From Lingula anatina (Eukaryota > Animalia > Brachiopoda): a DNA stretch of 64,000 nt. Shown one piece after another: positions 1 through 64,000 of this stretch (its first letter is position 1; each line of letters begins with the position of its first letter). A program made the position numbers and the translations under genes. The notes beneath the pieces are model-generated. The model searched no databases and had not been told where the DNA came from. It saw only the letters and a list, made by a program, of their open reading frames with translations. The stretch is taken from positions 34,429,967 through 34,493,966 of the forward strand of contig CM120640.1 in NCBI GenBank assembly GCA_051362555.1, written 5' to 3'.

Positions 1-204
1 TTTTATAGTTTCAACAGATTTGAAACATATTTATCTTTCCAAGTGAAACATTATCTCAAAAACATTATAAATAAAAATACTTTTACAACGTACAGCAATG
101 ACTCAATATTTTCAATGGACAAATTTTATCTATTTTCAGACAAATATTGTGTGTGGTGTAAGTTTTTCCTTCGCATACCATCATTTTTCGAACATATCTC
201 AACA

Positions 205-401
205 GTTTTCTGATGTACTCCATCCAAGCTCCTTGGCGCTGAGCCACTGTGGTCACTCGCACATTGAAGTTTGTAATATTCAACGTGTCATTGGGTATTT
301 TTGAGAGCATCAATTGTTTCGGGATTGCTGTCATAGACATTGTCCTTTGGGTATCCCCACAGAAAACAGTCGAAAGGGGATAGGTCTTGAAAATGAGCAG
401 G
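205..401 (-). mobile_element. Tc1/mariner-superfamily transposase C-terminal relic
   Basis: Minus strand reads PAHFQDLSPFDCFLWGYPKDNVYDSNPETIDALK, then after a frameshift NFNVRVTTVAQRQGAWMEYI. This matches the WPxxSPDLxPxDFFLWGYLKxxVY...NF..R...GxHFEH tail of maT/rosa-type transposases. Confidence 0.65.
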
Positions 402-522
402 TTAAGTCGGGCCGTACAAAGGGAGACCTTTGGAATTTTTTTTGTTTGTTGTGGTGTTACGTTTAGAATAAATAATGATAAAAAATCTAGCAGTAATTTC
501 AAAACACTGCCGATAAGAAACT

Positions 523-590
523 TAGTGGCTGATTTAGAGGGGGGTCAGGGGCGTCCTGACTCCCTTCAAATAATCCTGGATCCGCCACTG
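523..590. mobile_element. Short MITE of the CAGKGGCGGAT...ATCCGCCMCTG family
   Basis: Ends in caaataatcctggatccgccactg. A near-identical 3' end recurs at about 11522-11544, 44322-44345 and 45010-45033. Confidence 0.55.
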
Positions 591-3500
591 GCGTTTACAT
601 TTCTCGTTGCAATGCATAAGCATAGGCAAGCCAAAGCTTTAGTCGTCAATTTAACACCTTTCTATTTTGAGGTGAGATAGCAATCGGTATGTGGCGTAAC
701 CTCATCCCTAAACAAGATTTTATCACAAAAATTGGCAGAGTTGACCGCAAGTGTATGGGCTTCAATCTCGTGTCGTCATTTTGGTGTAAACGTTTTTGTA
801 ATGGAATTAGGAGGTCCTAATTACACGTTTTCGTTAAACAAAGGCTTTTTTCTTTATCAAAGATAAAATCTGAAGTTAAACTTTTTAGAAAAATCACTGG
901 CAGAGTCTTGGCGTACAAAATGATGTTCTTAAATTGGCGTAAAAACAGTGTTCGTGGGTGTTCCATTTTTACCCCAAAATCGCAATTATGACGTCACCCG
1001 TAAGATGACATATGTGTAAGTGTTGATTTTAGTCACTGAACACTGAATATTTATCTGTTATCAAAAAAAAAAAAAAATGTATGTAAGGCAGTATATGCAA
1101 TTTTGCTGCAATATAGCTGCAAACTTTTCATTTTGTTAAGGGCTGGTGTGATTTACTGATTTTGATCAAAACTTGCTTTACCCTGTATCTTGCCTGCCTT
1201 GGTTGTTTTATTCAGGTCTATGAAGATATCAGTATATGGTATACATTTTTATTTGCAGAAACCGTTTTAAATTGACGCATACTACATAATGATTCTTAAC
1301 TTACTGGGTTCAATCGCATCCATTCTCTTCGTCTGTTGTTACGTACTGTATGTACCAGCAATACAGAAACAACATACTGATCATGTTTGCTATATGTGAG
1401 GAAAATTATCGCTGTTTAATCCTGCAAAATATCAATAGTTTTATTTATTTTTAATTTTTTTTAAATTCATTTTTTCAATCAAGTCTTTTTTCTTTGAAAA
1501 TGACAGCGTGTTTAAGATCGTTTACTCCTGCACTAATGGCTCAAGCCATGGTCTGTCGAGCTAAATCTTATCCCGGGGATGTACTACGATCAGTCGCGGG
1601 TCAATATTCATCCATCAAATAAAAATGTTCTCATGCGTCTCCAGTCAATATCGGTATTTAAATATTTTTGCTAGAGTCTTTAAGCTAGATGGAATATTGA
1701 GGGTGACCATCCGTATAATGATGATATGTGCGGTGTTAAAATTTCTCCGGCCATCAGCGCATAAAATGCCAAAACTTTCTCTGTTGTTTGTTCTTAGCGT
1801 AGTGTTGATAAAATTAGAACATTTAACGTCCAGCTGCTATCAGTACACAGTCAAAAACCACAATTCCTTGTTGATGAGGTTGACTTCGTTGCAACTTTGT
1901 CCGAAATAAACTCACTAAAGTTGTGAAAATTGCATCCTGTCTTCTCTAACACAATTCCCTCCCTCACCTCCCCCCCCCCCCCCACGTTCATTCATTCGTC
2001 CTATGGATGCTGATCTCTCTGCCTGATCAAATATCTTTACTGAGAACATGAGAACATGCGTTTTTTTGTTGTCATTATGACTTTATCAAACCATTATCCT
2101 CTTCTCGAGATAGTGACTTATTGTGCCTTCTCATACTACAGACTAAAGTTCAAACCGAAGCATCCGCACGGAAAATAGGTGACCTATATCATTATGTAAA
2201 TCAGGTGAGCGTTTTGGTGAGAGGTGTTCAGGTAGGACTTGGGTCAGCAGAAGATGGAGAAGAAGGATGTCCCATGCCATATATTACTTCTATTTCCACA
2301 TGTCTGCTGAAAAGATGGCACAGAAACCGGCAGCAGTATCTCGTAAGTTCCGTGCAGATGATACAAGATGTATTTTAGCTTTTCTTATTTTTGCATTGAC
2401 GATATTTTCCAATAATTCTGCATGTTGCATTGTTGGCATAGGGACATTTTACTGACGTGCACGATACTTCTCTAGATCTTACATTGTAGATTTTCCCTCA
2501 GCGCCTTTGGGTACCCTTTTCTTTCTCATACCACAAGCTTTGCACATTGTTAAAACAGGGCGTGTAGGTTCAATAAGAATATATATTGGTAGGCTATAAT
2601 TTTAAAGTTTAATTGCGATTTGTTAATTAAAACGCTAAGTATACCGACACGAATTGCTGTAATGAATAAATGCTGCTTTCTCAGATCTTGAGACATTGTT
2701 TCATAAGTGTGATTTTATTCCTTAATTCCAGCGACTCTAAGTGCTGTTTACAAAGATGCCAGAAGAGTCCTACTGAAAGACACTCCCATGCCAAGACTGC
2801 ATCCGATGCCGACGTTTGTCTGTTCGTTAATTTGCAGGGACGACATTTAGTATGTTTAACTTTGGTTGTAACATTCTACTCCACGTATATCAAATTAAAA
2901 ATCGTATAAAAATAGCTTTTTAATATGAAAATTCTCATAAAAATTAAATCCGTATTAAGCGTCCGCCCTGTATGTTTCTGGTTTGCTTCTTTTGGTTATT
3001 GTATGTCTTTATGTCGTACAGTGTTCTATGTGATCATGGTGTTGTAAGGGCAGTTTGTGTACCTTTAGGTCGGGGTTGATACCCGTCCCTTTTCGAACCT
3101 GAAACGTTAGATTTGAAGTTCCCATTTAACAGAAATAATGTCTGTATAAAATAATAAAGCGGTTGTTTTAAAATGATCATATATTAATTTCCAAGAGGAG
3201 AAATGTTTTCTATTTGTTACTGAAAATATGTATGTGGGCAAATCTGCAACTTGACACCTCGCATTGAACTTGAAAATGTACTCTTATTCATTTAAAATGA
3301 TGTAGACTTCTGGGAAGGAAAGACATTACAGCCCCTTTACGTAAAATACATATAGGAAACTTTTAATTACATTTATCGAGTGTTCCACCAAAAAAGAGGA
3401 AGAGATGAAAGTCAACAAAAGACACTTTTAATAAAACGTATAACATTATGTAACTGGCAAAATGTTACTGCAGAATTGTCCACATGTACTATAACGATCT

Positions 3501-4448
3501 TTTAACAGTTATGAATATGGCACTATGGTTGTGAATAAACTCTGGTTCTCGGTGTTTTCAGTGCTGGGCGGGGATCAAAGATCTGTTTTCTAAAACAAAG
3601 TTAAACAATGGGGTGGGGTAAAGATTGCCACCTGAAATACAAATTTATTGAATATTGCAGTAGTAGAATGGTAGTAGTAGAATTGCAGTAGTAGAATCTT
3701 TGTTGCGTATATGATAAGAAAACTTTTCCTATAGTTGGCTAAAATTTTCCCGGGATTTGGGATCAATTATATGCCTTTTGGGACTTTTTCGGTAGCAAGG
3801 GGTGATCGAGAAAGACAGGTTTGGTTATATATCAGTCCTGCATGCCCATGTTGTGTTATTTGTGCTAATTGTCATCAGTGAACACCGAAAACCATAGTTA
3901 ATTTTAAGCGAATGGGAAAAGTCATGTCAAGTACACTGATTATCGTGTAACTTTTTCATTTTTGTTTGTATATTATTCTGAATTTGGCCAAGATTTGGAT
4001 AATCTTATTGTTATATTCAGATTATTCGCATTTTTAAAATTGCTACAACCTCTGAATTTTGACGGAAATGTTATGATAGAATTCGATTTAGCCAAGGCAC
4101 TTATGTCAAGTTTGGCAAAAGGTTACCAAGTACATTTTGTTTAAAAAATTAATTTTGTCTATTATCAGTTCTTTCTTTCAAATGTTACGACCTTGAACTT
4201 ATTTTGTTTCATAAATTAAAGGATCGTCTTTAATGACAATATTTAAAATGCATAAAATTTTCGACTTGTTTTATTTACAGATATTTACTGTCTCTTTTCT
4301 GTTTAATTTTAATTTATACTAATTTAGAACACAAAATATTACATTATTTTTGTCAAAATTTTAATTCTGTAAATAATTTACTTTGACAATAATAAACGCA
4401 TAAATGCTTTACTTCGTTCAAAACTTGCAAAAGTTATTCTTTTTTCCC

Positions 4449-4675
4449 CTAGTTCAACTCGAACCCTTCGTCTCCTGCTTACTGTCCTGCCGTCTTACCT
4501 ACTGAGCCACTGACTCAACTTAACTTCCATTGATCGTAGGACCCTCTTATCGCAGTTTAAATTACTCATTTGGTATTTTTTTGTAAAAGGTAATTTGCTG
4601 GGACCTAGAAGCGCCAGGTTTCGAACCCAAGTCTTGCTGGGACCGAGTCGCGCGTGCTATCCACTCTCCTAAGTG
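4449..4675 (-). repeat. Two tandem degenerate tRNA-like (A-box/B-box) units, SINE-like
   Basis: Minus strand has GTGGCTCAGTAGGT...GGGTTCGAGT (about 4449-4520) and TAGGAGAGTGG...GGGTTCGAAACC (about 4600-4675). Neither forms a complete cloverleaf. Confidence 0.45.
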
Positions 4676-7600
4676 TTCCCACCCACCCACCCCTGGTAGA
4701 CTTTCCTTTTATAGTAAGCAAGGGGAATTCTTAAAAGCACTTCTGGAAAAGATTTTAATACATTCAGGTACCCGAAACGCGCCCCCACCCTTAGAGTTCC
4801 GCCGAGCCAATGAAAACCCTAAGTCATTTTGCATACAATTGTAAAGTATTTTATTTGGACCAAAATAAACTGCCATTGATGTATTCTCAATTTTTTCAAA
4901 CATCTACTTGTTTAAGATTTTTTAAAAATATTTTAACACAATAAGTATTGAACATTCAGATATGTAAAACAAAAATATTGATATCTGCATTAATTTAAGA
5001 CTCGCACAAGTTTGATTCAATAAATAAACTATCTAATGAACTACTTGACTTAATGTTTGTTCTTATTATAAAATTAAACAAATTATTTGAGATAAAAAGT
5101 GACAATCAGGTGTTCTAATATCGTGTTTCAGAAAACGACAAAGCTGTCTCACCTTACACTACCGCAGGAAAGAAATCGAATGAAACTCACTCTGATATCA
5201 TATAATTTTAAAAGTCACAGGATATGGCATTTTCTACACTAAATACTACATAAAATTCCGACATTTATTGCTTGAAAGGAAAAAACAATTTTTACTATGT
5301 TTTGCAAAAAAATTGTCACAAGCCGTTTGTGAAATAAATTTCAACATTTAACAGCAACTGATACGTTCAAATACATTACAAAAGATACGTTTCAATGGGA
5401 AATGTGAAAAAACAATCCCCTAAAGACACTGATTATTTTAAAAAAGCATTTTAGCAATGCATTGCAACATGCGTGATCATATGACCTAGGCAAAATGGAG
5501 GGACAAATCATGATATTACTTACACCACCTTGCATTTATTTTTAAGTCCAAAAATTTGTAACAGATGGTTTGCAACTTTCTGAACATAAATAATGTTCTC
5601 GTGCGAGAACATAAACATTATTTCTGCATCTTCCGTGAATATACTGAAAATACTGCCGAGATAGAATTGTTAAAAAGCAGCAGAGTTTTGAAAATGGAAA
5701 ACTTTGGATCACATGACTGTTCCCTTCATCCTTATGCAAAAGTGAGATCTATTTAACAAACTCATGCCATAAATGCGAGTCATAATTGACAAATAATTAC
5801 CCAAAAAATCCACATACTATTCACCGTAATTTTAAAAAATCAGTAATATCAAGATTACAATCCAGATGAACAAATTAAGATAACAAAATCGTTTAAAATC
5901 CATGTTCCTTTTATGCACAGTTTCACAGGTAGACTTGGATTAGCCAAATCAGTTCGCAACTACATGTAATTTTCGCAAATTGAGTCTAAAATGTGTGAAC
6001 TTTATTTACTTCATTACTCAAACAAAATGATTTATTGTAGTCTGTAAAAATGGAACTTTTCACTCAACAAGACAGCAAGTTTTCAAGCTTCAAAAGATTA
6101 TACAGATACGAGTTTTAAGGAACAAGATTTGAGCTACCCTTACTATGGAGATAAAGACTTAAAAATTTCACACGTGGTCATTGAATTATAGTAATTTGGA
6201 ACCAAAAACGGGGTTTTCAGATCATAGTTTTTGAAAGTTTTTGGACAAGGTAAACCTAAAGGTAAAATTGCAGAAATTTCCAGATTTCTTTTGGTTTATC
6301 AAAGAAGATAAAAATTTGAAATTTTCTAGTCTTTTGATAGAATTTTGTCAACTTAGCATTACACAATTTTAAAAAAAATGGACCAAGTAGACCACGTATT
6401 ATTTGTAAGATCAATAACTTAAAACAGCTTCAGAATAATTTATTTCTCTTTTGAGCATTTTACAGGACATGAAAAATTATAAGTAACATAAATCACCAAA
6501 TGTGCAAAATTACAAGAATAGAGTTTGCAAGGTAGCTTTTTTTTTTCGTCTTTTGATGAAAAGGTCAAATTGAGCTTCATTTGCGACTTCTAGAAAAACA
6601 AGTTTTCCGTATTTTTGAGCATTATATTTGCATTAATATAAACGTCATGTCACAACTTGCTGCCTTGCTGAAGAATACCGCAAATAGTTTTACAAACGTC
6701 TCGGAGGCAGACTCAGACTTATAATAATAGGAAAACATGTTTAAAGGCATAAGGGACGGTTTTATTCTTTGGTGAAATTATATAAAACAAGTTTTGTTAC
6801 TAATGACTATGCAGTGTTAAATATGCTGCGTTTTTATTATTTTTTACAAAATTTTAAAACAAAATTTAGAGGTAAAAAATCATGGTAAGTTGTTTTGGAA
6901 GACAATAATGAGAAATACCAAAATTACCCTCTAGCAATGCGCCCCCTATGCCTTGAAAATGACTGCTTTCATTATGAGTCACGCAGAAAGAAGTGTAACT
7001 ATGAACTAGGTCACATACTTCAATGGATCAAAATATTACATATTATGGCATTACTTGTGAAATCATACCAAAATTACAAACGGGAGTACATCACTAAACC
7101 TTTATCCTGTACTTTAATTTGAAATGATGACTATTTTGCTGTACTATAATTATGAGATATAATTACTCACTAAGTTTCAACATCCAAAATTTTCAAAGAG
7201 CCATTCCACATAATTTCCCCATCTTGACTATTTCGCATGTAAAACTTTACTGCCATTAGTAATTCTACCGATGTAGTTAAAATTTTGTGTAGTTAACACG
7301 AGGCACAAGTGCAATTTTCACTGTCACGAGGTAGGCGACGAAATAAAGGAGGCATGGAGGACATACAATATCAAGTAGGGAAAATATTGGTGGATGACAA
7401 AACACAGTGTTCAACATGCAGGCATCAAACCCATTTTTAAAATGCATCAAGTTTCCGACAAATACCTAAAACCATCGTCGAGAACGTTCCGTTGAATCCA
7501 TTAAAACTGAAATATCCATAAACTTAGTATCCCGACCGCCTGGCATCCACACCCTGGTCACTCAAAACTGAAGGAGAAGTGACATCTCTTCTAGGAGTTC

Positions 7601-7974
7601 AGATTGCAAATGATCCATCGGGGTAGGAGGCAGGAAGAAGTAGGTGACCGCTGTATCTCTTCATTAATTACCATAATTAAACAGATAAAATTTGATTAAC
7701 AATGTACTAAAATATTAATGCTTAGGAAGATTTTGTTTCCCGCATATTTCAAAATACAGTAGATTAAATTGATTAATTTAAGCTTTAGAACCTTACACAC
7801 CCCAAAGTAAAATGACATTATGTAGGTCACTGGCCATATCCTTATATGGTCAACTGCATGCTGCAATCTGAGCAGTTTTTGCCAAGGTTGACAAACCAAA
7901 CCGTCCTATAGCGCCATCTGGAAGGAAACAGAAATGATCTTCTCTGCTGCAATCGGTACCTTAGCAGATTGTTT

Positions 7975-7980
<6 letters not shown>

Positions 7981-8010
<30 letters not shown>
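7981..8010. repeat. (GT)n microsatellite
   Basis: Directly visible GT repeat. Confidence 0.9.
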
Positions 8011-9394
8011 GCGTTATCTTCAACGCCACAGAAATGGCAATAGTAATGCAATTCGAACTGGCATATATCTACATATAAAATAAAAGTTATTTATGAAAAT
8101 AACACCACCAGAACATGTTATCTACAAACTGTACGGACATCATATCTGCTTGTGGTCACCTGTCATTTAGTTAGTGCTAAAAGATCTGCGGGTGGTTTTA
8201 GTTAACGCCTAATCCGTTTATAAGGCCTGATGGTGGAGAAAACCGCCATAAGGTTGGTCAGTGATTCGTTTACTGATGAAATAAAGAGCCGAGGTAAATG
8301 ATTACATGTACAAAAGATTCAACGTTAAGCAGCACTTCTTTTCAATTTTCTAAATACAAAGCCTTTATTAGAGCAAAATCTGTACACTAGCTGCACACAT
8401 GATCGTTTTGAGAAAAGAATCACGTTCTTTTAAAAAATGTGCCCCAATTGGCCTCCATGCATACGTCACGTAAAAATTAACGAACACTCGAACACATTCC
8501 TACTTGGCGATTTGCCTGCTTTTTGCTGTTATTGCAGCCTTCAGTTTACCAATTGTTTCAGGATTGTTTTGTTTCCTTGTGATATTCTCACAGATTAAAA
8601 TCTGGGGGAAATCACAACAGGCTAGGAAGCTTTGGGTTCTTCTTTTCTTTATTTGTTTGGGGGGGGGGGGTCACTCTGTACTTTGTAGCTACATTCATAA
8701 GTCAGATTGAAGGCGTAACCGTAGTCTTGTAAAAAAAAGAAATCATCGCCACACATTTACCTAGGTGTTTAAGATAAGATTAGTTAAGAATTTATTCAGC
8801 CAATTGAAATATAAGAATCGAAAATCATTTTGATTGACATGAATGTGTTACGCATTTGTTGAACCAAAACGACTCAATGTAAGCCATAGTGCACTTAAAC
8901 AGGTGTTCGGCACATCTGTAAACGAAAGGTAAATGTTACAGTCAGCTATTGTAATATATAATAAAATATCATATCAAATAATTTTATTAATCTTTGTGCC
9001 TCAACGTTTGCACGAAATAAATGCTGTATTGTTAGTAACCTATTAAATTGTCTATCTAACATTTCCTGAAATTCATCAACATTCTAAGGGGAAGTATTAA
9101 GACAAAATTGACAATATAAAAAAACGGTACTTTCTGAAAAAACTGTTTTAATTTTAAATGTTACTTTCTATATATAAAGTAGATGTACGAGGTATTTCAA
9201 ATGTATAACTACATAATACTGGCCTATCCTTTGCGTTAACATACATGTATTACTGAGGTTATTGATCTTCTTTTTTCCAGACCCAAATACCCATTAATTC
9301 ATTCAACGTACGGGCATGTCTCATGACATGTCGTTTACGCAGTGTATGCATCTCAAGCTAAGCGCACACATGCTATATAAACTGCACATAAACA

Positions 9395-10928
9395 TTATGT
9401 AACAATGCAGTTGGTCTCCTCACTGTTTGCCCCATTTATTGGTTTTGATTTGACAATATCTATATATGCAACAATCATGTCATAACCGAAATCCTGTGGA
9501 TTGCGAGTAACATCCTCTTCAAACTGGCCAAATAAAGCGTTCACAATGGCTACCTTTTCCTTTTCTGATCGGCATCCATTCAGCCCGGACATGAAGACGG
9601 CTTCGGCCCATGCTCGGAACACGTTAACATACCTTCTTGCTTTGCGGGCCACACTAAGTTGTTCATCATCTGTGACTAAAATAGATTAAACGAAAACTAT
9701 TCTCCACTAAAATAAATTTTCTGCTTCAGTATTTTGTTTAATACAGACTTGACATTAAAATGGAATATTTCAGTTTAAGAGGTATGCCTAGGGATAAAGT
9801 TTTTGCTAAAAAAAAGTTATCTCATATGAAATTCATGGTTAGAAAAATGAGCAAAATTAACATAAATTATGCTAATTAGGTACTAAAATATAATATTTTT
9901 ATCCCTTTTTGCATATGAAACGTGTAGATTATAATACCTGAATAAATTAGTGACAAGGAACCCCTTTTTGACATCATGGAAACAATTCGTGGTCATTCTG
10001 TGAGCCTTAAATCCAAGATGGCCGCCATCCTCCATTTTGAAAATTGACGAATTTTTTTATGATTTTTTAATCGTTTGACCTACATTTACGTGTAAAATAT
10101 CTATTCCTATTTTTGGGGATTAAAAAGTTTTTTAATATTGTTTTAATGATAGAAGGTGATTTGAAGGGATAAAGAGTGTTTTTTAAGTGACTTCCAAGAT
10201 AAATGTCTGTGAAAGCTGCAAAACCATGGATATTGAACCCCTATTCAAATATATATAAGTAAAATTTGTTGCTGTTAACCATCCATACCTGACTAAATCA
10301 TGGACAAGAAAACTCATTTTGGGCAATATGGAGGCAATTGGTGGCCCTTTTGCCCCTCAAAAATCAAGATGGCCTCCAAACACCATTTTGAAATTAGGCA
10401 TAATTCACCAATTTTGAAACTATTGCACCTTCATAAGCGTGTGATACATCGTTTCTTATTATTTTCGGGTGCAGAATATATTTTATATATTATTTGTTTC
10501 ATAAAATGTGAGTAAAAACTATTATAAGCCTACAAAATCAATATAAGCCTTAGTCGTCACATGGGCTTACTAAATAACGGTTTTGCTGTGACAACTAAAC
10601 ACTGGCAACTCATTCCCTTCATAATGATGGGGAGAGTGCCATCAGAGAGCATTTTTCTAGACCCTATGAGAACCTTTGAGTTTTAGATGGTTACTATATA
10701 TGTCACATATATACTGAATAGATTACTGAGTGTCATAAAACACGATTTAAATCCTTGTTGTTATTTATAAGTGGGAAAAGTAGGGAAAACCAAAGAAAAA
10801 TAATTCGAAAAAATCCTTGTTAAATGTCAAGTCTGTATGTATGTCATACAGAAAAGAATTGGCTTTGCCCTTCAAATATTAACATTAACGATTGCTTTAT
10901 TAAAAGTGAATGAGTATAGACCTTAGAA

Positions 10929-10963
<35 letters not shown>

Positions 10964-13900
10964 GAAAATAAAAAAATGATCGGCATAATAGAGTTTGAAA
11001 CACCATACTGGCTTAAGATATAATGTAGTATCTTCTAGTTTTTAACTTATATCTATCATCTTTTTCTATGTCTAAATACATCTTATTTATCCAAATATTT
11101 TCCTCAGACTTCCAATGTAGTATACATGTATGCTCCTTACCTAAAAATTCGACATCATTTAATTTTAAAGAGCCGCCAACCGGGGTATCCCTACCTGAGG
11201 ATTCATCTGTCTCCGACTTCAAATTGGAGTCAAAGTAGGTTTCCTTTATCTCGATCGATACAAACTCTAATCCCGCCTCCAAAACTTTGGAGTTTTCATA
11301 CAAAAATGGTGCTTTGAATTCCTCTTCGGAACGACTGTAAAATGCCATGTTTGTATTCACAAATTCTTCCTGCAAAAAATTCACAACTAGATTTACACTT
11401 AGTAACATAACATATCGATTATATTTTGGAAAGGAATTGGATCCAGGATTATTTTAAGAAAGCGGGGTGGGGGTCGGCTTCGCTTCCGCCCCCCACCCCC
11501 CACCCCCACCCCGCTTTCTTAAAATAATCCTGGATCCGCCCCTGTTCATGCATAAACTAAGCTTGGTCCGATTAAAATTTAAAATAAAAAACTTACCTTG
11601 GTTATCCGCCCCGCTGCTACAAATGACAGCCATAAGTCCCTTAGGTACGGGATGACTTTAACTTTGTAATGCCCTGTACTGATGGAGAACATTCCTTCTT
11701 TTGTAGCCAAAGAAACTATGATGATGTGGGCACCTTAGATATAATATCAAATAAAACAAGAGTGAGTGGAAAGAAGTTTAAATGCCCAATAAACTTAGTG
11801 TATTCTTTACGGCATTTCTGCAGCAAATTTAATTTCCCACCTTAAAAAATCTACTCGCCAATTACCTCTCGAACCCATCCCTGCGAGCCGACACAATGCG
11901 TTATTAAAATTTCAAAACTCAGAACTTCACATGTCACCTAAACGTTGTAATATTTCTGTACTATTTATCAAATGATTTTAAGTGTGAATTAACATTTCAT
12001 TGGGTAGTGTTTCAATTTTTCAGCTTCAGGTACGTTGCTCTATTTGGTTGTACAAATAGTGGAACAAAAATAAACAGAGGAAAAATTTAATAATTAATTT
12101 TAAAAAATTCAATTTTAGTACTTGGTTATTAGGTACCTATTTTTAGTTCTGTAGCCCGGTTTATGAGAATTGTCTCCCAGTCCTCAGCGGCCTGTCTTTT
12201 ATATGCATCTAGCTCTTCATAACTGACTTTGTCACCTTGACCAAGTATATCCAATTCAAGATTGCAAGGCCTGTAATGTAATGAAGCAATGAACAATTAA
12301 TATCAACATAGTATAGAAAATATTGATAACATTTAATACTTTGCATTATATTACAACGTAATGTCGTTGTTTTTATACGCATTTGTAATATGGCATCCCA
12401 TAATGGTTTTTGCTCATAAACACACTTACCTTTTGCTCAACCAATGCATAGCAATGCAGGATACAGCCAAGTCCACGTAATTCGGCGGCAGACAGGGTTT
12501 ATAGAAATTGGTACCACTGGCCAAGAGAAACACGTTTTTATCTTGTGGAAGAAAAGTTTCTTGATCCTCAAATAAACCTTAAAATGAAAAGATTACATTA
12601 ATTAACACAAAGATGAAACGAAAACAATAAACATGATTTTCACGGAAACAACATCTAAAATTACAAGTTAACAGACAAGTTCTATTTCGTACCTTGTGTC
12701 AGACAAAATAATGACTTGAAATCGTTCCAGGAATAATCCTCGTACACTATCACCAAAGTTTTTTCTCTCCCATATTTTATTCGCACCGCTCCTGAAGAAA
12801 AAAAACGTTGTACTTGTGACCTAGCTGTGACCTAAGGTAAGTTTATTGCCTTTCTGTCTTTGGCTTCGTTCACATGCAATGTCTATTTTCTAAATTCTAT
12901 TTTCTATTTTCGGTATGTCTTATGATCACGGTCTGTGCACTGAATATCCCGCGGCGTAATTACTGGCAGCGCGAGCCAGTTACTATAAGTTACTATAAGT
13001 AACTGGCTCGCGCTGCCAGTAATTACGCGGCGGGATATTCAGTGCACAGACCGTGATCATAAGATAGCGCGAATAGAAAATAGAATTTAGAAAATAGACA
13101 TTGCATGTGAACGAAGCCTTTGATTGGGATTGGTAGATACATGTCATGATATCTAATTAATACTTTAAGCAAGACCACTCTCTATTTGCGAGATATGAGT
13201 AATTAATGACAGAAAAAGTATATAAATAGCAAAATGATTTTAGAAAAAGGAAACAACTATTATTACAAGAATAAAGCACTGTATGTAACTGAGTTTTATG
13301 CACTCCAGCCAGAATGCCCCTGAGTTTGCAAAGGGGGGGGGGGGGGGTTGATCCATGCTCTAACTTTAAGATTATTCTTAATTTAAAAAGTGTTAATTAG
13401 TTGTTTTTAAAGAAAGTATATTTTGTTCGTGTAAAATGTGTGGTTTGTCATTCTCTTTTGTTTTAGAAGGTACTTATGATCTCAGTCATCAGTTTCATAG
13501 ATGTTCCTCCATCTCCAGCTCCGTAGTCACACACCACAAAGGGACCCTCTTTGCTTTCCACAGTTCTATTTCCTAAGAAGAAGCAATATCCTAACATAAC
13601 AGTGTTGTTATTATTTCGCAACGATTATTGTTTTAGATTGAACAAAAGCTAACTATTATTTCTAAATCTAAATTTTAAATCTAAATCACAGTTAATCACT
13701 TCTAAATAACGTTAAACGACAGTGAAAGTCAACAAATGCAGACATTACACTAACAAAAATGTACTTTTAACCAGTTTCAGTCTAAGAAACCGTTTGGTAA
13801 TTCTGCTATGGGGGTGTCAAAAGAATTGCACCATCTGTGTGAACAGACCCGTTCGTAAAAAATGTTTCGTGTTTTATTGCTCGCGTGACCAGTGATGTGT

Positions 13901-16041
13901 TTTCATCCATATATGCACTAAATATATGTCACCGAAAGTGTCAAGTCCTTCTGGCTGTCAAGTTGCTACCATGGTGAAGGTACGGGAGCTCACATATGAG
14001 AATATAAAAGAAATTGCTTCTCTGAGAAAGCCCCCGATATAGCCACCAGATAATTGCGTACTGGGTATCTCGTCAGACTGTATATTAAGTTTGCAAAAGG
14101 ATGAAGGACACTAGTGATGCCCATAGGTTACCAAGAAGTTGCGGCCAGAAGAAGACCAGTGGCACAGAAGACAGGAATCTTTTCATGCTGTTAAGAATCA
14201 AGGGATTTGAACCGGTGTGACAGGAATGAAAGACCGCTAGGAACCGTAGTCCAACCCTCCCCCTTTACTGGGTAGGTTAAATAAGTTTCTCTCACTAACC
14301 AGATGCTTCGACTAACCCTGACCTGTAATTATCATATAGGTTCCCGGACTTCCATTCTTAGGACTACCACTCCTCTCACACCGGGCAGCGAATAAGCTTT
14401 GGAGGGGTCGTGCAATTTGCCGGTTGACATCAGAAAAAAACTGTTCAAAGAAGGCCCCATGCTACAGGAATTCACAGCAGGGTTGCCAGAAGGAAACCAC
14501 TTGATAGACAGTAAGAGTGCCATGGGCTGCAAAGACCATTGCATGGACCGTAGGTCAGTACTGGCGCCTTTTTGTTGTATTTTCTGCTGAGTCTAGCAGA
14601 ATTATAGAGAACATCAGCCACTTCTCATCTGCCAGAGAATATGCATTCCCTCACTAGAGAATCCACTTCAATAATGGTTTGGGGGCACATTGGTCTCTGG
14701 GAAATTGGTGAACTGGTGTTGATAAATGAAAATGTGAAGCGTGAGCGTTTCATTGAAATTATTCACCAGCATCTTTTACCATCGACAGAAAACATCTGTG
14801 GGACAGAAATTATGCGTTCATTTATCCAGAAGATAACGCTTCAACCCACAGGACCAGAGCTATACAAGGATGACTTTACCTGCATGAAATAGGACCCCCT
14901 TGAAAACTTGTGAAATGAGAGTTGAAATCAAGTGGCAAAGAATTGCCCCTTTATCAGAAACGCTCTAATCCAAATTATCTTTAGAGCCTGGGCCGCCACA
15001 TCCTTCAGAACATTACTAAACCTATGGCAGCCTATGCCTGAAAAGGTGGTGTCCATGTTGAGATCACGTGGCTAAATGTAGGCTACAAAATATTAATACT
15101 GACATAATAGCATGCGATTTGTAAGCGCAAAGTACTGTAAACCTGTAGTAAATATACTAACTTGACAAAACCAGTTTTCAATAAAATGGTAATTGAAAAC
15201 CCTAATGTCCAGCTGTTGTTCACCATGATCAAGATGGCCCAGTACCTTTGTCACCCCCTGCAGTTAAATGTGACTATGTGATAAGATTAAAAACCTAAAG
15301 ACAATAGCCATAAGTATCCCTTTACCGATTGCCCTGAGTACATAAGGCAACATGTCATTATATAGCTTTTCGTAGTTCACCGCATTTTCACTCCAAAAAT
15401 GTGAACCATGATATCTATCCAACAGTCTGTACACAGGGTAGTTCGTTTCACGGGTTTGGTCGCATGAACCTGTAAAAATGAATGATCAAAAATGTTCATT
15501 AGCTTGGTTGTTGGATAAATATGAAAATTCTCAGACACAAGCCTAAAGTCAGTGAGTGTGAACAACTACTCACGTCAGTCTGATGAAGGCCTTCGACCAG
15601 GTTGGCCGTAAGCTAACGGTACGGAAAATTTTAGGCTTGTGTCTGAGAATTTTCATATTTAAAAATGAATGAAGTTTTTAAAAAAAGCACAGTGCTTGTT
15701 CTTATTCGTCTGTGCTCGTACTGTAGCACAATTACATGTTTACATTATGCTTAACCCTTTTTTGTTCAATATACAATTATTGACTTTGGCTGAGGTGTAT
15801 ATGTTGTTTACCATGGAAAACTGATGTCGACCTAGTAAACTAATGTCGACCTCACTCTGTCGTATTCATCGTGTAGTGCGCTCGCATCTGTGCTCTATTT
15901 GTACAGTATAGTATAGTATAATATAATAGTATGATGTAATAGCAAATTTTCAGATAAATAGTACATGTAATCTTCAATTATGAGATTTTATATCCTTGAA
16001 AGTCTCGTACCTGTTGCATACGGATCACCATGCAAATCCAT
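9395..16041 (-). CDS. SABATH/Methyltransf_7-family SAM-dependent methyltransferase, paralogue A (9 coding exons, about 413 aa)
   Basis: Exons 16041-16011, 15469-15326, 13572-13474, 12791-12693, 12577-12430, 12270-12137, 11733-11597, 11369-11195 and 9669-9395 join through GT-AG introns into a 1242-nt open frame. Motifs CDYGAGDGGTS, YEDYSWNDFKSLF, GTNFYKPCLP, SCIAMHWLS and AYKRQAAEDWETILINRATELK align with the SABATH motifs DLGCSSGPNT, NDLPxNDF, GSFYxRLFP, SLHWLS and AYxxQFxxDxxxFLxxRxxEL. Confidence 0.9.
9744..10835. mobile_element. Non-autonomous DNA transposon (TIR CAGACTTGACATT, TA target duplication) in intron 8 of paralogue A
   Basis: ta|cagacttgacattaaaa ... ttaaatgtcaagtctg|ta, with internal caagatggcc motifs. 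A copy at the equivalent position in paralogue B spans 19277-21392. Confidence 0.7.
12862..13118. mobile_element. Palindromic foldback MITE (PIF/Harbinger-like, 3-bp TTT target duplication)
   Basis: 257-bp near-perfect inverted repeat GGCTTCGTTCACATGCAATG...CATTGCATGTGAACGAAGCC flanked by ttt/ttt. The empty site gtctttgattgg is present in paralogue B at about 23681. Confidence 0.85.
13809..15260 (+). mobile_element. Degenerate Tc1 (DD34E-type) transposon in intron 2 of paralogue A
   Basis: Degenerate TIRs (ggggtgtcaaaagaattgcaccatct / agatggcccagtacctttgtcaccccc). Broken transposase fragments: MVKVRELTYENIKEIASLRK, KKTSGTEDR, HSRVARRKPL, WRLFVVFSAESS, SIMVWGHIG, DNASTHR. Confidence 0.8.
14212..14384. 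mobile_element. MITE with CCGGTGTGAC termini nested in the Tc1 relic
   Basis: ccggtgtgacaggaatg ... cactcctctcacaccgg. The same family occurs at 19619-19810, with a related end at about 21030-21046. Confidence 0.65.
15486..15661 (+). mobile_element. Penelope-like retroelement remnant with inverted repeat and degenerate minimal hammerhead motif
   Basis: 32-bp inverted repeat (taaatatgaaaattctcagacacaagcctaaa, about 15517-15548 / 15630-15661). Direct flank repeat aaaatgaatga. Internal CTGATGA-AGGCC...GGCC-GTAA-GCTA. Absent from the same intron of paralogue B. Confidence 0.5.
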
Positions 16042-16521
16042 AAAGTTTTGTCAGGAGAATAATATCTTCTGATAAAAAAATCTTAATAATATCTTATGCT
16101 GATAAATACGTTTGATCAATCAAAATATAAGAATCTGTCTCTGAGGAGTGACATACCTTTTAAATGTATTGTGACCGGTGGATCCACTTTGTTTTCATCC
16201 ATTTGTACTTGTTTTGCTTTTTTATGAGCCACGGAAATATTGTACCGCGTCTTGTATTGCGTGTCAGCGGGGCAAGATAATGGACATGCGGGTAGAGAAA
16301 GGGTTCAAATTGCGGACAATGAGAAAACACAGTTATATACAAAACCCAACAACACCTTCAGCATAAGTGGCATTCATACATGTACATCAATTGGCATGAA
16401 AGAGCATGAACAAATTATAGCAACCGTATTCGGTTTGTCAGCTCATGCATGACCTTATGGTGGACGCTGGTCAAACCCAAAAACCCAATGAAAACCTATA
16501 AGGATTGGTGATATTGAGGTT

Positions 16522-16650
16522 AGGGACCATTCCCACAGAGATTTGGACCGTTCTATCTCCCTGGGGAGTCTCACTAAATTGCTGCCAGCTTAACCGGCTT
16601 ACATATCTGTCCCGCCTACTAAAAGCTGTTAGGGGATAATTAACTTTCGT
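16522..16650. mobile_element. Truncated copy of the about 200-bp ATTCCCAYAGAT MITE family
   Basis: Shares ggggagtctcacta...gcctacta...agctgt...taattaactttcgt with 40143-40341 and 54632-54848. Confidence 0.7.
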
Positions 16651-16827
16651 TTTAAAAGAAACTAAAAAATTCGGTCTTAAACCGGTAATTATTAAACTAA
16701 CCATTGACTTAGCTTTAACAATGGTCTATATCTCTGTTGCGCGCAAAGGATTGTGGTCTATATGAGGGTCCAACTTGCCCCTAGCCAAGAGGGCCAACTA
16801 GTCCCAGGTGCACAGTTTTAGATTTAA

Positions 16828-17031
16828 AGGTACATACGAATCGAGCATCGGTGACTACTTTTCTGCCCCATTGACATACGACATAGAATGCTAGCAAAAA
16901 AATCCGTTCAAACCTTATTTTTGGGTAAAATTAAACAATGCATTTTGGAAATTCTCTTAGTTATACTACTTGAAACTATATGCTGGCATTTGGTTGGTTT
17001 TTGTGACAAAAAATTGAGTTTGTATGCATCT
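16828..17031. mobile_element. TTAA-target MITE (Kolobok/piggyBac-like)
   Basis: ttaa|aggtacatac ... gtatgcatct|ttaa. Confidence 0.5.
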
Positions 17032-17408
17032 TTAAAGATTGCAGCCATTTATTGAGCAAGAATGGCCTACGTTAATAAATTTTCGTAAAATTTCAAACAA
17101 TAAACTTTAATCTGATGCCCTACACGTATACTTTGTTTCATCAAAAGCCTATGAAAATAGATTTTTAAATCTCTTAAACAAAATTACTTTTAGGTGCAAA
17201 AATCGTTTATTTGGGCTCACCGCTTCAGTAAAACTTTTTAATAGTCTATAACGTCCGACACTTCCTTAGCATTGTAGGATACGGCCACTTAACAAGAGTA
17301 TGTGGCCAATTTTTTACCTCGTAGTTACTTTTCATAAATTGACGGGGGAGGGGGGGGGGCCGACTTACCCCGGTCACCAGTTTCTAGCAAGACAAAAGCA
17401 TTTAAATG

Positions 17409-18154
17409 TGTAACGACTCTATTGGAGTCTGCAGAGGTAGATTGGGAAATGGAAGTAAAGGAAGCTATTTCATTGAAAACTGGATCCAAGACTACATCTT
17501 ATCGACAGACAATAAATCCCAACTTGACAGGTCATAGTGTTTACAAGCAAACTACTGATATTCCGGAGTATAAGAGGCTAACTTTCACACGTCTCCGCAA
17601 AATAGCACACACACCTTGAAAACGGGTAGTGTGGTCCGATATACTCGTTAATTCAGGATCCTTATGTGCCGAGTCTGGTAGTTAGGTAGGCCTGAAAAAG
17701 ATATCTTATGAGGTCATAAGATGTAACGTGTTGTGGTCCAATAGTTCTTGAGTAATGTGGCGGCCTCTTTGTATAACGCAGAGGTAAAGAAATTAATTAT
17801 AGAATTATAATAAACGGTCAGAATTGATAAGGAAAAGGAAAAAGGAGGAGGAGGAGGAGAGTGAGAGAGACGAAGCACGGAGACGGACTTAGTTTTGGAG
17901 AGTTAGGAGTTGGAGACTTCACTTAGCTATGTAGATACCGGGCGTCGACGATTAAATCGTTTCACTGGTCATTATGTGGACTTCGGTTTTCTGTGCGCGA
18001 CCTTACGAAAATCTGACACGAACCGTGGAATCTTTAGATTGCGTTATCCCCTAAGTAAGTCAATAAACCTATTTCGACCCCACCTTTAAATTAAGCGAAG
18101 AAAATTATATAATTGTAGGACATTCATTCCATATGTATGAAAAGGTTCATTACA
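17409..18154 (+). mobile_element. Possible solo LTR
   Basis: TGTAA...TTACA ends, purine-rich stretch at about 17830-17880, AATAAA at 18062. No target duplication found. Confidence 0.3.
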
Positions 18155-18962
18155 TACCTTCGCCGATGTTTGGAAAAAGTTGGACGTATATAAAATTATA
18201 GCTGCATGATATGTTTTGCAGTTACACCAATTACAGTTGCACTGACATATTAGGAAAGAGGCTTTCGGTAGCGGAGATTTATATTACAGCAAAAGTACAG
18301 GGCTGTCTTCTAAAATGCAAAATATGGATGAAGAGAAACATCAAAGAACCCTGCAGTACGAAAATGCCCCAGCAGGGCATCATTCACGAAGAGATGGACA
18401 AAACTGCCCCATTATTCGTCCAATAAGAAGAAGAGAAGAAGAAGATTCATGGTGAAGAGCATCTCTTTTATTGAAGCTTGCCTCTGAAGGAATTTACACA
18501 GTATAACATCTAGGAAATATATGTTTAGTGTTTAAAATAACGTATTCAAATACTAACCTAATATTTTCTGAAATTCGCCAATTCTCTCGGGGTAGTATTA
18601 GCACTATTATAGATTTCCAATTAAAGGGCGAGACTTTCACAAAAATCTTTTTTTAATTTTCAAGATTACACTCCATATAAAGTATACGCACGAGGTACTT
18701 CAAAAGCATTATGTATATATTACTGACCTATCCTTTTTGTAAATATATTACCGAGATTATTTATATTCTTTTACCAGATCCAATTATATATTATTTGTTT
18801 CAATAAAAGTATATAGGGGAAATTAAATCAGTTCTGTCTCATGATTCGTCATTTTCGTATCCACCATTACGCAGTGTGTACATCTCAAGCTAAGCGCACA
18901 CATGCTATATAAACTGCACACACATATCACTATGCAGTTGGCCTCCTCACTATTTGCCCCCT

Positions 18963-21900
18963 TCATTTTATTGGTTTTGATTTGACAATATCTATATATG
19001 CAACAACCAAGTCATAACCGAAATCCTGTGGATTGCGAGTAACATCCTCTTCAAACTGGCCAAAGAAATCGTTCACAATGGCTACCTTTTCTTTTTGTGA
19101 TCTGCACCCATTCAGCCCGGACATAAAGATTGCTTCGCTCCAAGCACGGAATACATTGACATATCTTCTTGCTTTGTAGACCAAGCCAAGTTGTTCATCA
19201 TCTGTGGTTAAGATATAAAGATTAAATGCAAGCTATTCTTTGCTTAAATGGATTTTCTACAGTATATTGTTTAAAACAGACTTGACATTTAATATGGAAC
19301 ATTTCAGTTTAAGAGGTATGATTGTTGAGGATAAAACTGTTGTTAAAAAAGAATATGAATATGAATATCATATGAAATACATGGATAGAAAAAACGTGTA
19401 GTCAGGTGAGCCAATACCAATAAATTGACTACCTTGTCTGAAGCACTCCTGCATTACATAATATGTCATCATTTTATTGGGTAGTAGTCTTTGGGGTGAT
19501 CCTAGCACGACTATAAGACAGTATAGTTCTGTTAAAAAAGTAATACTTTTGCTCTGGGCCAGAATGGCGCGAAACAGACAGACATTACCAACCAGAATTA
19601 TTATGTCACAAAAAACGACCGGTGTGACAAGAATGGTAGTCCGCTAGGCACAGTGGTCCATTCCCAATTACTTTGAACAGGTGATATTCGATCTCCTTAT
19701 ATACTATATTACCCCAGTACTCCGGCTAACTAGACTCCTATCTAGACTCTAATCACACACCCCCCTCCCCAGGACTTCAATTAATAGGACTGCCATTCCT
19801 GTCACACCGGCGTGGCAAGAGTGCACGTCCTAGTAACGCAAGTCTGCCCTGACACTAAGTCCTGGGAATGAAAGTCGTAGGACATGCATTGCTTGGAATG
19901 GAAGTCCTAGGGTATACGTTACTAGGATTCAATGTCCGTAGGACGAAGGCTCCCAAGTACTGTTAGTCCTATGTGTAGTAATGCACGTCCTAATGGGACG
20001 TGCGATCCTAACAGTTTAGTAACGCACGCCTATATAGTTCAGATATATACTGGTTTTAAGATATAATTAACGTTTGCTTTCTTTCATTTTTAAAAAAATA
20101 TTTTACGTTTTTATTTTCCGATAGGCAGTTTATATGCATATTAATGAAGTAACAAAAACAACACGGTTCCCCTTATTTTTCCTTCATTTACTTTGGGTAG
20201 GCCTATTTTTCTTGTAGTAAACGCATATTTTACATGTGTCATTGACCTTCTTAGGTCTTCAGATGAGGGGAAAATCACTTTACACAATTACAAAACACCG
20301 GATCTCCGTTCTTAGATTAATTTTTCGCTTTACACTCGCAGAAATTGAAAAATAACCCAAAAGAAATTTGCTCTTTGATAGAGGATTAAAGTCAAATCAA
20401 GACAGTTTAGAATATGAAATTATAGATAATGTTAGGTAACATTCCTTTGGTATTTTGGCGCTTTGAGGTTTTAAAAACCAAACGAAAAACTAGTTGTAAG
20501 TGTAATCACAGAATTTAGAATACTGTACATTAACAACAGCGATATACGGTTAGCTACAACAAGTTATCCGAGGTGGGGATGGGAGGGGGTAAGATCATGT
20601 CAAAGGTAGGTCTCGAATCCAATTTGTAAGAGTGCGACTTATAAACACTTACCTTATGGTCTTTCACGATAACCACTACACAAAAGAGCTGAAATTACAA
20701 GCCCTCCATTTTTGTCTAATATATGGCTCAACGAAAGGATTTTCATATACATTTATAATTGTATCATTTAACCGTATTATTGCATGAGGATAGGACTTTC
20801 AAATGGCCGGACTTTCATTACTGTCATAGGTGTAACAGGAATAAAAGTCCGCCAGTAATACAAGTCCTACCTATTATTATAATAATGAGACAGGAACCCA
20901 AGTTCCTGTAGGACTACTATTGCCAAGTAATGGTAGTCCTACGGGCAACCATTATCAGGAACCGAGGTCTTACGTCTGGGTTGCCATTTGAGCACCCCAG
21001 ACGTAGGACCTCGGTTCCTTGGGGACTTGGATTACTGTTACACCGGCACAGTCTTACAAAGGTATACCTAGACTAGTGTTTCTACACAGAGGCCAACTTA
21101 ACACCAGGAAACAGGATCCAATGTCCTTACTGTTTTGCTGCTACACGTAAAACTTAACTCGGGCAAACTATTCCCCTCAGGATTGCCATCAGAAAGCAAT
21201 TTCAAGGCCATTTGAGCACCCCAGACCAGTTTTAGCTGGTTACTATATATGTCACAAATTTACTGAATAGATTATTGAAAGTCATTAAAACACAATTTTA
21301 ATTCTCGTTGTCATTTACAGTATAATTCAGAAAAGTGGGCAAAAATCGAAGAAAAATGATTTGAAAAAATTATTTATTAAATGTCAAGTCTGTTTATATG
21401 TCATGCAGAAAAGAGTTGAATTTTCCCTTTAAATATTTACATTAATGATTGCTTTATCAAAAGTGAATGAACAATGACCTTACCACAAAACAAGAAACGC
21501 GTGGCATGATAGAGTTTGACATGCTATCCTGACCTTAGAAATAAAATATTATCTTTTAATTTTAAACTTGAATCTACGTCTTTTCCTTTGTCCGAATACC
21601 TTTTATTTTTTCCAAATATTTCCTTCACACTCCCAGTACAGTATATGCCCCTTACTTAAAAATTCGATATCATTTGATTTCAAAGAGCCGCCAACCTGAG
21701 GACTCACCAGTCTCCGACTTCAAAGTGAAGTCAAAGTAGTTTTCCTTTATCTCGATCGACACACACTCTAACCCCGCTTTCAAAACATTGGAGTCTTCAT
21801 ACAAAAAAGGTGCTTTGAATTCCTCATCTGAACGGCAGTAAACTGCCATCGTTGTATTCACGAACTCTTCCTGAAAAAATCACAACAAATTTACACTGAG

Positions 21901-24900
21901 TAACATAAAACATTGGTTTATATTTGAAGGGGTAATCAGTTCAGAGATCACTCTATTTTCTAGTCTTAACATTAAAAACAATCCCCTTCTAGCGACACCA
22001 ATATAAAAAACTTGGCTTAGACCCGATAAAATTTGAAATAAAAAAAGTTACCTTGGTTATCCGCCCTGCTGTTACAAATGACAGCCATAAGTCCCTTAGG
22101 TACGGAAAAACCTTAACGTTGTAATGCCCCGAACAAAAGGAGAACTTTCCTTCTTTTGTATTAGCAGGAGCTACTATGATGATGTGGGCACCTTCAAAAT
22201 AATATCATATAAAGCAAGAGAGAGAGGAAAGAAGTTAACATATCTTTGCGCTGGTTGGTGTGGTATAAATTTTATTTAGCATGAACTCAGTGTATTCTAT
22301 ACGGGATTTACGCACCAAATCAAATCCTCCATGAAAAAATCTACTCGCCAATTATTGTTCGACCAGTCCCTACTAGTCGGCATGATGTGTTCTAAACATT
22401 TTAAAACTCAGAACTTCATTTGTAACCTAAATGTAGAATCATTTTTTGTACAAATTAACCAATGATTTCAGGTTAATTAACATTTTTGTTGGTGGCTTAT
22501 TTTTTAGCTTATCTTTTAGCTTAAGGGTACCAATATTTGTTTGTACAAATTAATTAATTTAAATAGTAAGGCAAAAATAAACAGAGGATAAATCTAATAG
22601 TTAATTCAAAATAATTCTGGTGCTTATTAGGTACCTATTTTCAGTTCTTTAGCCCGGTGTATGAGAATCGTCTCCCAGTCCTCAGCGGCCTGCTTTTTAT
22701 ATGCGTCAAGCTCTTCATGACTGACCTTATTTCCCTGGGATGTTATATCCCGTGAAAGATTGCAAGGCCTTTAATTTAAATAAATGAACAATTGATTTCA
22801 ACATATGCATAACAGAAAAATATTGGTAACTTTTTATAGATAGCGATAGCATCATATAACATTGTAATACTGTTTTATTTTATACTAATTTGTACATGTA
22901 ATCATAGGGGTTTAATCACCTTTTGCTCAACCAATGCATAGCAATGCAGGATACAGCCAGGTCCACATAATTCGCCGGCAGACATAGTTTATAGAAGTTA
23001 GTACCACTGGCCATGAAAAACACGTTTTTTTCTTGAGGAAGAAAAGTCTCTTGATCTTCAGATAAACCTGTAGTATACATAAATTAACACAAAAATGAAA
23101 CTAAAACAATATACATGATTTTTCATGGCAATAACAGTAGTATATAAACGACGGGAGCCTCTCTCTTTGTAAATTACAAGAGTCCCACCGGACATTTAGC
23201 GGACCCCTGTTTATTAACTAAGTCGCGTACAATGCCATCTCACCTAAGTTCAACAATAACGCTGTTCAAATTGACAATGTATTGAAATAAACACCTATCT
23301 TTTGAATCTTGGGTATACACTTGTCATGCCAACCAAAATAAACATTTTTTTCTTTATAATGTAGTAAAATATATATTAAAACGCATATTGCAAGAAATAA
23401 AGTACATAGTTAGAGGGCCCTATCAGGGCCTTATCGTTTTTGGTAAGGCTTCCGTCGTTTATATACTACTAATAACCTCTTAAATTATAAGTTAACGGAC
23501 TGACGTTCTGTTCTATTTCGTACCTTGTGTCAGACAGAATAATGATTTGAAATCGTTCCAGGGTTGATCCTCGTACACTATCACAATAGGTTTTTCACTC
23601 CCATATTTTATTCGCACCGTTCCTGAAAAAAGCAGCTGAACCTGTAACCTGTGACCTTTATGTGCATTTATATCTCTTCCGTCTTTGATTGGAGTAGTTA
23701 GTTACAAGTTATGTTTTTTATTGATACTCTAGGTGCTGTTTACCAACGCCATAAGAGAAAATGAATGACAGAAAAAATATATAAATGGCAAAAACAATTC
23801 AAGAGAAAAGCACACAACTATTGTTACAAGAATAAAGTATGTAACTAAGCTTTGTGCACTACAGCCAGAATAACCTTAGTTTGCAAAAGGGGGGTTGATC
23901 TATCTTGAAGACTATTTTTATTTAAAAAGTGTCAATATGTAAATACGTCAAGTAAAGTAAAGGTATATTTTGTTCGTGTAAAATTTAATATGTGGTTTTG
24001 TGATTTTTTTTTTCTTTTTGGAGTTACTTATGATCTCTGCCATCAATTTCATAGATGTTCCTCCATCTCCAGCTCCGTAGTCACACACCACAAAGGGACG
24101 CTCTGTGCTTTCCACCCTTTCATTTCCTAAGAAAAAGCATATAACAGAAAAGATTGCTATAACTTCACAACAGCTTTTCTTTACTTTGAACAAATGCTAA
24201 GTTAATAACTATATATCAATTAACCTCTTCTAAATAACATTAAACGTCATATAACGTCATATAAAGTCAAGAAATGGAGACAATTACATCTACAAAAATG
24301 CAATTTTTACCTGTTTCAGAGTTAATTACCTTTGGGTCATTATGCTACGGGGGGGGGGGGGGGGGGGGGGGGGGGGGAGGGGGGGGGGGATAGGAGTCGT
24401 ACCTTCTGTGTCAATAGTGCTGTGGTGGTAAAGACGTTTTATTTCGTGGTTAGTTAAGTTTTCATTCGTGTGCACTCTAAAGTGTCACACTGAAAGTGTA
24501 ACGCCCCACTGACTGTCAGTTCACTATCATGGTTAAGGTACGGGAGCTAACATATAAAGAATGAAAATAAAAGAAATTGCCTCTCTGATGGAGGCGGGTA
24601 TAAATACCCCCTACCAGTAGTTAGCCGCCATATATGGCTTACCTCGTCAGACTGCATATTACGTTTGCAAAAGAATGGTGAACAAAGGTGATGCCCATAA
24701 GTTAGCAAGGAGTTTCCGACAGAAGAAGACTAGTGCCAGAGAAGACCGCGAAGGGATTTGCAGAAGTAAAGGTTGGTGGACTGGTATGTAAACCTTTCGT
24801 GAAGATACTAACTTGAAATAAACCGTTTTCAATAAAATAACAATTGAAAAACCTAACAAGCCAAGCAGTTGTTCACCATAAAGCAAACTGGTTCAACCAG

Positions 24901-25554
24901 TGATGAAACCAAACTGATGCCAACTCCCTGTAGTATAACGTGACAAAAGGTGATAAAATTAAAAACCTAAAGACAAATTTAATTGATATATTTTTACCGA
25001 TTGCTCGAAGTGCATAAGGCAACAAATTATTGTATAATGTTTCGTAGTTCACCGCATTTTCACTCCAAAAATGTGATCCATGATATCTGTCCAACAGTCT
25101 GTACACAGGATAGTTCCTTTCATGAGTTTGGTCGCAAGGAGCTGTAAATAATTAATAATGAATATGACTACAGTACGATGCTTGTTCTTATCTGTCTGTG
25201 CATGTCCATGGTCTGTGCTTGCACTGTAGTACAATTATATGTATTTGCTTAACCTTTCTTTCTATAATATACAATTATTGACTTTTGCTGAGGTCAACAT
25301 GTTGTTTTCCTGACCAATGATATCGACCTGTGTAGGCACAAACAATCCTTAAAAATCTGACGTATTCATATGCATCATATAGTACGCTCCCTATGTGATC
25401 TACATGTATTTGTACAATATTGATATAACAGCATCATAAAATAGCTAATTTCGAGATATAAGATACATGTACTATTCTGTGTTAATTCAATAATGAGATT
25501 TCATATCCGAGAAAGTCTCGTACCTGTTGAACACGGATCACCATGCAAATCCAT
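18963..25554 (-). CDS. SABATH/Methyltransf_7-family SAM-dependent methyltransferase, paralogue B (9 coding exons, about 398-402 aa)
   Basis: Exons 25554-25524, 25141-24998, 24126-24028, 23622-23524, 23067-22920, 22768-22635, 22191-22052, 21870-21708 (or 21696) and 19201-18963 give an open frame with the same intron phases as A. Motifs DYGAGDGGTS, YEDQPWNDFKSLF, GTNFY, AMHWLSK, RAKELK. Confidence 0.9.
19277..21392. mobile_element. Copy of the CAGACTTGACATT transposon in paralogue B intron 8, interior replaced by nested repeats
   Basis: Same TIRs and subterminal sequence as 9744-10835. The interior (about 19400-21170) contains CCGGTGTGAC MITEs and many GGAATG..AGTCC-type motif repeats. Confidence 0.65.
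23136..23470. mobile_element. 335-bp MITE with 25-bp TIRs and 6-bp target duplication
   Basis: aataac|AGTAGTATATAAACGACGGGAGCCT ... AGGCTTCCGTCGTTTATATACTACT|aataac. Absent from intron 4 of paralogue A. Confidence 0.8.
24348..24930 (+). mobile_element. Internally deleted copy of the Tc1 relic in intron 2 of paralogue B
   Basis: Flanked by TA. Shares aaggtacgggagct and gaagaagac.agtg with 13809-15260. The left TIR is overwritten by a 41-nt G tract. Confidence 0.7.
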
Positions 25555-26339
25555 TCAGTTTGTCCTTATGGTGGAAGAGGCTCGCTGGTCAAAAGTCCCA
25601 ATGAAAACCCCAAGACCGGATGCGGGAGCGCAATAACTGTGGATATAATGTTCTGTTTGACTGTCCGCTTCTGCGCACAATATATATCTATCGCAACCCT
25701 GTACCGTGTATAAAACAGACGATGCAAGCTGGCAATGGTTCGTTTCAGATAAACACGTGAATGAATTTCAAACGAGAGAATTTTAAAAATTCATTTTGCC
25801 GGGAAAAACCCATGGACTGGTTTTTACATGTAAGTTGATGGGGCACCATCAAAGTGATGGTGTAAGACCACGCAAACCAATACCAAATTTTCTCCAGACG
25901 TTCAGTATGGAAAACCTGGCTATTTCGTCCTACATGCAGCACCAGAAAGAGAAATTATGTAGAATAAAGTGGCCTACCGTTTGCACGGTACTGTAGATAT
26001 GATGTCCTGAATTTTGAGATATGATGTCTTGAATCGTTTAATATGCTTGGCTAGTGAAAAATTTCAATGTGGTTAGATGGGTATTTCAAGGTTGAAATAC
26101 CAACTACATACAAAATAAAATGTTCATCGGGCACTCAGCGTACATTTAAGGTCACAGTGGGCTTGTTCATCTGTCCGAACAAAGGCTTTTTTTTTTTTTT
26201 TTTTTTGTACTGTAACCAAACAACATGGATTCGCATGGTGTTCTGCATTTAACAGGTACGTACAACATGTAATGATACAAACCAGGGTCTTTCTCGTAAG
26301 TCATGCTAAATAAGGTATATCGAATGTAAACACTATTTA

Positions 26340-26511
26340 CAGGCCCGTAGTGAGCAATTTCAAATGGGGGGTTCGTTTTTTGAAAAAGTGGACCTTTTAC
26401 CATTAAACCTTCATGTACCTAGATCAAATTCTATCCAAAGTGGACCTTTTTCCAGCAAAAAGGGCGGTTCTTTCGAACCCCCCGAACCCCCCCCCCCTGG
26501 CTACGGGCCTG
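26340..26511. mobile_element. MITE with CAGGCCCGTAG TIRs and 5-bp target duplication
   Basis: attta|caggcccgtag ... ctacgggcctg|attta. Confidence 0.75.
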
Positions 26512-26576
26512 ATTTAGCACGGTTTACAGCTACCATGTATCAATTTGTAAACAAAAGCACATAGTATCGAAGGTGA

Positions 26577-26627
<51 letters not shown>
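26577..26627. repeat. (AAT)n microsatellite
   Basis: Directly visible repeat. Confidence 0.9.
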
Positions 26628-27364
26628 CCATTGAACATGAAAGAAATTTTAAAATGGACGTGGTCATTTTGGCCAAGATACATAGGTGTCAACGCTCTTG
26701 CCTCCATGGGAAGGATACACCCCGTGGATAGATAAATACTAAATTATTGGCGAAGACTAACGGATATAGAGTACAAGACGATCGCACAAGTATCCATCTT
26801 AATATTTTACCATTTTATTGCGCCGCTCGGTCGTCAAGGTGTTCCTGCTCGAGCAATACAGGGTGACTCCGAGTCCCGCTCTCGCTACCAACACCAACAA
26901 TTATTGAACCGAGCAAATAGTTTCTTCCTCTCCTTTCATATAGCAACTATAAATGTCTTATTTTGCTTAGGTAAATGTGTATTGAGATTGTCTTGAGGGG
27001 GTGAATTGACCGGGGGGGGGGGGGGGGGTGGCCCCTTGAATCTGGTTAAAGAATTATATAATGATGTGCTACATGCACGAAAGCTGTTTGTAGAGAACAG
27101 GCAAAGTATCGCGGTCTGAGAAAGATCATGTACAGGTATGTTTTTTACAGCTTTAGAAGATCGAATTTGTCAATCGATCCATCCTGTTTACAGACTGTTG
27201 GACAAATATCACGGGTCACATTTTGGAGTAGAAATGCGGTGAATTACGAAATACTGTTCAATGGCTTCCTGTCTTATGCATTGCAAGCAATAGGTAATGG
27301 CAGATATAAGATTGTCATCTTTATATATTTAATCGTATAACCTTTTAACGAGCCATATTGTCTT

Positions 27365-28240
27365 TTTTTTTTAAACAACGTTTATTCAAAAAGAAAGAAA
27401 TGGAGGCAAGGCGCTGGAAGCATTATATGCTCTCCACAAAATTAAATAAGTAAATAAATAAAACAAATGGATACATATATACATATATACAACAGAGTAA
27501 ATGTAAAACTTCAAATATTATGGAGCACAAATTAAGTACAGAAAGAAAGAAGAAGAAAAGAGATAGTACCTATTAAGTGATGACAAAGTTTTCGAGAAGA
27601 AAATTTACAACAGTTTCGAAGATAATTTCATTTTGGGTGGGTGATAAAGATCCATGACCGTAGAGAAATAGGGACAGCTTTTCTTTTTGTGTTTTAAAAG
27701 AGGTCTTACTTTCAGGTAGAATTTCATTTATTTTTTGGTAAAGGGGAGGGTACCTTAAATTGAGTGAGGGGCATCTGAAAAAGAAATGCAGAGGAGTTTC
27801 AAGGGCACCACAGGTGCAGTGTGGTGTGTCAGTAATAGTCCAGTTATGCCTAAACAATTCTGCTCTAAATAAACACCCGACCCTCGCTCTGTTAAGAATT
27901 TTTTCTTGATTTCTGTCCAGGTTTAGTGTTGTTGTTGAAAGCGACCCAGCAGTGAGGTGATTTTTTATCGAGTTCTTGAAAGATGAGATTGAAGATAAAG
28001 ATTTAGTGGAGGAGGAGAGTTGATCCCATGAAGACATTAGAAAATAGTTAACTGAGGTACGGGGGTATTTAGTCTCTTTTGTTATTTTCTAGGGTTATGA
28101 TTGGAAAAGGGTTTCTGAATGGGCGGAATATATCAGAAACATAGGAGGGGACCAAATTCGCCATAACTGAAAACATAATTTATTGAGCGTGCATTTTTCT
28201 TCCATCAAATAGAGAAATCCAATTTAGTTGTTCAAATATT
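27365..28240 (-). mobile_element. 5'-truncated non-LTR retrotransposon (CR1/L2-group-like) 3' end in intron 2 of paralogue C
   Basis: ORF 27573-28037 carries the post-RT tail RARVG...CTCGALETPLHFFFRCP. Upstream remnant EQLNWISL...PSYV. 3' end aataaacgttgtttaa(a)n. Candidate ttgtctt duplication at 27358 and 28241. Confidence 0.8.
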
Positions 28241-29624
28241 TTGTCTTATGATTACCCCTTGCTGCCTTTTGCTAATTTATACTATAAAATGACGCAAAGC
28301 AACATGTGTTCTGGTTTTTCATTCGTAAAAATTTCACCATTTGTTGGCTTTCAAATCTGTTAAAGGAATGGACATGGTAACATCTTTAATGAAACTAAAG
28401 AATGTAACAATTTTTTAGTTATAGCAATCGTCACTGTAATATGATAATATAGGATATTGCTTCTTTTAAAGGAGATGGAACTGTTGAAAACACAGAGGAT
28501 CCCTTTGTGGGTGTGTGACTATGGTGCTGGAGATGGAGGAACATCTATGAAACTGATGGCAGAGATTAAGTAACTCTTCGAAATTAATTTTTAGGAAAAT
28601 ATTACAAACTACAGATGAAATTAAGTTAAATTTCCTAATTTATTTACGGTTATCAAGTGGATAATGAACTCCATAATAAACATTCATTGAAAGCGTTCAA
28701 TACCCTTTCATATAAGATATAGCCTTAAAATAAAAATCGGGACTATCTAAGCTTAGAAAGGCGACCTTGCAAACTTGGATTAATACGACTGGATTTCAGG
28801 ATATTGATGTCACGGACAACGGTTTCTTTTTCAGAAGCTGTTCGCACAAAATACGGGAAAGAAAAACCTATTGTGATAGTGTACGAGGATCTACCCTGGA
28901 ACGATTTCAAGTCATTATTCTTTCTGACACACGGTACGAAATTTGACAGTCTGTCTTTTTAATTTAATTATTTATTTAGGTTATTGAAAATAATATTTAT
29001 ATTTATTGCTTTCGCGTCATCCTTCTGTTAATCAGTTATTCTTACTTATAGGTTTATTTGAAGATCAAAAGACCTTTCTTCCTGAAGATAAAAACGTGTT
29101 TCTCCTGGCCAGAGGTACTAATTTCTATGAACAATGTATGCCGTCGAACTATGTGGATCTGGCTGTGTCCTGCTATGCTATATGCATTGGTTGAGTAAAA
29201 GGTGGGTTAGCTCTCGTGGTCAAAGCTTAAGGAATGTAATGAATGGAGAGTAATATAAAGGAACAGCACATAAAATATAAAACACTTATGATAAATATCA
29301 AAACCATTATTATGCTATGCTAACTTGAAATTAAATTACACTGTTTGTATTCTGTTATTTGTATGATCACGCAGGCCTTGCAATCTTCCATGGGATATTA
29401 CATGCCAGGGGGATAAAGTCAGTCAAGAAGAGCTTGATGCATATAAAAGGCAGGCCGCTGAGGACTGGGAAACAATTCTCATACACCGGGCAACAGAATT
29501 AAAACCAGGTACTTTAGAATAAGTTAAAGAATCATGAATTAATTATATATATATATATATATATGTTTTTAACCTCATATCCAGGCGAGATTCCTACTTT
29601 TTTTCCATTCACTTCTTTTGATAT

Positions 29625-29661
<37 letters not shown>

Positions 29662-31258
29662 AATATATATATATAAATATATCATAAACAATTAAATAGT
29701 CAAGATTACATTTGTCACCTAAACAAAGCCTGAATAATTAGTTCATTATTCTTTAACTTATTCTTATGTTGTCTTTAAGGTGCCCACATCATAATAGTGG
29801 CCATGAGTACAAAAGATGGCATGTATCCTGGTAGTACAGTGCATTACAAAGTTAAAGTTATCCCGTACCTACGGGACTTATGGTTTTCCTTTGTGACAGA
29901 GGGGCGAATAACCAAGGTAGGATATTTTTCCAACTAAAATTTCTACCTTTTTTCTGAACGGGATCAGGCATTTAGTTTTGTTAGTGTTGAGACTAGCCAC
30001 CACCTACATAAAAGTACACTCTGCACCTACCGGTAGTCTCCTACCAATGTATAATAATTTTTCTACGATATATAATCTAGTTGTTACATTTCAGGAAGAA
30101 TTTGCAAAAACAAACATAGCATTTTGCCATCGTTCAGAAGACGAATTCACGGCACCATTTTTGCATGAAGACTCCAAGGTTTTGAAGGCGGGGTTAAAAC
30201 TTGTATCGATCGAGATAAAGGATGCCCACATTGACTACTCTTTGGAAACAGAAGTTGGCGAAACCTTAGGTTAGTAAGATTAAAGAAACAAATTATTTAA
30301 ATATAAAATGAAAAAAAATTTACTTGCTGGCAAAACGCTATGCATTGTTATATTTCAAAAACCAAAATGATGTCCGAAACTCTAACTTGGCACGTATGGT
30401 AAGTGATTTCGCATTGACTTGATTGAAATCAGTCGTTGTAACGATGTTAAAATGTTAATGTTGCAGACCAGATTGAAATCCATGCTGATGTAAAATCGAC
30501 CATAGTCAAATTTTATTTTTAGATTTTAATTTGGCCTATTCAGGATCAAAATTCCAAGTTGGCTAAGGAAGATTTAAAATCTAACCAGACCAAATTAAAT
30601 TTTCAATTCTGCTTAGACCAAATTGAAATCTGACTAGGATATGTTGAAATTTCAATATTACAGATTCACTTTTGTAGTTTAGCCTAGACAGAATTGTAAT
30701 TTTAATTAGGTCTTGGGCAATTCAAAAACTGCCTAGTTCATGTTCAATCCTTCAATTCTACCCCACAGATGGCGAACCACTAAGCGTGACTCACGAGGCA
30801 AGAAAGTACGTCAATGTGTTCCGAGCATGGGCCGAAGCCATCTTTACGTCTGCTTTAAATGAAAGTCGGTCAGAAGAGGAAAAAATGCCATTGCAGATGC
30901 TTTTTTTGGTCGGTTTGAGGAGGATGTTGCCAGCAATCCAAATGATTTTGGTTATGACATGATATTGGCATATATAAATATAATGAAAACCAAACCAATG
31001 GCTTGAAGTCGTAGCATGCGGGGTGCAGAGTTTTACCTATTTAAAATTGAGACATATTTGATTAAAATTTTTCTTTAATGTTTTTATAAGTAAGTTTAAT
31101 AACACGCATAATAAGCGTCTCACACTTTTATGATATTAAATAGTATGGAGCACATAGTAATATAGGATTTGCCGTGGATCCTTATTTCTTAATGTGCCTT
31201 TTTCTTCGTAGTTCATGAGAGACTGTGCTCCATTTGTTTTATTATACTGGTTGTCCAC

Positions 31259-31290
<32 letters not shown>

Positions 31291-31398
31291 ACGTTCGGTT
31301 TTGCTTATTAATTTGCATATCGCTATCGCTCGGCATGCTATTGTGTATATGAGCCTCATTGGCAATGCATTATTTAGTGTTTGTGTACATATATATAC

Positions 31399-32598
31399 AC
31401 TAGAAAAAATATTTGGAAAATATTCCTTTTGACTTACCAGTCAGAGGCCCAGAAATGAGGTCACTGTACAGCATAGTGATTGGTCATAATGAAGGGCAGT
31501 ATTGCACTGGCACACTGTACATAATAATACTGTACTGTATAATAAAGCAAGACTGACTGTGCAGCGATGAAACTTGGTAAATTGTCTGCCTTCAGCACTG
31601 CTCACCCCCACTACTTGCCAAGCTCCTCTTTGGAAGATATGGCGAGGCATTGTCACTCTTCAGACCTGCTGTGCAAATTTTGACCTGCAACCACACACGC
31701 CTGTGTGGAGGGCATAAACGTGCATGTGACCTTACATTCTGCTTGGACTTGTCACAAAGGACACACAATTCTCATCGGCAATTGAGCATTACCCAATGAA
31801 TTGGTTCCGCATCCATGACTTGCAAATTGTTTATTCGCGATTGCCTGCGCCACGTAAATCAATAGTTATGTGAAAATTATCCCCGTGAACTTAAAAAAGG
31901 TAATGCGTGAATATATATATATATTCCATCCATTCCATTAGCAAGAATGAAGTTTAAAGACAAAAGTTTAAACGGTTTTCATTTTATTTGTATAGCGGTG
32001 GATAAAGCATGCTTAAAAAAGTTAAAAATAGCAGTAGTTGAGTGAGGCTGAACATTCATCAGTTCTGAAAGTTTGGAGAAAAAAGGTAAAACGATGTTCT
32101 TTTTATTTGTATAACGGTGGATAAAATATGCTGAAAAAAAAAAAAAAATAGAAAAGCACTCCGAGAGCGCAGACCTCCGCCAAGGCAGCGATTTTTGATC
32201 ATTATTGTTTATTGATTGATAATTGATCCAGATCACCACCAAAAACTAATCATCTCTTCCTTGGCCCACTTCTGACAGTTCCTGAAAATTTCATAAAAAT
32301 CGGTCCATAACTTTTTGAGTTACGTTGATGATAAACAAACAAATACAAACAGGGGTGAAAACATAACCTCCCTGGCGGAGGTAAATATTATAACTTGTGG
32401 AAAATGGTGAAATAAAGCTGATTTTTAGCTCGACCTGTAATTTATGAATATTCATCAGTTCTGTAAGTTTGAAAACAAAAGGTCAAACGGGTTTTCAGTT
32501 ATCGTTATAACACTGAAAGTGCTCAGCAACGACTGTATGTGATGGCTGTTTGTAAAGACATATCTGTGTCTGTACATAAAAAGGATAGGTCAGTAACA
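31399..32598. mobile_element. Probable Helentron-associated non-autonomous element (outer), with degenerate internal repeats
   Basis: Starts actaga. Repeated ttcatcagttctg.aagtttg...aaaaggt units at about 32055 and 32451. Hosts the 32148-32386 insertion. Confidence 0.35.
32148..32386. mobile_element. Helentron-associated (HINE/DINE-like) non-autonomous element
   Basis: Subterminal inverted repeats acctccgccaagg and cctggcggaggt, a 3' hairpin acctccctggcggaggt, an internal (aaac)n tract, inserted in an A/T run. Confidence 0.7.
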
Positions 32599-34734
32599 TT
32601 TACACTTTTTCAATGTATAGGTCTATTTAACATTTTCATTTTATTAAAAATGAGCTAGCTAATTTTTTTTGGCGCGGACCTTCCTGTTGTCCATACAGAC
32701 TATTGTCCGGAACCGCGCAAATTTAGCAACGAATACCAAGTACAAATAATCTCGAAATACTTACACTATGTCTTACATAAAGCACGTGCAGTATTGACCG
32801 CGCCGTTCTCAACCCACACTGAAGTAAAAGTATAAATTGCACACTTGAGTTTGAGATAAGCCGCACAGAGTAACTAAATATCTCGGCTTTATTCGTCCCA
32901 AATGTACTCATATAAGTTAAGAAAAGGTTCTGAGCTTCCCTATACCTCCAGTATATTGTGCATCGAGGGGAAAATTAAAATTCGGCGCCAAATTCATGAA
33001 CTCCCAAGTTTGTTTAATTTTCTTTTAAAACATCAATTTTGTCTACGCACTCGAGATAACAATGACTTTCGGGAAAAATGGAAGCTGCTTACATGTAATA
33101 AATATTTATTTTGGTAATTAAGTATAATATACTACTTAAAATAAAGACAACATAGTAAATTATTATATATATCAATATCATAAATATCACAAACGAATGG
33201 AACAAAACACTTTGAACACTAAATGGATGAACTCTAATGACAAACTACTAGGAAATGTCTACGATTAAAATTTAAGTCGATCAATGAATTTTCCGGTCGG
33301 AACTTTTTAACTCCATTTAGGAGAAAACTGTACTTTTAAGAATGATTGATATTTAAAAGTATGATTCATTTTAAGTCACCAAAATGAAAATAATTGATTA
33401 CAAAGAGTCATGGAAATAATCGACATACAAATTTCTTACAGAGAACGAAAACTTGATACAACTAGAGTTAGAAGTGTAAAATATACAGGAACAACTTGGA
33501 AAAGAACTATGATAGCAATGAAAGTCTTCAACGTGAATATTTAACTACAAACATTTCATTTCAAAATCCCATTTTTCTTTTTAAAGCTCCTTGGGCGTTT
33601 ATTAAACAATCGCTGCAAATCAATACCAACTTCTTTCAAAATTTCCAGTTTCGCTGTGAAGAGTTAAAGACATTGTACAAGCTGTTGTCTCATTCGAATT
33701 CATCCTTGGTATAAACTACTGACACATGAATATCGTCAACAATTTTTACATCTCCTGTTCAAGCATTCGTTCTTCAATGTACGATTCCCTCGGGTTTTTT
33801 TCAAGAATGCAGCCGATAGTCGAACTGAAATCATCGATTAATATCTGTAAAATTTGGGCAAAGATACCAAAAAAGTACCAGCCTCTTTGACACAAGATAT
33901 GGCCTGACTGTGTACATATTTTAAAGCTATAACCCTGTCCCTCCCCTGCCCCAATCCATAACTCCTCCTTTAACTTATTCACTTTTAAATAGCAGTTGTT
34001 CATCTAAAATACCATAAACCTTTGTGTTTCACGGAAACAAAAGAAACATTTATAATCAACATCGTGTTCTGTCTCTGTTAAATAAATATTTACTGAATAC
34101 CTGATTAAAAATTAAAATAAATATTGAGTTTTAGGCAACCAAAGTAAATATGGCACTTGATTTTTTTTCAAGCATATTTGGGTTTTTACTTCCTTCAAGT
34201 AAGCTGTAAGATACATAAAGCTTCTATCCAAATGTATACTCATTTCAAAATCGCTCATGATTGCACTGGCTCTAAAAACAACTACCAAGCTCCTGAGGCT
34301 TTGAGAAAATAGTAATTATAACATTTTTAAACCCTCATAAACAGCCTACACTTTCTGGTGGTGGAAAAGTGGTTCAAAATTATCAGACAAGCTTCAATAA
34401 CAGGCGACTTGTATTTGTTCTACTGTAACAGTTCCAGAGAACTCTGTTCACACAATTCTATGCAAGTCGGCACAGAGGCCAAGTTCTATAATTTGGGGGT
34501 ATTCAATCAAAATAAACAGATCTGACTATCAATATTTCGACCAATTCTTATCTACATTCAAAGAAAGAAAACAAAACAAGTCACCAGGTCTATTAAGAGC
34601 AAGATTAAAACCCTCACATAAGGGTTATATGAAAATGAATAATTTTGTCAGTTTTATTTAAGTTCCACCAAAATCCTAGTACATCATGATATCATTTACA
34701 TCTTAAAGGTCCTTCTTACTTTTGGTAAATGATG

Positions 34735-37700
34735 CTACCTCGCGTATTGTGTCTTGATTTCTTCAAAGAGTTTAATGAGATTCTCTAAGCCCTTTAAATA
34801 ACCTTTATCTGGTCCCCTGTGGACTGTGTTATCCTCTGTAAATCCTTCATGCGTTGTATGTGCAAAGTCAATCATACGGACATCCACCTTTGGCGGCCTG
34901 GGATGTTTGCTCCGTGGTTCTACATTGCACTTGTTACTAATGTTCTCTTTACTCAGGCTCTTTGGCTTCTCTGCGTTGATTTTTGATAGTGTATGGTGTT
35001 CGGCGCTGCAAGAAGATGGCAAAAGCAGCAACTGATCTTCATTGCTATCGTCACTGCCACTCGACGATCCCGGGGTAATAAAACTGCTATCGTCCAATGA
35101 TCTGCTTCTCTTTGGAGCCATTTCCCTCACCGGTGTGTTCTTCTTCATATCCGACGTGTGCTCTTTCCCATCATACATCAGTAAAAGTGAACTGGAATAG
35201 AAACGGAATGTGTCTTGCTTGGACAACATTTCATGGAACTGCAGCAGTCTCTCTATCATAGGGTCAATAATGTCCACTCTAAGTTTGTGCCCGTTGTGCA
35301 GGAACTGATAAAGCGTCTCTTTGAATCCCTCCACTGTAAGTCCACGCCCGTAGTATTTGTTTCTGCACACAAAGCTGAGGGAGTTGACCTGGTAAACCTG
35401 AGGAAAGAAACAATGAAAAGCATTCAAATCACCATCTGAAAAACATTAAGAAAAAGTACACTTTGAAAATAAACAAATCCTCTTTGTGTACTTTTTAATT
35501 TTTTGTGTACTCTCTGTCAAAAAGTCAATCATTTTTATGGTTGAAACGGGTCACAAGGGGATGTCACAGTTGCCTTCACATCTATAATGATCTAACTGAC
35601 TGAGCCTACTTGAGATGTGTTGATATTCAATCAAGCATGAAATAAGAAGCAAGTTTTTTTTTGATTTCTTTTCATTTTTTTTAAAAATTCAGTGACCTCA
35701 AACATTACCTGCATTCCAGCCAGCCTTATGGCTAGGGATGCAGAAGTAGTGGCTGCACATTTGTCTATCTTCCGTTTCCTTTTTGTTTCGTTTTCCTCAT
35801 CTCCATACTGTCGTGTTCCCATCTTTAAGTCTAGTATACAGGGATATTTGAACTCTGAGGACACGTTCTCCAACAAAATAAATTCTGCACATGAGTTAAG
35901 GTATACAAAGTCCATTTTTATCCTTTTTCATTTAAAACAACTCAAAACATTTGCAGAAATTTATATTGGGAATGGCATTATCTGATAGCTGTAAAATGTA
36001 TGAAAAAGTATGAAAAAAAAAAAAAAAAAAACAGCTTTTCCTCTTCATTTCCATTCAAAATTGAATACATTTCCCCTTTACATTTTACACAAATCATCTG
36101 TTTGTCCTTAATGCCAAAAATAGTTACTCTTGTACAATATATGGAAGTATGTACCTCTTCTAGAGAAACAAATTCGTAAACATTCCCCTTAATAGATGCA
36201 CAGGCACATGTCCCTAAGGTGACCCAGCTCCTTTTATTCTCCTGTACTTAACCAAACAATGGCGAGACAGAATTTCAATCACCACTCACTGAAGGAATGA
36301 CAGTGCAGTCAAGCAGTCTATAAACACAACCCTAGCAATCATTGTTTGAGCCACAGAATCAACAAGGTGTCAAAACCTTGAGTTTAAAGTACGCCTAAAA
36401 ATAATGTGATGTGATGTGATGTGATGTGTTCTGGAGGGTGCCAAGTACAAGAGGGTAATAATGGGGTCATTGCTTTTTAGCTGTACTGTCTGGGTGATCT
36501 GGGTGACCCAATTCCATCTGTCTGCTCAGATCAGGAAGAAGGGACATGACAGCCTTCTGACACGTGATTATCACCGGGTTACAATTTCAACAAAAGACCC
36601 TTCTACCCTGATTCTTTATATCAGAGAGCAAGGATCTCACAGCTTTCTGACATGATTTCAAAAAATCATTCAATAAACAAAATAAATTTATTCACCTTAA
36701 AAAAAGAAGACCCTTTTAATCACCATAATACTTTGATTAGACTGGGAAAAAAACTTGAAATTGCATAAGGATACTGAATGTCCCAGATGGGCTGATGTTC
36801 TTCCACATCTTGGATAGTGTGCGCTTGTGACAGCGTAAACTCCATGGGTTGTGCCCTGCGTGTTCCACTAACTGGTCTGTGTTGTCCAATACTTCCACAT
36901 CGCCTTCAAAGTCGATGCTTCCAGTTCTCCTCATACGAACCCTGAATGAGAGAAAGGCAAGTCGCCAAAGTTAAAGTTGTGATATCCATGTTTAAAGTTT
37001 GTGGAGTCCTGACTTTCATTCATTGAACAATACCTCGTAACCAAACAATGACTGAATATGTCTGAATCCCCCCTCCTCAAAGATTTCATTTCTGGTGCAC
37101 TTCAGGTGAAAAGTTTACCTAAGAGTAAGGCAATTACTCACTACACGTGAACAAAAATGAATAAACTGCATTTTCTTAAACGTTGTTTTATAAATGATAC
37201 CTGAAAACTAACCTGATGTGTGCATTAACCTTAATGAATATGGTGCTTATTAATAAGTCCTTATACTTTCTCTAATTCTGAACCCAATTCAATAATCAGA
37301 ATCAAGTTTGCTTCTTCCTATTAATATATTCACCTTCAGATATTCTCTCTCTTGCAGTTTTTTAAGATCATTGAGCTTGCAATAAAAATAGCCTATTTTC
37401 TGAGCAAATTTCAACACAACCAAGACCAACAATATATAAGACTTAGTATGTCAAACTCCATGACACTACCAACCTTAATGCTTCTTTCCCATTCCCCTTA
37501 GACTGCTGCATGGGGAGTCTCCTCGTTTCAGAATCCTCTTCCTCCTCCTCCTCCTCATCTGATTGGTCCTCACCTTCCCCACACGAGCCTGAGGATTCTT
37601 GTGCTTCTCTCCATAAACGTACCTTGTCATGGCAACCTGGTGGGTAACCTATTAGTGTCAGGTAACCCTTGCTGTCTTCATGGAAGGCAACCTCGATTGC

Positions 37701-39507
37701 ACCTGTTATCATTGAAAAAATCTGTTAAGTTAAAAGTATACATCTTTTGCTTATAGTTTATATTTCATCTTTCTTACTAAAAAATGGTTTACCTTAAGGA
37801 ATAGGTTCTTTTATTCCTATGGCCTTATTAACTCGGGGGTCTCCTTTTGTAGAATAAACATCAATTGCAAAACTATTGAAAAATCTTGCATATTAATAAT
37901 CAGATATTGATAAGAAAGGGCTAAAATTACGATTCTTGGAACAAGTCATATCTGTTATACTAAAAATCTCTAGTAATCTCATTCACTGTATGTAATAATG
38001 TGCTATCGCCTCATGTTATCCTTTGGCTATGATTGCAACTCAACATATGTCAAATCAATAAATGAAGTACAGATTATCTGACAAGATAATCTGATAAGAT
38101 CAAGTTGATCCCATTGTCTTTGCAAAAATCCATCAGAATTGCAGATACATTCTCAGAAAATCCCAAAAAAGATTTTCAAGGAATCCCAACCACACAAAGA
38201 AATACTTTAGCAAAAGAGGTCTGAAAATATACAGCTTGGATAGTCATTACTACAATGAAGGTATGTGTTTGTTTGTTTAACCTGCTCTAGTGAAAGCAGG
38301 GTGACTCAAATACACCTGGTATGCCAGGGGAAAAGGGTTTTTCCAAAAAAACAACCACTCACTCATTCAAAGAAAGAAGCAATATTTTTTTTTATAATTT
38401 TCAGTACCCTTTTCAAAAAATCATGTTGACAACAAAGAACCAGAAAAGGTACATGACAGGTAGTCATTAAGACATTTTATACTTATATAATAACACAGTC
38501 TTAATCTGATTTATCTAAAAAACCAGTTCTACAATGCAAGATGTACATAGCTTAACACAAACATGAGCCTAGGTTTAAAAAAAAACTCTGAACATATATC
38601 ATGGGACCCAACACCTAACCTTGACGAATCTCAGGGATCAGAATTGAATTTAAAAAACGCGGAATTCCGACTCCACTTTTCCACGGAAAAAGCTCATGTC
38701 TGTTAACACGACTGGATATAACTGTAAATATTAACTGAAGTGCTGAGAAATCAGATAAAATGCCATGTAACTGGCAACTCTGAATATCATAAAAATTGAC
38801 ATAGGTCATTAACAGGGCTATAAAAAATACTTGTACCTGCATAGAAAACAGCTGCAGCTCATCAAATAACTCTAATACTATATTTACACACATACCATCT
38901 GTTTATGATGCACCCATATTTCCAGCAATTGAACAGTGACCATAACCTTGTAGGAGCAGTCCCCTGCCAACAGTCCTACTACTGAATCTGTCACAGGTTT
39001 TTCCACAAATAAATAAAGAAATTAGCCTAGGATGGATTGAGCCACACCACAACTCTTTTCACTAGTGTTACAGAAACTGACAAATTCATAAACCTCAGAA
39101 GCAAAGTATCAGTCTTGGGTTTAAATACCTTTCTGCATCTGTTCATAGCAGAATTAATTTTTTGTCAATTTCTGATTTTCTATTATCTTTTTCTTTCATT
39201 TTTCTTTCATTTTCATAGGCAAGGGTACAAGTTATAAATAAGAAATTGTGCTGCATTTGGTACCACTTTCAGTACCAAATTCAACAGTGACACAGACACT
39301 TCCAAACCCACCTCTGTACCCTGGTGTGAATTCCTTCATCGCACTCGGCATGGTCTTATAGAAATGATGTTCCCTGGCAATAAGTGGTTTACATAGAGTT
39401 GTATCGTCAAACTTCAGCACACTGCTGGTTCCGCCCACCTGGTGAACATAAGGTTCCAGTGGCACCGGCTCCCAAATCTCCTTTACATCCATGATTCCTT
39501 CAGGCAT
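34735..39507 (-). CDS. IP6K: Inositol hexakisphosphate kinase (about 476 aa, 5 coding exons)
   Basis: Exons 39507-39312, 37702-37474, 36941-36775, 35884-35709 and 35397-34735 splice into a 1431-nt open frame. Motifs [40 protein letters not shown] (PxxxDxKxG), [15 protein letters not shown] and [13 protein letters not shown]. Confidence 0.96.
35885..36774 (-). other. U12-type (minor spliceosome) GT-AG intron of IP6K
   Basis: Donor GTATCCTTAT. Branch sequence ACCTTAAC lies about 10 nt before the CAG acceptor, and there is no polypyrimidine tract. The phase-1 junction restores the frame (TF-K-FILLEN). Confidence 0.88.
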
Positions 39508-40142
39508 TGGGGCCCACTGTGAAATAAATAAATATAACAGAATAAATAATTATAATCAATTAATGAAATAAAATAAGAAAAATACTGTTAGTTAACTATG
39601 ACCATGACAACAACAATTTGCAAAGAACCTTAAATTGACAAACAAATTCACACACTATTAAGAATCCCCTTAATTTAGTCAGGTATGATACAATGCTATA
39701 CACGACATAACCCAACTACATGGACCTCACCAAACTAAGCTTCAATCACTTGACTACATACAAAGGGGTACACAAGAATAAGCGAGGGGGGACAAGACAT
39801 GACAATACAACACATGACAAATATATAAACAAAATTGTATGTTGACTGTGAAGTGTCAACAAAATTAAAACCAATTGTTTAGAAAATTTTGAGAACCCAA
39901 ACATAATATCTAGTGCTTCTGTTCACTTTCACTGTGAAACATCCAAGTGAAAATGTTGACCCGACTTCACTCAATTGATATCAACTTGTGGAACCAGTCT
40001 TCCAAAAAATGTATTTCTGGCTATCACTTAACCCACTTTTGTAGCCATTAACCGAACTTTCCTACTATGAATTGTACTTGTTGAACTCTCAGTGGCAATG
40101 GTTTCAACATGCCACAAAAGTAATGAGTGCTTTCTAAGATTG

Positions 40143-40341
40143 TATTCCCACAGATTTTTAGATTGATCAATCGGGGAGTCTCACTAGATTGCTATCACCT
40201 TAGCCGGCTTAAATGTCTGTCCTGCCTACTAAAAGCTGTAAGGCGGTAATTAACTTTCGTGTGCGCTCGACTGACAGCAATTTAGCGTGAACCCCCAGGG
40301 AGTTAGGTCGATCCAGATGGATCGATCTAAATCTGTGGGAA
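40143..40341. mobile_element. About 200-bp MITE (TIR TTCCC..CAGATTTTAGAT) upstream of the first IP6K coding exon
   Basis: ttccccacagatttttagattgat ... atcgatctaaatctgtgggaa. Closely similar to 54632-54848. Confidence 0.75.
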
Positions 40342-41277
40342 CCCAGTCTAAGATACTTTTTCTCCATCATCTCATCTAGGCAAATAAACAGGTCCTCCAC
40401 TATAGTAAGATTTAAAATGGTGATATTAACTGGTGGGAATACAAATCTAGTGAGTACTTCTTTGAGTTTCCTAGCACATAAATCTTAGGAACATAATAAC
40501 ATTAAAGGTTACTACTTAAGACATATATGCCATCTTACTGACAATCAATGCATTATCTCTATAAGGGGTGTTTCACTACTGTTCTATGACATTTGCAAAG
40601 AAAAAAATAAAGGGAACAGATGAGTCATATGCGTAAATTGTGCTTCTTAAGCCAGATCCTATCCCTGGCATACCAAACTTGTCTCTGCCCCCACTGCCCC
40701 AACCCCTCAAGGTGTTCTATTAATACGAAAACCATGTTACCAGGTGGGAAATACCTGTCAGAAACTACTGGAAGCTGTTTCATTCATTCCACAAACATCC
40801 AGAGTAAGCTACGTACACGTAGGTATTTGAACTAAAAGACGCAATCAAGGATTGCTCATCTCATGCTTGAATATTTTATGTTACAAATATAACAGAGTGA
40901 AGGTTTACCCATTCAATCCCAGTGAATATATTGTTCAGTTGTTCAATTTCTTTTTTATTTTAAAGCCTGAGGAAAATGAATGGCTTATGGACATGTATGT
41001 TACCATTGCTGACAAAAACCATGGTGAATTCTGCTATACTCTTGGCTCATGTAAAAATCTACTACTACTTTGTCTCCCAATAACATTGTTCTGAAACTGT
41101 TCACATCTTTTATTTGCACTCAAACTGAAGTCTGTGTATATTACTGGTAATTGCTTCGCAACTAGCAACAGAGTATTTATTTCCCCCAAGTAGAATCTTA
41201 ATAAGAAAAATACATAATATACTCCAATTACGACTTTATAACAAAGAGGGCATTCAGAAAAAGTACAGTAGTTCCAT

Positions 41278-41499
41278 GAACTAACACATCCATGGATCAA
41301 ATATGGCCCACCCACTTAAAAGCAATCCCAACTTATGCCCTGATGGTCTTCCCGCCTCCACACGCACCGTCCTAGTAATTAAACCTTGGAGCCCATATTT
41401 AATCCGTTTATTGGCACCTATGGAGGCGAGGGGTTCAAAGGATTAGGTGGCTTGCTTTTAAGTGGGTTTGGCCACATTTAGTCCATAGATCAGTTAGTC
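41278..41499. repeat. Degenerate foldback element
   Basis: The arms ccatggatcaaatatggcccacccacttaaaagcaa and ttgcttttaagtgggtttggccacatttagtccatagat are imperfect reverse complements. Confidence 0.6.
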
Positions 41500-42380
41500 A
41501 AGAGATCATCTGTTCTGAATGCAAACATATGCATCCATACAGACCCTACCTCATCATTGCTTCCTTTGAAATAGACCTAAAACATACCGAGTTAAAAATG
41601 TTCCCACATAGTTGTAAACAAAACTTGTTTATAGCTCATGCTTTAAAAATAATGGCCCTTGGGTTATCACTCCTGGCTTATCAAGCTTAAAATACTCTAT
41701 CTGACCTTCATGTCAAAGGGACCTTAGGCATAAACAAATATGACCTATTTCAAGTTTATGAGACTGAAACACAGATATGATACTGGCTTCCTAGAATACC
41801 ACATGCCTTTCAAAAGGGCAACAAGCAATCCTTAGCTATCTGTGTGTGCTACTCCTGAGCTTCAGCCAGAATTTCACATTTTACCAAAAGATGAGCATCA
41901 TAAGGTCTTCTTTTTAAACGAACAGAAAGAAAACATCTTATCACTATTTTGAAAAAAAAAAGAAGTTTTCTGGCAAGGCAAAATAATTCAAGCTTGCTTA
42001 ACCAAAGCAATACAACTGTGTCTCAATTCATCAGCCATGTTCAGCCTGCAAGTATTGATCGTTTGACAGCATTTCAACCAGCTTCAGCTGTTGCATCACT
42101 TTACAAAGGAGAACTGCAGATCAATATACTGTTCATCCATAGGCAAATATTTATATATATGTGCACCAAGTAATGATTTTTAACAGCAGGTGTAGGTGGA
42201 TTATAACCCTAGCATTATAGGTCATTTTTCTCTTAGATTTCTCCATACTTGGATGCATTATGTGTACAGCACTTTCGTAAAATTTGGAAAATGGCATCAT
42301 CTGTTGTTCAAGTACCAACAAACCATCAATATGGCCATCAATGAACAACATGAAATCCAGATGATTATGTGAACCTAGAA

Positions 42381-42540
42381 TGGGGTAGTGCTAGCAATTT
42401 TTTTCGCTTAGCCAAATTTGTCAATTTGTTATCCATATGGTTTAAATTTGACTAAAATTAGTCAAATCAAGTCCTTTTTATTTAGCCAATTTAAGTCAGT
42501 TTTAGCATTTGGCTAAATTGGCTTGTGTTAGTGCTACCCA
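42381..42540. mobile_element. Short TIR element
   Basis: gggtagtgctagc...ttagccaaat at the left and atttggctaa...gttagtgctaccc at the right. Confidence 0.5.
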
Positions 42541-43892
42541 AGATAGACCATCTGAACATGAATAAAGAATTTAGAAAGGTGTCATTGGAATTGCTCTAAT
42601 AATGAAAAGACATTTAATCATAACTTTTCCACAGCCAAATTGTGATAGCCCTACTTGGAATCCTAAATATATCATGTGATTGAACATTTTCTCATTTCAA
42701 AGATAGCTAGAGGGTACAAGTACCTTGTATTGTTGATACTTTTCAACAGCTGACATAATGAAATTATTCAGCAGGGTTTACTCTGTCATAAGACCTTGAG
42801 AAAGTCAGATGACAGATAGTGACACAGGGCAGTCATGATATACCTATGACTGAAAATAATACAGTGCATGTAGATTTAGCTATCAAATGTGCAGTCACAA
42901 GACAAAATATAAACATGTTATCAATCAGACATCTTTCTTGGGTGTCATATTCCACAAGCTATGGCTGACAAAACTGACAACTGTTGTGCCTCAAAACATC
43001 CATGCCACTGATGCCTTCACTGAATATTTCAGTAAGTTCACTGAACTGCAGTTTGAAACTCAAATAGTATGACTCCAACTTCTTCCGTGAAAACCCTTTC
43101 ACCTAAAAACCTGGAACCCCAACCAATATACAGTATAACTGCACATATTACAATTTGATTTTTCCACAAATATCCTAGCAATTGTGGTGTGGATTTTTTT
43201 AAAATCTTCTTTTCATTTAAAGTGTCTCATGAAATGACGATGGAAAAGCAAATGAGACATGCGTTATAAATTTCTGATCCTATCATTTGACAAACAGTGA
43301 CACTGCGCTCTCAGTTCTATCAGATGACTATCATCTGTGCCAGCCGAAATTTGCTTCACTGTGCCAGCGACTGTTATTTCATTTCGGAAACGAAGGGCTA
43401 CTGATCTAATCCTCAATTTCTATCACTTATGAAAAGGCTGAAATGTTAAAATACTTATTTACAGTATTAAACTGTATATTCCTCAATACCTAATAGAGTG
43501 ATAATATGATATCTTTTTCTTTTCCTCAGAAAACAACTAAATGCTGTCATAGTATAAGTAACCGTAAACTGCTGTCAGTGTAATAATCAATAAACGTATA
43601 CCGAAAGAACAACAAATAATTTCTAGAAGCTTACTGAAGACACTTACTAACCTCATTCGTCGTACTACATGAAATCCCGAGATTATCTCTATCTTACAGT
43701 ACAAGATTAGATTGAGACGCAAGGACGGTAGTAAAGACTAAACATGTACGTATCGGAACCTCTTTCAGAGGGATAAATATTTTTTTCAACAGGCGTTAAT
43801 GAACTCGAAGTGATTATATTTTTGTGTGGATGACAACTGTATGACAAAGAAAACACAAGTTCCATACTGTCACGTACCTTAATTCGTCTTAC

Positions 43893-43960
43893 CTGATGAT
43901 TAACTCATTAAACGTGTACTTTCTCAGTGGAAAAATACATGGCAGCAGATCACTGCCATC
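43893..43960 (-). other. Putative non-coding first exon of IP6K
   Basis: Strong donor CAG|GTAAGA at 43893/43892. The first coding exon has an acceptor (ttatttcacag at 39517) 9 nt before the ATG, which implies an upstream exon. CCAAT and an E-box lie immediately upstream. The transcription start is not determined. Confidence 0.45.
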
Positions 43961-45889
43961 AATAGATTAATATAGCCAATCATCTCTAAGAACAGAAGGC
44001 ACGTGACATGGCTATGCTGCGTTTCAAAGATAGATGGCAATACCGTCGAGGAACTCAAGATAAACTAGTCGATCAAAGCTTTAAAAGATATTTTTTAAAA
44101 TATATTTACTTTAATTTTCAAAATAGTTTCAGCTCCATCTCAAATAAATTAGTTTATCATTAATTAGTCCATTAATCGATTGTTTAATCAGCCAGTCAGT
44201 TACTCAATGGATGAATGCAGGAGCGGATTTAGTTGGGGAAGGTGGGGGGGTCAGGGGCGTCGCCATTGAGAGGGGGGGGGGGGTCGGCTTCGCATCTGAG
44301 CCCCCCCCCCCCCCCCCCCTTCAAATAATCCTGGATCCTCCCCAGGAATGAGCGGACTCATTTGAATTTTAAAATCAGGGCCAGGAGTGCCAGAAAATAA
44401 CAACAAAACGACGACAACAACAACAATAATTATAATAATAATAAAAGAAAAGAAAACAACAAAAATGTAAAACCAAATGATGGCACATACTTGCACTACA
44501 CACTCTAAACTTAGCCATGCCAATGTTTTGTTTAGCTACGGAGTTAAGTCGGAAACCGATCATTATCTCATACTAATTTGTGCAGTAGCTAAATTGACGC
44601 CGATGAATGATTGGCCATCCTATGTGCAGAAGTGTACGTGTGGGTGATAAGTAAAAACAAAAACTGGAAAAAAGTTTTCACCCTAAAATTGTACGCTTAT
44701 TTTTAATTGCATAAATAATATTAATTAAGATACATGTAAGCAATTTATATTAAAGGAAGAGAAATAGTTATTTTGCCAAATGTGGGCATATAGGCCTATA
44801 ATATATCCAACTACTTAAGCATGATTATAAAATGAATTCACTGTACAATATAGGCTACAATACAATATGTAGCTGGCATGTTAACTGTACCTGTATGAAG
44901 TAAGCAGGGCACGTGTCCTGTCAAAATGTACCCTATGAACCCTATGTCAATGGGGGCGGGGGTCCGCTTTAAATCCGCGGCCTGTCATTCCTAAAAACCG
45001 GACCCCCGTTCAAATAATCCTGGATCCACCCCTGATAGCTGTTACTCAGATGAGTGATCCACCGATAATTGTCAAATGAAAAAAAGTTTCGTTCAAATTA
45101 TTCTCAGAAACTCGAATGTTTACCGGAAAATACAATCAAAACACAAAAAATATAATCAAAACAAAAAATTAAAAATTATACCTTAAATCAAATTACCTCA
45201 ATTATTTTGAAATATTACAAATGGATTTTAAAATTTTATTCTGTGTAGAAATTGAAGCTGTTTTCTACCTTTCAGTATTCAGCGATGTTTCTGTCGATTG
45301 CGCTGATGTGTCAAGATTTTTAACTTTACCATGATAATGCAATATAGTAAGGAGAGGCCAGACCAAATTGATAAGCTGGTTAACGAGCAGTGAATCTCTA
45401 TATACAGGGGCCTTATATTTGTTATTTATTGATTTTTGATAAATAATATAGATAAGCTTTTGGATAGACTGGATTTTTCTTTACTTTCTTTCCCTTTTTT
45501 TATTTAAGTTGGAAGGATATAGGCCTATGTCAAATTCACATTATGAGCATAAAATAACAAGTGTTATTTTTCCTGGGGTCAGTTATAAAATTTCCCACTT
45601 ACCAAACAAATGCATTTAACATGTAAAAAAAAAGACATTTGTAAAACCAAAGATCGGTCGTAATGTTTTACCAACTTTAATGTAGATTTTTTAACTGAAC
45701 TAAACTGCTCAGTGCGGTTGTGATGTCCTTGGTGCAGGTATCGTTTCGCAACTACTGCATTTACTGGAGATAGTTTGCGCACAACGAAGTGATTTGTATT
45801 TCACGATTTATACTTCCCCTATCAAGAAAAAATGAGGCATCATTCATTGATTTATGTGTATATTATATTTTTTGTTATTTCGCTTACAG
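43960..45889. promoter_or_regulatory. Divergent promoter interval between IP6K and DIPP
   Basis: Lies between the oppositely oriented 5' ends. Contains CCAAT at 43976, CACGTG at 44000 and 44910, ATTGG at 44610, and no coding sequence. Confidence 0.5.
44218..44345. mobile_element. MITE of the CAGGRGCGGAT family with 5-bp target duplication
   Basis: gaatg|caggagcggattt ... ggatcctccccag|gaatg, with internal G and C runs. Confidence 0.7.
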
Positions 45890-46073
45890 ATCTGACACGA
45901 TCTACCACATTTAGAAGAATTTCGCCAGTTATGGATGTTCGTCTTTCATAGGAAGTTTACGCGCGCGTTAGTAACGAAACAACAATCGACATGGTGATGA
46001 TGGCTGAGACAAGTATGTGAAAAAACTCCTTGCATCTCTTTGTGGTTCATCACTGACACATCACATAATCTGC

Positions 46074-46449
46074 ATGTCCAACGCAGCGATGGTCAAGGAG
46101 AAACCTAATTCCATAAGAACATATGATGAAGATGGTTTTAGACGACGCGGCGCCTGTGTTTGCTTTAAGGACGAAAGCGAGGAAGAGGTGAGAAAATAAG
46201 TTGAGAAAATCAGCCAAGCTTAGGTCAGCTTATTTTATTCTTTAATTTTGATAACATTAATGGTTTGTGAGTTTGTTAAACGACTGGAATGTCTAGCTCT
46301 TTAATGGATGACCAAACTGATTTACACGCTGTTCTTTATATGTGGTATTGAATTCATGATCGTAATTTGTATCGTCTCTCACTAACTTTAAATCTGAAGT
46401 GCTATCATGTAAGATCATGATGTTTTACATAATCGCTTTCCCTCTCTCA

Positions 46450-46481
<32 letters not shown>

Positions 46482-49400
46482 TGCGCACACACGCACACAC
46501 GCACACACACTTAAGTGTTGGTTACATAACAACATTTATCTTTCAATGACAAAATGCTTGTCATATTATATGGGTACTCTAAACCCCCTTTACACTGGAT
46601 GGTGTCATTTCTGCATCCTTTGTGCATCCATGAAACTGGCATCGCTGTGGTCGTAGAAAGGAGGCAAAAGCATTGCTTTTGTTGCAGAATGAATGCTCAT
46701 TGATTGACAAGTTGTTTGCTTGTAAAATATTTTTTTACTCTCAAATGCGGCCATACTACGGGATGCAGAAAGGATGCTGTCCATTGTAAGGGGGGCTATA
46801 CTGAAATAAGGAATATCTGTTTTATATTGATTAGATATACCCCCTAAATTTAAATGGAAGTAGATAATACACATTCCTTACCCTCTACCAGGCCCACAGA
46901 TTGATTTTTCACTAGATATTAACAGATATGTCTCTGGTTAAATTCATGACTAAGATAAACACATTTGGCACGATCAGATTTCATTTATATTTATAAAGTT
47001 CTTTAGAATTATTGCAGTGAATTACATCATTATATTGTCATGAAGGATAGTGCCGTCTGTATATAAATGTATATTGTTTTTTTGGCTTGAACACACTTAA
47101 TTTAATTTCCAACTGACGCTGATTTGTGAAGATATTCTGATATCAGTGATATGAAAAATTTATTGTCATTTACTCAGTAAGTGCTTTCACCCATCACAAT
47201 CTTAATCCTGAATAGTTAAAGGTATCCAAAAGTTGTTTTAGATGTATCATATTTTTTCTCAAACAAAAACCAATTCAAGTATATAAATTTTATTTTATTT
47301 TTAATTAAAAGATTTTAGGGAAATGCCAACATGCGAGTATGTAAGAAGGCACATGCAGGTACACATACACACACATGCATATGCACACACACACACACAT
47401 ACACACACCCTGGTGTTGGTATTATGATAGGTTGCCTATTTATGTGGAGGTGTAGCAGAGGTTGACAAACTCTTATGAGTATGATGGCATTATCTTGCTT
47501 TGTTGAGGCCCAAAGAATTTTATGCAGACTTCACAAAAAGTTGTATTAGAGTCAATGCTTATACTAGGTTTATATTTTCTATAACTAGTAATTGAATATT
47601 TTGCCAACTACAGTGTGATCTGCAGCTTTGTAGGCTATTTATGTGGTTACAAACATACAGATGATACTGGATGGATCGACACTTAAAGTTATAGATCTAC
47701 TTTGTAGATTTCTTTTCTCTTAGTCACTAGATAAATTTAAGTATGTTAAACATTCCAAAAAGTGCTTAATTTGCATCCTTGGAAGTTGGTGTAGTACTTT
47801 ACCAAAAATGCCTCCTGCCTCAATGGTGCCAAGGATTTTTGAAAGATACTAGCTTGCCTGGTTGGTGTTCTACCTGGCTACAGTGCTATTTAAAAGGGGT
47901 TTCCACATACAGGGATGAAAAATGTTTTAGCTCCAAAGGGATAAACTGGTGAGAATACATACCCATAAAATTGAATCCAGAACTCCAATATATGTTAAAG
48001 TGCATGGAATATCTAGATTTACAGTGACAGAAGTTGAAAAATCACTGAATTTTGAATAAAATATTCAGTCTGAATGCCATTAACAGCCAGTATAGTTTAT
48101 CTTTAGTGCAATTTCATTTTCATTAACAAAACATGAATGTTTCTGAGTTGGATCATATTTTGGAAGCCATCTACACCACCTGGCCTATATCCCTGGAGTG
48201 GCTATTGATTAAAAATTAAATTTGTTAATATCTAGGAGACAGAAATTATTGAAAATTCGAAATGCATCTCATGTGATTAAAATGATAGGATGTCAAGGAT
48301 AAAAGGTTGCTGTAACACACAAAAATGCTGACTGGTCATAATTTTGAATTCAAAAGAAAAGAGAGAGAGTTGGAAAGAAGCCAGGCAGAGAGAAAAATCT
48401 TGAAACGATGAAGAATAGAAACAAAATAATCACAAAATTTGATCAGGTCATGGATTTGCAAGCCTTCATTAGAAAACTCCACGCAGTCTGATTTACCAAT
48501 ACTTTGGTCTAGATATAACCAGTAATTAAGCAATTTTAGAAAGTATTACATGGTGGTATTCGGTGCAATATTAATATTCAATGTGATTATACAATTCTGT
48601 TGTGAACAACAGTTATAATGAAACTATTAAAGTACTCAAGACTAGCAGCACAGGTAGTCTGACAGGTGTGTGATATTGTTTAGCAGGGGAAAACAATTCT
48701 GTATGTATATATATATATGCCTTGAGCATCAATCTTTGACAGGCATATGAAGACATTATTATAGAGCTGTGCAGGTTGTTGTAAATCAACCATATCCCAG
48801 GTTATTTAGTGTCTAATATATAACATCATACAGCCCTTCATATATATTTGCTGCTGAAGTGATATGCCAAAGGGCATCTATATGTTTGTCAATGTTCTAA
48901 ACAAAGCAAAATGAGCCCTTGGGTCTGTAATGTAGTGTATTGTAATGCACTGTTATGTAATGCAATGAAAGACATGTCAGTTCTACTTTTAAAAATTGAC
49001 ATAATTTTTAACACTGGCAGTTTGATTTTTTTTCATTTCAAAAATTTATGTGGTGCAGGTATTTTGTTAGACATTTAACCTTCCTTAAGGGAGGCACACC
49101 TGTGTTCCAGATTTATTTGGCAACTTTCAGCATGTTTAAATGCCACTGACCGCTTATAAGTAAAGTTGTACCGAATGATTACATAGTAAATTTTTATCAG
49201 ACCCGAGATAAAAGATTTGGCTAATGTCAGACTTAAAAGTTTACGTATCACTGGGAGAAGTTCCAATTGAACAGAAAGTCCCTGGTTCTCTTCACCAATC
49301 TGGATTTTGCAGTATTGTTTCCACTGATTCATGATTTATGCAATGCCTTATGGGAAAATCCTTTTAATTGTACATGTATGAAGGAGTCTATGGGCGTATT

Positions 49401-52400
49401 GACGTTAAGATGAGACATATTCAAGTTCATTTCCGACAAAGTCAAAATGTGGTGTGATGCCTGAATTATCAAATTGATTTTTATGTTTTTGTAACAACAT
49501 GTATATGTGTTACAGTCAACTTTTGTCTGATAGGTTATTATTATAGACCAAACATAAAGTTACATAATCAGCATGCCAGTGTGTTACACACATCTTATAT
49601 ATGCTTTCTGAAATTATTTAATTTGACTGGAAAATGGACTAATTTATGCCTGATTGACTTCGAACACCATGTTAAGCAATCTGGTCATCTGATGATGTCG
49701 ATTAAACTATTTCAGTTTAGGTTGGTACACCTTTAAACACTTCTAGACCATCTTTCTACCCATATTAATAAAATGGCAGATGAAGGTCTTTCTATTGTGT
49801 GCCCATGCTATAGTAATCTGTTTATAAACATAAATGAAGCCACTGGTATAGAGGCACAATTTTTACTAGACTGCAACTGGCTAAAGCCAGTGGCGGAGGA
49901 TTCCCCTGCAAAATAGGCGTGGAAATGCTCTTACAAGGTCATGTGAAGGTCACGGGTTAAATTTGATCCCATATTCTGAAAGAGCATGTGCGAATTGGGG
50001 GGGGGGGGGGGGGGGGGTCAACAAAACATCACTTTTAGCCCACGTCAATAATTCTCCATGAAATAGCCAAATGACCTTGAAAATGAGGGTCAAGGTCAAA
50101 TTTGACATTTGATTTGGGGGTTTTGGTATATATGTTTGGGGTAGTTTACTATAGCATGCTATGATGACCAAAAACCAGTGTTTCATGGAGAAATTGCCAA
50201 ACTCAAGATTTCTGCAATGTCATAAATATTTAAAAATCTATATTAAAAAAAGTAATTAAGCAGTCGCTACCAAAGTACGGCTATCCTTAGATATATATAT
50301 AGGGCATCATTTGCCACTATGATTGGGGCTCTGGGCCTTCCGGTTCTTGAGATCTCGGAAACAAACCTTTTTTGAGCCCGTTTGCCCATTAGCGACCTAG
50401 ACCTTGACCTACTTGCATAAAAGTAGGTCATTATCTGTGGATTTACCTCAGTATCACTGGCCGTAAGGCTCTTAGCCATATGGCTTATACTTTAGGCCTA
50501 ATGGCAATTTCAAATTTTACAATTTTTGCCTTTAAAAGCCCCTGTGACCTTGAAAAGTAGGTCAAGGTCACTGAAACTGGTTCTGTGGCATATTCTGACC
50601 ATAGGCTACCTATGATAATTATTTCAGATTTTTTGCGAAAAAAAACGCGCGGAAAGAATAATAATAATACAACCAAAAACAATAGTATTCCCCTATGGGG
50701 AATCCTAATTATAGTTGCTCGCATGTAGAAATGGAGAAATTAACATCCACTGTACCTGTCTTTTGTAATTGAGTTCTGGCAGGTTAATTCTTACTTAGGT
50801 CAAGAGAAAGCAACAAGCTGTACGTGGTACGTAAGCATGAAGAAAATAAAACCAATAAAAGAGATTATAATACAATAATTAAAGAAATCAACCACATTTC
50901 CTAAGTAGTTTTCTATGAAACATGAAACTAAACCAGCCCACAACTGTGATGGCATACTTTTACAAGACAAAACTGTGCAGTTTATAATGGACTTAGTAAA
51001 CTGTCTGGTGAGCATGCTCGTGGAGTATTTATTCAGCAAAGTGCATACTTTGAAGGAGAAGCATTTAGGCAAGCAAGTATGTAGACAGACTCTTTCACTG
51101 TAATCAAATTGTAATGTTTGGGGTTTTTTTTCTTGAGAAAGACATTAAGATGTGTAAAATTAAATAAGAAGGAAGATTAAAAGTTATAAAACCATCAGAG
51201 CTTTGTTGTGAGTCAGTGGACCTCGAAGTTTACACTGAATATACAATAGAAAACTTATTGAGTATACTCTGTTTATTTGAATGAACTCTACACAGGTTAT
51301 TGGCAAATTAAACTTCGTGGTGTTCCACCGTTTCTGAAGTTTATTAAGAGTATTGTTATGTATTTTATTTTCTTGTACACCAAAGAGGGTGTTTACATGC
51401 GTTAGTATTCAGCCCATTCAGACAGCCCCAGAACAGCCGAACGTGGAAGGTTGGAACTGTTCAAAGAGCTCTCTTGTTTAAAACATGATGGATTAGTCGC
51501 TCAAAGGATAAGGCCCATTTATGACGATTTTTATTGAAATTCTGTAGAGGCAGAGTTCCAAAGGCCGCTTTGCTCTAAGATGAAAGTAATTCAAGGTTAC
51601 ATTGTTTTTGCACCAGATTAATTTTGATTTGAAATATGAAGCTACTAACTTTTGAAAATTTTACTGTTCAAGTCAATTTGCTGATGTACAGTCGAGTCTT
51701 ATGTGCATGGTCTTTATTATTCCTACATAAAGACCTTTTTTTCCTAATTGACAGATGTTTATAACCATCACAGTAAGATATAAAAAAATAGAAAATTGAT
51801 CTGTCTTTGGGTGTTTTGTAAATCTGTTTAAATCATCATAGACCGTAACATGTAATCTCACTGTTTGATTTTCTTTTCAGGGATAAAATGCACACATACT
51901 CTTTTCATGTTTTACCACACTCTGAACTGGTATGGCTTCTTGAGGTTACAAAAAAAGCCTGCATGATTTTCACGTAGGTTGCATTGAGAATGGCTTGTTA
52001 TAGTATTAATGCGGTGTAATGCAATAGTACAGTTCAACAGGGAGTGCTGGCCATCTGTCAAAAGGCACAGGGAATTGTGAGAGAACTGTGTGAGGACATG
52101 CAGTGAAAGAAAATGGCATACTAAGTCAAGACAGCACTGAGTTAATGAGATTTCTAGTCACAGCCTCCCCCCCCCTCTTCCCCTTATTCCCCTTCTTGAT
52201 TAACCCATGCCATAAGCTGTAGGTATGCACACAACTTGTTGATGAGTGGAGATGATTCTAAGCTCTGTAGCATCCTTAGCTCACAGGGCTGCATTCCAGT
52301 GAAATCTAGTGAAATCAATAAAGTTCTTATTAGGTCCAATTCAGAATCAGTCTATTTATCTCCTCCAAGTGTTGTTCCAGGTAAATTTTCTTCGCGAGAC

Positions 52401-55400
52401 CCACCTCATCGAAACCAAAATAAAAGCCCCAATCTATATCTGCTAGCTCTTGGCCGTAGTCCAATATATTTGTAATGTGCAGAGCTGAACTAAGCCAGTA
52501 CCTATGATTTATCAATAATTAAATGTGTGGTGTCTGTATAAAAAGACCGTTGTGTAGGTTTATTATTCATCAGTGAAAATCAAAGCAAATGTGCATACTG
52601 CTGATAATTCTGAGAAGTATTTGCACTTTTAACTTTGGAAATCTTCTTTTATGGAGAACATTTAAACCAGTTTCTGAAGAAAATGACATTGAAATTAGTC
52701 ATGAATGCTAAATATAATGCAGATCTCGGTAATGACAGAAAGTGCAGGGACGAGTATTCTGCATTTTCTTTTTCAAATCTGAATCAAAGATAGTTGGTGA
52801 AAAGAATGACTGACCTTTGAGCCACTGGCACATGTAACTGCAGGTGTAAAATGAAAGAAAATGTCAACAGTCTGTCTGGAGAAAACTGAACTAACTATTC
52901 GCAAAATGTTAAACTTTCAGCAAGTAAGACTGTCATATTTGAGTAATATTTAATCCAGATTTGAGGAAAGAGGGAATTTAATATCGTCTTGTTTTGGGTT
53001 CGGGATAGGAAACTGAAATCTCATTCTCCCCAGAACAAGGTGCAGAACGAACGATCTCGCAGGATGTAAGAGGTCATAATAGCGTAATAAAAATATTCAG
53101 TTCTCATGAACACCTTTCAGCACTTTTCATTGACATTTCCTTTCAAATGCCAGCTGGTATATAAGTAGAGGTAGAGGATTCATCTTGTTGTCTGGCCCAC
53201 CCAGATATATCTTGTCAGGCCACCATGACATCATCGACATATTTGGACACTATGCAGATTTTGATAACCCTTTTTTACAGCAAGATACACTCAATGTGCA
53301 TACTTTTTATTTGAGTCAGAAGTTTAAATAAGACTTGTCAGTAATGTAAACCTAGTTCAAATAAGTAAGAGTAATTAAAAATTATGCCAGATGTAGCTAC
53401 TTGGTATATTTTCACAAGACATAATGTACATGGTATCCGTGCATGATGACATCATCTGACATAATGTAAATTGTGGTAACCCTTAGGTACAAGTCATTTC
53501 CGTTGCACGTTTTTTGTCCAATAAGCAAACAAACAAACAAACATAGATAAATAAATTGTGAAATTAATTAATTGATTTAGTTAATTAATTTTTTTAAATA
53601 CTACTTACCTGTAACAAGATATGTCAGAAAATTCAACCAAGTTTTAGAAAAAAATTCAAAAATTCAATGAAATATTTTCATTCACTTAATTTGATGTATG
53701 TAAATTTTAGTTATGAACTGTATATATATATTATTTTACTTGCATAAACCCAGGGTACCTGCAAGGCCATAACAATCTGAAAGCTTAGGCATCCTAGCTA
53801 CTAATGGAGAAATACAACATTGATTAATTGGACCATAAACCATACTATTCCATTTGTTTTGTATTGGCTTTTTTTTTTTAGTAGTTGTTGTTGCCTGCCC
53901 TAAATTGATAATGGTAGTGATTTAGCTTTACTTATTATGCTGTGGGAATTTTTTCTTATTCAGGAAGAGACGGTAGAATATCCCCTATAGCATGAAGTCA
54001 TTTTTTTTTTTGTTAACTGTAAAATCCTCATTCTCATTCTAATCTGTAGATATAGTAGTATAGCAGTCAGTTTTTTCCCCACCTAATTAAGAACTTTTCC
54101 TCTGACACTCGCATTCTAATCTGTAACATGCATGGTAACTGGATTTTTCCACCTTTCACGAAAGTTGTACAGGATTGACATCATGAAACCTTTTTATGTC
54201 AAATGGAAATAAATGGATGCAGCAAAACTAACAGATACTGTTGAAACAGTCAGATGTATTTGGCCAAATCATCAATATTTGTCTACAGCAGTGTGGAAAG
54301 TTTTCAGGATTATTAACATGCTGAAAGCAAAGCAGGCTTATTATTGAACAGCTAAAATTTTGTCCATGCAGATTAGATTTGCTCTGATTTATATGTGGAG
54401 TATTCACTGGTTTAATATTTTTCTTACATTTATTATATGGAATAGCTATGATGATGCTGAAATATATTGTATAACCTTGCTTTTGCCGTCTTCCTCTTGC
54501 TCTACCATATTTTAAGAATTTGTTCCCTAAAATGAAAACATCCCACCATGTATGAAATTTTAGACATGCATCAATGGCTTATGTAAATAGCCTCAAAGAA
54601 AAGGCCAAATGGAATCAATTCTGTGTCATTTAGGCTCTATTCCCATAGATTTTAGATCGATCTATCTCCGCGGGGAGTCTCACTAGATTACTTTCAGATA
54701 ATCCGACTTAAATGTCCGTCCCGCCTACTACAAGCTGTAAGAGGGTAATTAACTTTCGTGTCCGCCCGGCTGACAGCTATTTAGCGTGAACCCCCAGGGA
54801 GTTAGGTCGATCTAAAGTAGGTCGATCTAATCTATGGAAATGGGGTGTAACATATAGAATATATATCTAGATTTCACTGGCAATACTTAAGAGTTAAATT
54901 TTAGAAATGCACCAACATGTGGTTAAGTATTCTGTGTTTGAAAAGAAAAATCGTACTTAACGATTGAAATACGACAAATGAAATCCAAAATGATAATGAC
55001 ATATGTAGTATATATGTCTCCTGTTTGTCATTCATTTGTTTTAAATTCAGGATCTATTGTTAGTCATAGAATTTATGTACTATGTCTTTCTTGTTTTCTA
55101 TCTAATAATTCCTTAATATGAAATCAAAGAGGTGTTGTGCTGCCACACCGCACATTAAGCTTTTCCATTCTTTTCTGTTTTGTGCCAAAGCCTGAGTTTG
55201 GGTGTGTCCATTCTAAGTCTTTAATGTCATTGTTCAATAGCTACATGTCACACCTTCAACTGTGCCTTGGAGCATTACATTCTGAAAACCGATCTTATCA
55301 TATGTCTGTACCATCAGAGCTTTCTTTACCTCTATGAGAAGGTTGTCACATTGTGAATCTTGATGGTTTTTATTATTGATTTGGTTGTAATAAACATCTA

Positions 55401-55943
55401 AAGTAAAAACACAAAGATGTATATCTACGCATTTATGAAATGCACCATTTGGACTAAAATGATTTCAGTAGCACTTTATATCAGTAGATAATGCAATAAA
55501 TATAAAAGAAAAGTATTTATAAATTTGTATTCCTCTCTCCCAACACACACACTCTCTCATACATGCACGCACACGCACGCATACACATTTTAAGATCACA
55601 TAACTTTCGGGTGATACACTTTTTCTAAAAAAGATTTTTCTCTAGTTCCCCCTAATAGTTATATAATTGGAAGCAACTCCCATTACCACCAGAAATCATA
55701 AAATTAATGCAATCATATAAGAGAGCAAAAATTCAATAAAAATCTTAACAATGTTATGAATAACAAGACCTACTTTTTTGTTCTCAGGTATTATTGGTAA
55801 CCAGTAAGAAGAGTCCAGACCTCTGGGTGGTCCCTGGGGGTGGCATAGAACCAACAGAAGACCCCAGGGTAGCGGCAGAGAGGGAGTGTTTTGAAGAAGC
55901 AGGAGTAAAGGGGGCTGTGAAGAGGAAACTAGGTGTTTTTGAG
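46074..55943 (+). CDS. NUDT3: Diphosphoinositol polyphosphate phosphohydrolase (DIPP, NUDT3/NUDT4-like Nudix hydrolase), 5' part; later exons not found in the window
   Basis: Exon 46074 (or 46089)-46187 encodes MVKEKPNSIRTYDEDGFRRRGACVCFKDESEEE|gtgag. Exon 55788-55943 encodes VLLVTSKKSPDLWVVPGGGIEPTEDPRVAAERECFEEAGVKGAVKRKLGVFE|gtacg, with a full Nudix box. Both junctions are phase 0 and match the DIPP N-terminus (RTYDxDGxxxRAACxCF). Confidence 0.93.
46582..46796. mobile_element. Degenerate MITE in DIPP intron
   Basis: cccctttacactggatggtgtcatttctgcatcc and ggatgcagaaaggatgctgtccattgtaagggg form inverted ends. Confidence 0.55.
49865..50709. mobile_element. Helentron-associated non-autonomous element in DIPP intron
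   Basis: Starts actaga after a T run. 5' ggattcccc matches the 3' hairpin attcccctatggggaatcc. Repeated tgaccttgaaaa..ggtcaaggtca palindromes and an (aat)n tract near the end. Confidence 0.65.
54632..54848. mobile_element. About 200-bp MITE, same family as 40143-40341
   Basis: attcccatagattttagatcgat ... gtcgatctaatctatggaaat, with a shared interior. Confidence 0.75.
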
Positions 55944-58599
55944 GTACGTATCTAGCTGCCATTACACACAAATAGATGATGTCTTGTGAAAAGGCAAGCA
56001 CACAGTTTCAGCATAGAGAATGCAGTCAGACTAGTTGATTGTATTACATCTTGTGGATATTCAACAGGTACAAGCATGCAGGTTGGTTACCAGTATCAAT
56101 GGTAAAGGTCATAAAAGTGATCAGGTGAGGAGCATGCCACCTCCAGTCATGAATCTACAGTATACTTTGTTCATTCAGGTGGCACACTGCTGGGCTGGTG
56201 CCTGTCTAATTACTCCATTCGAACAAGTACCCAAATTTTCTATCCTAAATTTGAATTATCACCAACAAGACACTTCAGAATGTTGTTTTGTTTTCTGTTG
56301 GTGTGTACATGGTGATACACCTACTCTTTGTAAAATTGTGTGCTTCACAAAAACACTGGTCCTAGAAAATCGAAAATTATTTGTCTGCTGTTTTTACCTG
56401 TAGTAAACTGAAGTGGTATCCCGTTAAAGTTTTCAAAGTGAGGGATTTTTCCTGATCATGTCATTGCACATCAAAACTCTTGATGTATAAAAGGTGTATG
56501 TAAAGGTGTTCTTTTAAGTCATGTTTAAATCACTTGCTAAGCAGTGTTATTTTTCCAGGGTAGGTATCTTTGGATCATCCATATCGGACTCTTCAGTTTA
56601 CATGAACGCCTCCTTTTTGCCAGTTTGTCTCTCATTAATGTGATTGATGATTATAAGTGTAAATCATACACCGTATTGCAGAAATGAAAAGAAATATTTT
56701 TTATTTGTGAGATTTTATAAATTTTGTTTGTTATATATTTATTTTTATCAGTGATACCTAGTGTTCCATTATTACAAAGTTTTAGATGGTGACAGAGAAC
56801 AAATTACCAGCTAGCAGAAAGAGCATTTTATTCATAAGCATATTAGATTTTTCCCATTACAGTACTTCTGATCTTTTAACCTTAGCAGTGACATGTGAAT
56901 TTCATGCATACTATAAAGTATATTTCTTGGTCAATGGAATGTCTAAAAGCACTCTGCTTCTATTTGATCAGTGATATATAGTATAGTCATCTTTTTTTAC
57001 CAAAGGGATAATATCACATTTGGGAAATACAATATGGGATGAACTAGTTTCCCTTGCACCATTAGCTTAGTTTAAGCTAAAGCCCAGGGATTCTAAAACA
57101 TAGTTGATAGTTAATATTATAGCAGTTTAGTTGAAAAGAAACTTGACATTACAGTCAACGTATGTTGTCTGTTGAACTTAATTTTTGCATCCCAAACTCA
57201 GCTGAAGTTAAGCCTTGGTGTTTTTGGATTAAGTAAATGCCAGTTGGGACTCATTCCTGTTGAAACTGTCAGTCTACATAGATTGCTCTAACTCCGTCGG
57301 AAACACTCGTGAACAGCATCAAACACCAGATTATTAGGCCTCCTCCTGGTGTTGAATACAATTTGGAAAAGCTGGCAATTATACAAGTATGTTGGAAACA
57401 TGATTGCATTCAGCAGGAGTCCCTGTGGAGTGGGAGGGATCTACGTACACTAATAGTCTCAATGGGAATGAGCCCCTAGACATATCATTTGTTTTAGGAA
57501 CCAGTTTCAACCAGAAGATGGTAAAGAGAAATGCAATTAAACTGCCTTTTATTTCTCCCATGAGAGGTTTGATCACCTGGAACAGTCGATTCCATTCATT
57601 TAAGATAACACTGACTTGTCCGTTTAGTCTTCCAAATGAGACAGCAGCTAGTAGTAGAAGGAGGAAAAGCCTGCTTACAAACAACTGGGTGTTCAAGAGG
57701 GATTCTGTATATACTTAAGTTGTTCTCAGGGTCATGTCTGTTTACTTTTTTTCTTTAAACCCTTCTTTCTTTTGCATCTGACGGATGTATTTTCTCATAG
57801 AAGACTGAAGAACTTCTAGAGTTTGTGTGGATAACTTGTCTATTTAGTTGAAATCATTTGTGAAGATATGGTTTTATGTTCTCATCGGTTCTTTATAGTC
57901 ATCTTCAATATAGTTTTTGCAGAAATATGTTTAAGTTTTAACTTCAGAAAAAAGATATATGATCACAAACTACTTCCCTCTCTCCCCCATTAGCATTCCT
58001 TCCACAAAATCCATCATCCATTTTATTAAGAATATTCAGAACTATAGTGGGCTGACAGAACCATGGGGTATACTCAAATGTCAATTTCCTGAAGTTGAAG
58101 CTAAAACAGATATTGTTAGATGTCTCCTGAGCACAACATTTTCCTCCCCAAAGCTAGATAAAGAGTGGATTGTCTATCTATAGAAGCCCTTTTGCATAAT
58201 GTTCTGTTCTAACCTCAGAAAGGATGCGTACAAGAATGTAAACACAATAATGGTTCTCTTTGTGGTAAAGAATGCCTGACAATATATCCTTCTCCTAGCC
58301 TCTTCCTGTCCCTAAATGAGGGCCTTCTTTTAAATGGTAAATTGATGTTCCTATTCTGAGATTTGTGTGACCTTATCACATACTGTCATTGTGTCCTGAA
58401 GGATGTCACTTTAGTAATGCTGCTATAGGATCATTGCGTATTATTTGACATGTAGTGACTTGTGGTAGATACCATATGTGGGGCTGCTTTGTAATTTGGC
58501 AGTGATAAAAACTCACCATGAATATGACTTTACTCACGTTGGCTTTGAAAAAAGTTGCTCCAATTTTTAAGTAATTGCATTGTGATATAATGCACTTAA

Positions 58600-58900
58600 A
58601 GGGACCATGTATATAAGATTGTCTTTTCTGTAGTATTTTTAAATTTTATTTGTGGGTAGCTGAGGGTTAAATAATGAAAATAATTTCAGTTCTCCAGAAT
58701 AGAATTTTATAAATTTTAATGTGGAGTGAAATGGGAGGAATATGTGTAACAGTTCACTTGGACAAGTTAAAAATTATGGAAGTATATTCATCGGATATGT
58801 CTGAGTTTGGAACTAGATAAAGTACTAAAAGATCATGGAGGTCCCATGGCAGTTTTGCTCACTTAATTTTTTACATACAAATCCCATGTACGTGGTTCCT
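58600..58900. mobile_element. TTAA-target MITE (Kolobok-like)
   Basis: ttaa|agggaccatgta ... tacgtggttcct|ttaa. Confidence 0.65.
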
Positions 58901-59883
58901 TTAACCACATTCTTTGTTAATGGACCATTGGGAGGATATCAATTAGACTGTTTGTGTGAAGGCCACTAGTGGCAAGCTGATAAAAAAAATCCCCATTGGT
59001 AATCTACTGTACATGTTGTCAAACGTTACATCCATGCCTCCGGTTCTTTGGTCCCTTTAGGTTTCATGAATATCCATGTCTTGCCTTATGTAGACAAAAC
59101 TGTTTTGGGTTATCGTGTATGGATATCTGGTTTATCACGTTGAAGATGTTCAAAGATTTAGTTGGAAGGAATCCATCCCGTAAGGTCTCAGTATGTGAAT
59201 GTACAGCCATAATGGTCTCTGGGTAGTTTGGTTTTGGGCTCCAGATGGCTTGGAGGGCAGTTTAGGGAAAATGAATTTGTGAAAAATACATGATCTATGG
59301 ATCTGCTAAATAATGAAATACAGTGCAAAGGATTTAATTTTTCGAGTTTGCCATTGGGTATTGGAAAGGAATTTTATAAAAAAATATCTTAACTGATATT
59401 GACCCACCCATATCATTGTTCTTTGGGTTTATTAAATGACCTAGCATTTTCTTTTTCAGGACTGGGGATGGTGGATCGTGCTCTTTTGAAAAATACAAAT
59501 GAAAAGTGTGAAAGGTGGGGGGGGAAATAGCCAAGAAACCAAATCATTTGGCTCTGATGACCCCTTGGCATGTTTCCATCACCAACCCCAATAGTCGAAT
59601 GAATCTCACTTGTATGTAATCATTGCATCTGAATAAAGGCATTTTCATTTCCAGTCCATCTTGAACCGGGATTGTGTTTGGGAAGTTATCATTTCCTTGC
59701 CGAGATGTTCAGGGATTTCATGCAACAAAAGGCGCACTATTGTATTACTTGGAGTTCATAGAAGTAGGGTTATGGCAGGAAATTAAGATTTCTTTTTATG
59801 ATATCAAGGATGGAAATTGTCCTTTTTTTATGAGTGAAGAGAAGTTATGGGAGATTTGTTTAGTTATTAGTATTATGAAACAT

Positions 59884-59914
<31 letters not shown>

Positions 59915-62687
59915 TGTTTGATAAGAGGCTTTTAAACAAATAGTTTTTCCAGCAGAATAGATTTTAAAGGGCTTTAGCTCAGTAGTTAGTGGCTCCTACT
60001 GAGTATAGACGACAGTGACAGATATTACCTCCCATCCCAACTCAACTTAAAACTGGGCACTGCATATAAAAAAGGCATTGGCTCTCTTTGTCTGTGTGAC
60101 TTGTAAAACACCTTTATTGCAGCATCTTCTAAGATTAAAATGAATTTGTGCAAAATTATTTCAGATTTAAGTATCAGATTTCATAAGGCACCAGTTATTG
60201 AATAGAAGGAAATAGAAATAGGAACAAAATCAATCGTCATTTCCTTAAACATCATGAAAATTTAAAGTTTATTGGGATGACAACAGCACCAGCAACACTG
60301 TATTCCTGTGGTTTTCCATTACTGGTAAATTTACAAGCATGCATATGTATTATGCAACGCTGTGACATATTACGCTGTATCGATTACGGTGTTTGGATTT
60401 TGGTACCTGGAGTAGAATTCAAATGAGAAATCAGCCATGTGTTTATATTTATTCAGAACCTGCTTTAAAGGTAAACGAGTATTGAATAACACCTCCTGTG
60501 AGTGTCCTATATGTAGTGCTCCAGGCCCAATTAAAAGTAACAAAAAGAAAAAAAAAAATTATCTTGGTGTAAACATGAGTTACCTCAGGAGCCAACTCAC
60601 AAGTGAGGAATATTGACCGTACATCTTCAATTTTCTCAGTTGATATGGCTGAAAATATTTTTGGGTATTTGGCCGAGATAAGTTATGGTATTAGTGAGTT
60701 CAGGTATTGGAAAAGAATCTCATCAATGTGGTACTACTTGCTCTAGTACATGTAGGAGGGTAGCACAGAGTTCTGAGCAGGTTTCAGGCTCATTGAAATC
60801 CAAATGCATTAGGCTGGCAAGCATTCAATCACAACATTGTTATCAGGTGAGGAGTAAAATGTCAACAATTTATTAGAAAGCAAAGTGGTGGAAAGGTAAA
60901 AGTAGAGAGAGAGCTCCCCGTTTTTGAATTGCTCAGTGGCATTTGTACTGGTTTAGAGTGATTGTAGGTAAAAGCAAGGGCGGTAGTCTTTCACTGTCTT
61001 ATGTCAAGGATATCCTGTACAAGACAAGACCACATTTTTCAAGATACCTATACACAGAAAAATGGGAAGTTTGTTGCATTATAGTCAAGGAGAGACTCAG
61101 ACTGCAACTTGATTGGCCAACAGGATTGTTCCAAACTTTGTTTAAAAGATAATGGATTAACATAAAAAAAGGAAAAGAAATAATAAATGCAGTATTTTGG
61201 GATGGATGTTTGGAATTTGATTATTGCAAATTTTGGTATATGGAAGCACAATAGTAGGCTTATATGAAAACAATGAAACCACTTGTAGTGGTAAAAATGT
61301 GAGACAGGTGTAGATAGACAAGGTGGTGTTAATAAATAAACCGTAATAGATTAGATTGGAGGGGGGGGGGGAGATTTTGTGGAAAATAAAGAATATGATT
61401 GGATTTCATTTTTCTAATTAAAAAATGTCAGTAAATTCACTTTGTAAACCAGGATATCAATCAAAATATTAACCTATTAAGTGAATTGCAGGGAGAATGT
61501 ATTACCAATTACGGGAAGCTTGAAATGACTGGCTATTGGCTGCACTAAAGCACTGATATTATTGATGTAGAAAAGTGCCAGGATGCAGACTAAACAAGGA
61601 CAGTCACCATTTTGCCAGTGAAAGTGTATTGATGCTCTGGCTTTTGCTTTGACAACCTGGCTTGTCATGTTTGGCCAATTTTTATAGTATTTATATTTAA
61701 TATATTTATAAATTTGTCCTTGCCCAACTAAGGCCAGTGGAAAAAATGATCATCATTAATGGTGTATAGATTTGTCATTAGCAGACACTCGCAACAAAGT
61801 ACTTCCTGACAAGAAGAAAAAACTTGAATCATTATTTTAATGTATTAGAGAGAAAATTTTTAATTCATGTTGGTTTGTGTTATTGAATAATTACCGTAGG
61901 GTGCATAGCCACATTAATGTCAGTGTTGAATTGGAATTCATAGAAGTTGAAGGTTCTTTACCCTGACATTTGATAGTACCACCTTGCCATACTGAGGGAA
62001 TTGCATGAGCAGCTTTCTCATGTGTAACCTGTACCTCATGCTAGAAATTAGTCTGCCATTTGTATTCGTTGAACAAGTTGCGATTATAAGAAGAATGTTA
62101 TAATGTCTGTATTTGTAAAACATTTGCCAAATGCTTAGGATGATTTATTTTTGGTTGGTTGGCTAAAGATATGAAAAATATCTGATTGTCATTAGGGCTT
62201 TCCTTTTGAGATTATTTATTGATTTGATAGAAACTTGAATTAATGACTAAAACCAATAGCTTTCAAGAATTTCTATTTTTACATCTGAAGCCACCACTTC
62301 TTAAGATTGATAATCATTTTTTGGGGTGTGTGGTGGTGTTGAGAGGGGGGAGGGGTGTTACCAATAACTGATTTAAATTAGGTAAATTTAACTTGATATC
62401 TATACTTTTGAGAGGTGTATGTATTATCTATCAAGGAATTAGATATCTAACATATGTTTGATTTTTTAGGTCTCTGCAAAAATCTCCTTGGATTGAATTT
62501 AGGAACAGAGGAACAGAAAACACATCCAGTGCCATGATTAATTTTATTAAACTATGAATATTTAACAATCTTGGCAACAGTCAAGTGCTTCACTCCTAAT
62601 GGATGCAGGAAAGGTGTTCTTGACTGAAAGCTGGAGAATGTATGAAAACACATACATGTTGGCAGATAAATGTGAGGGTGTATGTGT

Positions 62688-62688
<1 letters not shown>

Positions 62689-62726
<38 letters not shown>
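62689..62726. repeat. (CA)n microsatellite
   Basis: Directly visible repeat; another CT/CA tract lies at 46441-46510. Confidence 0.9.
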
Positions 62727-62727
<1 letters not shown>

Positions 62728-64000
62728 TCACACAATTGTTCATAATCCTCATATGTCTGTGTCATCACACACCTCAGCGGAACTTGTTGTTTTCAGATTT
62801 AAAAGAGTGGAAATGAGACGGGAGCTGGGAATGGAAGCCACTGGCCAAAAGGGTTCAGATTGGCAAATACGTTAATGTGTGGGTTAATGATTTTAGACCA
62901 AGGCTCTGTGTTCATGACACAAATATTCATAGCACTTAATACACGATACATCAGAATTAAAATTGAGATCATCATCATCAGTTTCTGTGCTGCATGAAAT
63001 AATCCAGTTTGGTTTTGCGAACTTTTACGTAGTAAACCCCAGACACCAATTAAGCATGGAATTCGGATTTTCTAGGTAAGGATACAAGTGTGCTTGTTGC
63101 CATGGAAAGGTCTTGTTTTCTAGTGTCATACTGTCATATTTCATATGAAAAAAATATTATTCAAACCAGATTCATTTCATGATATATCTGTGTATGCCTT
63201 GTGAAAGTATAGTGTTCATTTACCAGAGCCATGAGAAATTTGGACAATGTTCAGATGTTTAGATTATCAGGAAAATGTATGTTATAATGGTTCTTTTCTC
63301 AAATTAGCCATTGATTCGACTATCCATAATTTCACTCAATTTGACTAAATTGATTCGTGAGAGAGGCAAGAGAGATAATTAGTACTGTCAGCCAATTGGA
63401 CGAATTAAGACAATTATGTTGCCCTCATGGCTGCGTATGATGTTCTTATTGGTGAATTTGAACATTACGCAGGTCAATAACCAGAAAATATCTCAAAAAT
63501 GCGTTCATATGCAAGAAAACGGTGAAATTATTTCCTGAATTAGCTGCAACTGGAGCAATCATTGCAGCCACTGGGATTTCAGCACTAAGGAATGAAACAA
63601 GTAAACAAACAGCAACAGCATAAAACAAATAATGTATATATCTATACAAATTGTCCAAAAAGGTGTTAGTTTAGGTATTTTCTATACAAAACTTAAAACC
63701 ATTTGTTCCCAGGTATCTCGGTGGTAGCCCAGCAGACGAGAGCTAAAACGTAAACCAAGATGGCCACTGAGGAGAGCGGGGGGGCAGACACTACTGCCAA
63801 GCCAATAGATGAACAATCCTAGAAATTATTTATGTAATCAAGTGAAGAAATGTGTGAGTTAGGTTTTCATTTGGAACAGAAGAGGTTAAATTGATCATGG
63901 ATAGTCAGTATAACGAAGAAAGATGATTATATTTTCTCCCCACAGCAATGCCTGCATGGACAAAATCTCTAGAGGCCTGCCACACAGACGACGATGATTG

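What the first reader, a model, noticed from the sequence alone, without database searches (positions are those of the whole stretch)
34735..55943. Inositol-pyrophosphate maker and breaker paired head-to-head: IP6K and DIPP/NUDT3 share a divergent promoter interval
Seen: IP6K (minus) and a DIPP-type Nudix hydrolase (plus) are adjacent and divergent with no gene between them. Start codons are about 6.6 kb apart, and inferred 5' exons (43893 and 45890) are about 2 kb apart. Established: IP6K phosphorylates IP6 to 5-IP7 and DIPP removes the beta-phosphate, and the two folds are unrelated, so the pairing is not a tandem duplication. From memory, human IP6K3 and NUDT3 both map to 6p21.31 but are not adjacent. 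Inference: this may be an ancient, co-regulated (or reciprocally regulated) two-gene cassette setting inositol-pyrophosphate turnover, of which the vertebrate linkage is a relic. I know of no description of such a cassette.
Basis: partly seen in the sequence, partly recalled or inferred. Interest (0 to 1): 0.85.

Follow-up and report, generated by a model that had tools for sequence, protein, structure and literature searches.

The report
Brachiopod IP6K-DIPP head-to-head gene pair
In the brachiopod Lingula, the gene for an enzyme predicted to make the signalling molecule 5-InsP7 and the gene for one predicted to break it down are neighbours read in opposite directions from starts about 2 kb apart; this is likely an old inherited gene order that several other animals have lost, and shared control of the two genes is untested.

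Summary
The window is Lingula DNA (DIPP exon 2 is identical to L. anatina XP_013419477.1). An intact 476-aa IP6K (minus) and a DIPP/NUDT3-type Nudix gene (plus) diverge; ATGs are 6,567 bp apart. RNA-seq confirms the splicing, both strands, the IP6K leader exon and no gene between them. The 5' ends lie about 2.0 kb apart, beyond the usual 1 kb for a bidirectional promoter; the guessed DIPP acceptor at 45890 is not used. My comparisons give no support for a kept cassette: in 8 other invertebrates with both genes located, 0 have consecutive accessions; 4 carry them on one chromosome, 4 on different records. Pig keeps IP6K3 and NUDT3 within one 2.1-Mb interval with genes between. Two earlier unchecked AI notes report the same pair in arthropods; I could not test that. 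Best reading (0.55): an ancestral 5'-5' neighbour pair with two core promoters, retained in Lingula and dispensable elsewhere. Rivals: chance adjacency within an old linkage group (0.25), or a selected co-regulated cassette (0.17). Ten literature searches found no description of the pair.

The parts
34735..35397 (-). IP6K last coding exon (SSLL and IDFAH motifs, stop at 34737-34735); 3' UTR continues to at least 34000
   Evidence: read depth
35709..35884 (-). IP6K coding exon 4 (PCILDLKMG inositol-phosphate-kinase motif)
   Evidence: joints
35885..36774 (-). 890-nt intron with U12-type (minor spliceosome) signals: GTATCCTT donor, CCTTAAC branch close to the AG
   Evidence: sequence; spliced in 3 of 3 raw runs; consensus recalled
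36775..36941 (-). IP6K coding exon 3
37474..37702 (-). IP6K coding exon 2 (acidic stretch)
39312..39516 (-). IP6K coding exon 1, ATG at 39507
43878..43995 (-). IP6K non-coding leader exon; donors at 43893 (main) and 43878; 5' end about 43955-43995
   Evidence: joints and contig; depth and read ends
43996..45990 (.). About 2.0-kb interval between the two 5' ends; no gene; CpG observed/expected 0.85 against 0.27-0.36 in the gene bodies
44268..44349 (.). Interspersed repeat copy 1 inside the interval
   Evidence: both-strand reads with loose ends
44959..45035 (.). Interspersed repeat copy 2 inside the interval
45992..46187 (+). DIPP/NUDT3-type gene exon 1; main 5' end about 45992-46002; ATG at 46074
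55788..55943 (+). DIPP exon 2 with the Nudix box; exon 3 lies outside the window
   Evidence: loose read ends at 46189-46190 continue with exon-2 letters

Best explanation
Two spliced, expressed genes for a predicted IP6 kinase and a predicted DIPP pyrophosphatase stand head to head in Lingula with 5' ends about 2 kb apart, and this is likely a surviving ancestral 5'-5' neighbour pair with two separate core promoters rather than a dedicated control cassette. Shown: the layout, splicing, strands and the empty interval. From family knowledge: IP6K makes 5-InsP7 from InsP6 and DIPP removes the beta-phosphate, also acting on InsP8, polyphosphate and ApnA. Inferred: both starts lie in one CpG-retaining, probably unmethylated and open domain, which would give loose co-activity of two housekeeping genes. 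Inferred: breaks inside such a short interval are rare, so the pair persisted in slowly rearranging lineages, yet it was broken in bivalves and probably Owenia and loosened in mammals, so it is dispensable.
For: Layout and RNA. Both genes have reads in 7 of 7 raw runs. CpG peaks sit at each start with dips between (0.43 at 44600-44899, 0.15 at 45350-45649, noisy). Old linkage: same chromosome-scale record in Owenia, Liolophura, Pecten and Sinanodonta, 4 of 6 chromosome-scale invertebrate cases. Pig IP6K3 and NUDT3 lie in one 2.1-Mb interval, with LEMD2 and GRM4 listed between (PMC9714057, passages); being within 3-6 genes by chance is about 0.006-0.024 under my assumed 500-1,000 genes. [quoted passage not shown] Lead only, not tested: notes e1-7709127 and e1-7468965 report the pair in arthropods.
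Against: I found the adjacency in no second species: 0 of 8 invertebrates have consecutive accessions or locus tags (gaps 766 Owenia, 1,897 Sinanodonta, 1,233 Pecten, 422 Liolophura; different records in Mizuhopecten, Ylistrum, Dreissena, Parasteatoda). That needs at least two losses in Spiralia. The one arthropod I could check (Parasteatoda) has them on different chromosomes, though spider duplicates (recalled) blur this. The pig list is a candidate-gene table, not a full gene order. No row for the pair appeared in the microsynteny supplements I could search.
Confidence: 0.55

Rival explanations
1. Chance neighbours. The two genes belong to one ancestral linkage group, and shuffling within the chromosome happened to place them head to head in the Lingula lineage only.
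For: 0 of 8 other invertebrates show adjacency, while 4 of 6 chromosome-scale cases share a chromosome. A scan of many genomes is expected to turn up 0.3-9 such chance antagonist pairs under my assumptions. 5' ends are 2 kb apart with repeats between. Divergent neighbours are common: 25% in amphioxus (PMC6292497).
Against: Mammalian IP6K3 and NUDT3 lie close (NUDT3 at 6p21 in PMC13573052; both on human chromosome 6 in PMC4063336). Unchecked notes report the same pair in arthropods; independent origin twice would be improbable at about 2e-4 each.
Confidence: 0.25
2. Selected cassette. Shared cis-elements in the 2-kb interval tie synthesis to hydrolysis of 5-InsP7, together or reciprocally, and selection has kept the pair since early bilaterians.
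For: Opposed reactions on one substrate (PMC13573052, passages). One continuous CpG-retaining domain, about 43100-46500, spans both starts. Ancient 5'-5' pairs are on average more co-expressed than control neighbours (PMC3514665). Divergent genes more than 1 kb apart can share a promoter (PMC2871058).
Against: Broken in at least 4 bivalves and probably Owenia. Gap is twice the usual 1-kb criterion. Non-genic DNA elsewhere in the window also keeps CpG (0.74 over 1-33000), so the domain is not specific. DIPP has several other substrates and prefers 1-InsP7. No expression test was possible.
Confidence: 0.17
3. Assembly artefact: two distant loci were joined inside the interval.
For: Two repeat copies lie in the interval; no DNA reads or second assembly were laid across it.
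Against: No N in the window; the repeat matches are under 100 nt; CpG and GC-skew profiles run smoothly through the interval.
Confidence: 0.03

Closest known systems
Conserved ancient microsyntenic pairs (CAMPs) in 5'-5' orientation, e.g. Hspe1-Hspd1, HADHA-HADHB (Irimia et al. 2012, PMC3514665; passages only)
   Same: Unrelated, divergently transcribed housekeeping genes of one pathway with a short interval.
   Different: Those examples are subunits or partners, here opposed enzymes. Hspe1-Hspd1 is kept in nearly all species with under 1 kb between; this pair is 2 kb apart and absent from the bivalves checked.
Ancestral chordate bidirectional promoters (Marletaz et al. 2018, PMC6292497; passages, 4 supplement files searched)
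   Same: Housekeeping 5'-5' pairs that vertebrates mostly pulled apart; the mammalian IP6K3-NUDT3 proximity would fit such a fate.
   Different: There 0-2 nucleosomes separate CAGE-defined starts; here about 2 kb does. IP6K and NUDT names gave no hit in the files searched.
Mammalian IP6K3 ... NUDT3 neighbourhood (pig SSC7 29.5-31.6 Mb, PMC9714057; human 6p21)
   Same: Same two gene families close on one chromosome.
   Different: LEMD2 and GRM4 are listed between them. As I recall, the human genes are about 0.5 Mb apart and on the same strand (no call).
PPIP5K/Vip1 bifunctional kinase-phosphatase (PMC13573052, passages)
   Same: Maker and breaker of an inositol pyrophosphate tied together.
   Different: There one polypeptide acts at the 1-position; here two genes of unrelated folds are linked only by position.

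Membership tests
IP6K (inositol phosphate kinase superfamily) | IPK domain with PxxxDxKxG, SSLL and IDF motifs (motif definitions recalled) | tested here: met
   Pfam PF03770 above cut-off; motifs at residues 212, 325, 432
IP6K (inositol phosphate kinase superfamily) | Closer to IP6Ks than to IPMK or IP3K | tested here: met
   Best 120 of 661 hits: named enzymes are IP6K, up to 170 bits, none IPMK or IP3K; 40-45% identity over about 470 aa to Owenia, Tubulanus, chiton and sheep IP6K; groups with spiralian IP6Ks in a tree without an IPMK outgroup. The best PDB hit is IPMK at 61 bits, where no animal IP6K was listed.
IP6K (inositol phosphate kinase superfamily) | Converts InsP6 to 5-InsP7 | not testable with these tools
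   Inferred from orthology
DIPP/NUDT3/Aps Nudix subfamily | Nudix box with catalytic glutamates | tested here: met
   Pattern match in exon 2; aligned with rabbit DIPP1 E66, E69, E70 (numbering counted by me)
DIPP/NUDT3/Aps Nudix subfamily | Basic and serine phosphate-contact residues (Arg10, Arg20 and others; PMC13573052 section 29) | tested here: met
   R10, R20, S39 in window exons; R89, H91, R115, K133 in the RefSeq protein beyond the window; S40 is Lys
DIPP/NUDT3/Aps Nudix subfamily | Hydrolyses the beta-phosphate of PP-InsPs | not testable with these tools
   Inferred from orthology
Bidirectional promoter | Divergent transcription, no gene between | tested here: met
   Stranded reads and empty interval
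Bidirectional promoter | Starts less than 1 kb apart (PMC2871058, PMC3514665) | tested here: not met
   About 2.0 kb by RNA-seq read ends; not CAGE, but coverage is absent from most of the interval
Bidirectional promoter | Shared cis-elements and correlated expression | not testable with these tools
   7 raw runs from 3 studies with differing divergence from the window cannot test this
Conserved ancient microsyntenic pair | Same adjacency in several distant phyla | tested here: inconclusive
   0 of 8 other invertebrates by accession proxy; near but not adjacent in pig; arthropod adjacency only in unchecked notes
Ancestral linkage group (macrosynteny) | Same chromosome in distant bilaterians | tested here: met
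   4 of 6 chromosome-scale invertebrate cases; human chromosome 6

The most novel reading that the evidence does not exclude
The kinase and the pyrophosphatase of 5-InsP7 were a head-to-head, jointly controlled pair in the ancestor of bilaterians, kept for over half a billion years in brachiopods and arthropods because shared cis-elements balance synthesis and hydrolysis of a phosphate and energy signal; mammalian IP6K3-NUDT3 is its remnant. It would be an operon-like maker-breaker unit for a second messenger in animals.
Probability: 0.17. Interest if true: 0.75.

Novelty: new member of a known kind. Interest (0 to 1): 0.45.

Why it matters
Inositol-pyrophosphate levels are thought to be set mainly at the enzyme level. 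A deeply kept head-to-head pair of the opposed enzymes would point to transcriptional balancing and give a 2-kb interval to dissect. Lingula adds a spiralian case; if the arthropod reports hold, it dates the pair to at least the protostome ancestor and explains the mammalian IP6K3-NUDT3 linkage. Lingula builds a calcium-phosphate shell (title of PMC4595640), so retention here invites a phosphate-handling test. If the survey fails, this is an ordinary chance neighbour pair.

Tried and rejected
No whole genome is held for this window. No RNA holder was listed by words; relatives' runs were laid instead. Metagenome scan with the DIPP protein returned 45 loci with partial matches of 28-63% identity, 0 of 45 with an IP6K match: uninformative. 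Vertebrate contig matches (1 of 7 same record, Narcine) concern IP6K1, not IP6K3, and were left out of the count. Tubulanus, Priapulus, Tegillarca, Uloborus, Lottia and Frankliniella gave only the IP6K record, and about 40 species only the DIPP record, so they could not be scored. 4 of 10 unnamed IP6K representatives looked up had no name. RefSeq XP numbers may run in interleaved series (recalled), so the Pecten and Liolophura gaps are weak negatives; Owenia is moderate; Sinanodonta, Dreissena and the two scaffold-level scallops are firmer. Read depth was not used for co-expression. Splice acceptor at 45890: rejected. Supplements: none readable for PMC3514665; the Robert et al. table is cut; whether the metazoan pair table of PMC2871058 and the orthologue-position tables of PMC13121700 were among the searched files is unknown. 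These unseen files may list the pair. Literature searches without a description of the pair: (40 of 49 listed), read as listings. The ESM Atlas did not answer. No fold or complex prediction was run: the families are clear by sequence and no binding is claimed.
Full report
Source. DIPP exon 2 is 100% identical to Lingula anatina XP_013419477.1 and exon 1 differs at one residue, so the window is Lingula (brachiopod) DNA. It has no N.

IP6K. Five minus-strand coding exons join into an open 476-aa frame with ATG at 39507 and stop at 34735. Two of three exons scanned hit Pfam IPK far above the cut-off. The PxxxDxKxG, SSLL and IDF motifs (definitions recalled) are present. Among the best 120 of 661 database hits, the rows named by enzyme say IP6K and none IPMK or IP3K; full-length identity to Owenia, nemertean, chiton and sheep IP6K is 40-45%. 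The best PDB hit is IPMK, at a much lower score.

DIPP. Exon 1 (ATG 46074) and exon 2 (55788-55943) match mammalian DIPP1-3 structures at about 62 bits against at most 31 for the other Nudix rows. The Nudix box is complete, and the phosphate-contact residues align with rabbit DIPP1 except Ser40, which is Lys. The last 64 residues have no match in the window, so the gene runs past 64000.

Transcripts. Eight runs from other individuals or relatives were laid. All four coding introns of IP6K are spliced as predicted in 3 of 3 raw runs. DIPP reads pile up from 45992-46002 in 4 of 7 raw runs, with thin unspliced coverage upstream in two runs and no joint at 45890. Loose ends at 46189-46190 continue with exon-2 letters. 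Stranded libraries put the two RNAs on opposite strands. Between the 5' ends, reads fall almost only on two repeat copies. The starts are therefore about 2.0 kb apart, by read ends rather than CAGE. The usual criterion for a bidirectional promoter is under 1 kb, with known exceptions (PMC2871058, passages; PMC3514665, passages).

The interval. CpG observed/expected is 0.85 between the starts and 0.27-0.36 in the gene bodies, with peaks at each start and dips between. I read this as methylated housekeeping gene bodies around an unmethylated promoter zone (inference). The left half of the window also has 0.74, so it does not prove a shared promoter.

Conservation, tested by record length and accession order. 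Both genes could be placed in 8 other invertebrates (tally). Same chromosome-scale record: Owenia (766 accessions apart), Sinanodonta (1,897 locus tags), Pecten (1,233), Liolophura (422). Different records: Mizuhopecten and Ylistrum (scaffolds), Dreissena and Parasteatoda (chromosomes). So 4 of 6 chromosome-scale cases share a chromosome and 0 of 8 look adjacent. The proxy is weak for the two RefSeq cases and paralogues may hide in the spider. In pig, a candidate-gene table lists ITPR3, IP6K3, LEMD2, GRM4, NUDT3 in one 2.1-Mb interval (PMC9714057, passages); both human genes are on chromosome 6 (PMC4063336, passages). Drosophila has them on different arms, as I recall (no call).

Chance. With 24,330 genes on 10 chromosomes (PMC13121700, passages) a given same-chromosome partner is the divergent neighbour with probability about 2e-4, but a scan of 100-300 genomes would show 0.3-9 such antagonist pairs under assumed pair counts. 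Lingula alone is thus not enough. The mammalian proximity (about 0.006-0.024 by chance, assumed gene numbers) favours ancestral closeness.

Earlier notes. Two AI reports from other genomes describe a head-to-head IP6K-DIPP pair in arthropods, one claiming recurrence from horseshoe crabs to insects and one in springtails. They moved my reading from chance towards ancestry. They are leads, and the 0.55 depends partly on them.

Mechanism. IP6K makes 5-InsP7; DIPP removes beta-phosphates from PP-InsPs, prefers 1-InsP7 and also cleaves polyphosphate and ApnA (PMC13573052, passages and section 29). Most likely the two genes are ancestral 5'-5' neighbours with their own core promoters in one open domain, loosely co-active and kept where no break fell between them. 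Loss in bivalves shows the link is dispensable. A dedicated rheostat is possible but has no direct evidence.

Known kinds and novelty. It works like the ancient 5'-5' pairs of Irimia et al. and the ancestral promoters of Marletaz et al. (PMC6292497, passages), but fails the 1-kb test, and cross-phylum adjacency is inconclusive here. Ten literature searches (listings) and supplement searches of six papers showed no description of the pair; PMC13508932 has no mention in its main text. Unseen supplements, above all those of PMC3514665, may list it. Verdict: real, apparently undescribed, a new member of a known kind; interest 0.45.

Noticed in passing
window 35885-36774 (-): IP6K intron with minor-spliceosome (U12-type) donor and branch signals, spliced in RNA-seq. 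I recall U12 introns in human IP6K genes; one search found no paper.
   Followed up: partly
window about 9400-15500 (-), 18960-25150 (-), 27140-31000 (+): Three paralogous multi-exon genes, 50-85% identical per exon; they resemble SABATH-type SAM methyltransferases (recalled; single exons had no convincing Pfam or PDB hit). The middle copy has an exon split over two frames near 21700.
   Followed up: partly
window 43878 and 43893 (-): Two alternative donors 15 nt apart on the IP6K leader exon; the leader holds up to four short upstream ORFs, and the DIPP leader three upstream ATGs out of frame.
   Followed up: partly
window 55788-55943 (+): Lingula DIPP has Lys where the other six aligned DIPPs have Ser40, a probable phosphate-contact position.
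   Followed up: no
window 40172-40313 and 54671-54812: 142-nt repeat, 89% identical, one copy in the first intron of each gene; heavy both-strand read pile-up marks it as an abundant dispersed element.
   Followed up: partly
P0015 and P0232: In the ray Narcine bancroftii IP6K1 and DIPP1 lie on the same 257.7-Mb record; distance unknown, perhaps a chromosome fusion.
   Followed up: no
window 27573-28088 (-) and 14608-14892 (+): ORFs that look like retrotransposon and transposase fragments (recalled resemblance; no significant Pfam hit).
   Followed up: no
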